A stretch of DNA of 64,000 nt. It comes from an uncultured virus (IMG/VR IMGVR_UViG_3300028797_000105). Its lineage: Duplodnaviria; Heunggongvirae; Uroviricota; Caudoviricetes. Positions 1-64,000 of the stretch are shown here, in pieces; the first letter of the stretch is position 1; each line of letters starts with the position of its first letter. The DNA is taken from IMG/VR virus record IMGVR_UViG_3300028797_000105. The stretch is one strand, 5' to 3'. The position numbers were made by a program, and so were the translations under genes. The notes beneath the pieces were generated by a model. That model saw only the letters and a program-made list of their open reading frames with translations. It did not search any database and was not told the origin of the DNA.

Positions 1-182
1 AACAGTTGATTGACAATCTCAATAAAGAGGTTGGTAATATGAAAGGCGTTGCAAGCGTTAGTATCGCACTTGTTTCATTTGGTAAAAACGAAAAGGGCGA
101 GGAAGTTCCAGCTGCATACGATACTGAAAAGAAACAATGGGAGGAAACCTCACTTGAAATTAAGGACAGAACTATGAAATAA
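1..182 (+). CDS. 3' end of a hypothetical protein (truncated by window edge)
   Basis: Open frame ...QLIDNLNKEVGNMKG...EIKDRTMK* ending TAA at 180-182, followed by a terminator. Confidence 0.6.
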   Translation, partial: QLIDNLNKEVGNMKGVASVSIALVSFGKNEKGEEVPAAYDTEKKQWEETSLEIKDRTMK

Positions 183-202
183 TGGCAGTCCAATGTATAG
201 AA

Positions 203-240
203 AAAGAAAAGGCTCAATTAAATTGAGCCTTTTTTGTTTT
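203..240. terminator. Bidirectional rho-independent terminator
   Basis: AAAAGGCTCAAT-TAA-ATTGAGCCTTTTTT hairpin with A/T tracts between convergent genes. Confidence 0.8.
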
Positions 241-247
241 TCAGATT

Positions 248-790
248 TTAATACCTTATTCCATATTGACCGCCAAGGTCGTATGTTGTTTCACCCCTTG
301 AAACACCCATATAGTCGTTGAATCGGTAGCCGTAGTTGATGAACGGAACGTCTGGCTTGCTCAAAACCATATTATCCACATTGACATCCTTTGAATATAC
401 GAGGTTCTTGTCCGAACATTCATTTTGTAAGTCTTTTAGCTTGTTTTTGTCAAGCATATCTTTCGGATTCAGTTTCGGGTTGTAAATGTAGGTTATGTTG
501 TTGATTAGTACATCTTCAATTTCTATGAAGTCGCAACTGCCGTTATAGTATGACACAAGGACTTTTTTCATACCTTTCATATGCTTTTTGTCGGCATCGG
601 TTATTGTGTCACGCCATTTCAAATCATTGACATATTGTTTTATGTTGCTTTTGTCGGCCAGACAAATCCAATACTGGTAGTTTTTTTCACTTCCGTTTTT
701 GGAATATACAACCACCATACCTTCTTCAATAGTGTTGAGGGTTATGGATTCATTTAATTTTGAAAATTCATTATATGACAATACTTTCAT
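248..790 (-). CDS. Hypothetical late/virion protein
   Basis: Likely start MKVLSYNEFSKLNES at 790 (TAATG overlap with the upstream gene); capsid-targeting-like N-terminus. Confidence 0.6.
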   Translation of the reverse strand: MKVLSYNEFSKLNESITLNTIEEGMVVVYSKNGSEKNYQYWICLADKSNIKQYVNDLKWRDTITDADKKHMKGMKKVLVSYYNGSCDFIEIEDVLINNITYIYNPKLNPKDMLDKNKLKDLQNECSDKNLVYSKDVNVDNMVLSKPDVPFINYGYRFNDYMGVSRGETTYDLGGQYGIRY

Positions 791-1191
791 TATGCGAAAC
801 GAATGTTTACTGTAATTGTGGAGAGGTCTCCGAACTCGTCTTTGCACATATTGAAGAACTCTCTTGCGCCTTCACACATCTGCTCATCTGTGATGACCTT
901 GTATTCATCAAGGGTTGTATCCTTGACTTCCATTGTTGATGGCCTCATATCAGCAAGCAGATTAGGCTTAAAGTTTGGCGGCATAACAAGCAGTACAATA
1001 TTTGCTGTGCAATCTGACATAGGCATATCTGATGTTCCAGATATGTCAATACGGCAGGAATTGCCGTCTTTCTTTGCAACCATATAAGCATTGTCGCCTT
1101 TGTGCGTGCTCATATTAAGCATAACTTCACTGATAAGAGATTTGATGTCAATCCCGTACTGTTTTGTAAATTCTTGGAATTTCTGTATCAT
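790..1191 (-). CDS. Hypothetical late protein
   Basis: 133-aa ORF starting MIQKFQEF, preceded by TATAAATA (1213-1220, minus strand). Confidence 0.6.
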   Translation of the reverse strand: MIQKFQEFTKQYGIDIKSLISEVMLNMSTHKGDNAYMVAKKDGNSCRIDISGTSDMPMSDCTANIVLLVMPPNFKPNLLADMRPSTMEVKDTTLDEYKVITDEQMCEGAREFFNMCKDEFGDLSTITVNIRFA

Positions 1192-1257
1192 TGTTGAATT
1201 ATTTTGTTGTATTATTTATAAAAACAAAAAGAGGCTTTTGTGTGCCTCTTTTTTAAA

Positions 1258-2661
1258 TTATTTTTCAAATGGTTTGAACTTGTTGCAGACATATTCGTGA
1301 CCGAAATCGTCAGTGTGCGGGTCAAGCGTGTCGCAGCCGTCTGCGCACCCGTTGTTTTTCAAAAACCTACAATTTGCACACCGAAACACATTCCGTAAGG
1401 TATCAACATAGTCAAGTTTTTCCCATCCGAAAAATGTAACTTCCTTTACGGTTTTTCCGCTTGCCTCGTCATACCAAGTGAATGCGTCATTGTAGAGCAC
1501 TTCAACTTCTTTTGTGTATGATGGCCTACCGAAATGTCCATAAGTTGCGGTTTCCTCAAAAATGGGGTTTTTCAGCCCAAACCTTTTTACAATGTCATAC
1601 GGCATTAACGGGAATATCTTGGCCAATTCGTTGGCAAATTCTCCGTCAGTCATATCAAGTTTCAATGTGCCATACGTGTTCACATAAAAACTAACTGGTT
1701 TTGCAATACCTATCGCATAAGAAATTTGCACAAGAATCTTGTCACACAGACCAGCGGCGACAACATTTTTGGCTATGTGCCGTGCTGCGTATGCTGCGGA
1801 ACGGTCAACTTTTGACGAGTCTTTCCCGCTGAACGCACCGCCTCCGTGGGCACAATGACCGCCATAGGTATCAACGACAATCTTTCGGCCAGTAAGCCCA
1901 GTGTCTCCAGCAGGACCACCGATGACAAATCTCCCAGTCGGATTTACGATAAACTTCCAGTCATTCCTATTGAGCAAATCTTGAATGTTTTTTGAACTTT
2001 GTTCTTTTGTCCATCTGATAACGTAATCAAGCAAATCATCTTTTATTTGTTTTTGCATAACTTCGTCATTGCCATCAAATTCATCGTGCTGAACGGAAAT
2101 CAGAATTGTGTCTATTTTTTCTGGAATGCCGTCATCTGAATACTGCATTGTGACTTGGCATTTCGCATCTGGACGAAGATACGGCATATTGTTATGGTTC
2201 TTTCGTTCAAGTTCAAGACAAAGCATAATTGTATTGGAAAGTTCCGCAGTGATTGGCATATAATTATCGGTTTCGTTGCAGGCGTAGCCGAACATAATGC
2301 CTTGGTCGCCAGCACCCTGCATATCAAGACCTTTATCGTTGAGCACGCCTTGTGCTATGTCTGGCGACTGCGTGTGTATTGACGATACAATTCCGCAGGA
2401 TTTTGAATCAAATCCGTATTCGCTTTTCGTATAACCGATATTTTCAATCGTTTTGCGAACAACATCATCAACAGACACGTTGCCTTTTGATGTGATTTCG
2501 CCAGCACAGACAACAAGTCCCGTTGTAACGAGAGTTTCGCAAGCGACTCGTGCATTGGGGTCGCATTTCAAGTGAGCGTCCAATATGGCATCCGAAATCT
2601 GGTCGCAGATTTTGTCTGGATGTCCGCTCGATACCGATTCTGAAGTAAACAGATAACTCAT
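1258..2661 (-). CDS. metK: S-adenosylmethionine synthetase
   Basis: FTSESVSSGHPDK, GAGDQG, GGGAFSGKD, KVDRSAAY, YGHFGR motifs; extra Cys-rich C-tail. Confidence 0.97.
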   Translation of the reverse strand: MSYLFTSESVSSGHPDKICDQISDAILDAHLKCDPNARVACETLVTTGLVVCAGEITSKGNVSVDDVVRKTIENIGYTKSEYGFDSKSCGIVSSIHTQSPDIAQGVLNDKGLDMQGAGDQGIMFGYACNETDNYMPITAELSNTIMLCLELERKNHNNMPYLRPDAKCQVTMQYSDDGIPEKIDTILISVQHDEFDGNDEVMQKQIKDDLLDYVIRWTKEQSSKNIQDLLNRNDWKFIVNPTGRFVIGGPAGDTGLTGRKIVVDTYGGHCAHGGGAFSGKDSSKVDRSAAYAARHIAKNVVAAGLCDKILVQISYAIGIAKPVSFYVNTYGTLKLDMTDGEFANELAKIFPLMPYDIVKRFGLKNPIFEETATYGHFGRPSYTKEVEVLYNDAFTWYDEASGKTVKEVTFFGWEKLDYVDTLRNVFRCANCRFLKNNGCADGCDTLDPHTDDFGHEYVCNKFKPFEK

Positions 2662-2671
2662 AATTCTTATA

Positions 2672-3280
2672 CTAATTACAATAAACTAATGTCGGGTTGT
2701 TTTTGTGGACTTGGATTTTGTATCTTTGCATAAAGTCATACATATTGAACGGAGATGTGAGAATGTGAGTGCCGTTCTTTGTTTCGTTCACAAGTTTAAT
2801 CTTGTTTTCAACATCTGGTTTCAATGAGTTGATGAACTCACAAACATCATTCACAAAAACGGAACGTTCAACATCACCAAATTGTTCGGTGACTTCATCC
2901 CAGTCAATGTCAATTACCCAGATTGCGTTTTTAGAGCCAGCAGCACCAGCGACAGAATCAAAAATCTTATACGGCTTGTAAAAGTTTTCGTTTGAAATTC
3001 TGTCGGCAAACTCTTTCAAGCAGGCAAGCGTGCATTTCTTGAAAGACTTTCTGTTCGGATTGAGATAAATCCTTGCGTTTTTCTTGTCTGCAAGTTCAAC
3101 CAAATCGTCTTTCAGTTCAAGCAACTGGTCTTTTCTGTGCAGGTACACGGTTTTCAAGGCAACGGAATTTTTGTCCATTTCTGGATTTTCTTTTCTGCGC
3201 CTCATAACTTGAAGCATATAAAAATCGTCTTCGCTTTCAAATTCAAGGATTGAATTTAGTTTTTCAAAATTATCTACCAT
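2672..3280 (-). CDS. Hypothetical phage protein
   Basis: 202-aa ORF tightly packed in the operon; WVIDID and TKNGTHIL motifs suggest an enzyme. Confidence 0.7.
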   Translation of the reverse strand: MVDNFEKLNSILEFESEDDFYMLQVMRRRKENPEMDKNSVALKTVYLHRKDQLLELKDDLVELADKKNARIYLNPNRKSFKKCTLACLKEFADRISNENFYKPYKIFDSVAGAAGSKNAIWVIDIDWDEVTEQFGDVERSVFVNDVCEFINSLKPDVENKIKLVNETKNGTHILTSPFNMYDFMQRYKIQVHKNNPTLVYCN

Positions 3281-3286
3281 AACAAT

Positions 3287-3505
3287 TTAATTATAAAATG
3301 ATTCGATGCATTTAAGTGTTTCGTTGTCTTTACACGGGCAAAGACTTTCGTCCCTGCAAAGAATTTCATCATCAGATGAACTTCTCAACGCTTGTGCGTG
3401 ACAGTATAAGCATTTGCCGTAAGGCACTTGGTATGATTCCAGTTTCACTTTTCTGTATGTGCCGACATACCATAATTTCTTGAAGAATTTTTTTAAAAAG
3501 CCCAT
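3287..3505 (-). CDS. Small Cys-rich hypothetical protein
   Basis: 72-aa ORF directly downstream of a host-type promoter. Confidence 0.6.
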   Translation of the reverse strand: MGFLKKFFKKLWYVGTYRKVKLESYQVPYGKCLYCHAQALRSSSDDEILCRDESLCPCKDNETLKCIESFYN

Positions 3506-3531
3506 TATAATGCCGTTATATTATTACGCCA

Positions 3532-3597
3532 CAAAAATACAACATTTTTCAATAGAAAACAACCTATATGAAAAAAGTTATCAACAAAGTTATCAAC
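3532..3597 (-). promoter_or_regulatory. Host-type (Bacteroidetes -7 box) promoter with upstream tandem 12-mer, copy 1 of 9
   Basis: TATTTTTG (TAnnTTTG) at 3532-3539 plus TGTTGATAACTT x2 about 44 nt upstream. Confidence 0.75.
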
Positions 3598-4805
3598 TAC
3601 CAGAGTTTCTGTTCGGCTGCGTTCATTGAACTGACGGCCTCCATATTTTCTTGTGTGTTCGGTCTTATGCCAGCATTTGGCCTTAATGGTTGCATACCAA
3701 TACGGGCTTCGGCATCGGCAAGCAGAACTGGCTCATCGCTGCCCTCACGATATATGTGGCCTTCTTCGGAAATACGCATACGCTTGTATTCAATATTCAT
3801 AACCATTTTGTTGTTCTTTCCGTGTCCGTCCCTTATCTTCAATATCTTCAACAGATATGTGTTGCTCGTGCGCATATCGGAATCTTGAATGATACCGAGC
3901 ATTGTGTCGCAAGTGTGCAACAGACCAGCGGATTCGGCAATGTTTCCGACAGTTATGTCATCTGAATCAAACGCACCTCTGTTTGTCTGTGTTGCTGTAA
4001 CAATCAAGCATTCCTGCCTTACCGCTATTGCACGCAAGTCCTCCGAAATTTGTTTTATCTTGTTATATAAATCCTCCGAATTTATATTTCGGTAGTTTGC
4101 CATAATGTTTATATAGTCAATGACCACAACATCAACCTTGAAACCGAGTGTTTCTTGTATGGTCTTTATATAGTTTTCAACATCAATGGTGGTACAGCAG
4201 GAAGTCGGAAATTCCCTAATGAACAGTCTTCCGAGAGGCGTATATTGTTCACGTCTTATGTCTGCAAGTTTCTGTCCGATATATTCGGAATCCTTTGACA
4301 ATTTGTCGTATTCATCAATGTTTATGTCAAGGAAGTTAGCACCCATACGCTTGATTACCTTCTTTGCACTCATCTCACAAGTGATGAACACAACGTTCTT
4401 TCCGCTTCGCATAAAATTGACGGCATCGTTACATAAGAATATACTGTTATGACACAAAAAGCCGTTCACATAATATCTGTGTTCTTCAGTGCCGACCTCT
4501 ATGTCGTACATATTTTCGCAGTCCGTTGTCTTGATGACAGATGTAACAAGTTCAACACCGTCTTCCGTTTGTATGTAGTCTGGCCGTGTTGCACGATTGA
4601 GGTCTTTTGCGTAAACCTCATCAAATTCGGTGTCAAAGAATATATGTGTGTCGGCGCAACGTATGGTCTTGCCACGTTCTGTCGTAACATTGTAAACATC
4701 GTATGGTATTGTCTGGCCGATTTTATTTATTGGAGCAAAACCTTTGTCGGTCAAAACTTCCCAATCATCAATGTCAAAAACTTCTGTAAATTTTCTGTCT
4801 TCCAT
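3597..4805 (-). CDS. gp41/DnaB-family replicative helicase, C-terminal half, fused to a 120-aa split C-intein
   Basis: aa1-120 intein blocks (CADTH, MYDIEV, YYVNGFLCHN/S); then SF4 helicase motifs FITCEM, VVVIDY, ATQTNR, IAES, KIRDG; lacks the N-domain and the Walker A GK. Confidence 0.9.
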   Translation of the reverse strand: MEDRKFTEVFDIDDWEVLTDKGFAPINKIGQTIPYDVYNVTTERGKTIRCADTHIFFDTEFDEVYAKDLNRATRPDYIQTEDGVELVTSVIKTTDCENMYDIEVGTEEHRYYVNGFLCHNSIFLCNDAVNFMRSGKNVVFITCEMSAKKVIKRMGANFLDINIDEYDKLSKDSEYIGQKLADIRREQYTPLGRLFIREFPTSCCTTIDVENYIKTIQETLGFKVDVVVIDYINIMANYRNINSEDLYNKIKQISEDLRAIAVRQECLIVTATQTNRGAFDSDDITVGNIAESAGLLHTCDTMLGIIQDSDMRTSNTYLLKILKIRDGHGKNNKMVMNIEYKRMRISEEGHIYREGSDEPVLLADAEARIGMQPLRPNAGIRPNTQENMEAVSSMNAAEQKLW

Positions 4806-4824
4806 CTTAAAAATTCTCTGTACT

Positions 4825-4832
4825 TATAAATA
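4825..4832 (+). promoter_or_regulatory. T4-like late promoter
   Basis: TATAAATA 37 nt before ATG 4862. Confidence 0.55.
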
Positions 4833-4861
4833 ATAAAAAACGAGAAAAAATATTCAGAAAA

Positions 4862-4975
4862 ATGGATGTTTATGACGAATACGGCAACAGCGGCGAATGT
4901 CCGTGCGGCGGATGCTCTGATTGGCCGAACTGCGGAGGGTGCGCAGTAAATCCAATTTATGATTCAAATAACTAA
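4862..4975 (+). CDS. 37-aa Cys-rich micro-protein (not in ORF track)
   Basis: MDVYDEYGNSGECPCGGCSDWPNCGGCAVNPIYDSNN*; A-rich leader; fills the gap before 4987. Confidence 0.55.
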   Translation: MDVYDEYGNSGECPCGGCSDWPNCGGCAVNPIYDSNN

Positions 4976-4986
4976 AACCAATTTTT

Positions 4987-5550
4987 ATGTCAAAAAAACT
5001 TATAAGTTACAGATTGAAGGACACGTTGCCCTACAATTTCAAAGACGAGGAAATGTTCAATGACTATATGTCTGAACTGGCAGACAAGGTGTCTGCCTGC
5101 AAAGAAAAATTCACATCACTCGCAATTTCTGTACCGAATGATATTTGCCCGAAATCAACAAATGACCCGCTGTCTTATGTTGCGGATATGTGCGAGCGTT
5201 ATATGGAGGACTTCAATGCGATAATCGGACAATACTCGCAATGCGTTATAATCAGCGACTGCTCTGACAAATTGTTCAAGACTAACATTGAGTTTGTTGT
5301 ATCAAGCGAAATTGAAACTTATGAACAAGCCGAGAAACTGACAAATGAGCTTCTGCTCCGTGAGGGCGATGCTGTAAATAAACTTAAAGCGTTGTTCTAT
5401 GCAACGCCAAACTCCATAGTGAATGGAAACATAAATCCGTTTGACTATGTTATTGGAAAAACAACGGAATATTTTGACGAACTCCTTGAAATAAGGGAGC
5501 AGTTGGAATCCGTTGCGCTTCTGATAGACAATCTTGCATTAAAAGAATAA
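4987..5550 (+). CDS. Hypothetical protein with apparent internal duplication
   Basis: PNDI..NDPLSYV..CERYMEDF resembles PNSI..INPFDYV..TTEYFDEL. Confidence 0.7.
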   Translation: MSKKLISYRLKDTLPYNFKDEEMFNDYMSELADKVSACKEKFTSLAISVPNDICPKSTNDPLSYVADMCERYMEDFNAIIGQYSQCVIISDCSDKLFKTNIEFVVSSEIETYEQAEKLTNELLLREGDAVNKLKALFYATPNSIVNGNINPFDYVIGKTTEYFDELLEIREQLESVALLIDNLALKE

Positions 5551-5628
5551 AGTAAAAGCAACCGATGTTTAACCTATAATTTTGTGTTTTGTGGTTGTAT
5601 AAATAATATACGAAAAAAAAAACTTGTT

Positions 5629-6537
5629 ATGAAAATTTACAAAATCAACGAATGGATGAGCGTTAATGCTCCGAAGTACACTTCAACTTCAACTTCAACA
5701 TCAGATGTATATGACAATGAGCCGTTTGATAAAAGGACAAGTAAGGAGTCTGATGAAAAATTTGATAAAGCGTCTGATGGTAAATATCATCCGCAAACAA
5801 AAGATGAATTGAAAAAAATCATATCAAAGATTTTTAAAAGTGATGGGTATGAATGTGATTTGAATATCATTGATACCTCAAAAATAACTGATATGAGTCA
5901 TTTGTTTTCCCATACTGAATTTATTGGAGACATATCAGAATGGGATGTATCCAATGTTAAGAATATGTCTTATATGTTTAGCAGTAATCACTTTAATGGG
6001 GATATATCAAAATGGGATGTGTCAAATGTAACTGATATGAGTCATATGTTTGATTTTTCAAGTTTTAATGGCGATATATCTAATTGGAATGTTAGCAAAG
6101 TTAATTATATGAAACTTATGTTTAACCAGTCTATTTTTAATAAAGACATATCAAAATGGGATGTATCCAATGTTTATAATATGGAAGGTATGTTTAATTT
6201 AAGTAGGTTTAATGGTGATATTTCTGAATGGGATGTTAAACTTGTTGGCTGTATGGGTTATATGTTCGCCGATTCAAAATTTAACGGTGATATATCTAAA
6301 TGGAATGTGAAAAATGTTAAAGATATGAGCTCAATGTTTTATCATTCAATGTTCAACGGTGACATATCAAATTGGAATGTTTCAAACGTGGTTGATATGG
6401 AAGAAATGTTTTGCCGTTCAAAGTTTAATGGGGATATTTCAAAATGGGATGTTGAAAAGGTAAGAAGACATTACGATATTTTTAAAGATGCTCCTATTGA
6501 GAAACATCCAGAAAGACAACCGAAATTTATGCAATAA
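5629..6537 (+). CDS. BspA-like/PARCEL (DUF285) repeat protein
   Basis: About 9 tandem 22-aa repeats FNGDISxWDVSNVxxMxxMF; TATAAATA at 5598-5605; likely start MKIYKINEW. Confidence 0.88.
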   Translation: MKIYKINEWMSVNAPKYTSTSTSTSDVYDNEPFDKRTSKESDEKFDKASDGKYHPQTKDELKKIISKIFKSDGYECDLNIIDTSKITDMSHLFSHTEFIGDISEWDVSNVKNMSYMFSSNHFNGDISKWDVSNVTDMSHMFDFSSFNGDISNWNVSKVNYMKLMFNQSIFNKDISKWDVSNVYNMEGMFNLSRFNGDISEWDVKLVGCMGYMFADSKFNGDISKWNVKNVKDMSSMFYHSMFNGDISNWNVSNVVDMEEMFCRSKFNGDISKWDVEKVRRHYDIFKDAPIEKHPERQPKFMQ

Positions 6538-6550
6538 TAAATCCAATATC

Positions 6551-6581
6551 AAAAAAGGAGAGCAAATCGCTCTCCTTTTTT
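6551..6581. terminator. Bidirectional terminator
   Basis: AAAAAAGGAGAGC-AAATC-GCTCTCCTTTTTT. Confidence 0.8.
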
Positions 6582-6588
6582 GTTGTAA

Positions 6589-7104
6589 TTATTTCAGTTT
6601 CTCTTGTATGTCAAACAGAGCGTTCCGAATGATTTTGTCGTGGTCAAACGCCCATTCGTATTTGTCAAGTTCGTCAAGGTCAATAAATCTGATTTCACCG
6701 ACTTCATCCTTTTCGTTGTGTTCGTGTGAAAACTGGCTTTCGTAGAATGACCTTGTTCCATTCAAGAAAATGCCGTACCGCAAAGTGACATTCTGCCGTT
6801 TGTCTTTTGTCGGGTCGGAATTTACATATAACAGATAGACGTTTTCGTTTTTCAAGTCAACGCCAGTTTCCTCATAGGTTTCCCTAACAACGGCTTCCGC
6901 ACCAGATTCGTCAAAGTCCAGATAGCCGCAGCACAGATTCCATTTGCCGATAAGTTCCTTGTCTGGAGTTCCAGTTCCCCTTTGTGATGCGAGTGCATAA
7001 TATCGTCCGTTCTCTTTAAGGATGACAATCGCTACAACGGCGACTGACCTGCTGAACCATCCGAGGAAGTTTCCGTTTTTGTCGTAACATTCTTGGTTTC
7101 TCAT
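6589..7104 (-). CDS. Nudix hydrolase (possibly ADP-ribose pyrophosphatase)
   Basis: Nudix box GYLDFDESGAEAVVRETYEETG; C-terminal AFDH. Confidence 0.9.
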   Translation of the reverse strand: MRNQECYDKNGNFLGWFSRSVAVVAIVILKENGRYYALASQRGTGTPDKELIGKWNLCCGYLDFDESGAEAVVRETYEETGVDLKNENVYLLYVNSDPTKDKRQNVTLRYGIFLNGTRSFYESQFSHEHNEKDEVGEIRFIDLDELDKYEWAFDHDKIIRNALFDIQEKLK

Positions 7105-7105
7105 T

Positions 7106-7318
7106 TTATTTGTGTTTTTTGAAAGTTATTTTCTTGTGTAATTTTGCTGATGGTGTTACGTGCAGTGCAATTATTGTAATGAATATAGCAATCGCTGTTA
7201 TGATTAGCCATAATGCTGGTGTCATCTCATTAAATCTGTTGTGATATACAATCAGACAAGTGAGTGCTGATGCTATTTCTATGCACATTGAAATATCAAG
7301 TATGTTCAGTCTTGTCAT
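7106..7318 (-). CDS. Small membrane protein
   Basis: Two hydrophobic segments, 70 aa. Confidence 0.6.
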   Translation of the reverse strand: MTRLNILDISMCIEIASALTCLIVYHNRFNEMTPALWLIITAIAIFITIIALHVTPSAKLHKKITFKKHK

Positions 7319-7335
7319 AATTCTGTAATTTTATT

Positions 7336-7533
7336 TTACCAACCGATTCCGATTGCCTTGAAAATGCTTACTGCAAATAAAATTCCGAATATGGCTGATG
7401 TTACAATCAATGCACCATAGATAATCAAGAATATATAAAACTTGAAATCTTTATTGAAATCTCTTATTGCCATAATTTTGAACAATGGTGCGAGTATTGC
7501 CGCTGCTATTGCTATTGCGAGGTATCTAATCAT
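7336..7533 (-). CDS. Small membrane protein
   Basis: Two hydrophobic segments, 65 aa. Confidence 0.6.
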   Translation of the reverse strand: MIRYLAIAIAAAILAPLFKIMAIRDFNKDFKFYIFLIIYGALIVTSAIFGILFAVSIFKAIGIGW

Positions 7534-7714
7534 TTTTTTGTTTGTTTGATGATGTGTTGAAATACAAATATATTGTTCCTAAAATTGCAATTATCATAAT
7601 TGGTAGCCATTTTACGTTTTTGCACTCGTTAACCGTGATGTATAATGATGCACCTATCATTTCGATAAGTAGTGTCAAAACCAAAATGACTGATATGATA
7701 TTTTTCTTATTCAT
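7526..7714 (-). CDS. Small membrane protein
   Basis: Two hydrophobic segments, 62 aa; start overlaps the pncB stop. Confidence 0.6.
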   Translation of the reverse strand: MNKKNIISVILVLTLLIEMIGASLYITVNECKNVKWLPIMIIAILGTIYLYFNTSSNKQKND

Positions 7715-8907
7715 TAAATTTTGATTTTCAGTTGAAGTCTTGCCATATTGATTTCCGTTGAATCGCCCATATGTTTGCCAGTGTCATCGGAAATTTTGAT
7801 GCAGTTTTCCCAGTCGCTGTTTTCGTCAAGTCTGCACTTCATAAGTTTCATTACGATATTGGCGGGTTTCCAGCTTACTGGTGTGTCGTTGGTAAGGTTA
7901 GTTCCAATACCGAAACTAACTTTGCATTTGTCCTTGAAATGTTCGTAAATTCTTTTTGCCTTTTCAAAGTCAAGTGCGTTGCTGAACACAATGACTTTGC
8001 TTTTTGGGTCAATTCCGAATGATTCAAGTTTTGCGAGAATTTTCTCACCGACCACAATCTCATCACCGCTGTCTTGTCTGAAACCAGAAAGAAGGTGCGC
8101 CTGCTTTTTGGTAAGTGTGTTGAGAAATGAATCTGTGGTGTATGTGTCAATGAGCGCAGTACCAAGGTCGCCTTGATACACATCAATCCAGTCTTCAAGG
8201 CTCAAGAAGTTGGCACGCTTGTAACCGAATGTAGCCCCGTGGAACATAACCCATTCGTGCGGAAATGTGCCGATTGGTTTCATCCCATAAGTCATAGCGA
8301 AATATACGTTTGATGTTCCGACACAAGTTTTTGATTCGTTCTCTAATGTTTCAACAATGCCTTGGTGGAATATTCCGCTATAACGTCTGCGTGTTCCAAA
8401 TTCGCTGAACGGGATTCCGTGAGTATTGGCAAAATCAATTTTTGCTTTAAGTCTGTTGATGATTTCGTTTGGGTGAGGCCATTCGTTGTTTTTGTCTTCA
8501 AGCAGATGGTTTCTGATTTCGGAGTAGAGCGAAAGCACGGCAATTTCATATAAGGTGACTTTGTATAGCTTGTCGGTGGCCGAACATTGGAACACGCCGT
8601 TTTTGTCAAATCCGTATTTCATTTTTTTCGGGTCAAACGAGAATGTTTCAAGCCATTCCCAATAGTTTTGGGGAATGTATGGAATGTTCTTGATGCACCA
8701 TTCCTTTTCATTTGGGGTAAGGCGGTATTGCGACAGCCATTTGATGCTTTTGCCAAAGTTGCTGCGGATTTTTTTCTGGTCTTCCTTACTCCATTTTTCT
8801 TGGTTTCTGTCGTTGAAAACAAATTCGCCTTCCGCTTTCGGATAAAGTTTGAAATAGGCGTAACTTGTGCTGAACTTGTACAAGTCGGTGTCTAAAATGC
8901 TGTTCAT
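7714..8907 (-). CDS. pncB: Nicotinate phosphoribosyltransferase
   Basis: SILDTDLYK, SEFGTRRR, GTSNV, GTFPHEW, RQDSGD, FGIGTNL, KISDD motifs; likely start at 8907. Confidence 0.95.
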   Translation of the reverse strand: MNSILDTDLYKFSTSYAYFKLYPKAEGEFVFNDRNQEKWSKEDQKKIRSNFGKSIKWLSQYRLTPNEKEWCIKNIPYIPQNYWEWLETFSFDPKKMKYGFDKNGVFQCSATDKLYKVTLYEIAVLSLYSEIRNHLLEDKNNEWPHPNEIINRLKAKIDFANTHGIPFSEFGTRRRYSGIFHQGIVETLENESKTCVGTSNVYFAMTYGMKPIGTFPHEWVMFHGATFGYKRANFLSLEDWIDVYQGDLGTALIDTYTTDSFLNTLTKKQAHLLSGFRQDSGDEIVVGEKILAKLESFGIDPKSKVIVFSNALDFEKAKRIYEHFKDKCKVSFGIGTNLTNDTPVSWKPANIVMKLMKCRLDENSDWENCIKISDDTGKHMGDSTEINMARLQLKIKI

Positions 8908-8912
8908 TTTTG

Positions 8913-9503
8913 TTATTTTTTTGATTTGAAAATTTCTTTCGGGATAATTGTGGTGTCCTTGATTATGTTTATATGGCAGGATTCCATTGTTCTTATGGCC
9001 GCACAATGGTTTTCAAGCGTGCTTCCTGCGCAGCATTTTTCAATGACATACACTTCTGAATCCAATATGCTCTTTACTGTCATAGCCGTACTCACGACAC
9101 AGATGTCCGTACAGAATCCGCAGATGAACACATTGTCGTTTCTGTCCGTTATGCCGATGTGCTTCCATAGTTCTACGGAGTCTGGTGCAAACCTTGATTT
9201 CTGGAGGAACGAAACGTTGCTGTGCCAATACAACGCTTGATATAAACTCTCGTTCAGTTTCCATCCCCAAGTTCCTTCTATGCAGTGTTTGACTGGGAGA
9301 TGCCTGCCTTCCGTTGTGTCCAGATAATGATGAACATAGTGCGTGTCCATTGTGCAGACTATCTTGTCAAAAACGACATTGTTGTCGTTATTGACAAGTT
9401 CCAATATGTGTTTTACTGTTTTACAACAATCTTCGTTTTGCAAAGCACCTTTGCCGTGGCAGAAGTCATTTTGCGCATCAACAATGATTAGGACGTTTTT
9501 CAT
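8913..9503 (-). CDS. pncA: Nicotinamidase (isochorismatase family)
   Basis: LIIVDAQNDF, DTH, HCIEGTWG, GFCTDICV; adjacent to pncB. Confidence 0.9.
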   Translation of the reverse strand: MKNVLIIVDAQNDFCHGKGALQNEDCCKTVKHILELVNNDNNVVFDKIVCTMDTHYVHHYLDTTEGRHLPVKHCIEGTWGWKLNESLYQALYWHSNVSFLQKSRFAPDSVELWKHIGITDRNDNVFICGFCTDICVVSTAMTVKSILDSEVYVIEKCCAGSTLENHCAAIRTMESCHINIIKDTTIIPKEIFKSKK

Positions 9504-9526
9504 TCTTTTGATTTTTTATTACGCCG

Positions 9527-9594
9527 CAAAAATACATCTTTTTTCTGAAACGGCGGCACGCTTCAGAAAAAAGTTATCAACAAAATTATGAACA
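9527..9594 (-). promoter_or_regulatory. Host-type promoter with tandem 12-mer, copy 2
   Basis: TATTTTTGC box plus AAGTTATCAACA and a degenerate second unit at offset 44. Confidence 0.75.
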
Positions 9595-9620
9595 GCATTA
9601 TAATGCGGTTATAACGGATT

Positions 9621-10151
9621 TCAATAATAAACAAGTTCCCCGTTATCAACATTCACATCGGCATAAATGTCTTCAATGTAGAACAATACATCGACACCTA
9701 TCGTATGAGGCTCGTCACCATCTTCCTCGTATTCCCTATATTGCACTTTGAATCCTCCAGTGGCTATTGTTGATTTTTTGTCTATCGCATCGTCAATGAG
9801 TTTGACAAGCATATTTTTTATCTCGTCTGTTGTAGGAACTCCGTTTTTAGCACCAGCCCACTTCCAGTCAACACTTTCCATATGGTCGTGGATTTTCTCG
9901 AAGTCCATATTTTCAAGAATTTCCTGCTTTATTGCTGTCTTTAATTTGGAAAGGTTTTTCATATAATGCGTTTCATCGGTGTATGTCTTTGTCTCTGTGT
10001 ATCTGATATGGTTTGCACAGTTGGGACATTTGATTTCGCCGTGTTCAAAATCGGTGTTATAGCACGTGAACTCGCATTTGCATTTCGGACAAACGACATA
10101 TACGTCTTTGCGCTCTATTTCTTCTCCGTCTTTAATAATTTGTATCGCCAT
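9621..10151 (-). CDS. Zinc-ribbon-containing hypothetical protein
   Basis: CPKC...CPNC near the N-terminus. Confidence 0.7.
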   Translation of the reverse strand: MAIQIIKDGEEIERKDVYVVCPKCKCEFTCYNTDFEHGEIKCPNCANHIRYTETKTYTDETHYMKNLSKLKTAIKQEILENMDFEKIHDHMESVDWKWAGAKNGVPTTDEIKNMLVKLIDDAIDKKSTIATGGFKVQYREYEEDGDEPHTIGVDVLFYIEDIYADVNVDNGELVYY

Positions 10152-10278
10152 AGTCTGTTATTTTTTGAAAAAACTCTGTTATAAATATATTGAATGTTTA
10201 TAATGTTGCGGCATTGATTTTTCGGAATACCGCTCATATAAATATATAATAAAAAAGATACGATAATATTTTACAGAT

Positions 10279-12303
10279 ATGGAAAAAAATAAAAAACTTC
10301 TTATCATAGAGCGTGTTTGTGAGGATTTGAAGATTTGTGAAAACGCCACTACGAGTGAGAACATTTATCTTGAGGGCATATTCACGGAGTTCAAGGTCAG
10401 AAACCGAAACGGGCGCATCTATGAGGCATCGGACTTCATTCCGAAAATGAATGAGTTGTTGCCAAAGGTGGCAAACCACACCCTTCTCGGAGAACTTGAC
10501 CATCCGACAAATTTTGACGTTTCCCTAAAGAACGCTTCACACGTTATTGAGAAACTCGAATATGATAAGGCCAACAACCGTGTTATTGGTAAAATCAGAT
10601 TGCTGAACACGGATGCTGGTAAGCAGGCGCAGGCACTTGTCCGTGACGGTATTCCGTTGCACATCTCTTCTCGTGCTGCTGGCAATATCAACCCAAGCAC
10701 TGGGCAGGTTACTTTGGAAAAACTTTTCACTTATGACCTTGTTGCCGACCCAGGTTTTGAAAATGCCGAACTCAAACGAGTGAATGAGGCTTACGGCTAT
10801 GGCGATATGGACAATGTTTACATTTTTGAATATGAAAGCAACGAACCCGAAAAAAATACTATAGAAAATATGAATACAGTAAATGAGAACAACAGCGTAA
10901 AAGTCGCCGATTTTCAAAAGTACACAGAATACATCGCTGGTATTCTTGAAAATCTCAAGGCTTCCGTTTCTGAATTGAAATCACATATCGGAAGCGTGAA
11001 CGAAAGCGCAAGTGCAGTAGAATTGGATTCAAGATTGTCGGAAATCAACAATATGAAATCCTATATGAACTATCTCGCACAGCAAATCCAAAAGACCGCT
11101 AACCACAGCGATTATCTGGCCGAGCAGTTACAAAAGACTTCCGACCACAGCGACTATCTCGCAGAAAGCATTGAAAATGCAATCAACTACAGCGAGTATG
11201 TTGCAGAGCAGGTTGACAAAACCATCAAACACAGCGATTATCTGGCCGAGAAACTTGAACAGAATTTCGCACACAACGATTATCTGGCCGAGAAACTTGA
11301 ACAGAATTTCGCACACAATGATTATCTGGCCGAGAAACTTGAACAGAATTTCGCCCATAACGACTATTTGGCCGAAAGACTGCAAAAGAATTACGACCAT
11401 AACGACTATCTGGCCGAAACAGTTTCGTCAATTTCAGAATACAGCGATTATCTGGCAGAACAGTTGCAGAAAAATTCAGACCACAACGATTACTTGGCTG
11501 AAAAACTTGAACAGAACTTCAAGCACAACGATTACTTGGCTGAAAAACTGAACGAGAACTTTGCACATAATGACTATCTGGCAGAGCAGTTGCAAAAGAA
11601 CTATGACCACAACGACTATCTGGCCGAAAAACTTAACCAGAATTTCAAGCATAATGATTACTTGGCTGAACAACTTGAGAACACAGCCAATAAAGCTGAT
11701 TATATTTGCGAGCAGGCTAACGTTAAACCAATGAGTTCTTTGAACGAAAGCAAAACTTACAGAACGCAGTTCAATGTGGAATCCAACGATGCTTACAAGT
11801 CAGCAATCACCGAAAAATTGGATGCCCTCATCAAAAAGCAGGATGCACAAGTTCCAGAAAACAACTTCTTGTCTTTGCTTTCTGAAAATCGCCAAAACGA
11901 GTTCAACAAACTTGACAGCGATACGCAGGAAATGATTTCAGAGGCTATGAAAACCGCTTGCGTTAAAAACGAGGCACAAGCCAATATGATTTGGAAGAGT
12001 GTTTACGAATCAAAGAAAGGTCTTGATGTTGTAGAGAATATGCCAGAAATTTGTCGTGAGAGATGGAACGCTCTTTCTGACAAGAGAAAGGCTGAAATTC
12101 TCAATGAGGCAAAATTCTACAATCTCAAAACCACAAACGAAATCAACCATTTCTGGGCTACCCGTGATTTGCGTGAAGCCACTCTGGTTGTTGAGAGAGT
12201 TGACACCGATTCCGCAAAAACTTGGAATCGTGACATCAAGGAGCAGGATGACCACATTTCTGGTATCTTGAACCGCACAAAGAAAGGTATTAGGGGTTTC
12301 TAA
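10279..12303 (+). CDS. Prohead core protease (T4 gp21-like) fused to a scaffold-like repeat region
   Basis: YLEGIF, NRNGRIY, LGELDHP, ISSRAAG, TYDLVADPGF; TATAAATA at 10237-10244. Confidence 0.9.
   Translation: MEKNKKLLIIERVCEDLKICENATTSENIYLEGIFTEFKVRNRNGRIYEASDFIPKMNELLPKVANHTLLGELDHPTNFDVSLKNASHVIEKLEYDKANNRVIGKIRLLNTDAGKQAQALVRDGIPLHISSRAAGNINPSTGQVTLEKLFTYDLVADPGFENAELKRVNEAYGYGDMDNVYIFEYESNEPEKNTIENMNTVNENNSVKVADFQKYTEYIAGILENLKASVSELKSHIGSVNESASAVELDSRLSEINNMKSYMNYLAQQIQKTANHSDYLAEQLQKTSDHSDYLAESIENAINYSEYVAEQVDKTIKHSDYLAEKLEQNFAHNDYLAEKLEQNFAHNDYLAEKLEQNFAHNDYLAERLQKNYDHNDYLAETVSSISEYSDYLAEQLQKNSDHNDYLAEKLEQNFKHNDYLAEKLNENFAHNDYLAEQLQKNYDHNDYLAEKLNQNFKHNDYLAEQLENTANKADYICEQANVKPMSSLNESKTYRTQFNVESNDAYKSAITEKLDALIKKQDAQVPENNFLSLLSENRQNEFNKLDSDTQEMISEAMKTACVKNEAQANMIWKSVYESKKGLDVVENMPEICRERWNALSDKRKAEILNEAKFYNLKTTNEINHFWATRDLREATLVVERVDTDSAKTWNRDIKEQDDHISGILNRTKKGIRGF
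11062..11715 (+). repeat. 16 tandem 14-codon (42-bp) coding repeats HNDYLAEKLEQNFx
   Basis: Counted directly in the translation; near-identical DNA units at about 11237-11375. Confidence 0.9.
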
Positions 12304-12350
12304 CCTCTAATGCCTACGCTTATGCGCAACAACAATATATTGCTTGAAAA

Positions 12351-12863
12351 ATGACTGAAATAATCGTTGCACTCACTGGTCTTATTGCCGCTTTATTAGG
12401 AACGGGTGGTGTATTGTTCTACAAACAAAACAAACGTTTGCGTGCTGCCGAGGCCGCTGCTATGGAAAAGGATGTTCTCACAAAAGATTTGGAGAACCAG
12501 AAATCCACAAATGATGAATGGATTCGTATCTATGACGAAACCAAAAAAGAATTGACAGTGGCAAGGGAGAAAATCGCAACATTGCAAAACAAACTACAAA
12601 AAGCGATAGAACTTGAGGGTCAGCAAAGACTTGCCATAAACGACTTGACTTGGACTAAATGCGTTGTCAATGAATGTCCTCACAGAAAACCTCCGAGAGA
12701 TTTGGAAGAAAAGCTGAAACAGATAGAAAATATGCACAATGACGTTACTGCTGAACGTAGCATAATGGATATCATAGACGCTGACGGGGATGGCATTCCA
12801 GACAATATGCCGCCAATGCACCCGATGTATCACCCAAGAGGTTTTGAATCCTGCGAGGACTAA
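12351..12863 (+). CDS. Putative lysis membrane protein (holin/spanin-like)
   Basis: N-terminal TM helix plus coiled coil, immediately upstream of the amidase. Confidence 0.55.
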   Translation: MTEIIVALTGLIAALLGTGGVLFYKQNKRLRAAEAAAMEKDVLTKDLENQKSTNDEWIRIYDETKKELTVAREKIATLQNKLQKAIELEGQQRLAINDLTWTKCVVNECPHRKPPRDLEEKLKQIENMHNDVTAERSIMDIIDADGDGIPDNMPPMHPMYHPRGFESCED

Positions 12864-12875
12864 CATATAATTGAA

Positions 12876-13502
12876 ATGGAAATAAGGAAAGCGAACCTTA
12901 CATTTAAAAATGCCTTGTCAAAAAGGAAAACCACAACGGAAATCATACTCCATTGTTCGGCATCAAAAGAAGGCGTGGACTATACGGTAAACGCTGTTCA
13001 CAATCTTCATTTGAAAAAGGGGTGGTCTGGAATAGGTTACAACTATTATATAGACATACACGGCGTTATTTGGGAAGGCAGACCAGAAGATTGTGTAGGT
13101 GCTCACGTTTCTGGGCATAATTCAAAATCAATCGGTGTCTGCTATTGCGGTGGTCTTGACAAGAATGGAAAGGCCAAAGATACCCGTAACGAGAAACAGC
13201 TGAAGTCTATGATAGAACTTTGCAAATACTTGCACAAGAAATATCCAGCAGCGACTTTCCACGGCCATTACGAATTTGACAATAAGGCTTGCCCTTGTTT
13301 CAAAGTTAAGGATTGGATTGATTCCATAGACCTTGATGATAAGAATGTGAAACCGACCGTTCAAACGGAAACACAAAAACCAGTAACTACGCAGTCAACG
13401 CAAACGGCAAAGCCAAGTGGCGGGACAAACAAAGATACTGGGAAAATACAAACGAGCATTTGCTGTAATATCATATCATATTTGAAACGTCTGTTTTCAT
13501 AA
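12876..13502 (+). CDS. N-acetylmuramoyl-L-alanine amidase endolysin (T7 lysozyme-like)
   Basis: IILHCSA, WSGIGYNY, GAHVSGHN, SIGVCYCGG, GHYEFDNKACP. Confidence 0.93.
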   Translation: MEIRKANLTFKNALSKRKTTTEIILHCSASKEGVDYTVNAVHNLHLKKGWSGIGYNYYIDIHGVIWEGRPEDCVGAHVSGHNSKSIGVCYCGGLDKNGKAKDTRNEKQLKSMIELCKYLHKKYPAATFHGHYEFDNKACPCFKVKDWIDSIDLDDKNVKPTVQTETQKPVTTQSTQTAKPSGGTNKDTGKIQTSICCNIISYLKRLFS

Positions 13503-13534
13503 AAAAAGGCTGATTTGAAAAAATCAGCCTTTTT
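13501..13534. terminator. Bidirectional terminator
   Basis: AAAAAAAGGCTGATTT-GAAA-AAATCAGCCTTTTT. Confidence 0.85.
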
Positions 13535-13557
13535 CGTATTATGGAATTTGAGTACGC

Positions 13558-14451
13558 TTATTGCTTTGCTGCGTTTCTTGTGGCAAGGCGTTTTGTTACG
13601 ACCTTGTTCGTCTTTCCTTTCAGATTGTCAATGTATGTGATGGCCGTGTCAAAAATCAAATCCCATTGGGAAGTGTTCTGGTGTTCCATCTTCATAAGGT
13701 TGGTTGCGTAGATGGTGTCACGCTTTCTGGTCATAATGTTCACCAAATCCTTGATGTTTATCTTTTCACGATTTCTTGACCAAGATTCGGTGATTGCGTT
13801 GATATGGCGACCTTTGTGTTTCAAACCGAATGAGTCAAGGATTTTGATGATTTCATCGTGCAGGGCGGATGCTTGCTCAATCTCTTTTTCGTTGATTTTC
13901 AGAGTTCCGTTACGCAACTCCGTGTATTGTGTTTTCTGCTTGATGATTGTGGCAGCATAACCGAGTTTGATTGCACCCTTGTTGTTGGTGAGTTCGTGGG
14001 ATTTTCCGAACTCTGCAAGTTTGATATAGTTCTCGTTGCCGTCCTTGATTTCCATACCGACATAATCTTCCATATACCAGCTTCTCTTACGCTGCTTGTC
14101 TTTGATAATGTCAATTTCTTTTTCCTCTGGAATGTTGAGGTAATACACTTTGATTTTTGAATCCTTCGGAATAGAACCGTCATTGATTGCGTACTTGAAC
14201 GCCGCAAGTCTGTGCTGGCCGTCAATAACATTTCCAGTTACGACATTGACCTCAATCGGAGAGAGGTATTTGAGCGTGTCGGCGGAAACGATGCCTTTCT
14301 TGATGTCTTTTACGTGTTTTTCGCAAAGGTCTCTGTTGAGGTGGTGGTCTTTGAAACGATTTACGGTTTCAAATGATGCGTCACGGACAGTTCCAGCGAG
14401 AGATTCGCAAAACACACTTTCTTTTTTTACTTGTACAGCTTTCTTTTTCAT
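13558..14451 (-). CDS. ParB/Srx-like N-terminal domain protein
   Basis: NR...HV motif, PIEV, VIDGQHRLAA. Confidence 0.75.
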   Translation of the reverse strand: MKKKAVQVKKESVFCESLAGTVRDASFETVNRFKDHHLNRDLCEKHVKDIKKGIVSADTLKYLSPIEVNVVTGNVIDGQHRLAAFKYAINDGSIPKDSKIKVYYLNIPEEKEIDIIKDKQRKRSWYMEDYVGMEIKDGNENYIKLAEFGKSHELTNNKGAIKLGYAATIIKQKTQYTELRNGTLKINEKEIEQASALHDEIIKILDSFGLKHKGRHINAITESWSRNREKINIKDLVNIMTRKRDTIYATNLMKMEHQNTSQWDLIFDTAITYIDNLKGKTNKVVTKRLATRNAAKQ

Positions 14452-14496
14452 AATTGTTATTTTTTAAAGGTTTTTGATTATAAAAATGGGTTTATA

Positions 14497-14778
14497 ACAG
14501 TTCATTGAAATTTTAATAAAATCTATTAAAATGTGATAAATTAACTTGTATAAATATATTAAGTTCTTTGATGTATTGGTATTGTGGTTGGTCACGAAAC
14601 ACATTGCTTGTGACCGTAAAACCAAGAAAGTATATTCAAGTAGGTGGTCGTACCACCGAATTTACGCTTGTGGACTGTCCAACTGCGGATGACCGTCTGA
14701 ACAGACCTAAAAAGCAGTGGCAGGTTGAAGCAAGAAAGAAAAACTGATAATTTCATTTTATTAGATTTTTCTATACGG
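14497..14778 (+). mobile_element. Non-autonomous mini-element of the IS200/IS605 or IS607 type: tnpB 3' tail plus right end/omega-RNA-like region, no transposase or nuclease
   Basis: Frame 14571-14747 includes the TnpB-tail-like VGGRTTEFTLVDCPTADDR; hairpins GGTCAC..GTGACC, GGTGGT-CGT-ACCACC, GTCTG-AA-CAGAC; promoter-to-ATG spacing about 300 nt longer than at sister promoters; ends uncertain. Confidence 0.6.
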
Positions 14779-14804
14779 TTTGTTTATCAATCAATTCAAC
14801 GATG

Positions 14805-14872
14805 CAAAAATACAAAGATTTTTGATATAGTCAATATCTTTTTTCAAAAAGTTATCAACAAAGTTATCAACA
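14805..14872 (-). promoter_or_regulatory. Host-type promoter with tandem 12-mer, copy 3
   Basis: TATTTTTGC plus (AAGTTATCAACA)x2 at offset 44. Confidence 0.75.
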
Positions 14873-14948
14873 AATAAATTGTGGATTATCCTTGCAAATA
14901 CAGCGATAAAGCATAATGCTTGCTGTTTATTGTTGCAAACACAACAAT

Positions 14949-14978
14949 AAAAAAGGACTGCTTTTTGGCAGTCCTTTC
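14949..14978. terminator. Terminator after the polB operon
   Basis: AAAGGACTGC-TTTTTG-GCAGTCCTTT. Confidence 0.75.
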
Positions 14979-14980
14979 TG

Positions 14981-16456
14981 TTATGCAACGATTTTTTCGT
15001 ATTCGGCAAGTGCTTCCTCATCGCTCAAATCTGTCCGTTTGAGCAAATCTTCAAGCAACCTTGATTTGATTGCCGCATTGACGGCTGTTTTCTTGTACGC
15101 CTTCCTCTGGTTGTAAACCTCCCCTACAAGTGTGCTGAACACGCCAGCATCTTTCAAGAACACGCAACCGCTTTCCGATACGATATATCCTTCCGCAAGT
15201 TTCTGACGTTTGCCTTCAATGTCTTCCTCGTCAAGTTTCATCAAGAATGTTTCTGGACTTAAATTCAGTTCTCGGATGATATTCGGATAAAGGCTCGCAA
15301 AGTCATTGCAGATACAGAATCTATGGTAGCCGACAATGGGTTGCTTGACGTATGCGCCTTCATAGCCTTCCTGCTTGTTGTCTTTGTTCACGACTGGCAG
15401 AACTCTGTCCCTCTTGTAATAGTTTCTTGCAAGAATACTTTCTGTAAGTGTTACGGGTGAGAACATTCTTGGCGTAGGGCATTTTGCTATATAAGTCAGC
15501 GTGTTTCCGATTGATGACACACCGAGTTTCTCGTGAAGCATTTCAACAAGTGCACAGTCGATTGCGTTGTAATACACATAGTCCTTGAAACTGCGCTCAT
15601 ACAAATCATCAAGCGTTCCGTCATAGTGTACTTTCTTTACACCGAGCACATCCTCGCCCGCTTGGTCTAACTTCAAGTTTTCTTTTTGTGAAACGGAAGT
15701 GTCCCATTTGGAATAACATTCCATATAGTCAAGTATGCAGACGTGCGCTGGCATATTCTTGTCCTTTCCGATAAGTTTCTTTATCGGTGATGCGTTTTCC
15801 ATAGGAATATTCAAACGCTTGCATCTGTTGGAAATATATTTCCAGTCAAATTCAACGAAGTTCCAACCGCTCATAACGGGGAATTTGCGAACCATATTAT
15901 ATAGAAAATGTTTCAGCATAGACGTTTCGTCTGGAAAACATCTGAACTGGAATTTGAAGTTCACACCAAACGGCTTTGTATGGTTGGTTATGTCTATCTG
16001 AATTTGCTGACGCTCGTGCGGTGTCAAATCCTTTTCCGAACTTAACACAATCACGCCACGGTTTGGCGTGGCCACACCAATAAGCGTTATCGGCATACGT
16101 GCCTCCTCCGCAGATTCCTTGACTGTGAGCGTTGGGTCAATCTTTGTTTCAATATCGACAAAGTATGTCTGCGGCAATGCGTATTCAAAGATTTCATCAT
16201 ACATATTTTTCGGCAGGTCATCAAGTATCTCCGCCATTCTGAATCCAGACAATTTTGTCGCTGGCTTTCGTAACACGGCCTTGCCGTCCCAACTCTTATA
16301 TTTTTTGTCGGCTTTCGCCATATTGTGCGGTTTGCAATATTCCCAGTTGAACATCTGGTCATCGTTCAACGGAATGTTTTTGACTTGTGTCTTACCGCTC
16401 TTGTCAAAATAAGACACGCTTAAAGTTTTTCCTATTTGCATATAATCCATTAACAT
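14981..16456 (-). CDS. Family B DNA polymerase fragment 1 (3'-5' exonuclease, motif A, first finger helix)
   Basis: ExoI VDIET, ExoII GWNFVEFDWKY, ExoIII YNAID, YEGAYV, DFASLYP, YNQRKAYK. Confidence 0.93.
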   Translation of the reverse strand: MLMDYMQIGKTLSVSYFDKSGKTQVKNIPLNDDQMFNWEYCKPHNMAKADKKYKSWDGKAVLRKPATKLSGFRMAEILDDLPKNMYDEIFEYALPQTYFVDIETKIDPTLTVKESAEEARMPITLIGVATPNRGVIVLSSEKDLTPHERQQIQIDITNHTKPFGVNFKFQFRCFPDETSMLKHFLYNMVRKFPVMSGWNFVEFDWKYISNRCKRLNIPMENASPIKKLIGKDKNMPAHVCILDYMECYSKWDTSVSQKENLKLDQAGEDVLGVKKVHYDGTLDDLYERSFKDYVYYNAIDCALVEMLHEKLGVSSIGNTLTYIAKCPTPRMFSPVTLTESILARNYYKRDRVLPVVNKDNKQEGYEGAYVKQPIVGYHRFCICNDFASLYPNIIRELNLSPETFLMKLDEEDIEGKRQKLAEGYIVSESGCVFLKDAGVFSTLVGEVYNQRKAYKKTAVNAAIKSRLLEDLLKRTDLSDEEALAEYEKIVA

Positions 16457-16470
16457 AGCAGTCTCCTTTC

Positions 16471-17586
16471 TTAAAATAATGCTGATTTGCTCAAAATAAT
16501 CAAGTCGTTTGGAATCTCATCATAACCGAGTGCTTTGACAATTCGGTTTATGGGGTTGAGTATTGTCTTGGCGAACATAGTTTCTATATCTGGGTCTGGT
16601 GCGAACTCTATGGGGTGGTTGCCTGGGTCGTAGGCGAACATTTCAGATGTCTGCCCCTTGCAGTAATAGTATTTGCACTTATTTCCCTCGGTAAGCCGTG
16701 AATACTTAACCTTGTATTGCTTGTTGCGTTCAAGCAGGTAATTGTAGTATGCGATACCCTTTGTTGTGATGGGCGTTCCCTTTTTCATAACAAGTTCCTT
16801 GGTATCGTCAAGAATCCATTTCATATAGCCAGTAGCCTTTTTGTTCCAGCAGATGTCATCAATGTTTGTCAGTTTCATTTCCTCTTTTATCTTTTTGAGT
16901 TCGGAAACGAAGTCCTTGATGTCAAATGTGTCACGCTCAAATATCCATTTCACAAGATAGTTCAATTTCTTTCTTGCAAATGTCGGACTTGATGCTTGTA
17001 TGAGTTCGACACCCTTTGACTTGATTTTGCTGAAATTGTCAAGTATGTCCTGCCTTGGCATAGAGTCTGTCCATCGTATGTTTTGCATATACTTCTTTTT
17101 GGACAACCAGATACCAGCGTCAGAGTAGGTTTCAAGCTCAAAGTTAAGATAGTTGTCTGCGTTGATGTTTTTGGCATAACGCTCAAATATGGATTTGAAA
17201 TAGTCTGACAAAAACACGTCATCAAGAAGAATTGCAAAATCCTTCGGTTCTCCCCTAACGGCTTTTATGTCGTATGATTCAACATCTTCGCTGTCAAGTT
17301 TGAAATAGTCAATAACATACTCCTTGCTTTTTGCGCCACAAAATTTTGTGGATAATGTTTTGCCGTCTTTGTATTTTGCCGAAATCGACCAGTTTGTTTT
17401 GGGATGCATACCCCAGTCCGTTGTTGATATAATTTCGTCAAGTTGAGAATATACTGAATTGTGAACAAGTATATCGTTTGCTATAAATGTGTGTGTATTG
17501 TCATCCATTTCTATGTCATAGACATATTCATTTTCAAATTCTCCAATACACTCTACGCTTTCTATTTCTTCATATGTGCTTTTCAT
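16471..17586 (-). CDS. Family B DNA polymerase fragment 3 (43-aa C-intein, rest of palm, thumb)
   Basis: YVYDIEM..HTFIANDILVHN/SVY; FELE, KKKY, KSKGVELIQASSP. Confidence 0.92.
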   Translation of the reverse strand: MKSTYEEIESVECIGEFENEYVYDIEMDDNTHTFIANDILVHNSVYSQLDEIISTTDWGMHPKTNWSISAKYKDGKTLSTKFCGAKSKEYVIDYFKLDSEDVESYDIKAVRGEPKDFAILLDDVFLSDYFKSIFERYAKNINADNYLNFELETYSDAGIWLSKKKYMQNIRWTDSMPRQDILDNFSKIKSKGVELIQASSPTFARKKLNYLVKWIFERDTFDIKDFVSELKKIKEEMKLTNIDDICWNKKATGYMKWILDDTKELVMKKGTPITTKGIAYYNYLLERNKQYKVKYSRLTEGNKCKYYYCKGQTSEMFAYDPGNHPIEFAPDPDIETMFAKTILNPINRIVKALGYDEIPNDLIILSKSALF

Positions 17587-18727
17587 TTTTACGCTGTTTA
17601 ATAAAGTTAATAATGTTGTTTTTTGTTAATTCGTCATTCATATCAGATTCCCATACTATGAATATGTCAAACCCCATTCTTTTTATGGCATTTATTTTTG
17701 TTTCATCATTTTTCCAAATTTCTTTTGCTGTTTTGTCGGTATACCAAAAGTTTGAAAAATTGGGTTCATAAAATTTTGGATTTGCGTGAAAAAAATCACC
17801 ATTAAATTCAATAGCAATTTTTAAGTCATAAATGAGAAAATCAATGAAATAATAATTTTTTGTTTGTTTATCATAGAATCCAAATTCTTTCTCTTTGCCA
17901 TAATATAATTTTAATCCATCAAACAAATCTTTATTATCATCTATCAGTTTTTGGAAGAAATTTGTTGCCATATTTGAAACAAATTTTGGATGCCGTTTTA
18001 TTGCGTCTTCGTATTTTGCAACACCTTCATTTTCACCATATCGAGTTATATAGTTTTCAAGAGATGTGCTCTTTTTCTTACATAAAGACTCCCAATATTC
18101 CAACCCATATTTTTCAATAACATATTCCTTTGATTTTGTCATACGTTGTTTTTCAACATATGCGTTATATATTTTTACGCCATTTTCTTTACCGTATTTC
18201 TCTATCAAATTATCTAATGTTACTGCACGTGATTTGTTATAATTTGAAAAATCATTAATGCTCCATCCATACTTTTTACTTTTATATTCAAATGTATTGG
18301 TGTATGCTTGTTTTTTTCTATATTCTTCAAACAGTTGGCTTCCTAAAGTTTCTCCGTATTTTTTAATGAAATTGTTTAATGTTATTGATTTGTTTTGATT
18401 TACTTTCTTTATAATATCATCTGATACATCAAAACCATATGCTGTGAATTTATTGCACGTGTTGAATATTCTTCCGACATTTTTATCTGAAAAATCGTTA
18501 TATTTTTCACACATACATTTTTCACATACGGTTAATTTATATTGTTGTCCAAGAATCATTTTGCTTGTCTTGTATGTCGTACCAATATATTTTATTGTAT
18601 TTTTGTTTACGTATGCTTTTGTGTTTTTGTACCAGATTGATTTTCCACAAATTCTACAATAAACAGCATCACCGTCAAATTTCTTTTGCATTTCTGTTAA
18701 TTCGTCTTGCGTTATATCTTTTTTCAT
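17570..18727 (-). CDS. Free-standing homing endonuclease (Vsr/DUF559-like C-domain, KYG repeats)
   Basis: FIDF..IAIEFNGDFFHANP..IVWESD; KYG-repeat N-region; lower GC; sits between the intein halves; TATAAATA at 18743-18750. Confidence 0.85.
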   Translation of the reverse strand: MKKDITQDELTEMQKKFDGDAVYCRICGKSIWYKNTKAYVNKNTIKYIGTTYKTSKMILGQQYKLTVCEKCMCEKYNDFSDKNVGRIFNTCNKFTAYGFDVSDDIIKKVNQNKSITLNNFIKKYGETLGSQLFEEYRKKQAYTNTFEYKSKKYGWSINDFSNYNKSRAVTLDNLIEKYGKENGVKIYNAYVEKQRMTKSKEYVIEKYGLEYWESLCKKKSTSLENYITRYGENEGVAKYEDAIKRHPKFVSNMATNFFQKLIDDNKDLFDGLKLYYGKEKEFGFYDKQTKNYYFIDFLIYDLKIAIEFNGDFFHANPKFYEPNFSNFWYTDKTAKEIWKNDETKINAIKRMGFDIFIVWESDMNDELTKNNIINFIKQRKNEKHI

Positions 18728-18768
18728 ATATGTATTTTTATATATTTATAAAGACACGGATTGCAATG

Positions 18769-19452
18769 CTACGAAATAACTGTTATGATTTTATCTGTTT
18801 TTAATATTTCTGACGGTTTACAAGAAATTCTGTTTTTATCACGAATAACAATAATTGAATGGTCATCCGTTACAATAACGTTTTTCCCACTTTTTGTTGT
18901 TATTTTCCATTTTTTCTTTTTTACTTTATGCCGTATTATGCGTTTTGCTTTTGCAAAATATACGTCATTGCTTTCTGATTGATTTAATATTGGTATTGGG
19001 CAAAACACACTTTCGTGACCAGACATAGTATTTCCTGCATTTCCATATTTGACGCAATCATTATACAATTCTTCTATTGTTCGGTCTTTATCTTTACAAT
19101 GGATAATTGTATTTTTATCACAACTATCGGTATCAATATAGACGGTCACTTGTTTTTTTACTGGTTTTGTAACCGTGATACCCATTTTTTCGTGCGTTGC
19201 TTTGTCATCGTACCAATGATTAAGAAAATAATCATTGATGTTAGATTCTGCGTACAGAATGGCGTTTTTCCCTTGTTTTGTGATACATTCAGCCAAATCC
19301 TTGTCAAAAAAATACATATATGGATTGGCGAGTCCACCGTACATCGAATTAATATATATCTTACTTCCCTGTTCCCAATTATGGTACTTTGTGTAGATAG
19401 CATCTAATTCTGCACGTTTTTCGTTAATTTTTTTAATTACTTCATCTGTCAT
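18769..19452 (-). CDS. Family B DNA polymerase fragment 2 (motifs B and C) fused to a 118-aa N-intein
   Basis: QGSKIYINSMYGG, CITKQGK, YIDTD, then intein SCDKNTII...VTDDHSII. Confidence 0.92.
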   Translation of the reverse strand: MTDEVIKKINEKRAELDAIYTKYHNWEQGSKIYINSMYGGLANPYMYFFDKDLAECITKQGKNAILYAESNINDYFLNHWYDDKATHEKMGITVTKPVKKQVTVYIDTDSCDKNTIIHCKDKDRTIEELYNDCVKYGNAGNTMSGHESVFCPIPILNQSESNDVYFAKAKRIIRHKVKKKKWKITTKSGKNVIVTDDHSIIVIRDKNRISCKPSEILKTDKIITVIS

Positions 19453-19466
19453 AATCGTACAAATTT

Positions 19467-20705
19467 TTAATTAGTTAATAATGTTTTTATATAATCTTTT
19501 GTTGCAGTATTGTTCCGCAGCCATTCAGATTCCCATATTACAACAAGTGTTATTCCTTTTCTTTTTGCTTTTTCTATTTTTGATGAATCTCGTTTCCATA
19601 TTTGTTTAGCTGTGAGCTGGTTTGACGGGTTTATATCATTTTCATCATATATGGATGGATTCATATGCCAATAGTCGCCATTAAACTCTATGCCAAGGTT
19701 GTATTCTGGTATATAGACATCCATCTCACACCCAATGGTTGCTCTGTCATTTTCAATAATCTTACCATTGTATATCTCGTGAATATAAGCAACCAAATCT
19801 TTTTCAGTTGTTGAAAATTTAAACATATCGTTTCCGTACCGTTCATATTTGGTCTTGTTTATTTTTTCAACAATATCTTCGGAATAAGATGGGTTTTCTA
19901 CGCCATATTTTTCTATGTTTGTCTTTTTGATTTTATTTTTAATTGTTTCTGATTGGAATGGGTTTTCTACACCATATTTTTTCAAAAACACTTGCTTCTT
20001 CTTTTCTTTTACAATATCTGAAGAATTTATGCTTTTTGTTCCATATTTTTTAACGCAGGTGTCAATAGATTTTTGTTTAACTTTATTTGATTGCATAGGA
20101 TATTCAACGCCAAGATTTGACATATTGGTATGTTTTGCTTTTTCTTTGACAGAATCAAGTGTTACTGGATATTCAACACCATATCTATTGATGTTTGTTG
20201 CTTTTACTTTATTTTGAATATCTTTTGATTGCGTAGGACGTTCAACTCCGTATTTTTTAATATTTGTGCTTTTTATTTTTTCTTGTATTTTATATGATTG
20301 TGTAGCATATTCAACTCCATAATTTTTCATCATAGTTTGTTTTCCGAGTTCTCTGATAGAATTGACTTGTAATACGGAATCGGTTCCATATTTTTCGTTG
20401 ACTGTGTGCTTTGTTTTTTCTCTAACTTCTTCGGAATTGCTTGAACATTTAAGGCTGCAATATTTGGAATAACCAGAAAAAAAGTTTAAGAACTTGCATC
20501 GTTTGCCGCAGTTTGCGCAAACGCCAAGCAATAATCGTTCATCATCATTAAGATAATGATATGCTTTTTGCTTGAATGAAAATTTGTCTGGAAATGTCAT
20601 ACCACAGATTTCCGCATATTCATTCGGAAATCTTAATCTGAAGGATTTTTCCATCAGATAGTTCGGGTGTTCTTTTATCTGCTGTTTAATTGCTTCCTTT
20701 GTCAT
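19467..20705 (-). CDS. Homing-endonuclease-like protein with about 25-aa KYGVExPxQS repeats and a Vsr-like C-domain
   Basis: CxxC..CSLKC; about 7 repeats; EMDVYIPE..GIEFNGDYWH..VIWESEW; TATAAATA at 20728-20735. Confidence 0.82.
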   Translation of the reverse strand: MTKEAIKQQIKEHPNYLMEKSFRLRFPNEYAEICGMTFPDKFSFKQKAYHYLNDDERLLLGVCANCGKRCKFLNFFSGYSKYCSLKCSSNSEEVREKTKHTVNEKYGTDSVLQVNSIRELGKQTMMKNYGVEYATQSYKIQEKIKSTNIKKYGVERPTQSKDIQNKVKATNINRYGVEYPVTLDSVKEKAKHTNMSNLGVEYPMQSNKVKQKSIDTCVKKYGTKSINSSDIVKEKKKQVFLKKYGVENPFQSETIKNKIKKTNIEKYGVENPSYSEDIVEKINKTKYERYGNDMFKFSTTEKDLVAYIHEIYNGKIIENDRATIGCEMDVYIPEYNLGIEFNGDYWHMNPSIYDENDINPSNQLTAKQIWKRDSSKIEKAKRKGITLVVIWESEWLRNNTATKDYIKTLLTN

Positions 20706-20803
20706 TCGTCCAAAGTTTCAATTTGTTTATTTATATGTGTAGCCAAACATAATTTCGTGTCTGGCTACACTAATATAATAAATTTTTCAGAAAAATGTGT
20801 GTG

Positions 20804-21598
20804 CTATGCGTCCTCAATCCATTCGGACAAAAGTTTTTTACTCGCACATAAAGGTTTCGTATTGTCTTTCAGACCTTTCTGATAGAATGGCTCGTTGCAA
20901 TGCTCACACAATTTTGGTGAATCCAAGAACAGAAGTTTCTCTATGGTTTCCAAATTTTGTGTTTCGTTCAAATCAATAAACGTGCCGTCTGTCGTGAACT
21001 CTGAAACTTCATCTTTGAAATAGTTTTTAAGTATATGGAGATTGGCTGCAATCTGGCACATATAAAGTTTTCCGTATCTGTAATGTACGCACTCTCCCCT
21101 ATTGCATTGCCGTAATGTCGGGTTTACGATTTTTCTTGAAATTTGCTGGGTGTTGAACTTAATGCGGTTTCCATTTCCGTCATCAAGTCTCGGTATGCAA
21201 AAATTTTCCACATAGCCGAGTATGTTGGCCGCTTCCTGCACACGGGCGAAACTGTAATTTGTCAGTATGAAATGCACGCCAGTCTTGTTGATGAAGTCCA
21301 CGTTGTTTTTTATGAAATCAAGGCTGATTCCGTTTGTAGTCACCCACACGTTGTCAAACCAATCGGTTGCTACTTCTATGATTTCTTTAAGGTTTTCGTG
21401 GAGTGTTGGTTCGCCTCCAGTTATATAAAACTTTTTTATGTAAGGACGCAGAAACCCGCACAATTCCAAATCTTTTCTGAAATCTTCAACAGTTACGCCG
21501 TTATCTTCTTTTGGTGCAAGCGGTGCATAGTGGCCGCAAGCAATGCAGTTCTTGTTGCAGCGGTCTATGATATGGTAGTTCAAATCAAATTTTCTCAT
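20804..21598 (-). CDS. Radical SAM protein
   Basis: CNKNCIAC, GGEPTLH, TTNG; additional C-terminal cysteines (SPASM/twitch-like). Confidence 0.9.
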   Translation of the reverse strand: MRKFDLNYHIIDRCNKNCIACGHYAPLAPKEDNGVTVEDFRKDLELCGFLRPYIKKFYITGGEPTLHENLKEIIEVATDWFDNVWVTTNGISLDFIKNNVDFINKTGVHFILTNYSFARVQEAANILGYVENFCIPRLDDGNGNRIKFNTQQISRKIVNPTLRQCNRGECVHYRYGKLYMCQIAANLHILKNYFKDEVSEFTTDGTFIDLNETQNLETIEKLLFLDSPKLCEHCNEPFYQKGLKDNTKPLCASKKLLSEWIEDA

Positions 21599-21741
21599 AG
21601 TTCTTGTTTTTCATTATAATGCCATTATAATTTTGTTGTTTCGTTATATCACTTTTTTGTCATTTCTCCATTATCACATAACGCATATTCATATCAAAAA
21701 TAGTTCCCGTATAAATATATAATAAAAAAAGAAATTTTTGT

Positions 21742-23148
21742 ATGAAATCATTATCCAAGACCTATAAGTTCGTCAATGAATCAAAGAAAATTGACACCGT
21801 GCAGCTCTTGTATTTGAGCTCAATAACCAATTCAACTTTCTGCAAAATGCTGAAAGACAAGTGTAAAGAATATGGTATAGCATTCTTGTACGCCAATCCA
21901 GAAACGGCTGTTCTTGAAAAGAAAAACGACAAGGACTTCATTCTCGTTGATGGTGACAAAAGTTCAGAAATCGGAACAAATAACACCATTATTCTGCCAC
22001 GTCTTACGATTTTGAAAAACTCCCGCACAAAGAACTTTTTGAAAGAATTTGAAAATCGTGGTTTCTTTGTAATCAACAGCCTTGACAGTTATGAGAACTG
22101 CGAGAACAAATACACCACATACAAGGTTCTTTCCGCAGAGAGCATCCCGACACCAGCAACGACTGTTGTCACATCTGACGATATGGGAAGGCTTGAAAAG
22201 AAAGTGAATTTCATTGGTGGAAAATTCCCGATTGTCTGTAAACTTCTTGACGGTAAGAAAGGCATTGGCGTGTTCATTATAGATTCATATATGAGCCTCA
22301 AATCAACGCTTGAAACTATGTTCAAACTTGTTCCTAATGCTGAAATTCTGTTGCAGAACAAGATTGAATCAGACTATGACCTGCGTATTCACGTATTTAA
22401 TAAATCATACAATAGGGTGTCCAATAACACGGATGCTTTTGAAATCATAGGTGTTATGCGCCGTAACAAGATTGATGGCGATTTCCGCACCAATTTCAGC
22501 CTTGGCGGTACTATTGAGAAGTTTGAGCTTACTGACGAGCAGAAAGAACTTGCTATAAAGACAGCAGCCGCAGTAAAATGTCGTTGGTGCGGTGTTGATA
22601 TGATTGTGGATAAGAATACTGGCGACAACTATATTATTGAGGTGAATGCTTCGCCTGGCGTGAAAGGCATTTCCTCTGTTTCTGAAGTTTCTCCAGTGAA
22701 CTACATATTTGACTTCTTGAAAAAGTTCAAGTACATTACCAACAATTTCACAGTTATCGGAAGCGTTGAATCCGCAAACCTTGTGTTCGGTGATGTTGAG
22801 TGTCCGTCAGACATTATGTTTGATATGAATACCGATATAAATGTGATTGAAACAAAGTCTGCTTCATACAATAAGGATGCCAATAATGTTTCGTTCTGTG
22901 TCGGCGAGAACACTGTAACAAGACCAGTGGTCGGAACGCTCATTGAAACTGATATGAGCCGCAGTTATCTTGTTACTGGCCGTATAGACTTCAATGATGC
23001 TACATACAAGAATGTTATGTATAAGGTGAAAGTTAATCAAGAGGGCGAAGGTAAGATTGTTCTTGGCAACGCATTCCTTTCATTGCTCGGCAATATGGTG
23101 TCAATCGACCCGAACAACACATATCTCGTTACTGACAAACTTCAATAA
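21742..23148 (+). CDS. RimK-family ATP-grasp ligase with a C-terminal RimB/aspartyl-protease-like domain
   Basis: ENKYTTY, PIVCK..GKKGIGV, DLRI, DFRTNFSLGG, CGVD, IEVNASPG; TATAAATA at 21710-21717. Confidence 0.88.
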   Translation: MKSLSKTYKFVNESKKIDTVQLLYLSSITNSTFCKMLKDKCKEYGIAFLYANPETAVLEKKNDKDFILVDGDKSSEIGTNNTIILPRLTILKNSRTKNFLKEFENRGFFVINSLDSYENCENKYTTYKVLSAESIPTPATTVVTSDDMGRLEKKVNFIGGKFPIVCKLLDGKKGIGVFIIDSYMSLKSTLETMFKLVPNAEILLQNKIESDYDLRIHVFNKSYNRVSNNTDAFEIIGVMRRNKIDGDFRTNFSLGGTIEKFELTDEQKELAIKTAAAVKCRWCGVDMIVDKNTGDNYIIEVNASPGVKGISSVSEVSPVNYIFDFLKKFKYITNNFTVIGSVESANLVFGDVECPSDIMFDMNTDINVIETKSASYNKDANNVSFCVGENTVTRPVVGTLIETDMSRSYLVTGRIDFNDATYKNVMYKVKVNQEGEGKIVLGNAFLSLLGNMVSIDPNNTYLVTDKLQ

Positions 23149-23157
23149 TTTAGGTTT

Positions 23158-23457
23158 ATGAGAATTTTAAGACTTGACGAATATAACGGTAATCGCATAT
23201 ATACGGTGGAATGTTTCACACCGAATGAGATTGTTGATACAGACTGCATACAATATATACTTGACAATGTTGATAGGTTTGACAGCAAGTATGATATTGC
23301 TATGGGGAAGATTGAGCATTACAGATGCACGCTTGAATACGCTGATTATAATTTGATGGAAAACATAACGGAAGCCGCAACAGAATACTTGGAATCCATT
23401 GGAAAAATTGTGGATGAGGAGGATTTGTATGAGGCTTTGTGCGAGGTGTTCGGATAA
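23158..23457 (+). CDS. Hypothetical late protein
   Basis: 99-aa ORF in the late operon. Confidence 0.65.
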   Translation: MRILRLDEYNGNRIYTVECFTPNEIVDTDCIQYILDNVDRFDSKYDIAMGKIEHYRCTLEYADYNLMENITEAATEYLESIGKIVDEEDLYEALCEVFG

Positions 23458-23458
23458 T

Positions 23459-23812
23459 ATGGGTGTGCTTGATTTTAACGGGTTTGTTGCGGAGAGATTG
23501 GGTATAAAGCCAATCACAAAGCAACGTCTTTCTGAACTCGGCAAGCCGCAATACAAATTGACACAATTTGATATTGAAACTTTGCGTGGAATGGGGTATG
23601 ATGACGATGACATTGAGCTGTTTAAGCAGGTTTTGGCCGATTACGGGCTTGAAATGTATGACGATAAGGGAAATGTATATACGGCAGAAGAAGTGCTGGC
23701 AAAATTAGGCCAGACAGCGTTTTTGAGGGGTATGGCTATGGCTGTAAGACATCATAGGATTACGCATCTTGACATAACATTTGACACCGAGAGGTGGCAG
23801 GGAGAAAAATAA
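23459..23812 (+). CDS. Hypothetical protein, E(K/R)LxIKP N-terminal leader family
   Basis: Likely start MGVLDFNGFVAERLGIKPITKQRL. Confidence 0.7.
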   Translation: MGVLDFNGFVAERLGIKPITKQRLSELGKPQYKLTQFDIETLRGMGYDDDDIELFKQVLADYGLEMYDDKGNVYTAEEVLAKLGQTAFLRGMAMAVRHHRITHLDITFDTERWQGEK

Positions 23813-23823
23813 TACATAGGAAT

Positions 23824-24243
23824 ATGACACACATAAAGAGATTTAAGGAAATGTCATTCAATATAAACGCTGTTGAATTGGACGAGAAACTGGATATTAC
23901 GCCAGTTACGAAAACACAGCTTAAGGATTTGAAAGACAAGTTGTATATGGCTGGTGACATCATATATTGGTATTACAGTTATAGTTCGGCATTTCCGAAT
24001 TTTTATAAAGTTATCAGAGCCACAAATAAAACTGTTTGGGCTGTACCTATCGGAAAAAAGGTGACACGTGGTGCGTATAATATGCCGTCTTATGCTGTTG
24101 TTGCTGACCCGAATGACATTACAAGCACAAAACCCGTAACTTTCCGTATCCAAAAAAACGGGAAAATATATTATTCAAGAGGAAGTATGCACGAGGTGTT
24201 CCAAAAATGGGATGGCAGTGAAATTGAATGCTGCTGCGACTAA
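23824..24243 (+). CDS. Hypothetical protein, EKLxIxP leader family
   Basis: Likely start MTHIKRFKE...DEKLDITPVTKTQL. Confidence 0.7.
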   Translation: MTHIKRFKEMSFNINAVELDEKLDITPVTKTQLKDLKDKLYMAGDIIYWYYSYSSAFPNFYKVIRATNKTVWAVPIGKKVTRGAYNMPSYAVVADPNDITSTKPVTFRIQKNGKIYYSRGSMHEVFQKWDGSEIECCCD

Positions 24244-24268
24244 CAGTAATACTTAATTAAGTCGAAAT

Positions 24269-24300
24269 AAAAAACCCGATAATTTAATTATCGGGTTTTT
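24269..24300. terminator. Bidirectional terminator
   Basis: AAAAAACCCGATAATT-T-AATTATCGGGTTTTT. Confidence 0.8.
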
Positions 24301-24319
24301 CTTTTGTTTGTGATGATGT

Positions 24320-26290
24320 TTATTCTTCATCATCGTCTTTCTTGCCGCCACATTCGCCAATCAGAACATTGTCATCACCGAGATTGTTATTTGGGGCAAC
24401 AACTGGTTCATTAGGATTGCATTTGCAATCCCCGTTGTCGCAGCATTTTGGTTCTTCTGCTTGGTGGTTCAAGTCAAACACGAGGTCTGATTTGTTCACC
24501 ACGATTGCAGAGCCAGTTTTCGGGTCGGTAACGCTGATTGTTGAGCAGTCTGGTGCTGCTGTGAAAGCGGCTGCGTCCACGTAAACGGTGTCTCCTGGGT
24601 TGAGTGTGCCTACGACATTGCAGACCTTAACCTCAACGCAGTTATCACCGCAAAGGTTTTGTTTGAATGTGTCTGCGAGAGCACATTCATTGTCCTTGAT
24701 TTCGCATTCAAGCAGGTTGAGTGCTTCAACGAGGCTTGTTGAGTCAATGTTTGACGGCATAGATTCAATCTTTGCCATAACTTCACCACGTTTTTCCTTC
24801 AAGAAGTCAATTCTCTCTTGGATTTTGTTGCGGTTTTCAAGGATTGCTGCGTTCTTGTCACCTTCGGCTTTGAGTGCTTCCCTCAAAATTGTGGTGGCAT
24901 CGTAGTTGAATGATTCTTTGATAAAGTTCTTTGCAGCGGTTGCTGATTTGAAGTACCTCATTTCATTGACAAGCGTGTTGTAGTTTACAACATTCACATA
25001 GTAGCCCTCTTCAACAGAGATAAGTGTCAAGAAAAGGCCAGGAGTCAATTCAGACTTCAAGTTGATGCAGCTGTCAAGACCGCCAATCAAATCACGGCTT
25101 TCAAACATTTTCGTAAGAACGTCAATGTCACCGACAGTTGCTTTGCTGAACAGACCGCTGATTGAGAGGTTGTTTCTCAAATCAATGGAAGCGAGGTTTG
25201 TCATATCGTTGCTTCCAAGGTTGATTTTGCCTTCGTTGAGGTGATATTCAAGAACTTTACCATTCACGCCGTAGTATTCAAGCGTGTTGTCTTTTGCGTT
25301 GTAAGCCATAAGACGGAGGCCGTTCACGACATCATTGTAACGTTTGTCAGCAACTTTGCATTCCATAACCTTGCCGTCTTTCAACATATAGTTTTTGCCA
25401 TAGAGGTTGAAAGAAACGCCTTCTTCACTTTCAAGGATTGGCGAGAACATAGCGACCATTGTGTAACCGCTGTTTTCAACCACAGTCTTGTTGAGTTCGT
25501 TGGTAAGTCCGTATTGTTCGGATTCCATAAGGGCTACAACTTGTTTTGACTCGCTGCACCAGAACTCGGATTCGCTGACAACTTTCTTCAAGTTTTCGTA
25601 GATGTTGTCGCTCAACAGAACGCTTGCCACTTGTTCGTAAAGTGCTGCGTACATATTGTTTGAAGATTTAGCACCGCAGGCTTTCATAACCTTTGCGCCC
25701 ACATATCCCCATTTGTCGCTTTCCATACTCTCTTTGATATATTCGCAGAGAACTTTGGCGGGAACGAGGATGCTACCGTTAAGCATACTGTAAACGCTTT
25801 CGGCGACTTCGTATTTGAGTGCTGGGTTTACCTTTGTGTCATCCACTGGGAGACCTGCACGCTTGCGGCTGGCAAGCAGGGAAACTTCACTTGGAAGATT
25901 TGACATAGCCTGCTCAATAATGGAATAGGCCGTAATTGCTGAATATGAAGCATTTGCCTTTGTGGTAGCCATTTCGTGAAGTTCACGAGCGGCAGTTGAC
26001 AAATTTTCATATAACTGAATGATATTTAATTTCTTCATAACGGTATTATTATTTTCTTTTATATTTATATTCGTTTTATTTTCGCCTTTCACTTGGAAAC
26101 CAGTGTCAAGTTTCAAATCGTCAGTCGCCATAGGGTCTTTTTTGTTGTCAATGTATTTCTTGTAATACTCAAGATGGTCTTTGGCAACTTGTTCAACTAC
26201 ACCCATACCAAGAAACACGCTCAAAATCTGCTCGTCAGTCAGACCGCATTTCTTGTGGGAATAAATCAATCGCAAGAGATTCTCGTTCAT
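24320..26290 (-). CDS. Large late protein, probably structural
   Basis: 656 aa; TATAAATA at 26312-26319 and an internal one at 26062-26069; coiled coil near the C-terminus. Confidence 0.75.
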   Translation of the reverse strand: MNENLLRLIYSHKKCGLTDEQILSVFLGMGVVEQVAKDHLEYYKKYIDNKKDPMATDDLKLDTGFQVKGENKTNINIKENNNTVMKKLNIIQLYENLSTAARELHEMATTKANASYSAITAYSIIEQAMSNLPSEVSLLASRKRAGLPVDDTKVNPALKYEVAESVYSMLNGSILVPAKVLCEYIKESMESDKWGYVGAKVMKACGAKSSNNMYAALYEQVASVLLSDNIYENLKKVVSESEFWCSESKQVVALMESEQYGLTNELNKTVVENSGYTMVAMFSPILESEEGVSFNLYGKNYMLKDGKVMECKVADKRYNDVVNGLRLMAYNAKDNTLEYYGVNGKVLEYHLNEGKINLGSNDMTNLASIDLRNNLSISGLFSKATVGDIDVLTKMFESRDLIGGLDSCINLKSELTPGLFLTLISVEEGYYVNVVNYNTLVNEMRYFKSATAAKNFIKESFNYDATTILREALKAEGDKNAAILENRNKIQERIDFLKEKRGEVMAKIESMPSNIDSTSLVEALNLLECEIKDNECALADTFKQNLCGDNCVEVKVCNVVGTLNPGDTVYVDAAAFTAAPDCSTISVTDPKTGSAIVVNKSDLVFDLNHQAEEPKCCDNGDCKCNPNEPVVAPNNNLGDDNVLIGECGGKKDDDEE

Positions 26291-26329
26291 AAAAACATTA
26301 TATTGTTATTATATTTATACGAGCCGTTT

Positions 26330-26545
26330 TTACCATTTTTCAAGTTCGCAGTGCTCCGTTGACCACTTCGCTTTCTTGTCCATATAGCATCCGCAGACAC
26401 CGCAGGTGTAGTTGCCTTTGTTGATGTGTTCGCATTCCGAGCATATTGCTATACGGCGTGAATATTCGTCAAACGGCATATTCTGGAAATGCCCAGTGAA
26501 TATGTATCGGAAAAATGATTTCAAAAATCTGAATACTCTTTTCAT
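26330..26545 (-). CDS. Small Cys-rich protein (DUF6171-like)
   Basis: RRIAICSEC..CGVCGC..KAK..C..KW. Confidence 0.7.
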   Translation of the reverse strand: MKRVFRFLKSFFRYIFTGHFQNMPFDEYSRRIAICSECEHINKGNYTCGVCGCYMDKKAKWSTEHCELEKW

Positions 26546-26800
26546 TTATTGGTAATTTTCTATGATTTGGTTTGCGAGTTCGATATATTCCTCATCGTCA
26601 AGCTGGAGCTCCACTGGAATGCCGTCAATGGTTTCATTTGTGTAGAAATAGATTTTTCCGTTCTCATCTGCGCTGACGCTTGTTACGGGCATACCGTAAG
26701 ACATAAAGTCAAGTTCGCTGATGTCAAGTTCGTAGCCGTTATCAATGATTGTGTCGGCAAGCTGCTCGTCAAGTCTGTTTTTATCTTCTATGTAGTCCAT
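26546..26800 (-). CDS. Acidic hypothetical protein
   Basis: Likely start MDYIEDK. Confidence 0.6.
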   Translation of the reverse strand: MDYIEDKNRLDEQLADTIIDNGYELDISELDFMSYGMPVTSVSADENGKIYFYTNETIDGIPVELQLDDEEYIELANQIIENYQ

Positions 26801-26829
26801 ATTATTTTGTGTTAAGTTAAACAAAGATT

Positions 26830-27115
26830 ATTCGGAACTATCCCTTTTAGTCTTGTAAATTATTTATAAGACTTCAAGTTCAATAGTCGCTTCATTGCTG
26901 TACGAATGTTCACCAGTTTTTCTTGGTTTTGCAAACGGTTGGTACACAGCTTCACGACCGTACTCGGCATTCCTTGCCGAGATATGTCTTTGCCATTCGT
27001 CTGGTTCATATTGCTCGTTGTTCTTCGCTGCGTTGATGTCTCTGTCGTGATGAGCACCGCAGTTCGGACAAGTCCAATACCTTACTGCCAGATTTTTGAC
27101 TTTCTTGTTTATATT
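26830..27115 (-). pseudogene. tnpB: tnpB remnant (zinc ribbon, RuvC-III, tail) with probable right end
   Basis: [26 protein letters not shown] is the canonical TnpB C-terminus; downstream hairpins GGCA..TGCC and GTCTT..AAGAC. Confidence 0.8.
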
Positions 27116-27237
27116 GTCCAACAATGTTTTATATCAGAACTGGCATCGTTTTTTATTGATGCCAGTTCATTTTTGGTTACTGGTTTTACATCCAGTTTTT
27201 CGGAAATAAATGTGTTATAATCCAGAACTTGTTTCAT
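27109..27237 (-). pseudogene. Truncated member of the EKLxVKP leader family
   Basis: MKQVLDYNTFISEKLDVKPVTKNELAS... stops after 42 aa at the junction with the tnpB remnant. Confidence 0.6.
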
Positions 27238-28934
27238 TAGTATCTGTTGAAATACTTTTCGTTTATGAACTCTTCAGAAGAAAGCACATAATTTTGGTTT
27301 TCGTTGGCTTTCTCTGGTTTGTCTGTAATGCAAGTGTTTATTTTTGAAAACATACTTGAATATGTACAAGCTAATGTCTGATAAAAAAGTTTTGCATCGC
27401 TAACTATGCTTTTAATGATGCTATCACCATCAATTGTGTTGTCTTGGAGTTTTGATACATCAACAAGGTCGCTTTTCAAATTATCTCCGTCTTTTGCACC
27501 TTTTAGCTCAGAAACCGTTTTCTTTGAATTTGCAACGGCAAATGCTATATCAATCGGGGATGGAAACACTTTTTTACCAATGTTCATATTGTCAATGCTT
27601 GCGATTGCGTATGCGTAATTTTTTTCTTTGTTTGAAGCGTTTGTCTTGGCTTTTGTGAATTTTTCATATTCATCCAAAACTTCTTTGCTTGCTATTGTTG
27701 CATCTGCATATTCTTTGTTCCATCCAGTTCTGTTTAATATGACGTTTTTTGATTCTTTATTATCGTCTGATTTTGTAACTGTTTTACCATCAACAACTGG
27801 GTCAAAGTCAAATCCATCGGTGTTTGCGTTGTTGGTAAGGTTTAAATCCTCTTTTTTGAATGTTGAAATAACGCCACTAATATCACCGTTGATTTTTTTA
27901 TAGACACTATCCATAGCCTTATTAAGCTCTTCGGTTTGTTTGCATTGTTCGTCAAATTGTTTTTTGACTTCTGCAAATTCTTTGTCTTTGTCTTTTCTTT
28001 TTGATTCGTCCTTAATCATTTTGTTACATTCTTCAAACACGATTTCGTTTGAAATGATTTTGGACTGTTCAATCATAAGTTCAGACCATTCAAGTAGAGA
28101 TTCTGATTTTTGGGCACGAAGTCTGATTTTTTTAAGAATTGCTGTGAGTTTGTCCTGCAAAGCCTTATCGCCAGTCAAAAACAAAACACCTTTAAGTGTG
28201 TCGGCTTCTTTTTCTTGTCCGTTTGTGCTAACACCTTCCTTTTTAAAATTCATTGATTTTGCGAGGCTGTCTTGACCGTCAATCAATTTGAGTTCGCCGC
28301 CTTCTTCATCAACCATTTTTTTGGCTACATTCAAGCAGGAGTCGATATATGTGTTGATGTATTCAATACACATTTTTTTAATGTCGCTCACACGTTTCAT
28401 ATAACGGATGGAAATCATCTTAAAATAGCCCTTAACTTTAGGGGCATCTTTTACGTGGAGTTCTTTAAAATCAGCGTTTGCTTCTTTTCTTTCAGAATCA
28501 TTTGCCTCATTTATTGGTTCAAAATCTGGCATAAGCTCATTAAGCCTTTCCTCAATATAATTCTGATATCTTGAGGAGATGTTTTCGTTTGTATTCATAT
28601 TGTCTTTTTTATTGTTGTTATATTTATATATATCGTTTTTATATGCAATGGAATATGTTCTGAAATCAAACATAGATTCGTCTATGCCTTTTCCAATGCC
28701 AATGCGTTTCACTTTATTTGCGATTTCATTCGCTTTTCTGTCATCAAACAAATGAAGGTCATCGGCACGACATCCGACACAATGCGTTATTCTGCTATTG
28801 CCGTAGTTTATCAGAAATTGTATGTGTCGGTCATAGTCCTCAACCATTATGCCGCCTTGTCTTGCACTTACGTTTATACCAGTTCGTTTCTGCATTTCCA
28901 TAGTTCCAGTTTTTGGATTGAATTTCCAATTCAT
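27237..28934 (-). CDS. Large Lys/Glu-rich late protein (possible head-internal protein)
   Basis: 565 aa; TATAAATA at 28952-28959 and an internal one at 28621-28628. Confidence 0.7.
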   Translation of the reverse strand: MNWKFNPKTGTMEMQKRTGINVSARQGGIMVEDYDRHIQFLINYGNSRITHCVGCRADDLHLFDDRKANEIANKVKRIGIGKGIDESMFDFRTYSIAYKNDIYKYNNNKKDNMNTNENISSRYQNYIEERLNELMPDFEPINEANDSERKEANADFKELHVKDAPKVKGYFKMISIRYMKRVSDIKKMCIEYINTYIDSCLNVAKKMVDEEGGELKLIDGQDSLAKSMNFKKEGVSTNGQEKEADTLKGVLFLTGDKALQDKLTAILKKIRLRAQKSESLLEWSELMIEQSKIISNEIVFEECNKMIKDESKRKDKDKEFAEVKKQFDEQCKQTEELNKAMDSVYKKINGDISGVISTFKKEDLNLTNNANTDGFDFDPVVDGKTVTKSDDNKESKNVILNRTGWNKEYADATIASKEVLDEYEKFTKAKTNASNKEKNYAYAIASIDNMNIGKKVFPSPIDIAFAVANSKKTVSELKGAKDGDNLKSDLVDVSKLQDNTIDGDSIIKSIVSDAKLFYQTLACTYSSMFSKINTCITDKPEKANENQNYVLSSEEFINEKYFNRY

Positions 28935-28993
28935 AACAGTTCGTTTTTCTATATTTATACGAATAAAAAAGACCGCAATGTGCGGTCTTTAAT

Positions 28994-29254
28994 TTAGATA
29001 TGATGTGCTGTATAATGTTTTTTGTCTTTGTCGGATAGCGGTTTTCCGTTTCTGCCTATGTGCCATTTGAAACAATTTGGGCATTTGTAAGCAACGACCT
29101 TGTATATGGTGTGCTGGTTTGCATTAAGCACTCTTGCTGCTTCTATGGCTTCCTTGTCGGTGTCGTATGCCTTTTTCTTTATATAGACAATCTTGCCGTC
29201 AGCATCAAGCCAACCGAATTTTACACAAGGATTTTTTTCAGAAAACTTTTCCAT
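28994..29254 (-). CDS. Small Zn-finger protein (YxCxxCxxxHIG)
   Basis: KKAYDT..AYKCPNCFKWHIGRN; paralog of 63475-63795. Confidence 0.7.
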   Translation of the reverse strand: MEKFSEKNPCVKFGWLDADGKIVYIKKKAYDTDKEAIEAARVLNANQHTIYKVVAYKCPNCFKWHIGRNGKPLSDKDKKHYTAHHI

Positions 29255-29255
29255 A

Positions 29256-29978
29256 TTACGCTTGGATTCCGTCAAGAAGTTCAAGATACACGCCTCTGTG
29301 CAAAAATCCATCATAACCAACCCATTCGGTTACTGAATGGAAAACATCGTCAAATGTTTTGTTGCTTCCGCTTTTTTCGTTGATTCTCACAACGGCATTT
29401 TTTATTTTTTGAACAATCTGTTCGCTCACATCCTCAAAAATCTTAAATGGAAGTGTGTATTTGAAATTCTTTCCGATTACGGAATAGTCCTCCGCATTGC
29501 TTGCGTCATTGACACCGACCGTTTCCTCAACCAGAACATATGGGTTTCGTACTTTGTCATATTTTGCGTTTGTGTCTTTTTTCGCATAATAGAACGAGTG
29601 AAGTTCTCCGTCAATGACAGTACCGTAAATGAACGATGTCTGTTCGTATTTTCCAGCGTAGTATGCTGAAGTTGCTGGATATCCGTCAGCATTGAGCGGC
29701 ATATTCAGAATGTAAAGCGAATGCTCGTCATTTCCGCCGAAATGCCCTTTCTGTTCAACCCACACATAACGTCCGCTTTTCAGACTTTTTTTCAAGTCAG
29801 CAAAAAGTTCTCGGTTTTCCTTGTATGAAAGTTCTTTGGAATCTGGGTTTTCACTGGTCAAAATCGTGAAGTTTTTGATTCCGCCGTTCTTTCCCATAAA
29901 TGTTCCGATTGCATTTTTCACAAGTCTGTGCTTCTCGTGTCTTGTAAATTCGTCTATGCGTTCAATTTTCTGTGCCAT
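29256..29978 (-). CDS. Hypothetical protein (ILTSENP motif)
   Basis: Likely start MAQKIERIDEF; shares GxY/F..EHS..Q motifs with its neighbour. Confidence 0.7.
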   Translation of the reverse strand: MAQKIERIDEFTRHEKHRLVKNAIGTFMGKNGGIKNFTILTSENPDSKELSYKENRELFADLKKSLKSGRYVWVEQKGHFGGNDEHSLYILNMPLNADGYPATSAYYAGKYEQTSFIYGTVIDGELHSFYYAKKDTNAKYDKVRNPYVLVEETVGVNDASNAEDYSVIGKNFKYTLPFKIFEDVSEQIVQKIKNAVVRINEKSGSNKTFDDVFHSVTEWVGYDGFLHRGVYLELLDGIQA

Positions 29979-29994
29979 AATTGTTGTTTTATTT

Positions 29995-30903
29995 TTACCA
30001 GCAAGTGATGCCGTCCATTTCTTTAATATATTTAAATTCATTGCAGCAAGGAAAATCATATTTGCAAAATGATTCAACAAACGAAAACTTTTGCGGTCTT
30101 GCTGGAGTAAAGAAACCTAAATCTTTTTTCTTTTTTGACATTACTGTCGTTGTGAAATATTTTTGTTCTTCATCATTAACCAAGGTTTTGTTGAATTTCA
30201 TCACAATTTCTCCTTTTTCATTCATCCATACGGCTTGGCCGTTGTTTGGATATTTAATTGAGAAGCACTCTTGGTCAAATTCTTCTTTTGAACAAAGTTT
30301 TTTTCCGTAATCTATGAGTTCATCAAACGAACATTTGTATTTGTGTTCTTTTGAATTTACCTTTCCTCTGTGTATGAAATCAATTTTATCAACGTAGATT
30401 ACAAATGAGTGTTCAAGCACATTCACACCGTTCTCAACATATCCTCCAGCTGTTACTGTGAATGTATAACCATCTTGTTTCAAACGTTCTTTTAGTTTTT
30501 TTGTGGCTTGCTTGTTTTCTTCATTATTTTTAATTAGCATATGTTTTGTTGATTTTTTAAGATTTGAAATCTTGTTAGGTTCATAGTTTTCCGATTCAAG
30601 TCTGTCAAGTGTTAAAAGAAGACGCTTGTAATAATCTGTTTCATCAATATATTCGTTTATATCAAGCGTTTCAAGTGTTTTCCCAATAGCAGATGCATAT
30701 TCTGCTATATCTTTTTTGTGTCTTCTTGAAACGTCTATACAACCGCTTATTATGATGTATCCGTCTTTATTGTGTCTGCGAAACATATTTCCTACATCTT
30801 TTACTTCAAGAAGTGGTGCTGCATAAATGCGTTGTTCCTCAAATACGCTTGTCAAGTTAGACTTTTCTGTACTATATTCTTTATATGTTTTTATGTGCTC
30901 CAT
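29995..30903 (-). CDS. Hypothetical late protein, distant paralog of 29256-29978
   Basis: IIISG..GGYVE..EHSF..FDQE; TATAAATA at 30923-30930. Confidence 0.7.
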   Translation of the reverse strand: MEHIKTYKEYSTEKSNLTSVFEEQRIYAAPLLEVKDVGNMFRRHNKDGYIIISGCIDVSRRHKKDIAEYASAIGKTLETLDINEYIDETDYYKRLLLTLDRLESENYEPNKISNLKKSTKHMLIKNNEENKQATKKLKERLKQDGYTFTVTAGGYVENGVNVLEHSFVIYVDKIDFIHRGKVNSKEHKYKCSFDELIDYGKKLCSKEEFDQECFSIKYPNNGQAVWMNEKGEIVMKFNKTLVNDEEQKYFTTTVMSKKKKDLGFFTPARPQKFSFVESFCKYDFPCCNEFKYIKEMDGITCW

Positions 30904-30936
30904 TTTATGATTTTATTAAATGTATTTATAATAAAT

Positions 30937-31854
30937 TTATTTGCCAGCAACAAGTGCTTTGACAACATCAAGTTTTCTCTTGCTGAAAACCCATCCGCAT
31001 CCGCAGGACAATCTTTTATTAAATGCGCCGCCAGCGGCCTTCAATTCATTTTTGATGGGTTTCGTGTCGCCTATAACAGCGATTGCTTTTTCGGAATAAT
31101 CTATGATTTCAATATTTCTGTGTTTTGGCGTTTCTTTGACTTCGGTTTTGATAAAAGTTTTTTCTTTCATTTCAGAACGCTCGTTCTCGATTCTTTCTTC
31201 AATCTTATTCCAGTAGTTTACCTTAATTGCGTGTTTGTGGCATTCAACTGAAAGCCCAGCCTCGGTCATACTTTCCATACGCTTTTTCAAAATGGAATAT
31301 TGCGTGTAATTGTGTGCGTATGGATTATCACCACGCTCACAAAGATAATAACCTTCCTTTCCAGCAACCGTTGTTTTGTAAACCCAGTTGCCAGAACCAA
31401 CTGCGTGCTGTATGCGTTTTTCGGTTTTTGTTTTCGGCATCTTGATTTCTGCCGCTGCGGTTTTGGTGTTCACATAACATTTGTTCCATTTACCAACTTT
31501 GACAGTTAGGAAGAAATTCACGCAGAAATAGTCTGTCATAATGTCGGAATGGTCATAGTTGTATGATTCCGCATACTCCGACATTTTTTTGAGAACATTG
31601 ATGCATTTCTCTGTGAATTGCGTGTTACCGTCTGGATGATAGTGGTTGAATTGTCTGCTTTCGGATTCGTGCCCTTTCTGAAATGCGTCAAAATCACCGC
31701 TCACAAGGGCGATGACAATGGAGTTGTATCCATCTTTGCTGACACTGAATTTACATTTGGGGAATTGCTTTGCCCCGTACTCTTTGATTTTTTTGCAGAT
31801 GTCGGACGTTGAGAGGTTGCCGTCATATCTGCTGCCTTTGAAGTCTCTTTCCAT
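30937..31854 (-). CDS. Polyvalent-protein-like early protein (LPD29-like N-domain)
   Basis: FPKCKFSV..SYNYDHSDIMTDYF; C-terminal IIDYSEKAIAVIGDTKPIK..GG.FN..L..GWVF domain. Confidence 0.7.
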   Translation of the reverse strand: MERDFKGSRYDGNLSTSDICKKIKEYGAKQFPKCKFSVSKDGYNSIVIALVSGDFDAFQKGHESESRQFNHYHPDGNTQFTEKCINVLKKMSEYAESYNYDHSDIMTDYFCVNFFLTVKVGKWNKCYVNTKTAAAEIKMPKTKTEKRIQHAVGSGNWVYKTTVAGKEGYYLCERGDNPYAHNYTQYSILKKRMESMTEAGLSVECHKHAIKVNYWNKIEERIENERSEMKEKTFIKTEVKETPKHRNIEIIDYSEKAIAVIGDTKPIKNELKAAGGAFNKRLSCGCGWVFSKRKLDVVKALVAGK

Positions 31855-31894
31855 ATCTGTTTCGTTTTTCTGTTATTCGTTCATTATCACGATG

Positions 31895-31962
31895 CAAAAA
31901 TACGAAAAGATTTTATATTGTCAACAATTTTTTTCAAAAAGTTATCAACAAAGTTATCAACA
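31895..31962 (-). promoter_or_regulatory. Host-type promoter with tandem 12-mer, copy 4
   Basis: TATTTTTGC plus (AAGTTATCAACA)x2 at offset 44. Confidence 0.75.
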
Positions 31963-32013
31963 AAAAATGCGGCAGGTTTGCCGCATTTTTCATAAAAATT
32001 ATGTATGTAAAAT

Positions 32014-32952
32014 TTAGCGTGAGTTTACAAAATTGTAGCACACTCTGGCAAGTTCTTTTACGTGAGATTCAATGTCTCTGTTATAAGCGTTGCCGCCAGT
32101 ATTTTTCTGCTTGCCTTCAATACTTAATGTGTTTCTTTTGATTTTGTTTTCAATCGTTTTTTCGGAAATTCTTTCATCAGAATAGCCGTTCATACTCTTT
32201 TTCAGTTTGTACAGCATTTCAAAAATGTTCTTTTCCAAATCACGTGGGCTTGCAAAATCCATACAATATTTTTCAAATGCGTTTACAACGTTTTTTGAAA
32301 TTTTTTCATCCCACATTTTATGTAAATAATCAAAAGCGTCAGACCAAGAATCCCTTGTTCCAGTAATCCAAGTCATAATGCCGCCAAAACGATTGACAAG
32401 TGGACGTGGCATATTGTCCAGATTATTTCCGCAACCGCAGCAGAAATAGTTTGAACATTTTGTATCAAACAATCTGTGTTCAACCACAATAGGCATAATC
32501 ATATTCAAAATTTTGCTATCGGCTTGGTCAATGTCATCAAAGAACAGAAGGAATTGCTTGTCTGGATTTTCAATTATATATCTTGCCCATAATGGAGGGA
32601 CTGTTTTGCCGTTTCTAAATACTTGAAAATCCTCTGGATATGCTTTGTCAAGATAAACTGTAATCACGGTATATCCGCATTTCTTTGCCATTTGACGTAT
32701 AATAGTGGTTTTAGACCAACCAGATTCACCTTGCACCAAAAAATCAGAACCGCTTTTCATAGACAAATAAACTTGTTCAAGATTATCATTCCAAATCTTT
32801 TTGTCGCTGAAAATGTTTTTGCTGTCGGGTGTTGGGGCATCAATGTCAAACTCTCCGTTTGATGGATTGTTTTTTGCTTCTTTTCCTACATATTCGGAAA
32901 AATCATTTTGTTCGTTTACTTTTTGCGTGAATTGTCTTGCGTTTAAAATCAT
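32014..32952 (-). CDS. AAA+ ATPase (MoxR/dynein-related), degenerate Walker motifs
   Basis: GESGWSKT, LLFFDDID, PLVNRF, SPR; TATAAATA at 32969-32976. Confidence 0.75.
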   Translation of the reverse strand: MILNARQFTQKVNEQNDFSEYVGKEAKNNPSNGEFDIDAPTPDSKNIFSDKKIWNDNLEQVYLSMKSGSDFLVQGESGWSKTTIIRQMAKKCGYTVITVYLDKAYPEDFQVFRNGKTVPPLWARYIIENPDKQFLLFFDDIDQADSKILNMIMPIVVEHRLFDTKCSNYFCCGCGNNLDNMPRPLVNRFGGIMTWITGTRDSWSDAFDYLHKMWDEKISKNVVNAFEKYCMDFASPRDLEKNIFEMLYKLKKSMNGYSDERISEKTIENKIKRNTLSIEGKQKNTGGNAYNRDIESHVKELARVCYNFVNSR

Positions 32953-33012
32953 AATCGTTTTTTTATATTATTTATATGAGTTGATTTTTACAATTCACAA
33001 TTTGCGTGCAAT

Positions 33013-33735
33013 TTATTGTTGATATTTTTTGGACACTTGGTCTATGTGGTTTGCGTAACCGTTAGTTTCTGTATTATAAACAGTTCCGACTTTGCACAAA
33101 TATGCATCTCTTGTTGGCTTGCCTTCCGTGTTTCTGAACATCCAGCGTTCCCAAAGTATGCGGTCAATAACACTCATTTTCCAATTATGGTATTCGGCAT
33201 ACATTTCGGAAGTGTTCCGTCTGTTTATGTCGCAACGGAGTTTTCTTGATTGCGGTTTTGTCATACCAAACAAATTGTTGCATCGTTTGGCGACTGCGCT
33301 TTTTCCGCATCCGCTTTCTTGAACAGCCTGCGCCATAATAATATCTGGATACCAAGTGTTACACCTCTGAATAAACTCCCATACTTTATCGTGTGTCGCT
33401 TTTTCGTGAGAGCCGTCCATAACGGCTTCAACAATGGCATCGTGCAGGTCGTTCATTCTCACACTTTCGTCATAACACATCATAATGGAATCCATTTCGG
33501 CAATCAAGCAGGAAACCTCATATTCGTTTTCTTCCGCTATTCTATGCAGTTCAATCTTATGTGATACAGATATGTACGCTATTGTGAACAGAAGAACTAC
33601 AAATACTGTTGCGACAGCACCTTTAATCCATCGCAGGTTCTTTATGACAAATAAGTCCGTTTTTCCAATGTCTGCTGAATCCGTAATCAAAAGGTCGGAT
33701 TCCCGCATCATAAAATACTTTTCTTTCTTTTCCAT
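33013..33735 (-). CDS. Membrane-anchored glucosaminidase (GH73-like)
   Basis: N-terminal TM segment; IMAQAVQESG...NNLFGM...YAEY. Confidence 0.8.
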   Translation of the reverse strand: MEKKEKYFMMRESDLLITDSADIGKTDLFVIKNLRWIKGAVATVFVVLLFTIAYISVSHKIELHRIAEENEYEVSCLIAEMDSIMMCYDESVRMNDLHDAIVEAVMDGSHEKATHDKVWEFIQRCNTWYPDIIMAQAVQESGCGKSAVAKRCNNLFGMTKPQSRKLRCDINRRNTSEMYAEYHNWKMSVIDRILWERWMFRNTEGKPTRDAYLCKVGTVYNTETNGYANHIDQVSKKYQQ

Positions 33736-33767
33736 AATTTGATAATTTAATTGGCGTGTTTCCGCCG

Positions 33768-34871
33768 TTAATACGTTCTGTATTTTCCATCATAATCAAT
33801 GTCCGTTCCGATTAGATATGCGGTTTCGTCATTGTATGGGACGCATTCCGTATATGTGGAATCGGTTGTTATATAGTTGCCAGCGTTGTGGTGTGAGAAT
33901 ATGGAGCATTTCCAAACATTGTTGAACCCTCTGACTATAACTTTGTCAAATGGTTTGAAATCTGATTTTGTGTAAGGTGTTTCGACAAGTTCATAGAAAC
34001 TTTCATTTGAAAACGGTATGGTGCAAGTTCCACAATCAAAATTGGCGGTATAGCATTCGTTGTGTATTCCAGATATTTGTAAAATGACATTCTTGTCTGA
34101 TACCGTTGAACGGATTGTGTCACCGATTGCGAATTTAGGACTCGGTATTTCTGATTGCATTGCTGGTCTGAAATCCTTTTTGAATGCTATGTAATCTTCG
34201 TCCCAATATCCGTATGTTGCTTGCCAAGAATTGTTGCTGTCATACAGTTCAATCCTTTTGCTGTTTGGCATCTGTGGATTTGCCGTCAATTTAACCTTGT
34301 ACGCCGAATTTGGTTTCAAACGTTTTGCATAGCCCGAACAATCATTGGTACAAACATACCAATGCCCGTTCAAAATTTGAAAATTCATTTTTTCAAAATC
34401 GTGCTTTGCTGAATTGTATATCCAGCAATGGTCATTTAATTCCGTATAAAAACGCTTCCTTTCTTGTGCTGTCGCAAACCTCGCATCTTTGAAATCAAAC
34501 TTATGCATACGAATTATACAAAAACTATCATTCGGGTCTGACGGGTAAACGTGTTCATCCCCTATACCATATACCCATCCGTTGCTGACAATAACCGAAC
34601 CTTGGCAATAAGGCATAAGTTGTTCTTGCCAATCATCCCAACTTTCACCATATTTTGATGGGAACAAAGCACAACTTCCAGCAATGGGTTCGATTCCTTC
34701 GGTTTCAATGTGTTTTCCGTCTTTTGTGTAATAGTGGTATTCTCCAGAAATTGGCTGGAGTGTTTTTAGCCCGTTTTTGTTTATACCGCAAAATGAAAGC
34801 TCCCCGTATTGCGGGCTATATAAATGCTGACCAATCGGTGCGTTTTCCAGAATTTTAAAAAGATTTACCAT
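33768..34871 (-). CDS. Modular hypothetical protein sharing domains with 51486-54827
   Basis: N-terminal ILENAPIG.LYSP.YG; LFPS..WDDWQ; FKPFDKVIVR C-domain. Confidence 0.75.
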   Translation of the reverse strand: MVNLFKILENAPIGQHLYSPQYGELSFCGINKNGLKTLQPISGEYHYYTKDGKHIETEGIEPIAGSCALFPSKYGESWDDWQEQLMPYCQGSVIVSNGWVYGIGDEHVYPSDPNDSFCIIRMHKFDFKDARFATAQERKRFYTELNDHCWIYNSAKHDFEKMNFQILNGHWYVCTNDCSGYAKRLKPNSAYKVKLTANPQMPNSKRIELYDSNNSWQATYGYWDEDYIAFKKDFRPAMQSEIPSPKFAIGDTIRSTVSDKNVILQISGIHNECYTANFDCGTCTIPFSNESFYELVETPYTKSDFKPFDKVIVRGFNNVWKCSIFSHHNAGNYITTDSTYTECVPYNDETAYLIGTDIDYDGKYRTY

Positions 34872-34885
34872 AATGATATTCGTTT

Positions 34886-35311
34886 TTATTTGTCAAACAA
34901 ATCAAGACTTGGTTTTATTTTTTCGCACAGACTATCAACCGCAAATTTCAAATCATCAATAAGCTCGTCCGTTGTGTATTTTCGACCATCGATAAACCCG
35001 CCAGTCTGGTCTCCAAGATGTGCATAATCCCAGCCAATCCAAAAGGCATTGCCGAAAGCCCCGTTTGCATCATCGCTTTTTGTTTTCTCTCCGAAAGTGA
35101 GGCCATAGTGACAGTCAACTGGAATATCATTATAATCCTTTCCGTAATACTTGTTGCCTTCTTCAAGTTTTATGTAGCAGCAGGGGTGCGTTCCATACGA
35201 CAGAACAAGCACGTCATATTCACGATACGTGCCTTTTGCCAAAACAGTGGTTTTTCTTTCATCGCCGTAAACCATCTCGGCCAAACGCTCAATCTTATTT
35301 TGATTATACAT
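34886..35311 (-). CDS. Hypothetical protein
   Basis: HPCCYI..CHYGLTF..WIGWDYAHLGD. Confidence 0.75.
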   Translation of the reverse strand: MYNQNKIERLAEMVYGDERKTTVLAKGTYREYDVLVLSYGTHPCCYIKLEEGNKYYGKDYNDIPVDCHYGLTFGEKTKSDDANGAFGNAFWIGWDYAHLGDQTGGFIDGRKYTTDELIDDLKFAVDSLCEKIKPSLDLFDK

Positions 35312-35334
35312 ACTCCGATTATTTTATTACGCCG

Positions 35335-35402
35335 CAAAAATACAACATATTTTTGAATAGTCAATAACTTTTTTCAAAAACTTATCAACAAAGTTATCAA
35401 CA
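35335..35402 (-). promoter_or_regulatory. Host-type promoter with tandem 12-mer, copy 5
   Basis: TATTTTTGC plus AACTTATCAACA-AAGTTATCAACA. Confidence 0.75.
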
Positions 35403-35861
35403 AAAATACTTGTCAATGTTTTCGTACATATTTTCTTCCGCAGGAAGCGCAAGACCTTTACCGATATAATCGTGGTGGTCAAAATGGTGTTTATTGAGCC
35501 ATTCAATACAGTTTGAACACATATTGTTCCAAGCGTTTTCGGAAGCCATACGCTGTTCTGGCATAATGTCATCATATTCATACCAAAGGTTGTGCGTGAG
35601 TTCATTATACTCATTTCTTTCGGAATCGGTCATAGTATTCATTGGGCGAAGATACGGTTTAACATACTCGCAATCGTACAAGTCCATATCGTTCCACACA
35701 TACACATCGCAGTCAAAGTTGCCTGCATCCACACTGAACAGCTGGCCTTTGCTGTAATGTGTTCCGTCAAAATCATTTGGTACTCCGACCAATGTTTCAT
35801 ACGGCAAAATTTCTGACAGCATTTTAATAATAATGCTTCTTTTTTCGTCTGTGTTTTCCAT
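35397..35861 (-). CDS. Hypothetical protein (VKPYLR family)
   Basis: Likely start MENTDEK; paralog of 38506-38988. Confidence 0.7.
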   Translation of the reverse strand: MENTDEKRSIIIKMLSEILPYETLVGVPNDFDGTHYSKGQLFSVDAGNFDCDVYVWNDMDLYDCEYVKPYLRPMNTMTDSERNEYNELTHNLWYEYDDIMPEQRMASENAWNNMCSNCIEWLNKHHFDHHDYIGKGLALPAEENMYENIDKYFC

Positions 35862-35862
35862 A

Positions 35863-36000
35863 TCAATCAAAATCTTTGTCGCAAGCATCATAGTCACAAC
35901 AAGCGCATCGGTCACAAATGTCGTAACCGAGTTCACACTTTGTGCATCCGTCTATGGAATGCGTGCAGTATTCGCTGAATTTTGTTATTTCAATTTCCAT
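35863..36000 (-). CDS. 45-aa Cys-rich micro-protein (not in ORF track)
   Basis: MEIEITKFSEYCTHSIDGCTKCELGYDICDRCACCDYDACDKDFD*; fills the gap between its neighbours. Confidence 0.55.
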   Translation of the reverse strand: MEIEITKFSEYCTHSIDGCTKCELGYDICDRCACCDYDACDKDFD

Positions 36001-36446
36001 AACTCCATATAGTTTGTTGGTTCTGGAAAGCCGTCAATGGCAACTGGTGAAAGAAAAAACTTCCCTCCGTATCTTGGAATGAATGATGTTTCGACACGCT
36101 TGTCTTTTTCAAATTCGTTCCACAGTTTTTTGGCATAACCGTCATCAATAATATTGAAATGCGGTTGTAAACCATAGCCCATAACGCTTTCTCCGATTAT
36201 TGTCCACTCCATTGTCTTTACACACCAATTCTCAACAATTTTCTTATGGTGTCCGTATTTGGAATATACGGCAACGACAGACACTCTTTGAAATGTTCCA
36301 GTTTCTGTCAAGTCTGGATTGTGCCTAACGGCGAAGAACTTTACATTTTGTAATATGTCCTCATATTTTTGGCATTCATCTTTGTTGAGGAAACGTTTGC
36401 CATCTTCAGCAATATATGTTTTTATTGTTTCGGTCTGTTCTTTCAT
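35985..36446 (-). CDS. Hypothetical protein
   Basis: YIAEDGKRF..EC..YE N-terminus; overlapping operon arrangement. Confidence 0.7.
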   Translation of the reverse strand: MKEQTETIKTYIAEDGKRFLNKDECQKYEDILQNVKFFAVRHNPDLTETGTFQRVSVVAVYSKYGHHKKIVENWCVKTMEWTIIGESVMGYGLQPHFNIIDDGYAKKLWNEFEKDKRVETSFIPRYGGKFFLSPVAIDGFPEPTNYMELWKLK

Positions 36447-36787
36447 TTTTTGGATTTTTTGGTTGTTTCGCTTTGTTCGTCTATCAAAAAATAAACTATT
36501 CCAAGGATAGCACCTTCAGTCTTGCAAACATATTGCCATCTTCTTACAAAAGGATTCCAAGTTTTTGCGACCATAAGCGGTATGATAAGGCCGTTGCTGT
36601 CTTTGTCTTCAATATAATTGACAACTCTCCACCAGAATTTGATTTCAATGGAACTGTCAAATATGGCACGGAACTTCGCACCTATCGGTAGTATTTCACG
36701 CATAAGCGGAACGACCTCCTCATACGGCATATTATATATGTCGTTTTTACTATATGCTTTTAATTTCTTTATCGCTTTTGATTTCAT
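36443..36787 (-). CDS. Hypothetical protein
   Basis: ATGA overlaps on both sides. Confidence 0.6.
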   Translation of the reverse strand: MKSKAIKKLKAYSKNDIYNMPYEEVVPLMREILPIGAKFRAIFDSSIEIKFWWRVVNYIEDKDSNGLIIPLMVAKTWNPFVRRWQYVCKTEGAILGIVYFLIDEQSETTKKSKK

Positions 36788-37326
36788 TTTAGAATATCTT
36801 TTAATGCGTCTGTTACTTTTTGTATGACTGCATCATCCGTTGTTTCTATCTGCGCTATTTTTTCAAGGCAGGTAACAATGTTTTTTGCGTGAGTTGTATC
36901 TTTCCAACCAGCAATTTTTATGAGCGATTCAAAAAATGTGTCTGTTGTGAGTATTGGCGTTTTTCCGACAATGAAATATGCCATTTCTTTATTTTCATCT
37001 TCTTTGCTTTTTCTGAAATCGTAAACTGGTTTCATTTTTTGCTCAACAGACTTTGCCGCTTCTTCTCCATAGACGAAATCATTTTTTGCTTTTTGAAAAA
37101 GCTGGCTGGTAAGTTCTTTGGTGAACGCATTGACAAACTTTATGAACATATCGTCCTTTTTCTTTGCCATTTCAATCGCAGCGTTGTATCTTGCTGCTGT
37201 CAATTCGTCTTTTATATCATCTGGCGATGTGTATGCGTGTTGCTCCGTGTCTGCAATCTCCATAGCAATTTTATTGTTGAACGAATCATCATTCACAATA
37301 CTTTTAATGTCAAATTGGTTTCCCAT
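36784..37326 (-). CDS. Hypothetical protein
   Basis: Likely start MGNQFDIK. Confidence 0.6.
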   Translation of the reverse strand: MGNQFDIKSIVNDDSFNNKIAMEIADTEQHAYTSPDDIKDELTAARYNAAIEMAKKKDDMFIKFVNAFTKELTSQLFQKAKNDFVYGEEAAKSVEQKMKPVYDFRKSKEDENKEMAYFIVGKTPILTTDTFFESLIKIAGWKDTTHAKNIVTCLEKIAQIETTDDAVIQKVTDALKDILK

Positions 37327-37327
37327 A

Positions 37328-37789
37328 CTATTTCTTTTTTGCTGTTTGTGCGTTTTCCTCCATATCAAGCGTCCAAGGACCACGTCTTATCATTTTTTTG
37401 AACACGATTTTCTTTGAAGCAAATACGATGTCATTTTTTATGTTGTCGCCAACCACATATTCAGTTCCTTTTGGTATAACGCATTCATATTGTTCGTATC
37501 TGTAGTTGGGTGCGATGAACTCTGCGTTTTTGTCTGCGAATGTATGTATTAATCCGCTTGAATATATGTAGTTGTGTGTTTTTTGTGTACGAATATCCAC
37601 GGATTTTCTTTTTTCACATTCCACACTACCTTGTGCGACAAATGGCGCATTACCACAAACAACATCCTTTGGAACAAATGTTCCAGTGAATGTTGTTACG
37701 TGTTCGCTCTTCGTTGCCCTATACAGCCACTTGTAACAAGTTATATCTTGTTCTGCTATTGCTGTCTGTTTTTGGTTTGAATAAAGCAT
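37328..37789 (-). CDS. Hypothetical protein
   Basis: IAEQDITCYK..GLIHTF..ECVIPKGTEY..ASKKI. Confidence 0.7.
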   Translation of the reverse strand: MLYSNQKQTAIAEQDITCYKWLYRATKSEHVTTFTGTFVPKDVVCGNAPFVAQGSVECEKRKSVDIRTQKTHNYIYSSGLIHTFADKNAEFIAPNYRYEQYECVIPKGTEYVVGDNIKNDIVFASKKIVFKKMIRRGPWTLDMEENAQTAKKK

Positions 37790-37814
37790 ATTTTATTTTA
37801 TTTTATAAAATTGT

Positions 37815-38057
37815 TTATGCGTATATGCTGTTTCTGGTAAGTTCTGCATTATCCATAAGTGAAGCGATGTGCGTTCTCCACAAATCATCCGTTATGATAT
37901 TATAAAGTTGTTTGAGCTGTTTGCTGTCAAGTTGCGAACAGAACTCTTTGAACTCGGAAAACGTCATATTGTTTATGTCATTTTCCGTTATTTCGAAAAA
38001 CACCATAACATCATACAATTCTGTCGGAATAAACGCATTATGTTTTATCTTGCACAT
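37815..38057 (-). CDS. Hypothetical protein
   Basis: 80-aa ORF in the operon. Confidence 0.55.
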   Translation of the reverse strand: MCKIKHNAFIPTELYDVMVFFEITENDINNMTFSEFKEFCSQLDSKQLKQLYNIITDDLWRTHIASLMDNAELTRNSIYA

Positions 38058-38059
38058 AA

Positions 38060-38503
38060 TTACGAATTTACTTTAAATGCAGTATTGCCAGTTGTTATAT
38101 TGGTGTCGCATTTTTCATATACGTCATCAATAGCACTTATCAGCGAATGCATTTTTGCTATTGTTAGCGACTTGTAACTATCAAATGCTGTTTTGGACAA
38201 TATATCGTCATACGCAGCATAAACGCCTTTCCATCGGTCTTCGGTTTCTTCTTCGGTTTTGGATATAGCATAGATTATAATGGCATTTGGCATCAATTCC
38301 AAATAAATGCCATCAAGCCGTCTCCCGCTACTTTCTTCATATAACATATTTGCTTCTTTACGAATTTTGCCATAAATTTCTTTGACTTTTTGGTTTGTAG
38401 TCGCATTAAATAATTCATTTATCGCAAATAGTGGGTTGCTTAAAAGTTTTGCTATATAGCTATCTTCTATTGACGGTTTTTTGTTGTTTTTCTTTTTACT
38501 CAT
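38060..38503 (-). CDS. Hypothetical protein
   Basis: 147-aa ORF in the operon. Confidence 0.6.
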   Translation of the reverse strand: MSKKKNNKKPSIEDSYIAKLLSNPLFAINELFNATTNQKVKEIYGKIRKEANMLYEESSGRRLDGIYLELMPNAIIIYAISKTEEETEDRWKGVYAAYDDILSKTAFDSYKSLTIAKMHSLISAIDDVYEKCDTNITTGNTAFKVNS

Positions 38504-38505
38504 AA

Positions 38506-38988
38506 CTATTGTTCTTCTGTGTTAAACAAATTATTCATTTCTTCACGCTCACGAGCCATACGCTCATCACACATAGTATCGTATATGTGGCGTTCATAGT
38601 TTTCTCTGTACTGTTTTACAATGTCTGGCGGTGCTGGTAATGCCAACCCAGCATCAATCAAGCCACGGTAATCAAATCCGTTTGCGTCAATCCAGTCAAA
38701 CATATTTATGCTTGGAACATAACCTTGCTGCTCAATGTATGTTTCCGATGCCATATATTCGTTTTCCTCGTTATCTGACATAGAATCCATAGAACGTAAG
38801 TATGGTTTGACATACTCCAAATCGACAAATCCGTCAAACTCTCTCAAGTCCAATTCTCCAAAATATGCACGGCCATTAACGATTCCGTCAAGTTTTGCGG
38901 TTCTGCTGCCAAACACTTTGCAAATTATTCCGTGTGGCAGTTTGGCACACAATTCCTTTTTCAAGATTTCTTTTGATGCGTTATCCAT
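38506..38988 (-). CDS. Hypothetical protein (VKPYLR family)
   Basis: ELCAKLPHG..VKPYLRSM..FDYRGLI..GLAL. Confidence 0.7.
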   Translation of the reverse strand: MDNASKEILKKELCAKLPHGIICKVFGSRTAKLDGIVNGRAYFGELDLREFDGFVDLEYVKPYLRSMDSMSDNEENEYMASETYIEQQGYVPSINMFDWIDANGFDYRGLIDAGLALPAPPDIVKQYRENYERHIYDTMCDERMAREREEMNNLFNTEEQ

Positions 38989-39009
38989 AACTTTGTATTT
39001 TTAACGCAG

Positions 39010-39078
39010 CAAAAATACAACAATATCTTTTATGTTCAACTAACTTTTGTAAAAAAGTTTTCAACAAAGTTATCAACA
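39010..39078 (-). promoter_or_regulatory. Host-type promoter with tandem 12-mer, copy 6
   Basis: TATTTTTGC plus AAGTTTTCAACA-AAGTTATCAACA. Confidence 0.75.
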
Positions 39079-39211
39079 TATATGTTTGTTAAATCAACAC
39101 ATAACTTCTGCATATACCATTATAATGGCGTTATAACGATTACAAATTTCTATATTTTTCGGATTTGACAACAAGAACAGACCTATAAAAACATTAACAA
39201 GACCAAACTGG

Positions 39212-39643
39212 TTAATTCCGATATTTTTTATATTCTTCAAATGCAAGATGCTTCTGTTCAGCAGTCATCTCAAATTTTCCGTTTTCTATGTATGCGTTGA
39301 AAATGATTTTCTGATATTTGTGTTTTTCATCAAGTGCGTCAAATACATTAGCAAGTTGTGGCAGGTCATCTATTGTGATTCCGAAGTATTCAGCAACACT
39401 TGGTACTAAAATTTTTGATGCACAAATGGTGTCTGATTCTTTGATATGTTCAATGAGTTCATCTTTTGACATATCAATAATCAATATGCGGTCAAACTCA
39501 CCCTCTTTGAATGATATACATTTGAAGTTTTTTACATTGACATCTGTCATAACATATAATATGTCGGTATCGCTCGGATTAAACCCTTCAATTCCGTCAA
39601 AAAACGCACGAGAGCCTACTATGAATTTTTCTTTTGAACGCAT
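39212..39643 (-). CDS. Putative nucleotidyltransferase-fold protein
   Basis: IVGSRA..PSDTDIL (GS..DxD). Confidence 0.55.
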   Translation of the reverse strand: MRSKEKFIVGSRAFFDGIEGFNPSDTDILYVMTDVNVKNFKCISFKEGEFDRILIIDMSKDELIEHIKESDTICASKILVPSVAEYFGITIDDLPQLANVFDALDEKHKYQKIIFNAYIENGKFEMTAEQKHLAFEEYKKYRN

Positions 39644-39645
39644 AC

Positions 39646-40137
39646 CTATTTTTGCATCTTTGATGTTATGTCAGACCAGTCTTTTCCGAGTATTGTTTGG
39701 GCGTTGTTTCCGTATTTGGTTTTCATATACAGACGTTGGTTTGTATCTTTCTCGTTTATAGCACCATAACACACATCATATCTTCCGAGTTTCACATAAT
39801 CGAATACTTCAGAGTACCATTTTTCCACATTTTCCCTACCAGAATACACGGCTAATTTCACATTTTTGTAATTTGTGGCTATGTATTGTGCAACCTTGAA
39901 GAACGCCTCTTTGTCATTCCCCTCACCCATTAGGCAAACGCAAGTTATCCCTGCGTTTGCCGATATGAGTTCATCTATGTCAGAATAAGAAAGCTCTTTG
40001 CCAGTGTCCGTTTGCAGATATGGCGTGTGGCAACCTTTGCAACGATTTGTGCAGTTGCTTATGTTTATTGCGAGCGTCACCTCGTCTGGTATCTCCGAAA
40101 ACACAACGCTCGTGTCCTCTGGAACATACTTAATCAT
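39646..40137 (-). CDS. nrdG: Anaerobic ribonucleotide reductase activase
   Basis: VVFSEIPDEVTLAINISNCTNRCKGCH, MGEG, YVKLGRY, TNQRLY; likely start MIKYV. Confidence 0.88.
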   Translation of the reverse strand: MIKYVPEDTSVVFSEIPDEVTLAINISNCTNRCKGCHTPYLQTDTGKELSYSDIDELISANAGITCVCLMGEGNDKEAFFKVAQYIATNYKNVKLAVYSGRENVEKWYSEVFDYVKLGRYDVCYGAINEKDTNQRLYMKTKYGNNAQTILGKDWSDITSKMQK

Positions 40138-41011
40138 TCTTGTGTCTTTTTTCTTTGAGATATTCAATATAGTCTTCTTTGACAGTCGGGCAATATCTGA
40201 AAATGGTTTCCTTGTCCCACCAGCCGAAATGCTCGCCAAGCGGCATAGGTTCTGTCGTGTTGATTTCAAGACCCATTTCACGGGAAAGACTTTCAAACTC
40301 TTGGATTCCAAAGTCCTCACCAAGCCGCATCGCTTTCATAAACTTATAGAACAAGTCAAACAGTCTTGGCTTGCTTGATTCACTCGGAATGCCTCCACAA
40401 TAGTATTTCCAATCAAGCATAGTTTTGTATTCCTTTGCCGTGTACTTGCACTCGGTAATATATTCAAAGGCCATAGAATATGAAGTGATGAGTTTTCTGT
40501 GAACTTCGGAAGCACGCATATTGCGTTCCACTGATTTTTCCATAACGGCATTGAACTCGTCATCGTCCTTTGCTTTCAAGTTTATGGATAAATTTTTAGT
40601 CCATTCTGGTACTGGTATTGTTTCGTCAAATGCGTTAATGACATTATCCAAGAACTTTTCACGCATACACTGGTCAAACATTTTTTGCTTGACGTTTTCC
40701 TCGTATTTTTCTCGGTTTTTTTCTGAAAATTCTCCAGTTCTGATTTTCGTCATAATTGTAACGAACTCGCTGTATTGCTGTTTTGAAACTGGAATTTGCA
40801 ACACGTCAAACACGGTAGAATAATCCTCCTCAATGATGTTGTCAAGTTCTTCGTGCATTTCACGCATTTCCTTAACGCCAGCGTTCAACAGAATATTCAC
40901 TTTGGTTTTCAAATCCATTTCAAGTTCAAGTCCGAGTGATGATGCAACACGGAAATAATGTTCGGCTGCTTTGTTCAGCCTCTTGTTTTCTTTTTCTTTT
41001 TTCTCTTTCAT
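40130..41011 (-). CDS. Hypothetical protein
   Basis: 293-aa ORF overlapping the nrdG start. Confidence 0.7.
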   Translation of the reverse strand: MKEKKEKENKRLNKAAEHYFRVASSLGLELEMDLKTKVNILLNAGVKEMREMHEELDNIIEEDYSTVFDVLQIPVSKQQYSEFVTIMTKIRTGEFSEKNREKYEENVKQKMFDQCMREKFLDNVINAFDETIPVPEWTKNLSINLKAKDDDEFNAVMEKSVERNMRASEVHRKLITSYSMAFEYITECKYTAKEYKTMLDWKYYCGGIPSESSKPRLFDLFYKFMKAMRLGEDFGIQEFESLSREMGLEINTTEPMPLGEHFGWWDKETIFRYCPTVKEDYIEYLKEKRHKND

Positions 41012-41115
41012 CGCAAAAATGTTTTTATATTATATAATAAAAATTTCAGATTATCGTTTGAAAAATAAAAAAAGACGGATTGCTGTCCGTCTTTTAGTTA
41101 TACATAAATTGGAAT

Positions 41116-41859
41116 TTATTTCAAATGAAGTTTTTTGATGGTGTTGTTTCCGACCTCACCAACAATCTTGTCAATATCACTGATGGCTTTTACAATATCA
41201 TCTGCAAAATATGTTGAACAATAGTCATCAACGGTGTTTATGTTATCCAATATGAATGGAATCAACATAAATGTTGTATCGCCATACCCGTTTGCTTGTA
41301 CGATATCAAAGAAATCGTATTTGTTGTTATATAAAATGCTTCCTTTTAATTTGCAAATTTCGGTATATACATCTTTATCAAAATCGTTGTCCAGATAAAC
41401 ATAAGCGGTGTCTTCCTCACACAAATCCATATTTGCGCCAAGTTTCTCAAAAAGTTGGTCTATTGCATAATAAATGGGTATTTGCGCAAAAATATACGGG
41501 TGTCCTACTTTTCCGTAATCCGTGTATGTGACCATAGCAGTATAGTCATCATATTCTTTTTCCATAAAATCGTCATTTATCATAAACGTCATATTGCGTT
41601 TTGATTTTTTCATTAAAATGTTTGTGGATTTTACCCAGTCCCAATTCATAATACGGATGTAATTCAGTTGCGTGTTAAGATTGTTTTGAAGTCTGTTGTA
41701 TAAATCTTCATAAACAACTCTAACGATGTCTTCTTGTTCGCTTGTTGCGATATATTCTGAATTTTTCTTTGCATTATTCATTCGCAGCTCGCCTCTTGAC
41801 ATAGGCTTTATGTTCAGTTTTTCACTTATGAAATTTTCTGACCTTAATATTTTTGTCAT
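41116..41859 (-). CDS. Hypothetical protein, EKLxIKP leader family
   Basis: MTKILRSENFISEKLNIKPMS; tandem paralog of 41891-42619 (TYTDxG, IPFIxDNIN). Confidence 0.75.
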   Translation of the reverse strand: MTKILRSENFISEKLNIKPMSRGELRMNNAKKNSEYIATSEQEDIVRVVYEDLYNRLQNNLNTQLNYIRIMNWDWVKSTNILMKKSKRNMTFMINDDFMEKEYDDYTAMVTYTDYGKVGHPYIFAQIPIYYAIDQLFEKLGANMDLCEEDTAYVYLDNDFDKDVYTEICKLKGSILYNNKYDFFDIVQANGYGDTTFMLIPFILDNINTVDDYCSTYFADDIVKAISDIDKIVGEVGNNTIKKLHLK

Positions 41860-41890
41860 AATTGTTATTTGTGTTTTTCGTATTTTTGCC

Positions 41891-42619
41891 TTATAACCAT
41901 TGGGATTTTGTTACCGCTTCAATTCCTTTTTTGATATAATCATTTGATTTTATGATTGTACGTTTTATTTCATTAACAAAGTCATCAAAGCGTTTATCGT
42001 TCACATTGTTTTCTACATTTATATTGTCTATGATAAATGGAATTGTTATGGATGTTGTTTCGCCAAAACCAATTGCATCAACAGAGTTATCGTATGTGAA
42101 TGCTTTTCTGTCAATATATTTGCTTCCGTTTTTGAGAATATCATTAAACACATCACGTTCAAATTGGCCGTTCTTATAATAATCCAATGCCCATTCTGCC
42201 ATACGGTCTTCATATTGGACAAGTTCATATGTTCCGAAATATGCCATAACGATGACATATATGTATGCCATACCACTATCACCAATGTCTGTGTATGTTA
42301 TATATGATATATCGTCAGCATCACCAATAAAGTCTTTGTCATCATCATCGTATATGCAACAAAATGAGCCGTTGCCATTAATATAATCCTCTTTATTATA
42401 TGATGCTTCTAAAGGTTCGGATTCTATTGTGAGATATTTCAAATCTTCAATTTCACCAAACATTTTATTGATTTTGTCAGCCGCTTTGTTAAGTATCTTT
42501 TTGCGTTCAGCAAAAATAACTTTTGTTGTCATATCAGAAAGCCTGCTTTTTGTTATAGGTTTTATTCCGAGCTTTTCACCTATGAATCTGTCGTAATCCA
42601 ATATTTTTATCATTTGCAT
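41891..42619 (-). CDS. Hypothetical protein, EKLxIKP leader family
   Basis: MIKILDYDRFIGEKLGIKPITKSRL; TATAAATA at 42650-42657. Confidence 0.75.
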   Translation of the reverse strand: MQMIKILDYDRFIGEKLGIKPITKSRLSDMTTKVIFAERKKILNKAADKINKMFGEIEDLKYLTIESEPLEASYNKEDYINGNGSFCCIYDDDDKDFIGDADDISYITYTDIGDSGMAYIYVIVMAYFGTYELVQYEDRMAEWALDYYKNGQFERDVFNDILKNGSKYIDRKAFTYDNSVDAIGFGETTSITIPFIIDNINVENNVNDKRFDDFVNEIKRTIIKSNDYIKKGIEAVTKSQWL

Positions 42620-42714
42620 AATTCGGAATTATTCTTTTTATTCTTGTATTATTTATAAGAAGAAAAAGGCCAGCATAAAGAACGCTGGCCTCAAAACAAT
42701 AAAAGTATGGAAAA

Positions 42715-44859
42715 TCACAAAGCATTTAGCTTGTCTCGGTAATAGGTTTCGCTTCTCAACGATTCTTTTCTTTTCTTCTCGCTGACATTCATATAAAGTT
42801 CTTTCATTTTGTCTTTCGGCATAGAAACATTCTCAAACAAATACTTTGATGATTGCACGAACATATTATACCATTCTGGGTCTTTCAATGTATCGCCAAC
42901 CCGTTTCTCACATTCGTCAATTATGTTTCTAACAAATTTGGATATTCTTGCATTTGTGTCATTATCATTAACAAACATACCGCCATTTGTGCTTTCTGGA
43001 CTTTTGAGATATGTATACACACAAGATTCAAGCGCATTATGCATACCATATGTTCTGACCATTTCAGATGCGTATGTCGTGGCATCGGCCAAATCAATGC
43101 TTGCGCCAGACGTATATTCTTCATCGCCAAACACAAATTTCTCCGCAACATATCCAGCAAGACATACTTGTATGTTTGCGAGATATTCCGCTTTGCTGAT
43201 AAAATGGTTATCGTCTTTCGGCGGCATCATAAACCCGTTTGCGTTTCCAGCAGCGCAGTTTGAAACAAGTTTGTCTGGCATCTTTCCGAACAGTTTTGCA
43301 TACATAACAAAGTGCATACTTTCGTGTACTGCGGTGAGTGCTTGCCGTTCATCACGCTTGTTTTTTCGCAAGTCCTCAATTTTCAATTCCTGCTTGAACT
43401 CAAACTTGTTTGTCTTGTCGCTGTCATTATATTTTATGTCGGCAATCACATAGTTTTCCTTGTATGACATAAGTATTGATGAAATTTCGTATTTGTTATT
43501 GTCATACGCTTGCAGAACGATACGTGGAAGTTTGGTTTCAACAATCTCATATATGCTTGAAAATACTGGACGTGTACCTTGTGTCGGGAATACGCCATCC
43601 TTGTAAATGACATCAATTATGCTGTCATCAAATTCAATGTTGATTCCGAAGTTGTCGTACACACGCTTCTTGTACTGGCCAAGACGGAGTTTGATTATGT
43701 TGTTGAAATTCTCGGATGAGAATGACGGGTACATAAGCATAATGTTTCCAAGGCGGGCAATCTGCTCGTTTCTGAAACGCTCTTGCAATGCCTCCTTTAT
43801 GTCAACCATACTCAACTTGCTTGTAATTTCGTGGAACTGGTCGGCATCCATATCTGGATTCATATCGTAACTCATTGTGTATGCCTCGTCCACATTTCCG
43901 ATAACGAAAACAAGAGAGCCGCTATAGTCGTGGTAATAACCGCCCTTTGACTTGGTTTCAAATTTGTAGAGCAACTGCAAAAGACCTTTCATATCAAGGT
44001 TTTTGAGTTTGTCCTCAAACAGCATAAGCAATGTGTTGTCATCAATGGTCAGATTATGAATTGTGAACAATGTGCTTGCCGTCTGTGCGGTGAACCACAA
44101 GTTTGGTTCGTTTTTGATATAGCGGTCGGCAATATCGCACCAGCAGCTTGTGTTGTCGTGCTCTTCTATCACCTTGCCGTCATAGTTAAAGTATCGGTCT
44201 ATGAGCATACGCATATCCTGCGCTGTGTTGAGCAAGTCATCAATGCTTTTCTCGTCTTTGTCATCACCAGGTTTCAACTGGCTACCGAACACTTTGTCAA
44301 TACCACAAAGTTTTCCGTTTTGGATAGTAACGCCAGACTTTTCAAGGAACGATGTGAGATACAGTATGCTTAAAAAGTGATTCATCACATAGCGTTCAAT
44401 CTTTGCTCTGAACACGCCGCTGTCTATAAGTTCCCATATCGTTTTCAATGCGGTCTTGTTGTCTTTTTCCTTTCCGTCCTCCGATTTTGTTGCGGCGAAC
44501 TGGAACTCGTCAAATATGAAAACTGGGTTTCTCTCTTTGTTTGATATGTTTTCCGTTATATTGTCCTCAAGTTCGGTTGAGTTGTCCTCATCAAGTTTTG
44601 CGAGATTATACATAACGGTTCTGTCGTTCACTTCAAGCAGTTCGCAAAGTCTGTTCACAAGGCTTGTCTTTCCGCAGCCAGTCAGCCCCCACAAGTTTAT
44701 CACAAGCGGTTTTGACACCATTTCTGGAAACAGATACCATACACGAATGTTGGAGATGATGCTGTCAATGACTGAATCAATGCCTATGAATTCGGCTTTG
44801 AGCTGATTTTGTGCGTTTATGAGTCGTTCCTCTTTTTCTTTGATGTTTTCTATATTCAT
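42715..44859 (-). CDS. AAA+ ATPase fused to an M41 (FtsH-like) metallopeptidase, no TM segment
   Basis: GLTGCGKT, FIFDEFQ, AVHESMH, LAGYVAE, GASID. Confidence 0.85.
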   Translation of the reverse strand: MNIENIKEKEERLINAQNQLKAEFIGIDSVIDSIISNIRVWYLFPEMVSKPLVINLWGLTGCGKTSLVNRLCELLEVNDRTVMYNLAKLDEDNSTELEDNITENISNKERNPVFIFDEFQFAATKSEDGKEKDNKTALKTIWELIDSGVFRAKIERYVMNHFLSILYLTSFLEKSGVTIQNGKLCGIDKVFGSQLKPGDDKDEKSIDDLLNTAQDMRMLIDRYFNYDGKVIEEHDNTSCWCDIADRYIKNEPNLWFTAQTASTLFTIHNLTIDDNTLLMLFEDKLKNLDMKGLLQLLYKFETKSKGGYYHDYSGSLVFVIGNVDEAYTMSYDMNPDMDADQFHEITSKLSMVDIKEALQERFRNEQIARLGNIMLMYPSFSSENFNNIIKLRLGQYKKRVYDNFGINIEFDDSIIDVIYKDGVFPTQGTRPVFSSIYEIVETKLPRIVLQAYDNNKYEISSILMSYKENYVIADIKYNDSDKTNKFEFKQELKIEDLRKNKRDERQALTAVHESMHFVMYAKLFGKMPDKLVSNCAAGNANGFMMPPKDDNHFISKAEYLANIQVCLAGYVAEKFVFGDEEYTSGASIDLADATTYASEMVRTYGMHNALESCVYTYLKSPESTNGGMFVNDNDTNARISKFVRNIIDECEKRVGDTLKDPEWYNMFVQSSKYLFENVSMPKDKMKELYMNVSEKKRKESLRSETYYRDKLNAL

Positions 44860-44868
44860 TGTTTAATA

Positions 44869-45297
44869 TTAAATCAGTATGGATATTATATTGTATTTCG
44901 TTTTGAACTCGGCCAATGCCTTTTGCATAAGCATATCGTGTGTGGTTTTGTCAATTGTGCTGTATTCATTGGCATAAGTCTGATATATTTCATTCAGTTT
45001 TTCTCGGATTTTGTTTGGTATGTCATTCCATTTGATAAATTTATTTTCTCCGTTTTTACATTTTTTCACAAACTCATCATATTGGATGTCTTCTTTGTAT
45101 TGCAACCCGATTTCTTTAAGATAGTCAATACCATCTGATATATGAATTTTTATGAGGGTGAGTGCATTAATCATATAATCCGTATCAGCGGCTTTTTGCA
45201 TTTCCTCCACATTACAATCAAGCCCCAACAAATCATACATAGTGCGTATTATTTTTACACAGTGCTCTGTATTCTTTATGTATTCTTCTTTTGTCAT
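44869..45297 (-). CDS. Hypothetical protein
   Basis: Likely start MTKEEY; the upstream part of the track ORF overlaps other genes. Confidence 0.6.
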   Translation of the reverse strand: MTKEEYIKNTEHCVKIIRTMYDLLGLDCNVEEMQKAADTDYMINALTLIKIHISDGIDYLKEIGLQYKEDIQYDEFVKKCKNGENKFIKWNDIPNKIREKLNEIYQTYANEYSTIDKTTHDMLMQKALAEFKTKYNIISILI

Positions 45298-45299
45298 AA

Positions 45300-45470
45300 T
45301 TAAAACATTTGAGTTGAGAACAGAAGCAGGCCGACAACGCAAAACATTAACAGAATAATAAGCAGGTAAATCCAAAGAGGGGACAAAACCCAAACCCACC
45401 TCCACTTTATTGTGTTGGTAAGTTTCAACACAACAAAAATGATTGTTATAAGCAGCACGAGTTTTAACAT
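45300..45470 (-). CDS. Small membrane protein
   Basis: IFVVLKLTNTIKWRWVWVLSPLWI motif. Confidence 0.7.
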   Translation of the reverse strand: MLKLVLLITIIFVVLKLTNTIKWRWVWVLSPLWIYLLIILLMFCVVGLLLFSTQMF

Positions 45471-45793
45471 TGTATGATTTCCTTTCTTCTTTTTGCAATT
45501 TCTTCGCAAATGATTGCGGTCTCATTTTCCATAAGGCATCGGATTGTGTCTTTGAACGCCCATTCTCTTGATTTGAAACCGAGTTTTTGCAAAAAACTTT
45601 GTTTCAGTTTGCCGTCTTTCGGTATCCCGTACAAGCAAAACATCATATTACGCAGATTGGCGAGCATATTGGAACAAGTTTCCAACTGCTCTTCGGTCTG
45701 TGATGAGCTGATGCACTTGAATATCTTGTCTGTTCCGTCATATATTTTCTTATATGCGGCAAGTTCTCTGTTTGGTGTTAGATAGTTATCCAT
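45464..45793 (-). CDS. Hypothetical protein
   Basis: CISSSQTEEQLETC motif; overlapping operon arrangement. Confidence 0.6.
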   Translation of the reverse strand: MDNYLTPNRELAAYKKIYDGTDKIFKCISSSQTEEQLETCSNMLANLRNMMFCLYGIPKDGKLKQSFLQKLGFKSREWAFKDTIRCLMENETAIICEEIAKRRKEIIQC

Positions 45794-46260
45794 TTTGAAT
45801 CGTCTAATGTTACAACAATTTCACTCCCGTCTTTTGCATTTACTATCATATAGCATTCACTGCTTGTTTTGTATATGTCAAGTTCGCAATACAACGGGTC
45901 TGTCGCTTCTTGGCCGAGTGTTTTGAAGCATTCAATCAACAAGGGGTCGTGCCTGCATTCACACAAAGGGTTGAATGGTTTTAATCCTTTGTATGCGATG
46001 CTTCTTTCACCAAGCCAAGCAATCGCTTTGTCGCTCAAACAAAAGGATGCGCCTTTTCTGTTATAAAGAATTTCGGTAATTTTTGAAATGGTTGGCTTTT
46101 CTTTCAGTCCGTTAAGCCAATCCCAGAAATCCACTATGGCTTCTTCGTATTCGGAAGCATTCGGGTCGTAATCTACGGTTTTTCGGCAGTTCGCTATAAG
46201 CTCTTCGACCTCTTTTTTCTTTTCGTCACAAATATACATACTTTCAATTTTCTTATTCAT
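45778..46260 (-). CDS. Hypothetical protein
   Basis: Likely start MNKKIES; FCLS..A..RHDPLLIE. Confidence 0.6.
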   Translation of the reverse strand: MNKKIESMYICDEKKKEVEELIANCRKTVDYDPNASEYEEAIVDFWDWLNGLKEKPTISKITEILYNRKGASFCLSDKAIAWLGERSIAYKGLKPFNPLCECRHDPLLIECFKTLGQEATDPLYCELDIYKTSSECYMIVNAKDGSEIVVTLDDSKWITI

Positions 46261-46294
46261 ATATAATAAAAAAATGAACTTTTTGATTGCATTG

Positions 46295-46361
46295 CAAAAA
46301 TACAAAACTTTTCAATATCCAAAACAAAAAAGTGAAAAAGTTATCAACAATATTATTAACA
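46295..46361 (-). promoter_or_regulatory. Host-type promoter with tandem 12-mer, copy 7
   Basis: TATTTTTGC plus AAGTTATCAACA and a degenerate second unit. Confidence 0.7.
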
Positions 46362-46414
46362 CAAAATCATATTGCTTGCGGGCTTTATAAATATAACAGC
46401 ATTATAATGAATTT

Positions 46415-46615
46415 ATGCCAAGTGTAAGTAAAAAACAGCAAAATTTTTTCAAACTTGTTCGTGCCGTACAGAACGGTGACGTAAAGAAAAAGGAAGTCAG
46501 CAAGTCCGTTAGGGATGCGGCAAACGGTATGACCAAAAAACAAGTCAGCGATTTCGCCGACTATCTCAAAACAAAGAAACGCAAAAAACGTGTGAAACGA
46601 GTATCTGATATGTAA
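46415..46615 (+). CDS. Small basic late protein (DUF3008-like)
   Basis: MPSVSKKQQNFF..A..MT..V.DFA; TATAAATA at 46386-46393. Confidence 0.7.
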   Translation: MPSVSKKQQNFFKLVRAVQNGDVKKKEVSKSVRDAANGMTKKQVSDFADYLKTKKRKKRVKRVSDM

Positions 46616-46616
46616 G

Positions 46617-46883
46617 ATGGAAGAAAATGTAAACAAATATAAAGGATTCACGCACCCGAAAGAGCAGGTTATGTATGACGGCTGGGATGTCAAATATCAA
46701 GGATATGATTATTCAAAGACTTTGATAAAGAACTCGCTGTCAAAATATTTGTATGCCAACAACAAGCTCGCTGGTTTTCTTGACCATCTGAACGACTTTA
46801 TGGTAAATCTTGTTGAAAGCGTCAAATATATAAGGAACTACTATAACTATGCTGTTCCGAAGAATTACCGCAAAATCAACTAA
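46617..46883 (+). CDS. Hypothetical late protein
   Basis: 88 aa in the late operon. Confidence 0.65.
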   Translation: MEENVNKYKGFTHPKEQVMYDGWDVKYQGYDYSKTLIKNSLSKYLYANNKLAGFLDHLNDFMVNLVESVKYIRNYYNYAVPKNYRKIN

Positions 46884-46885
46884 TA

Positions 46886-48625
46886 ATGGCAGAATACACG
46901 CTTGATGATTTAAGGATTGGCCAAGTTCTCGAACCAACTATAAAAACCGAGAAACTCATCATTCCGAACTCGGAATCTGGTGATGAACACGCCATACAAA
47001 AAGATAACGTTGATAGTTTTGGAGATGAGTCAAAACGATATGCGTTTATTCCTATGATTCGTATGAACAAATCCTATGTTGTGCAACCGCAGAACATTGT
47101 GAAGTTCAAAATGATATTCACCGATTTCATACCTTCGCTGCTTCTTGAAGTGGCAGACCCGAACAACGAGATAAAGAGCAAGTATTATCCTACTGACGGT
47201 TCTATAATCAGCGTGTTTATAGCATCAATAGGTGATGAAAAGGTATACCGACCGATAAGGCTTGACTATCTGATAACAAACTGCACGGAAAAGGGAAGCC
47301 AGCAGGGTTCTGTTGTTACTGGCAGTTTGAGCTCGTTTTCAATAACCGCACAACTCAATGTTCCAAAATTGTATTACAGAAAAAATATGTTTTGCAGCGG
47401 AACGTCCTATGAATCGCTTTATGACATTGCGGAGGAACTCGGTCTTGGCTTTGCTTCAAATGTTGATAACACGGATGATGCGCAGTTATGGGTGAACGGA
47501 TATTATTCTGTTGAAACCTTTATGAAGGACATCGCCCGCCACGCCTATTTGGACGATGATTCGTTTTTTGCTGCATTTATCGACCCTTACTATAATCTGA
47601 ATTTTGTTGAAGTTTCAAGACTGTTCTCGCAAATACAAGAGAATGAATCTTGTTACGCATATAAGAGTGTTTATTATTCGGAAGAAAACTCGGAGCAGGA
47701 ATACGACATAAACACCGTTGAAGATGAAGACCAAGACATAAACGATTGGAAAGGCAGACGGCACAAATTCCATTATGAATTAAACAACAGCAAATATCTT
47801 TCTGGATGGACACCATACTATGAAAACTACACCGAGATAAACTCCCCAGGCAGCTCACTCTTTGACGGCTATGTTAAATATGCCCAATGGTGGAAATATA
47901 CATCGCAGGAGTTTATTGACATACCAGTTACAGTCAATAACTTGAATACGGAAGGTATGCTTCCGCTTAACAAGGGCAGACTTGTTGATGGCAACGCATC
48001 TGAACTTGTTGAAAATTTGAAAACATACACGTTCAACGGCGTGGTTAATGACCATATGGGCGACAATTATTATTATGCTGAAGTGAACAATCGTATGAAC
48101 TTGAATGATATGTCAAAGTTCGGTATGACCGTTGAACTCCCAGTTATAAACCCAGCCATAACTTTGTATTCAAGAATAAAACTCATAGTGTTTGAAAAAA
48201 ACGATATGGGACAAGCCGCATTGACGGAAAACCCGAAAATGACAGAGGATTCCGTTTTGGAAAATGAAAAGGGCGAAACACTGAAACTGAAAGACCACCC
48301 AGAAATGCAGAGTGACACAACTCCGAGATTTGACCTTGATACTGAAGAAGGAAAAGAGGCTGCTAAAAAGGCTGGTGTGTATTCCGAACTTGCCACAAAC
48401 GGCGCAGCCGACCCTTTGAACAAAGCAAATGAAACATTGAACGAGAGCTTGAGCGGTTGGTATGTCGTAACTGGGTTTGAGATTTATATGGGTGAAACTA
48501 ATACGGACAACCCGAACAAACTTATGCAGAAAGTATATTTGAGCAGAAGGGAATACAAACCAGCATTGAAATCCAACTATATGGATGTGCGAACAAACAA
48601 AGAGCAGACTGCCGAAAACAAATAA
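46886..48625 (+). CDS. Putative tail/baseplate-hub-like structural protein
   Basis: 579 aa, late operon; IAEELGLGFASN and C-terminal SGWYVV..LSRRE resemble hub-type proteins. Confidence 0.55.
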   Translation: MAEYTLDDLRIGQVLEPTIKTEKLIIPNSESGDEHAIQKDNVDSFGDESKRYAFIPMIRMNKSYVVQPQNIVKFKMIFTDFIPSLLLEVADPNNEIKSKYYPTDGSIISVFIASIGDEKVYRPIRLDYLITNCTEKGSQQGSVVTGSLSSFSITAQLNVPKLYYRKNMFCSGTSYESLYDIAEELGLGFASNVDNTDDAQLWVNGYYSVETFMKDIARHAYLDDDSFFAAFIDPYYNLNFVEVSRLFSQIQENESCYAYKSVYYSEENSEQEYDINTVEDEDQDINDWKGRRHKFHYELNNSKYLSGWTPYYENYTEINSPGSSLFDGYVKYAQWWKYTSQEFIDIPVTVNNLNTEGMLPLNKGRLVDGNASELVENLKTYTFNGVVNDHMGDNYYYAEVNNRMNLNDMSKFGMTVELPVINPAITLYSRIKLIVFEKNDMGQAALTENPKMTEDSVLENEKGETLKLKDHPEMQSDTTPRFDLDTEEGKEAAKKAGVYSELATNGAADPLNKANETLNESLSGWYVVTGFEIYMGETNTDNPNKLMQKVYLSRREYKPALKSNYMDVRTNKEQTAENK

Positions 48626-48656
48626 CAAAAAAGCCAATCAAACGATTGGCTTTTTC
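48626..48656. terminator. Bidirectional terminator
   Basis: AAAAAGCCAATC-AAAC-GATTGGCTTTTT. Confidence 0.8.
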
Positions 48657-48797
48657 TTTACTCTTGAACTATTACTGGCGTTCCGCTGTCTGTATAGACC
48701 GTGTTGTCTGGACTCATAGTCCATCCGTTGATGTCGCCATTAAGTTCTTCGTATTCGGATTTTTTGTTTTCGTTTTCGTCCATAATATGTTTCAATG

Positions 48798-49148
48798 TTA
48801 TTCTTGTTCAAACAATCTGTCAAGGAACGGGATTGTTTCTTCATTGTAATACACAAGCATAAAATCTATGTCTGCATAAATCTCACCGTTTTCGTCAATG
48901 ATTTTGACTTTGTATGTCTTTTGCGTTTCGCCAGAAGTCACTTCCATTGTTCCGTTACACGTTTCACGCATACCGTTGCAATTATAGACGAAATCGCTAA
49001 AGTCAACTATTTCATTCGGTTTGTATTCTGTATTTCCAAATGTGTCTTTAACCAACACGCTTAAATCGTCATCATTGATAACATTGTTCAAAAACGATTC
49101 TTGGTTGTCAATACTAAATCTTTCATTAAGTCTTTTAATGTGTACCAT
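48798..49148 (-). CDS. Hypothetical late protein
   Basis: MVHIKRLNE N-terminus; TATAAATA at 49175-49182. Confidence 0.65.
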   Translation of the reverse strand: MVHIKRLNERFSIDNQESFLNNVINDDDLSVLVKDTFGNTEYKPNEIVDFSDFVYNCNGMRETCNGTMEVTSGETQKTYKVKIIDENGEIYADIDFMLVYYNEETIPFLDRLFEQE

Positions 49149-49199
49149 ATTGCTATTTTATATTTTTCTTGTATTATTTATAAAACAAAAAACGGCAAA

Positions 49200-49472
49200 C
49201 TATTGTTCGCCGTCATTGTTTTCAAATACGCCCATAGATTTTTTTGCGTAGTCGTAGTATTTTCCAATGTCCTCGTCTGGAACATTTGTTGTGTTGTTTT
49301 GTTTCAGTTCTTCCAATGCGGCAATGATTTTTTCAAGATGCCCTTTATTTGCGGCTTCGGATTCTGGTGTCATATTGGAGTCTGCACTTATCAGAGAACC
49401 GAGCACAAAGTACATCATATTTTCATTGTGCATTGTTTCAACTAATTTTTTGTAATCAACCTTTTTTGTCAT
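49200..49472 (-). CDS. Hypothetical protein
   Basis: 90 aa; ATGA-type overlap. Confidence 0.6.
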   Translation of the reverse strand: MTKKVDYKKLVETMHNENMMYFVLGSLISADSNMTPESEAANKGHLEKIIAALEELKQNNTTNVPDEDIGKYYDYAKKSMGVFENNDGEQ

Positions 49473-49867
49473 ATATTATTTTTTAAGTATTTATCAAGGT
49501 TTTCTGAACGCTCTCTTTCAGCCGCCATACCTGCACAAAATGCTGTATGAACAATGTCCCAAGACGGCTCGTTGCCAGCGGATTTCACACCATTGACATA
49601 TACATCGGCAAGTGTGTCGTTACTTACATAAGGTTCGTCTTTTGCAAAGAACTCACGCACCTCACGTTCATCCTTGAACACGCCACCCACTTGATTGCCG
49701 TCTTTGTCTGTGACAGTTATGCCGACAATGGTGAGGTCATCCATATCTTTGAACTCAATGTCTGCATTATAACCTTCTGGAACGCAGCATTGTCTGTTTA
49801 TTTCTTTTTGTAGAACGCCAATCAAAAGGTCATCCCAATTTTCGTATTTTTCTTTGAAGTTTTCCAT
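49469..49867 (-). CDS. Hypothetical protein
   Basis: Likely start MENFKEK. Confidence 0.6.
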   Translation of the reverse strand: MENFKEKYENWDDLLIGVLQKEINRQCCVPEGYNADIEFKDMDDLTIVGITVTDKDGNQVGGVFKDEREVREFFAKDEPYVSNDTLADVYVNGVKSAGNEPSWDIVHTAFCAGMAAERERSENLDKYLKNNI

Positions 49868-49868
49868 A

Positions 49869-50165
49869 TCATAAGTATATTTTATTTTCAAATCCTGGTA
49901 TTTCGATACTGCAATATCCGACAAGCAGCACATTATTGTTCGCTCTGAAAAAATCGTGATTAAGGATTGTTATTGTTGGAAATATCTGCAAGATTTCAAT
50001 TTTATCTTCAGTCACCTTTTCATCACGGAATTTCTCACGATTATACACGGTTTTTGTGCTGCGAATAATGCAGAAGAAATAAGTGCCTTTCCTTTTCAAG
50101 AAATTGACCGTATCTTCATTCAACGGCATTGGTTTTTTAGGATATTCAAACTCAACTTTCATCAC
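49869..50165 (-). CDS. Hypothetical protein
   Basis: 98 aa, overlaps the Thg1 stop. Confidence 0.5.
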   Translation of the reverse strand: MMKVEFEYPKKPMPLNEDTVNFLKRKGTYFFCIIRSTKTVYNREKFRDEKVTEDKIEILQIFPTITILNHDFFRANNNVLLVGYCSIEIPGFENKIYL

Positions 50166-51013
50166 TCTGGCATTCTAATCCATTTTTCAATATGTTCTCG
50201 GTCTTGTGTCAGAATTGGCATATTGTAGTCAATGCCCCATCTTGAACGTGTAGCACCATCTTCCTCGTAAGTGGCCTTGTAGCAGGAACATCCACGTTTG
50301 TATCTGACTGGGTAATTGTTCCAGTTCACATTATGCCTTTCCATAAGCATATCTTGGATGTCGCTGTTGTTCTTTTTGTGAAGTTCGCTATGGCTGAAAA
50401 ATGAGCGGCCAACCATTTCAACGCTGTTGCGGGTTGCGTCCTGCTGTCTCCATAAAACGCAGTTTGTCACCTCCTCAACTGGAACATTGAAACATCTCGC
50501 ATCAAACATAGCTGGTTTCTCAAGACATTTTGCATATTTGGCATACAGTTGTTCAGCCTTTGCAAAATCATCAATGTAGTACGTTTTCTTCAAACTTTCG
50601 CCGTCAGTGCCAGCGCAGTTGTATAAAACCTCATAGAACTTGGAGACCTCGCTCTTGAAGTTCATATTGAAATATGCGGTTGCCATAGATGCCGCAATAC
50701 TGCAAACTTTCTGCACCTCATTGTCAAACCAAGCACTGCTGTTCAGTTTCTGGTAGTCGTTAAGAACGAGTGTGATTTCATCGGATTGTGTGTAACCGAA
50801 AACACAACCTTGCACATTCTCGCACAGCCGCAGCATAGTCATATCCATAGCGTTTGACAGAACACGGTCAAACGGCTTGTTAAAACCTTTGGTGAATGAA
50901 TGGAACGCCTTGCCGTCAATTCTGATAATGACTGGTGTTCTTCTCAACATTTTGAATTTGTAACGGGCTTCATAGTTTTCTTTCATTCTGTCGCCCAAGC
51001 TGTCTTTATTCAT
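50162..51013 (-). CDS. thg1: tRNA(His) guanylyltransferase / Thg1-like 3'-5' polymerase
   Basis: IRIDGKAFHSFT, YTQSDEI, FDARCF, WRQQDATRNS. Confidence 0.95.
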   Translation of the reverse strand: MNKDSLGDRMKENYEARYKFKMLRRTPVIIRIDGKAFHSFTKGFNKPFDRVLSNAMDMTMLRLCENVQGCVFGYTQSDEITLVLNDYQKLNSSAWFDNEVQKVCSIAASMATAYFNMNFKSEVSKFYEVLYNCAGTDGESLKKTYYIDDFAKAEQLYAKYAKCLEKPAMFDARCFNVPVEEVTNCVLWRQQDATRNSVEMVGRSFFSHSELHKKNNSDIQDMLMERHNVNWNNYPVRYKRGCSCYKATYEEDGATRSRWGIDYNMPILTQDREHIEKWIRMPE

Positions 51014-51031
51014 ATCGTTTTATTTTAAGTG

Positions 51032-51484
51032 TTATTCAAGTTCTTTCAGTTTGTTTTTCAGATTGCTGATTTTGGTTTTCATATCAGCAATCATATTTTT
51101 TACAATTGACGATTGATATTTTTTACATTCTTTTCTGAACGTTTCTTCTGCATCATCTTCAATCCACTTCAACGGTATTTCCAAGCATTCGGTATAGTGT
51201 TCACCACGGCAGCAATCACTATAATAGAACTTAAGCGTGTCATCTTCTTCATTATATCCGACAAAATCATCAATGTCGCCACGAGTATTCATATAATCTC
51301 CCCACGAAAACATACACGAGCATACTTGCTTATATTGCATATCAATGTCGTAAAACTTTGATATGATTGGTGTGAATATCTCAATGAGTTTGTTTTTGGC
51401 TGCTCTTGTTTCCTTTTTGGAATCACTTTTTGTCTTGGCAACCAACTCAAGTATATAATCTCTTGTGATTTTCTTCTCTTTCAT
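51032..51484 (-). CDS. Hypothetical protein
   Basis: Likely start MKEKKIT. Confidence 0.6.
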   Translation of the reverse strand: MKEKKITRDYILELVAKTKSDSKKETRAAKNKLIEIFTPIISKFYDIDMQYKQVCSCMFSWGDYMNTRGDIDDFVGYNEEDDTLKFYYSDCCRGEHYTECLEIPLKWIEDDAEETFRKECKKYQSSIVKNMIADMKTKISNLKNKLKELE

Positions 51485-51485
51485 A

Positions 51486-54400
51486 CTACAATAAGGTTTT
51501 AAGATAATTGTCAAATTGTTCCATTTCCATATACCTTCCGAGTGCGTTGTAATCTTCTGGTGTCATATCTTCTTTGTCGGATGACGGGATAATCTCCCAC
51601 AAATCGTCCATTCTCTTATCAACATATTCAGCAATCTTTTTAATTGCATTATCATTTGTAATGTAACCGATTTTTTTGAAACTTTCAGCAGCAACATTAG
51701 CATCAACAGTAACCCACTCGTCTTGTTCATTCAGATAAATGTTTTTTTCTTGGTTATATACATAGATGTAATTTTTTATGAAATGCTGCACTTCGTTTTT
51801 ATCACTTTGCTCACTAATGTCTTTCACACAGATTACATAGCTGTTAATCGGATGCACTTCGCAAAGTTCACCATCAACAGCATTTTTATATGTGTCATAT
51901 TTTAGTATGATGCGAAAATGTTCGTCCATTTCCTTTTCTGTTATTGTCCAGCTCGGTGCATCCTTGCCAAATATATAAACCATTCCGTCATTCAATACAT
52001 TGAAGTTGTAACATTCAGACCTATGGAAAACAATAGCACCTTTATTCACATAATCTTTTACACACACAACCCAGTTGCTTTTGCTGTCAAACCCACAGTA
52101 TTCTTCAACAGTTTTCGTTTTATCATTATACGCATATCCTTTTTCTCCAGCCTTGACAATAAGGATGTCTTTCTGTCTTTTTGTTGCTGGCCAAACCGTA
52201 TCTTCTGTAGTGAACTTATTTGTCGGGTCTATGCAAATCATAAACGCATAATCTTCGTCAGTGGTTTTGTAAACACCAAAGTCGGCACAAGGGTGGGAAT
52301 CACAAAGACGGCCATTATATTTGAAAATTCGACTTCCGCTTGCGGATGCAAGAATATCCCCGCACTTGGCCATACTAAAATCCCATTTCTTATATGTGGA
52401 ATCCACAGTATTTATCGTTTCGCCTTTGCAGTCATCAAACTGGTATGTGTATTCCGTAATTGTGTTGATTTTGTGTGCATCACCATTTTCATCAACAACC
52501 CATTCGCCAAGGTCAAAGCGATGCGGCTTTATGGTTGTGTGCTGTTTAGTGTCGCATTTGGAACAATCTTGTTTGGCTGTGCTACTATTAGTATCAACAT
52601 CTTCCATATTGTCTGATTTCAATTTGGCGTAGTGCTCTTTGACATAAGACAAGAAGTTAAACCCACCGCTTTTGAAATGACACATATCCTTTGTTATGGC
52701 AGAAATTTCTTCAACGCTTCTTGTCATTCTGTGAATGATTTTATCGCCAACTTTAAAATCGTCATCCTCAATGTTTTTCCAAAACAACACAACTTTTTTA
52801 TTAGAATCCCATTTGTATCCGTGTTCGGCAATAGTTTCCGTAAATTTCTTTATTTCTTGCGGTGTTGCTGGGAATATGCCGTCAGATGCAAGTATGCGTC
52901 CAATAATTGCACCTTCAGAAACGGTAAACCTATTGTTGTTTGTATTCAGTTTACAATACAGATTGATGTCGCCATCTTCATCAACAGATTTGAAAATTCC
53001 GATTTCACCATAACTGGATGTGACATACATTCCGTCACGCAGGTCGTTCACACCAAATTTGTGATAGTATTTGTATGTATCAAGAACCGATTTCGTATAA
53101 GGTTTCTCACTCCCATTTACAAGAATGAAATTTTTGCTGTCTCTGTTATACGACTGCACGAATACAATATCGCCACTTTTGTTGTTTACGATATAGTCAC
53201 CGTCATCAATATACAATTCGTCTGGTATCTGGCTGCGCTTGGCTTTTTCAAAAATGCGGTTAATATCATCGCTGTGGAAAATGTGTGCTCCTTTTCCCTC
53301 ACCGATGATTGCGTTGCATTTATACGGCATATAACAATGTCCTTTCAAAAAGCAAGGTGCGGTCGCACCATAAGACGTGTAGTCCACTTTACAAACATAC
53401 CAGCATCCGATTTCAAATGCGGATGGCAGATAAATCAAATCCTTTGTCGTTCCATCCCATTTGTAACCAAGGGATTCCATTTTTTCGATAAGGTTTTCTT
53501 GTTCAAATTTTGTCGCTGGATGCCAGTTGTCGGATTTACGCAATTCATACGTAAATTCAGTTGAGCGTATACGACCATCATACCAGTCATATCCGAAACG
53601 GAAAGTTACACGCAGATTGCCAGTCTCACTATGTCCTTTCATAGTATTCTTATACATAGCGACAAATTTCTCGTTTGCCAGAATGTCACAATCCCGTGCA
53701 TCATCAATAGTCCATAATCTGTAAACGGAATCAACATATTCAATATCGCCTTTCCAGAAACCGAGTTTCTCGTTTCCGTTTCTACCATCGCTTGTTGAAT
53801 ATTTGCCGTTTTCAATTTCACAGATTCGTCTGACCGAATTGTCATCGTTTGATATAATCCAGTCATTGAGTTTGAACTTCGGATGCCTGCACATAACAGA
53901 TTTCTTTTTGTCAAAAAAGAGTCCGCAATCTTCCATTCTGGAAGCAAGCAATTTTGCTTCATCATCCGAAGCTGGATACCAGTTTGTCGGATTGAACCCA
54001 CCGACTTCCGTATCGTTGAATACATTGTTTTTCATATCATACACACACAGCAAGTACATACATCCGCAACTGATTGTTGGAACATAATCGCTTTCTTTGA
54101 ATACACCGACCAGTTTTCCGTCAGAAACAATATCACCGATTTTAGCGTCACGAATGTTCCACAATCGGAGACCTTTATCATCGGTTTTGTAAAAGCCACC
54201 GTTTTTGTCATAGTATTTTCCGTTTTCGATTTTATCAATTTTCAATATGTCGCCCCACAATTCGTGAATTAAGACATCGCCAACCTTGAAATCCGAATGT
54301 TGGCTTATGATATGATTTTTGTGTGTATCGGAATCGCCTTTACTACTTGTTGCATAATCATAACCGATTTTGTCAAGTTCGTGCGACAACTCCATTCTTT

Positions 54401-54827
54401 CATTAAACGATGCAAACCTGCAAAGTTTAGTGTATATTCCACTGCAATGATTTATGTATGAATATGTGACAGCATATCCGTGTCTATCAACGGCTTCATC
54501 ATTACTGACAAGGTAATATGTTTCATTTGTTTCTTCGTTGAATATGTAATGACCAACTTTAAACAAAGCAAGCTGCCAATCATCCCAACGTTGCATTACT
54601 CGTGATGGGAAAAGCATACAATCGCAATCCTCAAAATCCGCAAAGTATCTTCCGTCATCGGTAAACTGCTGGGTTTCTCCGAGCGAGTTCATAACTTCTA
54701 TCGTATATGGGAAGTCTTGCGGCGATGCGATTCCAACAAATTCAACATCACCAAAAATCGGACTGTAAAGTTTGATTCCAGACGGAGCGTTCTTTAAAAT
54801 TTCAGAAAGTTTCAGTTCTTTGTTCAT
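51486..54827 (-). CDS. 1113-aa modular repeat protein of unknown function
   Basis: Four modules W.I.DA..GD....PAT.....L......GY.WD; N-domain shared with 33768-34871. Confidence 0.8.
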   Translation of the reverse strand: MNKELKLSEILKNAPSGIKLYSPIFGDVEFVGIASPQDFPYTIEVMNSLGETQQFTDDGRYFADFEDCDCMLFPSRVMQRWDDWQLALFKVGHYIFNEETNETYYLVSNDEAVDRHGYAVTYSYINHCSGIYTKLCRFASFNERMELSHELDKIGYDYATSSKGDSDTHKNHIISQHSDFKVGDVLIHELWGDILKIDKIENGKYYDKNGGFYKTDDKGLRLWNIRDAKIGDIVSDGKLVGVFKESDYVPTISCGCMYLLCVYDMKNNVFNDTEVGGFNPTNWYPASDDEAKLLASRMEDCGLFFDKKKSVMCRHPKFKLNDWIISNDDNSVRRICEIENGKYSTSDGRNGNEKLGFWKGDIEYVDSVYRLWTIDDARDCDILANEKFVAMYKNTMKGHSETGNLRVTFRFGYDWYDGRIRSTEFTYELRKSDNWHPATKFEQENLIEKMESLGYKWDGTTKDLIYLPSAFEIGCWYVCKVDYTSYGATAPCFLKGHCYMPYKCNAIIGEGKGAHIFHSDDINRIFEKAKRSQIPDELYIDDGDYIVNNKSGDIVFVQSYNRDSKNFILVNGSEKPYTKSVLDTYKYYHKFGVNDLRDGMYVTSSYGEIGIFKSVDEDGDINLYCKLNTNNNRFTVSEGAIIGRILASDGIFPATPQEIKKFTETIAEHGYKWDSNKKVVLFWKNIEDDDFKVGDKIIHRMTRSVEEISAITKDMCHFKSGGFNFLSYVKEHYAKLKSDNMEDVDTNSSTAKQDCSKCDTKQHTTIKPHRFDLGEWVVDENGDAHKINTITEYTYQFDDCKGETINTVDSTYKKWDFSMAKCGDILASASGSRIFKYNGRLCDSHPCADFGVYKTTDEDYAFMICIDPTNKFTTEDTVWPATKRQKDILIVKAGEKGYAYNDKTKTVEEYCGFDSKSNWVVCVKDYVNKGAIVFHRSECYNFNVLNDGMVYIFGKDAPSWTITEKEMDEHFRIILKYDTYKNAVDGELCEVHPINSYVICVKDISEQSDKNEVQHFIKNYIYVYNQEKNIYLNEQDEWVTVDANVAAESFKKIGYITNDNAIKKIAEYVDKRMDDLWEIIPSSDKEDMTPEDYNALGRYMEMEQFDNYLKTLL

Positions 54828-54836
54828 ATTCTTTGC

Positions 54837-56246
54837 TTATTGTTTGTTATCGTTTTTGTATTTTTCCAGAATGTATGCAACCACTTTGTCGTGGTCATTT
54901 TCAAGGTTTCCGTCAAGAATGGCGTTTTTGATATCCTCCTTGATAACACCAACCATACGGCAGGGTGTAAGATTGAACATAGCCATAATCTCATCGCCGT
55001 TTACTGGCGGCTGGAAGTTTCTGATGTGGTCTCGTTCCTCAAGGTCAATGAACTTTTCTTTCAAATGCTCAAACCCATCACGAATACGCTTTACCTTCGC
55101 ATCGTTCTTTGAAGTCACATCACCCATACACAAAAGCATAAGGTCTTCAAGTTCATCGCCAGCGTCAAACATAAGCCTGCGGATTGCGGAATCTGTTACA
55201 TCCTCAACGATTGTTTGCGGTCGCATATGCATCTCAACGAGTTTGCGAACAACTTTCATATCGTCAAGTGGAAGTTTCAGTTCATTGAAAATGCCTTCAA
55301 CCATTTTAGCACCGACAGACTCGTGGTATCTGAAAGTCCAAGTGCCGTCCTCAAACTTTCTTGTCTTGGTTTTACCAATGTCGTGCAGCAAAGCAGCCCA
55401 ACGGACATTCAGACTTCCTCCGTGGTCGGCCACATATTTCAAAACGCCGAGCGTATGGAAAAAGTTGTTCTTATGCGATACCGATGCTTGTGTTTTAACA
55501 TCGTCAAGTGCGGAAACACTTGGCAAGAACATATTGAGCAGACCAGTGTCGTGCAATGCGTGGATTCCCCTCGCAGGATTTGGCGACATAAGGATTTTGT
55601 TTAATTCTGTTGTTATGCGCTCGGCTGATATGATTTTCAAACGGCCAGCGTTACGCTTGATGCCTTCATAAGTTTGTTCGTCAATATCAAAATTGAATCT
55701 GACAGCAAAACGGATTGCACGAAGCATACGCAACGGGTCATCTGAAAACGTAATGTCTGGGTCAAGCGGAGTGCGGATAATGCCTTTTGCAATGTCTTGC
55801 TGCCCATTGAACTTATCAACAATGCCATCACGACCTTTGTTCACGCAATATGCGATTGCGTTGATTGTCAAGTCACGTCTGTTGAGGTCATCGTCCAGCG
55901 TTCCGTTTTCAACAACTGGCTTCCTGCTACCACGGTCATAACTTTCTTTGCGTGCCCCGACAAATTCGGCCTCAACACCTTTGTAAGTAAATTGTGCAGT
56001 TCCAAAATTCTTAAACTCACGGACTTCAGAAACACCGAGTTTCTTTGCGGCAAGGTTTGCGACACAAATACCAGCACGGACATTTTTGCTTTCTGTAGGA
56101 TTTCCGACACACACAAAATCTATGTCATCTGATGGTGTTTGCATAATCATATCACGGACATAGCCGCCTACTATGTATGCGGAATATCCGAGTTCGTCTG
56201 CTGCCTCGCCGACAGTCTTAATGATAATTTCCTTGTTGTTTTTCAT
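54837..56246 (-). CDS. cca: tRNA nucleotidyltransferase (CCA-adding, class II) with HD domain
   Basis: VGGYVRD, DIDF, RRDLTINA, DDPLRMLRAIRF, SAERI, LLHDIGK. Confidence 0.93.
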   Translation of the reverse strand: MKNNKEIIIKTVGEAADELGYSAYIVGGYVRDMIMQTPSDDIDFVCVGNPTESKNVRAGICVANLAAKKLGVSEVREFKNFGTAQFTYKGVEAEFVGARKESYDRGSRKPVVENGTLDDDLNRRDLTINAIAYCVNKGRDGIVDKFNGQQDIAKGIIRTPLDPDITFSDDPLRMLRAIRFAVRFNFDIDEQTYEGIKRNAGRLKIISAERITTELNKILMSPNPARGIHALHDTGLLNMFLPSVSALDDVKTQASVSHKNNFFHTLGVLKYVADHGGSLNVRWAALLHDIGKTKTRKFEDGTWTFRYHESVGAKMVEGIFNELKLPLDDMKVVRKLVEMHMRPQTIVEDVTDSAIRRLMFDAGDELEDLMLLCMGDVTSKNDAKVKRIRDGFEHLKEKFIDLEERDHIRNFQPPVNGDEIMAMFNLTPCRMVGVIKEDIKNAILDGNLENDHDKVVAYILEKYKNDNKQ

Positions 56247-56266
56247 TTTTGCTATTTTATTACGCT

Positions 56267-56334
56267 GCAAAAATACAACATTTTTTGATACTATATAATA
56301 TGTTCATAAAAAAGTTATCAACAAAGTTATTAAC
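56267..56334 (-). promoter_or_regulatory. Host-type promoter with tandem 12-mer, copy 8
   Basis: TATTTTTGC plus AAGTTATCAACA-AAGTTATTAACT. Confidence 0.75.
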
Positions 56335-56813
56335 TATTTCTGCTCATACTTTGTTCTTGTCTTTTTAAGTTTTTCCCAGTCATAGTTGCGAAGTCCGTCA
56401 AGTCCGTTGATTGTGGCATACCTTCCGTTTTCAATCATAAGGCTTGTGATAAACTGCGGAACTTTATATTCTGGGTCTGGTTCGTGCAAGTGCGGGTGCG
56501 GTATGTCAACCACAAACACCTTTTTGCCAGAAGCAAAAGCATATCCAGCCTCCCAAGAGCACCCAGCGGTTGTCCGTTCACGTCCGTAATTGAGGAACAC
56601 AACATAATCGCAATCGTCAATGGCCGATAGGTCGTTCTGGAAAACCATAAGTCCCCATTCATTGTTTGGATAATCCCAAGCGTTCTTTATGACGTGCTCC
56701 ATAGGAACATACACATCACGGAATGTTTCACGCAATATCTGCGCCGCACCAATAATGCTTTCTCTGAAATCCGCATCCATAGAAGATGCCAAGTATATTT
56801 TTTCGTCTCTCAT
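56334..56813 (-). CDS. Nucleoside 2-deoxyribosyltransferase / N-glycosidase family protein
   Basis: KIYLAS, FQNDLSAIDDCD, GCSWEAGYAFASGK. Confidence 0.85.
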   Translation of the reverse strand: MRDEKIYLASSMDADFRESIIGAAQILRETFRDVYVPMEHVIKNAWDYPNNEWGLMVFQNDLSAIDDCDYVVFLNYGRERTTAGCSWEAGYAFASGKKVFVVDIPHPHLHEPDPEYKVPQFITSLMIENGRYATINGLDGLRNYDWEKLKKTRTKYEQK

Positions 56814-56859
56814 ACTTTAATATAATAAAAAATCTAAAACAATATATAATTTGTTGTTC

Positions 56860-57843
56860 TTAATTGTATTCTTTTAATACCACAACATTTACTTTATCTG
56901 TACTATAAATTTTATCTATGTATTTAGCTGGAAACGAATGAACAATTTTATATTTCCAATCATTATCATACAAATAAAAATCCGTAGGAAAATGCACAGC
57001 ATTATAAGTTGATTCATCTGTATTGACCCAAACAGAAATCCACTCACCATTTTTGTTTTTTTGGTACATTTTTAATTGATATACCGTATCATCATTAGAA
57101 TGTTTTATTCTTTTCTTAAAGCAAGCAATATTTGTTTTTGATAAACGGTAATTTATTTTCTCTTGTTCAATTTTATCATTCACGGTTACAATATCATAAA
57201 TTATAAGCGTATCGTGTGTTAAAAGATATTGATAAAATGATACGCTATCATAATGCGTAATTAATGTATCTTTCAACTGTTTTTCTTGAAAATAATATCC
57301 ATTTATATTATATGATACTGTTTTCGTTTTTGATTCCATCTTTTTATATTGAGATTTCTTTTCCGCAATATAATTAGTGTAAATATCCAAAACGGTATCA
57401 ACAGATATAATTTTATAATTTCCGTTATTTTTTGATTCAATTGTTTTGATATATGCTGTTGTCTCAATTTGCTTTAATTCGTTTTTATAATATGACATTT
57501 TTTTGCCAATAGCAAAATTGCCTTGTAATGATAGTGATTCTTCTGGCGTAATGGTGATTACCATATTGTCTTCAAGTGTAACGGCAACAATTAAATTATT
57601 ATTCGCATACAAATAATCTATGTTTTTTATTTGAGATGTAACAAGTGTAGGCGACATAACATAATTGTATCTTTTTGTTTTTTCGTATGTGTATTTAATT
57701 GTATCTGTGTAAATTGTATCTTTATCTACAATATCAGTATCATATAACACTTTAACGTGAAGCGTTGATACACTTTTGCAAGAAGAGAAGATAAATGCGA
57801 CAACCGCTGTTAATAACATAAGTTTTAAAAATTCTTTTTTCAT
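56860..57843 (-). CDS. Lipoprotein, very AT-rich
   Basis: MKKEFLKLMLLTAVVAFIFSSC signal peptide II / lipobox. Confidence 0.75.
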   Translation of the reverse strand: MKKEFLKLMLLTAVVAFIFSSCKSVSTLHVKVLYDTDIVDKDTIYTDTIKYTYEKTKRYNYVMSPTLVTSQIKNIDYLYANNNLIVAVTLEDNMVITITPEESLSLQGNFAIGKKMSYYKNELKQIETTAYIKTIESKNNGNYKIISVDTVLDIYTNYIAEKKSQYKKMESKTKTVSYNINGYYFQEKQLKDTLITHYDSVSFYQYLLTHDTLIIYDIVTVNDKIEQEKINYRLSKTNIACFKKRIKHSNDDTVYQLKMYQKNKNGEWISVWVNTDESTYNAVHFPTDFYLYDNDWKYKIVHSFPAKYIDKIYSTDKVNVVVLKEYN

Positions 57844-57897
57844 TTCTCTAAAATTTATTGTTTGTAATTCGTTACTGTGATTCATTTAATCACATCG

Positions 57898-57964
57898 CAA
57901 AAATACAAAAATATTCCGCATAAACAACAGTTTTACAAAAAAGTTATCAACAAAGTTATCAACA
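57898..57964 (-). promoter_or_regulatory. Host-type promoter with tandem 12-mer, copy 9
   Basis: TATTTTTGC plus (AAGTTATCAACA)x2. Confidence 0.75.
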
Positions 57965-58021
57965 AAAAAGCCGCCTGCTTATCAATAAACAGACGGCTTC
58001 AATAAAGGCGTATATAGAGTT

Positions 58022-58711
58022 TTATTTTATCAGTTGTGTTTTATGAACTGCCAAATGGTTTGCGACACTTCCCCAATCAACAAATATATAATATCCCAAT
58101 TGTTCTATAAGACCGAACAGACTGTTTCTTTTTTCTTCAGTCATACCAAAAACACCAACATCGAAACATTCAAATTGAATTGGCGGGTAATCGTTTCGCT
58201 TTATTGTTTCAATCCCACCACGAATAACATTTTCCTCCATACCTTCAACATCAATTTTGATAAAACCTATATCATTCAAGTTGTATGAATCTAATGTTTT
58301 ACAAGGAACAACGTGCCAATAATGACCGTTATTTGTTAGCACCTCACATTCGCCTTCAACATCGGATAACGCTACTTGGAATGTTTCGGTCGTTCCGCAT
58401 TTGTCGTGATTTAGTAAATTTGCGTGACAATTCCACAAGCACTCCTTATCTGGTTCAAACAAATATGCACCAGCGAAAGGTAGGCAGCATACGTGTTCTG
58501 CAATACCACCGCCAATGTCAATCATCTTTTTTGTGAAGTCAAAATAACCATCAGCATTATTCAATATTTTATTGATGACATTAACATCAATACAGTAACA
58601 GTCAACATAACCGCTATTCCAAGATATAAAAGCGTCAAGCGCATTTCTTGTGAAAAGCATACAGCCATTAAGACTTTTTTCTGTTTCTTGATATTTTTTT
58701 GAATATAACAT
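58022..58711 (-). CDS. FkbM-family SAM-dependent methyltransferase
   Basis: MIDIGG, FEP, VALSD, TLDS, FIKIDVEGME. Confidence 0.85.
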   Translation of the reverse strand: MLYSKKYQETEKSLNGCMLFTRNALDAFISWNSGYVDCYCIDVNVINKILNNADGYFDFTKKMIDIGGGIAEHVCCLPFAGAYLFEPDKECLWNCHANLLNHDKCGTTETFQVALSDVEGECEVLTNNGHYWHVVPCKTLDSYNLNDIGFIKIDVEGMEENVIRGGIETIKRNDYPPIQFECFDVGVFGMTEEKRNSLFGLIEQLGYYIFVDWGSVANHLAVHKTQLIK

Positions 58712-59448
58712 TATCTGTAATCTTTTATTGTAATATCGTTTGCGTTTATTTTTTGTGCAGTTCGTTGCCCAAGTTTGGCGAGTTTTTCAAATTCATACCA
58801 GTCTATCGGATTTTTAAACGACATAATGATTCCGCCATCTCTTGCAACATCTCTGACCTCATCAGTTTCAACAATGGTAAGTAAATCTTGTCTATCCTTT
58901 CTCCTACTCAACTTATGCAGGTAATCGTTTTCGTATTTTTCGGCAATATTACCAACGAATATTGGCGTGTTGCCAGCAATCATTCCACAAGAATGGTCAT
59001 ACAATTTCTCTCTGTTGACAAATATAATATCCTTGTTGGTAACGAATGTGATATAGTCAGCCTTGCCACGAACCCATCCAGTTCCCCCATATATATTTGC
59101 GAACTCAATATATTCTATGTTATAGTTGAAGTCATCATCTTGGCGGCGCAAGCGGCGTGGGCCTTTCACATCCATTGTTGTCCTTCTATCATCACCAGAA
59201 AACTTTGCCAACAAATCTATATGACAAATCCTATCAAGGTCTTCTTTTGTATATTTCCTGCCACGTCTGTCGTGAGTCTGCCCGTCAATGGTTATGTTAT
59301 CTGTCGGCAAATCGTTGATATGCGTGCATTTTGCACCAAATACATTTATCAAAACCTTTTGCACAAACCTCTCATAAAACCTTCCCATTGTCAGAAAATC
59401 TTGTATCTGCGAATCAAGAAAACCGAGATTGTCGTAATGCTGTTCCAT
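58711..59448 (-). CDS. Putative PD-(D/E)xK nuclease
   Basis: GRFYE...HIDLL...MDVK...IEF...GW..GKADY pattern. Confidence 0.65.
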   Translation of the reverse strand: MEQHYDNLGFLDSQIQDFLTMGRFYERFVQKVLINVFGAKCTHINDLPTDNITIDGQTHDRRGRKYTKEDLDRICHIDLLAKFSGDDRRTTMDVKGPRRLRRQDDDFNYNIEYIEFANIYGGTGWVRGKADYITFVTNKDIIFVNREKLYDHSCGMIAGNTPIFVGNIAEKYENDYLHKLSRRKDRQDLLTIVETDEVRDVARDGGIIMSFKNPIDWYEFEKLAKLGQRTAQKINANDITIKDYR

Positions 59449-59464
59449 AATACCATTTTGGATG

Positions 59465-59581
59465 TGGGGGTGGGTAGAGTCGAACTACCATATCAACGGT
59501 TTACAAGGATTTTTTGCTGCTTGGTTCTTTTGCAAGAATCTGACATCATCCGTTTGCCTAAACCAATTCGGCTACACCCCC
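59465..59581 (-). ncRNA. tRNA-like RNA 1 (117 nt) with a 50-nt expanded anticodon loop; tRNA-Tyr(GTA) if the insert is spliced
   Basis: Acceptor GGGGGTG/CACCCCC+A, D arm GCC-GAATTGGTTTA-GGC, stem AACGG/CCGTT, T arm GGTAG-TTCGACT-CTACC; no encoded CCA. Confidence 0.8.
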
Positions 59582-59605
59582 ATTATTGTTATATAATAAA
59601 AATTT

Positions 59606-59779
59606 CTATTTTTTGTTTGAGTGTTCGTTATTTTCTTTCTGTTGTCTCAAGAACTCAATATATTCTTCAGCAGTTGGTGAATCCACATCAAGTTCCTCAA
59701 TCTCGTTCACCTTTTCAAGAAACTCGTCATCACTCATATTATTCACGAGTTTTTCAAAATCATCAGACATCTTGCTCAT
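59606..59779 (-). CDS. 57-aa acidic protein (not in ORF track)
   Basis: MSKMSDDFEKLVNNMSDDEFLEKVNEIEEL...*. Confidence 0.55.
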   Translation of the reverse strand: MSKMSDDFEKLVNNMSDDEFLEKVNEIEELDVDSPTAEEYIEFLRQQKENNEHSNKK

Positions 59780-59999
59780 TTTTCAATTCCTCTATTTTTA
59801 AAACTATTGTGGAAAACAATGCTGTGTTTGTATCTATAATGGAAGATAACACATCCAGCACCAGCCTTCCGTATTGTTCTGTTTTCCACTTCGCCATTGC
59901 TTTCATAGCGTTTGCCGTTTCGCAATTTTTATTTACATTGATACAGTTACAGCCGCACGTACTGCAATAGTTCTTTTGTATAAATTCGTTATCTGTCAT
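59763..59999 (-). CDS. Small protein with CxxCxC..C
   Basis: Likely start MTDNEFIQKNYCSTCGCNC; the longer track ORF overlaps tRNA-like RNA 2. Confidence 0.55.
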   Translation of the reverse strand: MTDNEFIQKNYCSTCGCNCINVNKNCETANAMKAMAKWKTEQYGRLVLDVLSSIIDTNTALFSTIVLKIEELKNEQDV

Positions 60000-60035
60000 T
60001 TTATCCGTAGTTTCTATTTCGTAGTTTTTATTCCG

Positions 60036-60147
60036 TAGGCACGGGCGGACTCGAACCGCCGTACAAAAGTTTTTCTTAAATATCGCTGTCAGTTTCTTTG
60101 CAAGAAACATTTTCCGACTTTCGCCTTACCAACTCGGCCACGTGCCT
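60036..60147 (-). ncRNA. tRNA-like RNA 2 (112 nt) with a 46-nt expanded anticodon loop
   Basis: Acceptor AGGCACG/CGTGCCT+A, D arm GCC-GAGTTGGTAA-GGC, stem AAAGT/ACTTT, T arm GGCGG-TTCGAGT-CCGCC; no encoded CCA. Confidence 0.8.
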
Positions 60148-60153
60148 TACCGT

Positions 60154-61767
60154 TTATTGCTGGTCTCCGTAATTGTCGGCCATTTCAATATCAACAACGC
60201 CCTTGTCAATGTCAGCGGATTCTTTTTTCAAGAACGCAATGGTTTTCAGTTTGAAACATTCTTTAACTGGGTCGTTCTCAATACGAAGGCAGATGCCCTC
60301 ACGGGGAACTTTGATTTTGCACATAGGTTCGTCAAGTTCCATACCAAGCGTCTGCTTGTCGTTCTTCATAGCCTCAAGCACGGTTTCGTTCCAATGGTTT
60401 GCCTTGTCAATGTCTGGATAAAGGTCAGACAACTTGCCGTGATAGATTAACGGGTACGGCATAATGTTTTCTGAAACCTCTGGATATACCTTCAACAAAT
60501 CGTCCGTGAACTTGATGACCTCATCAATGTCATACTCACGATGCGTGCCGTCTTCCAGTTTTTCGCTAACTCGGTAAATCATCAGCTTGTTCTTGCCTTT
60601 CTCACATCCGTAGTCATAATTCTTCTGAATCATTTTGTCAGAGCCATTGAGGTAGCCGACAATCTCACCATAGATTGTAATATTCTGCGGGATTTTGCCT
60701 TTCAACAGTTCGTTGTACTCACCCCACACATCAACAGAGTAGAAGCCTCCGTTCACCTGCTTGTTGATATATTGGTTTTTAATAACTGTGCGAGAAGAAT
60801 ACACATTGTAGTATTCGGTATCAAAATTCTTGAACTTGCGGTTTTCCAGTTTGGTTGATTTCTTTTGCAACTTGGAAATTTCCATTGTGTCGGAATCAGA
60901 CAAACCAGTTTCTTCGGAACGCTTGTTGATACGACCGATTTGACGTTCAATATTTTTGATTTTGCGGTCTTTGATTCCGTTGAAGAAATCACGAATCTTG
61001 TTCATAAGCGTTGGCTTCTTGACAAGAATGTTGCCCAAAACAATAGATGTTCCGTGTACTTTTACAGACAGATAAACAACGCTTTCTGGATTGAGTCTCC
61101 ACATATTGCTATTAAGCTGGGCCGTGTCGTAATGAAAGGCAAATTCACCTTCAAGCATACGGTCAAACCTCTTGATTTTGTTGTTTCTCTTTCCGCTGCC
61201 GCCGCCACTTCTCACTGGATTGGTTTTTGGTACATACGCCTTGATAAACAACTTATCGTTGATTGTGTCAAAATCAAACGGAACGAAATTACCGTTTTCG
61301 TCATACTTGACATAATCGGCAAGATTTACGCCAGAAAGGTCTGCATCCCAGTTCACAAATGATTCAAGACGCATAAGAACGCCCATAGACGGACAGCCAC
61401 GAAGACGAATCATTTTGACACGGCCATTCTTGTTGAAATAACCTACCATTTTCTTCGCTTCGTCAGACTTTCCTTCAGCCATAAGTTTTTCAACTTCCTC
61501 GTGGTTTGCGTTGCGTTCACGCTCACCAATCTCATACATATTATTGACTGAAAGGAACTGTGAGTTAAGTTCGGTTTCGTTCTTGCAGTAAATCATATAA
61601 TCGCCTTCCTTAACGTCATTCTTGTTTACTACAACAGAAAAGCCGTCAATGATTACCTGCTTCAAGTTGTCGGAGTTCTCAATATCCTTGAGTTCCCCTA
61701 CCCTAACAATGGTAGCAGAATACTCCTGCTTGAAATTTTCTGATTTTGTAAAAATGTTTTTCATCAC
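60154..61767 (-). CDS. ATP-dependent RNA ligase (Rnl2/DRB0094-like) with an N-terminal OB-like domain
   Basis: Motif I KVHGTS, IYGEIVG, REGICLR, FKLK; N-terminal RVKMIRLRG..SMG. Confidence 0.85.
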   Translation of the reverse strand: MMKNIFTKSENFKQEYSATIVRVGELKDIENSDNLKQVIIDGFSVVVNKNDVKEGDYMIYCKNETELNSQFLSVNNMYEIGERERNANHEEVEKLMAEGKSDEAKKMVGYFNKNGRVKMIRLRGCPSMGVLMRLESFVNWDADLSGVNLADYVKYDENGNFVPFDFDTINDKLFIKAYVPKTNPVRSGGGSGKRNNKIKRFDRMLEGEFAFHYDTAQLNSNMWRLNPESVVYLSVKVHGTSIVLGNILVKKPTLMNKIRDFFNGIKDRKIKNIERQIGRINKRSEETGLSDSDTMEISKLQKKSTKLENRKFKNFDTEYYNVYSSRTVIKNQYINKQVNGGFYSVDVWGEYNELLKGKIPQNITIYGEIVGYLNGSDKMIQKNYDYGCEKGKNKLMIYRVSEKLEDGTHREYDIDEVIKFTDDLLKVYPEVSENIMPYPLIYHGKLSDLYPDIDKANHWNETVLEAMKNDKQTLGMELDEPMCKIKVPREGICLRIENDPVKECFKLKTIAFLKKESADIDKGVVDIEMADNYGDQQ

Positions 61768-61775
61768 TTATGTTT

Positions 61776-62372
61776 TTAAATTGTTCCTAATTCCTTAAAA
61801 TCGTAAAGCCGTTTCACATTACCGCAGTCACAACAATTTTTCTTGAGTTCATCAAGATAGATTGCAAAAGTAACAAGATAATAATACACATCATTATTGC
61901 TGATTGTACTTGAAATCCACGCTCGTCCACCGTATCGGTCTTCCAGATGTGAAATCACATCCATAACGTGACGCAAAGATTGTCTTGACACACGGGTAAC
62001 TCCGTTAAGGCCATTTACTATATGAACAACGCCGCACAAACACATTTCACTTGCTTCTGTAACAACAATATCTGATACGCTCAAACGCTCGTGCTTGTTT
62101 AAGTTTTTGTAATCAGTAAGCCATTTGGAAAACTCCACCATAATTGGGGCGAATGTATCTTTTTTAGATAAATTGTTTCTGCCGTTTTCGTTTAGCCAGC
62201 ACACACGACTTATGTTTGCCATAGGTTCTGCGCCAACAGCATTGAACAAATCATAATGGTTTTTCCTCGTAAAGTTGGATGATAATTCTTCAAACGCCTC
62301 GTCCCTTGTGAGTACAGAATCAACACACCAAGAATCATTTTGCATATTTTTGTTTTTTATGTCTTCTGCCAT
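61776..62372 (-). CDS. Hypothetical protein
   Basis: 198-aa ORF in the operon. Confidence 0.65.
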   Translation of the reverse strand: MAEDIKNKNMQNDSWCVDSVLTRDEAFEELSSNFTRKNHYDLFNAVGAEPMANISRVCWLNENGRNNLSKKDTFAPIMVEFSKWLTDYKNLNKHERLSVSDIVVTEASEMCLCGVVHIVNGLNGVTRVSRQSLRHVMDVISHLEDRYGGRAWISSTISNNDVYYYLVTFAIYLDELKKNCCDCGNVKRLYDFKELGTI

Positions 62373-62383
62373 AATTTCATATT

Positions 62384-62794
62384 TTATGATTCATCTTTTT
62401 TGTTATATTTGTTGAATTTGAAGTGGTCATAAAATTCTGGCTGTTTCCAGTAATTTATTGATTTGACCAATTCATTAACATCGTGCATCATTGTGTCATA
62501 ATCTTCAAACGCATCTTCCGAATATATGCCGATACAGAACTGTGGCGTTCTTTCAACATCTATTGTTTCAATAGTCACATCCCAAAGTGATTTTGCGGGC
62601 AGATACCTTCTGTCCAGTGCCCTTGCAATAACTGCCATTGAATATGGGTTGTCTGTATAAAGATACACAACATACTTGCGTTTCAAATGGCCACAGCAAG
62701 ATTCAAATGTTCTTACGTCTGGCAAGGTGTTGAGGGCATCGCACAATGGTATGCACTCCTTGTCCATAAAAATGTCGTACTTGATTTCTTCCAT
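62384..62794 (-). CDS. Hypothetical protein with a TFESCCGH motif
   Basis: MDKECIPLCDALN...TFESCCGH, reminiscent of the TYW3/Taw3 N-terminal T.SSC.G motif. Confidence 0.65.
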   Translation of the reverse strand: MEEIKYDIFMDKECIPLCDALNTLPDVRTFESCCGHLKRKYVVYLYTDNPYSMAVIARALDRRYLPAKSLWDVTIETIDVERTPQFCIGIYSEDAFEDYDTMMHDVNELVKSINYWKQPEFYDHFKFNKYNKKDES

Positions 62795-62811
62795 AAGATT
62801 AAATTTTATTT

Positions 62812-62885
62812 ATTAAAAAAGTGTTTTTTGTTGTTTTTTATTATTTGCTTTGTTTATTCGTTTCTCTGCAATGTCAAAGTATTTT
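62812..62885 (-). pseudogene. C-terminal remnant of an N6/N4 DNA methyltransferase
   Basis: Frame reads KYFDIAEKRINKANNKKQQKTLF* with no start. Confidence 0.45.
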
Positions 62886-63098
62886 TATATTTAGTTCAAC
62901 TTCTACGGGTCCTGTTTCTGTTTTGATTTCAACAAACAAATTGTTTTTATAGTCTGCTAATGCAGCACCACGTTTTCCATCTTCGTCAATCCAATGATTA
63001 CATTCAATTCTAATAGGTTTTTTACGGAAAAACGTCAAAAAGCAACCCATTACTGGTTCTCTTACAAGCCAACCATTTATCTTTTCTTCGTTTGCCAT
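62874..63098 (-). CDS. Hypothetical protein
   Basis: GWLVRE..F..KP.R....W..PVEVEL. Confidence 0.6.
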   Translation of the reverse strand: MANEEKINGWLVREPVMGCFLTFFRKKPIRIECNHWIDEDGKRGAALADYKNNLFVEIKTETGPVEVELNIKIL

Positions 63099-63218
63099 AT
63101 TATAATATGTTTATTCATTAAATACAAATCACAAGACTAAAATATAGTTCCGATTTCTAATAGTCAAAAACATTATTCTTTTGTTTCGTGATAATGTTCT
63201 ATGATTCCATACTCACCA

Positions 63219-63467
63219 CTAATTCCTTTTGATATTTTTGTCGTTTTTGGTAAATTCGTAATGACTTTTCATATATCTGTTAAACGCATCTTTACACAAC
63301 TTTTGCATTCTTGCCTCTTTTTCTTCTGGTGAGTAATATAGTGTCTTATATTTTTCATACAAATTTTTATAGAGGTTCACATCATCGCTTCTCAAATACC
63401 AGCCAAGAAGCAACCCAAGTCCAATGCAGGAAACAATAGTAATTATATCAAAAATTAAACTTTCCAT
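63219..63467 (-). CDS. Small membrane protein
   Basis: Likely start MESLIF; one TM helix. Confidence 0.55.
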   Translation of the reverse strand: MESLIFDIITIVSCIGLGLLLGWYLRSDDVNLYKNLYEKYKTLYYSPEEKEARMQKLCKDAFNRYMKSHYEFTKNDKNIKRN

Positions 63468-63474
63468 ATCCAAT

Positions 63475-63795
63475 TTATTGTTTATCGTACTTTGTTTTGT
63501 TATCTCTATTTTTTCCAATATGGTAGCCGTCACAAAACAGACATTTATAATATGAGAAATGCGTGTTGTGCTTCTTCCCCATTTTTTCAGCAGATTTACA
63601 AGCGGTCTTGACCGTGTTATATGTTACCTTTGGCTGTCCAGTATGCTGGTTGATATGTGAGTTCAACGAAAACGCACCCCAAGCGTTACCAGTTATAAAA
63701 AAGTTTCTTATAACTCGTTTGCGCTTAACTTGGTCGCCAAACCAAATCTTAAAGTTTCTCCATTTAATCTTATCCAAATTTAACAGCATAATCAC
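63475..63795 (-). CDS. Zn-finger protein (YxCxxCxxxHIG)
   Basis: KVTYNT..YYKCLFCDGYHIGKN. Confidence 0.7.
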   Translation of the reverse strand: MIMLLNLDKIKWRNFKIWFGDQVKRKRVIRNFFITGNAWGAFSLNSHINQHTGQPKVTYNTVKTACKSAEKMGKKHNTHFSYYKCLFCDGYHIGKNRDNKTKYDKQ

Positions 63796-63992
63796 TCAAT
63801 TTCATTTATCTGCTTTCGCAGGTTATACTTCACCCATTTCATTTCCAGTTTTGCACCAACATCCATAGGTAGTGTTGGCTCGTGTTTGATTGCATCAATA
63901 AGGGCATCTATACATCTTGTCGCCAGCATTAGTCCGCAACCAGTTTCATCACGCAGATATTTGGCAAATTCAAGTTTTCTATTAGTATCCAT
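63792..63992 (-). CDS. Small protein with an EF-Ts N-terminal/L7-L12-like helix motif
   Basis: AKYLRDETGCGLMLATRCI. Confidence 0.5.
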   Translation of the reverse strand: MDTNRKLEFAKYLRDETGCGLMLATRCIDALIDAIKHEPTLPMDVGAKLEMKWVKYNLRKQINEIE

Positions 63993-64000
63993 ATCAATCA

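What the first reader, a model, noticed from the sequence alone, without database searches (positions are those of the whole stretch)
59465..60147. Two tRNA-shaped RNAs carrying the same structured insert in place of the anticodon loop
Seen: both RNAs have intact acceptor, D, anticodon and T stems with different stem sequences, but loops of 50 and 46 nt. RNA1 loop: ATGATGTCA-GATTC-TTGCAAA-AGAACC-AAG-CAGC-AAAAAATCC-TTGTAAA. RNA2 loop: CGGAAAAT-GTTTC-TTGCAAA-GAAAC-TGA-CAGC-GATATTT-AAGAAAA. The shared core TTCTTGCAAA(A)GAA..C-NNN-CAGC is conserved although the tRNA stems are not, which argues for selection rather than decay. In RNA2 the core is a perfect 5-bp stem with a 7-nt loop (TT-GCA-AA), i.e. 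an anticodon stem-loop mimic with a Cys anticodon. Both loops end in G-N-A-A-A (GTA-AA, GAA-AA), the 3' part of a normal Tyr or Phe loop. Established: bacterial tRNA introns are typically self-splicing group I introns, far longer than 40 nt. Inference: either a short protein-spliced tRNA intron class in a phage, or an elongated tRNA mimic acting as a decoy or ligand, e.g. against host anticodon nucleases.
Basis: partly seen in the sequence, partly recalled or inferred. Interest (0 to 1): 0.9.

Follow-up and report, generated by a model that had tools for sequence, protein, structure and literature searches.

The report
Short hairpin introns in phage tRNAs
Two tRNA genes of a large rumen phage are each split by a roughly 40-base insert from a previously undescribed family of short tRNA introns found in many giant phages, which probably have to be cut out and resealed by proteins, a route not known in bacteria.

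Summary
Rfam's tRNA model scores both minus-strand genes (59465-59581, 45.2 bits; 60036-60147, 50.4 bits), with 50- and 46-nt anticodon "loops".

The shared core is not a Cys anticodon mimic. It is a 7-bp hairpin with a short, variable loop, then 3 nt and CAGC(A/G)A. A covariance model of it hits the window only at these two places (40.7 and 39.9 bits; next 15.3).

I found about 45 distinct tRNA-embedded copies in large phage and metagenome contigs and none in 185,579 cellular genomes.

In 29 of 46 parsed genes, one deletion restores a perfect anticodon arm. In 27 of those 29 the insert lies in the anticodon stem between nt 28 and 29. Exons are better conserved than inserts. So these behave as introns, but they are neither group I nor bulge-helix-bulge (0 of 29).

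In the window, RNA1 becomes tRNA-Tyr(GUA). RNA2 keeps GAA but lacks U33 at every junction.

An Rnl2/Rnl5-like RNA ligase gene ends 6 nt before RNA2. The cutting enzyme is unknown, and there is no RNA evidence of splicing.

The scan has noted other hairpin mini-introns in phage tRNAs on other DNA, but not this family.

The parts
59465..59581 (-). RNA1: tRNA gene with a 50-nt anticodon 'loop'. After the insert is removed it reads as tRNA-Tyr(GUA) with a short (class I) variable region.
   Evidence: RF00005 45.2 bits. ARAGORN -i: Tyr(gta), 43-nt intron. Deletion scan.
59507..59549 (-). RNA1 insert (43 nt) if the junction is 31/32. Junctions 32/33 to 34/35 give AUGUAAA; both products are canonical Tyr-GUA loops, so the exact boundary is undetermined.
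59523..59540 (-). RNA1 core hairpin: 7-bp stem (one A.C mismatch) with a GCAA loop. The CAGC motif follows at 59516-59519.
   Evidence: Alignment A1 and model R1. Covariation.
60036..60147 (-). RNA2: tRNA gene with a 46-nt anticodon 'loop'. The anticodon is GAA (Phe-like) at every junction tested, but position 33 is A or G, never U.
   Evidence: RF00005 50.4 bits. Deletion scan.
60078..60116 (-). RNA2 insert (39 nt) if the junction is 31/32. The boundary is undetermined because GAAAA occurs at both ends.
   Evidence: Relatives' variants.
60092..60108 (-). RNA2 core hairpin: perfect 7-bp stem with a GCA loop. The CAGC motif follows at 60085-60088.
60154..61767 (-). ATP-dependent RNA ligase (537 aa) with an N-terminal OB domain, Rnl2/Rnl5-like. 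It ends 6 nt upstream of RNA2. Candidate sealing enzyme.
   Evidence: phrog_968 3.4e-43 and PF21189. TIGR02306, N-terminal part only. Homologues carry PF09414, and one is fused to an AAA_33 kinase and an HD domain.
58711..59448 (-). 245-aa protein (P0001) with a PD-(D/E)xK nuclease fold, starting 16 nt downstream of RNA1. Candidate homing or junction nuclease; its role is unproven.
   Evidence: Synteny with G001. AF2 model pLDDT 90.7. VIA Z 8.1 to I-Ssp6803I and 7.7 to Hjc. Invariant H76, D78, K95, E115.
59606..59999 (-). Two small ORFs (57 and 78 aa) between the two tRNA genes, with no family assignment.
54837..56270 (-). CCA-adding tRNA nucleotidyltransferase with an HD domain (tRNA 3'-end repair).
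   Evidence: PF01743, PF12627, PF01966; phrog_2244; TIGR02692 1.2e-100
50162..51013 (-). Thg1-like tRNA-His guanylyltransferase / 3'-5' polymerase (tRNA 5'-end enzyme).
   Evidence: PF04446 2.4e-32; phrog_4717 5.2e-91

Best explanation
The two inserts belong to a family of short (39-55 nt) intervening sequences in tRNA genes of large rumen and gut phages. I found no description of this family.

Each member has:
- an AU-rich 5' segment of about 7-15 nt;
- a 7-bp hairpin (consensus GAUUCUU / AAGAAUC) with a 3-4 nt loop;
- three further nt, then CAGC(A/G)A;
- an AU-rich tail of 12-18 nt.

In most members the insert splits the 5' strand of the anticodon stem between nt 28 and 29. In the window's two genes and their closest relatives it sits at the 5' edge of the anticodon loop.

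Shown: the family exists, the hairpin covaries, precise deletion restores canonical tRNAs, and exons are under stronger constraint than inserts.

Inferred: the insert is removed from the RNA by proteins. An endonuclease not yet identified would cut both ends. The phage Rnl2/Rnl5-like ligase, encoded directly upstream of RNA2, would reseal the exons, after end healing if the cuts leave cyclic-phosphate and 5'-OH ends. For the 28/29 members the excised product would be a nick inside a duplex. I recall that as the preferred substrate of nick-sealing ligases of this type.

RNA1 would mature to tRNA-Tyr(GUA). RNA2 would mature to a GAA tRNA with an abnormal position 33, and whether it decodes is uncertain.
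For: - **Both are tRNA genes with inserts:** RF00005 scores 45.2 and 50.4 bits with 46-50 nt insertions.
- **Homologous inserts exist in relatives found through the ligase gene:** 6 long tRNAs of 111-129 nt in 2 of 8 loci.
- **Spread:** 23 of 41 pattern loci in IMG/VR are tRNA-embedded, as are 45 of 48 in metagenome contigs, many of them the same records.
- **Anticodon arm restored:** of 46 parsed cloverleaves, 29 have one unique deletion giving 5 of 5 stem pairs. For 27 of those 29 the junction is compatible with 28/29. The anticodons are UGG 11, GUC 5, UUU 4, UUG 3, GUU 2, and UCC, GAU, AGG, CAU 1 each.
- **Hairpin covariation:** 49 distinct sequences, 97.1% of cells paired, 5 of 7 pairs with changes on both sides, 0 of 500 shuffles as high.
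- **Exons more conserved than inserts:** true in 70 of 75 same-anticodon pairs. Several pairs have identical exons but inserts only 80-88% identical. The pairs are not independent.
- **Junction signals:** exon ...C(28/29) G(27/29) | U(26/29) A(25/29)... and ...U(21/29) | G(26/29). The exon context C27-G28|G29 occurs in 0 of 36 uninterrupted tRNAs of phage G001.
- **Ligase family present:** matched in 5 of 5 insert-bearing phage records; the G009 match is weak, E 6.2e-4. One homologue is fused to a polynucleotide-kinase-like domain and an HD domain.
- **Tight gene spacing:** the ligase gene ends 6 nt before RNA2, and no terminator-like site lies between them.
Against: - No RNA evidence. One metatranscriptome run and three other runs showed no joint, and the RNA contigs cover the flanking genes but not the tRNAs.
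- No endonuclease identified. The neighbouring PD-(D/E)xK protein family is found in only 2 of 5 insert-bearing phage records.
- For the loop-type members no single junction rule gives a canonical loop in all. The 31/32 rule gives U33 in 5 (RNA1, L032b, L219, L184, L127) and not in 8, RNA2 among them.
- In relatives of the window phage the 3' GAA of RNA2 is shifted by two substitutions.
- Phage G001 also carries uninterrupted Pro(UGG), Gly(UCC), Asp(GUC), Phe and Tyr genes, so the interrupted copies are not needed merely to complete the set.
- No intron-less allele was found for two predicted junctions in IMG/VR.
Confidence: 0.6

Rival explanations
1. The insert is kept. The RNAs work as tRNA-shaped molecules with an extra structured arm, for instance as decoys or ligands for host anticodon nucleases or for the phage repair enzymes, and do not decode.
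For: RNA2 and its group (L032a, L034a) and the third group (L032c, L034c) yield no canonical anticodon loop at any simple junction. G001 has ordinary copies of the same isoacceptors. The hairpin stem is conserved in sequence, as a binding site would be. The genes sit among tRNA repair genes.
Against: In 29 of 46 genes the flanks fit together into a perfect anticodon arm with normal loops. A decoy does not need that. The anticodons are diverse and the exons are better conserved than the inserts.
Confidence: 0.2
2. A selfish DNA mini-element (hairpin-bearing, site-specific, like small palindrome-associated elements) has inserted into tRNA genes and inactivated them. The copies are decaying pseudogenes.
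For: The sequence just 5' of the insert is conserved (C-R-C-G) and is not seen at that place in uninterrupted tRNAs (0 of 36). The insert is orientation-specific. HNH and PD-(D/E)xK nuclease genes lie near some copies. Some loop-type copies look degenerate.
Against: Exons are more conserved than inserts (70 of 75 pairs). One pair across the insert changes on both sides: U28-A42 in the Ile gene against G28-C42 elsewhere. No empty sites were found. There is no second hairpin or terminal repeat, and copy number is low (1-5 per genome), all within tRNA genes.
Confidence: 0.1
3. The insert is a small self-cleaving or self-splicing RNA that removes itself without proteins.
For: Some nucleotides are strongly conserved (UUCUUG, AAGAA, CAGC). 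Both junctions have fixed dinucleotides, G|U and U|G.
Against: No Rfam ribozyme family matches at E<=10 in the 1-kb region. There is only one conserved helix, the flanks are variable and AU-rich, and no conserved pairing brings the two junctions together. From general knowledge, 40-55 nt is far below any known self-splicing intron.
Confidence: 0.05

Closest known systems
'Enigmatic' introns in tRNA genes of Lak megaphages (Devoto et al. 2019, PMC6784885; passages of the main text and Table S6 searched)
   Same: Intervening sequences in tRNA genes of very large gut phages. They are not classifiable as known intron types, one of them sits in tRNA-Tyr(GTA), and the splicing route is unknown.
   Different: The Lak introns listed are mostly 79-141 nt (a few shorter) and are placed at 37/38-type positions by eukaryote-mode tRNAscan. 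The strings 'cagcaa' and 'ttcttg' occur 0 times in that table, so the sequence family differs. The present family is 39-55 nt, has a defined hairpin-CAGCAA core, and lies mostly in the anticodon stem at 28/29.
Archaeal and eukaryal protein-spliced tRNA introns (bulge-helix-bulge, EndA/Sen endonuclease plus RtcB or Trl1 ligase), including non-canonical positions in Thermoproteales and DPANN
   Same: Short introns, some at non-canonical positions including the anticodon stem. A cut-and-ligate logic, with an RNA ligase gene at hand.
   Different: No bulge-helix-bulge: 0 of 29 genes have a 4-bp central helix in either geometry. No EndA family hit among the window's proteins. The host domain is Bacteria, on the evidence of phage hallmark genes. 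The conserved element lies inside the intron rather than at the exon-intron junction.
Group I introns in bacterial and phage tRNA anticodon loops (my recollection: cyanobacterial tRNA-Leu(UAA) and tRNA-fMet)
   Same: They interrupt the anticodon region of tRNA genes in bacteria and phages. A PD-(D/E)xK homing endonuclease (I-Ssp6803I) is linked to one of them, and it is the best structural match of the neighbouring protein P0001.
   Different: Group I introns exceed 200 nt and have a catalytic core. Here the inserts are 39-55 nt with a single hairpin, and there is no Rfam intron hit.
Phage T4 tRNA repair (Pnkp plus Rnl1 resealing anticodon-loop breaks made by host PrrC); recalled, with the review PMC3400036 seen only in a search listing
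   Same: A phage RNA ligase acting on tRNA anticodon arms. Here it is accompanied by a CCA-adding enzyme and Thg1, so the locus may serve repair as well as splicing.
   Different: T4 repairs host tRNA cut by a defence nuclease. Here the phage's own tRNA genes carry an insert that must be removed, and the ligase is Rnl2/Rnl5-like with an N-terminal OB domain rather than Rnl1.

Membership tests
tRNA (Rfam RF00005) | Cloverleaf scoring above the family's gathering score (29 bits) | tested here: met
   45.2 and 50.4 bits, model positions 1-71
tRNA (Rfam RF00005) | 7-nt anticodon loop with U33 and a purine at 37 | tested here: inconclusive
   Not met as encoded: the loops are 50 and 46 nt. After in-silico deletion RNA1 gives UUGUAAA or AUGUAAA, which is canonical. 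RNA2 gives AAGAAAA, CAGAAAA or CGGAAAA, none with U33.
Hairpin-CAGCAA tRNA intron family (defined here, model R1) | 7-bp hairpin, 3 nt, then CAGC(A/G)A, embedded in the 5' half of a tRNA anticodon arm | tested here: met
   R1 scores 40.7 and 39.9 bits; the next window hit scores 15.3. The two window copies were among the 25 training sequences, so they match partly by construction. The other 23 come from other phages.
Bulge-helix-bulge (EndA-spliced) tRNA introns | Two 3-nt bulges holding the splice sites, separated by a 4-bp helix | tested here: not met
   0 of 29 family members with a unique junction have 4 of 4 central pairs in either geometry; 3 of 29 reach 3 of 4. The window's own junctions are ambiguous and were not among the 29.
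Bulge-helix-bulge (EndA-spliced) tRNA introns | An EndA/Sen-type splicing endonuclease is encoded | tested here: inconclusive
   No Pfam hit among the 30 window proteins or in the rerun (4 of those 6 proteins were already). P0001 matches tRNA splicing endonuclease subunits only at Z 4-5, below its matches to DNA nucleases. Only 64 kb of the phage is in hand.
Group I intron | Catalytic core P3-P9 and length above about 200 nt | tested here: not met
   Inserts are 39-55 nt. No Rfam intron match at E<=10.
YrlA / Y RNA-like tRNA mimics | Match to the Rfam family | tested here: not met
   No such hit at E<=10 in 59300-60300
ATP-dependent RNA ligase, Rnl2/Rnl5-like (the 60154-61767 protein) | Nucleotidyltransferase domain of the PF09414 family together with the PHA02142/DRB0094-type OB domain | tested here: inconclusive
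   PF21189 1.1e-08 and phrog_968 3.4e-43. TIGR02306 matches residues 20-67 only, at 28 bits against a cut-off of 151. PF09414 is recorded for some close homologues, not for the query itself. No PDB sequence match.
PD-(D/E)xK nuclease fold (P0001) | Restriction-endonuclease-like core with a D...(D/E)xK motif | tested here: met
   Model pLDDT 90.7. VIA Z 8.1 to I-Ssp6803I (rmsd 3.3, 124 aligned), 7.7 to Hjc, 7.4 to NhoI. The tool notes that Z under 8 can be a common arrangement. H76, D78, K95, E115 are invariant and D93 nearly so across 91 sequences. The substrate (DNA or RNA) was not tested.

The most novel reading that the evidence does not exclude
Large phages of gut and rumen bacteria run a protein-based tRNA splicing pathway that is independent of both group I ribozymes and the archaeal/eukaryal BHB-EndA system. 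A nuclease not yet identified recognises a hairpin-CAGCAA signal inside the intron. A phage nick-sealing RNA ligase rejoins the anticodon stem. The phage keeps a second, intron-gated set of tRNAs whose maturation depends on its own enzymes, for instance to time translation or to keep a tRNA reserve out of reach of host anticodon nucleases.
Probability: 0.35. Interest if true: 0.9.

Novelty: new variant of a known kind. Interest (0 to 1): 0.78.

Why it matters
From general knowledge, bacteria and their viruses are held to have only self-splicing introns in tRNA genes.

This family is short, conserved, non-group-I and non-BHB. It sits in the anticodon stem, is spread over many giant phages, and occurs alongside RNA ligase, CCA-adding and Thg1 genes. 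It therefore makes a concrete question testable: does enzymatic tRNA splicing exist in the bacterial world?

The material for that test is now defined: a sequence model (R1), about 45 natural substrates, junction consensus signals, and a candidate ligase.

It also explains why standard tRNA finders miss these genes: ARAGORN in default mode found none in the window. Phage tRNA counts are therefore underestimated.

Tried and rejected
- **Cys-anticodon mimic.** Rejected: the hairpin loop varies among homologues.
- **First motif scan of IMG/VR.** 31 loci, none in a tRNA; all are chance or coding matches.
- **INPHARED phage genomes.** No blastn match to 59000-61000.
- **Whole genome of the window.** Not held.
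- **Expression and splicing.** One metatranscriptome run (X23), one doubtful RNA run and two DNA runs were laid on 59000-60700. No joints were found, and the RNA contigs do not cover the tRNAs. This gives no verdict either way.
- **Intron-less alleles.** Two junction patterns gave 0 matches in IMG/VR. Scans with the 3' halves of RNA1 and RNA2 found no orthologue without an insert.
- **Cellular genomes.** 35 pattern loci. The best R1 score was 26.2 bits, and the only tRNA was an archaeal gene with its own intron. The pattern is narrow, so divergent members could be missed.
- **BHB geometry.** 0 of 29.
- **A closing helix between the intron ends, or a helix across the 5' junction.** Seen in MFE folds of some members (L073, L092, L084, L096) but not generally.
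- **P0001 as the general splicing nuclease.** Its family is present in only 2 of 5 insert-bearing records. It has no Pfam, PHROG or NCBIfam name.
- **Kinase or phosphoesterase in the window.** None found among the 65 ORFs scanned. A phosphoesterase (phrog_547) does lie beside the ligase in G008.
- **Literature.** Five full-text searches found no description of this family.
- **Earlier notes of this scan.** No look-alike by sequence or by the motif word.

Full report
**1. What is in the window**

The window is part of a large tailed phage. It has 37.6% G+C and 89% coding under the standard code. It carries:
- a split family-B DNA polymerase with intein and homing-endonuclease inserts;
- a DnaB-like helicase;
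- a prohead protease and lysis genes.

DNA runs holding it are labelled bovine gut or gut metagenomes.

Two tRNA-shaped genes lie on the minus strand. RNA1 is at 59465-59581 and RNA2 at 60036-60147. Rfam's tRNA model matches both from position 1 to 71, at 45.2 and 50.4 bits, and skips 46(+4) and 45(+1) nt inside the anticodon loop. ARAGORN in default mode reports no tRNA at all in the 64 kb.

**2. What the shared core is**

I used the neighbouring RNA ligase protein to fetch 8 related phage loci. Two of them (L032, and L034 from a 413-kb complete phage, G001) hold three long tRNAs each (111-129 nt), directly after the ligase gene. Their inserts share the window's architecture, but the hairpin loop differs: GGAA, GAAA, GUAU, GAAC, GUA and others. 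The stem changes in a compensating way, for example UUCUC/GAGAA against UUCUU/AAGAA.

So the core is a 7-bp hairpin with a 3-4 nt loop, followed by 3 nt and CAGC(A/G)A. It is not a 5-bp stem carrying a Cys anticodon loop.

- On 25 sequences the helix is 94.9% paired, with 4 pairs changed on both sides.
- On 49 distinct sequences it is 97.1% paired, with 5 of 7 pairs changed on both sides, and 0 of 500 shuffles reach this. That second alignment was fitted to the model.
- Model R1 finds only the two known sites in the window (40.7 and 39.9 bits; next 15.3).

**3. How widespread the family is**

| Collection | Pattern loci | tRNA-embedded |
|---|---|---|
| IMG/VR | 41 | 23, from at least 10 large contigs (23-413 kb) |
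| Metagenome contigs (stricter pattern) | 48 | 45, many the same records |
| 185,579 bacterial and archaeal genomes | 35 | 0 |

- In the cellular genomes the best R1 score was 26.2 bits. The single tRNA there is an archaeal gene with its own intron.
- R1 hits per phage record: G001 5, G006 4, G007 4, G008 4, G009 1. The matches I inspected all lie in tRNA genes.
- Divergent variants exist: a different hairpin sequence still followed by CAGCAA, or CGCGA in place of CAGCA.

**4. Why I call them introns**

I parsed 46 cloverleaves and tried every deletion that contains the core.
- In 29 genes one deletion is uniquely best, giving a 5-of-5 anticodon stem.
- In 27 of those 29 the junction is compatible with nt 28/29, that is, inside the 5' strand of the anticodon stem. 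The other two are at 27/28 and 29/30.
- The restored tRNAs read UGG (11), GUC (5), UUU (4), UUG (3), GUU (2), and UCC, GAU, AGG, CAU (1 each).
- They look like ordinary bacterial tRNAs.
- Junction consensus: exon C(28/29) G(27/29) | intron U(26/29) A(25/29), and intron U(21/29) | exon G(26/29).
- Inserts are 45-55 nt in this class, the 55-nt Thr gene among them.
- Exons are more conserved than inserts in 70 of 75 same-anticodon pairs. Several pairs have identical exons and inserts only 80-88% identical. The pairs are not independent.
- The exon context C27-G28|G29 occurs in 0 of 36 uninterrupted tRNAs of G001.
- Interrupted tRNAs with different anticodons are somewhat more alike (mean identity 0.70) than unrelated tRNAs (0.60). 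This suggests a shared scaffold that diversified together with its intron.

**5. What kind of intron it is not**
- Not group I: the size is wrong and there is no Rfam hit.
- Not bulge-helix-bulge: 0 of 29.
- Not the Lak megaphage introns of Devoto et al. 2019. These are the only report of unexplained phage tRNA introns that I found. Their table has no 'cagcaa' or 'ttcttg', and most of its introns are 79-141 nt.
- Five literature searches found no description of this family.
- Earlier notes of this scan describe other hairpin mini-introns in phage tRNAs on other DNA. None has this sequence.

**6. The window's two genes**

These are of the loop type: the insert follows the 5' strand of the anticodon stem.

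*RNA1.* Every junction from 31/32 to 34/35 gives a canonical Tyr-GUA loop. Orthologues end in GUAAA as well (L032b, L034b, L219). In close relatives the 5' segment varies (GAU to GGU). So the anticodon comes from the 3' side.

*RNA2.* GAAAA stands at both ends of the insert. All junctions keep anticodon GAA, but position 33 is A or G. In relatives two substitutions shift the 3' GAA.

Across the loop-type genes, the 31/32 rule gives U33 in 5 and not in 8. The exact splice sites of the loop type, and the decoding competence of RNA2, remain open.

**7. Enzymes**
- **Ligase.** The ligase gene (60154-61767) ends 6 nt before RNA2. It matches phrog_968 and the PHA02142/DRB0094-type OB domain. Homologues carry PF09414, and one is fused to an AAA_33 kinase and an HD domain, the make-up of a heal-and-seal enzyme. 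The family is matched in 5 of 5 insert-bearing records, weakly in G009.
- **Other tRNA enzymes.** A CCA-adding enzyme with an HD domain and a Thg1-like enzyme lie 4-10 kb downstream. In G006 and G008 a CCA enzyme and a second ligase-like protein lie in the same region. In G008 a phosphoesterase also stands beside the ligase.
- **P0001.** The protein right after RNA1 (P0001) keeps this place in G001. It is a confident PD-(D/E)xK fold, closest to the tRNA-gene homing endonuclease I-Ssp6803I and to Hjc resolvases. Its family occurs in only 2 of 5 insert-bearing records. I therefore read it as a possible homing or junction nuclease, not as the general splicing enzyme.
- **The cutting activity is unidentified.**

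**8. Verdict**

The inserts belong to a widespread family of short phage tRNA introns that I found described nowhere.

Removal by proteins, with sealing by the adjacent ligase, is the best-supported mechanism (0.6) but is inferred, not shown. A retained functional insert (0.2), a selfish DNA element (0.1) and self-cleavage (0.05) remain as rivals.

Noticed in passing
window 14981-20705 (-): The family-B DNA polymerase is in several pieces (491, 371 and 227 aa ORFs). Between them are intein-splicing-domain fragments and two endonuclease-like ORFs (385 aa, phrog_22677; 412 aa, DUF7487 / homing endonuclease phrog_3339).
   Followed up: no
window 3597-4805 (-): The DnaB-like helicase carries a weak intein-splicing-domain match at its N-terminus.
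   Followed up: no
window 1258-2661, 7714-9006, 21742-23148, 42715-44859, 56334-56813: Auxiliary genes: SAM synthetase, nicotinate phosphoribosyltransferase, a RimK-like ATP-grasp enzyme, an FtsH-like AAA+/M41 protease, and a nucleoside 2-deoxyribosyltransferase.
   Followed up: no
L070 (G001:12000-28000): The 413-kb phage G001 has a roughly 15-kb array of 36 uninterrupted tRNAs plus three interrupted ones (Pro-UGG, Gly-UCC, Asp-GUC). Each interrupted gene duplicates an uninterrupted isoacceptor. The Asp copy has a different hairpin (CCUC-GUAA-GAGG) that R1 did not pick up.
   Followed up: partly
L095:531-569 and L187:24-63: A further interrupted tRNA-like gene has an unrelated 8-bp AU-rich hairpin that is still followed by CAGCAA. 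The family is therefore wider than the pattern used.
   Followed up: no
P0228 (907 aa homologue of the ligase): A natural fusion of this ligase type with a P-loop kinase (PF13671) and an HD domain (PF01966).
   Followed up: no
P0060 (329 aa relative of P0001): One member of the P0001 family is fused to a Macro-like 'phosphatase' domain (phrog_335, 4.8e-51).
   Followed up: no
window 62384-62794 (-): A 136-aa Cys-rich protein directly upstream of the ligase region is conserved at the same place in L032 and L034 (51-57% identity). It has only a faint TYW3-like match (E 0.023).
   Followed up: partly
window 59585-59763 and 60142-60639: Contigs of a bovine-gut metatranscriptome run (X23) cover the small ORF between the tRNAs and the 3' part of the ligase gene at 95-99% likeness. 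The run may contain DNA.
   Followed up: no
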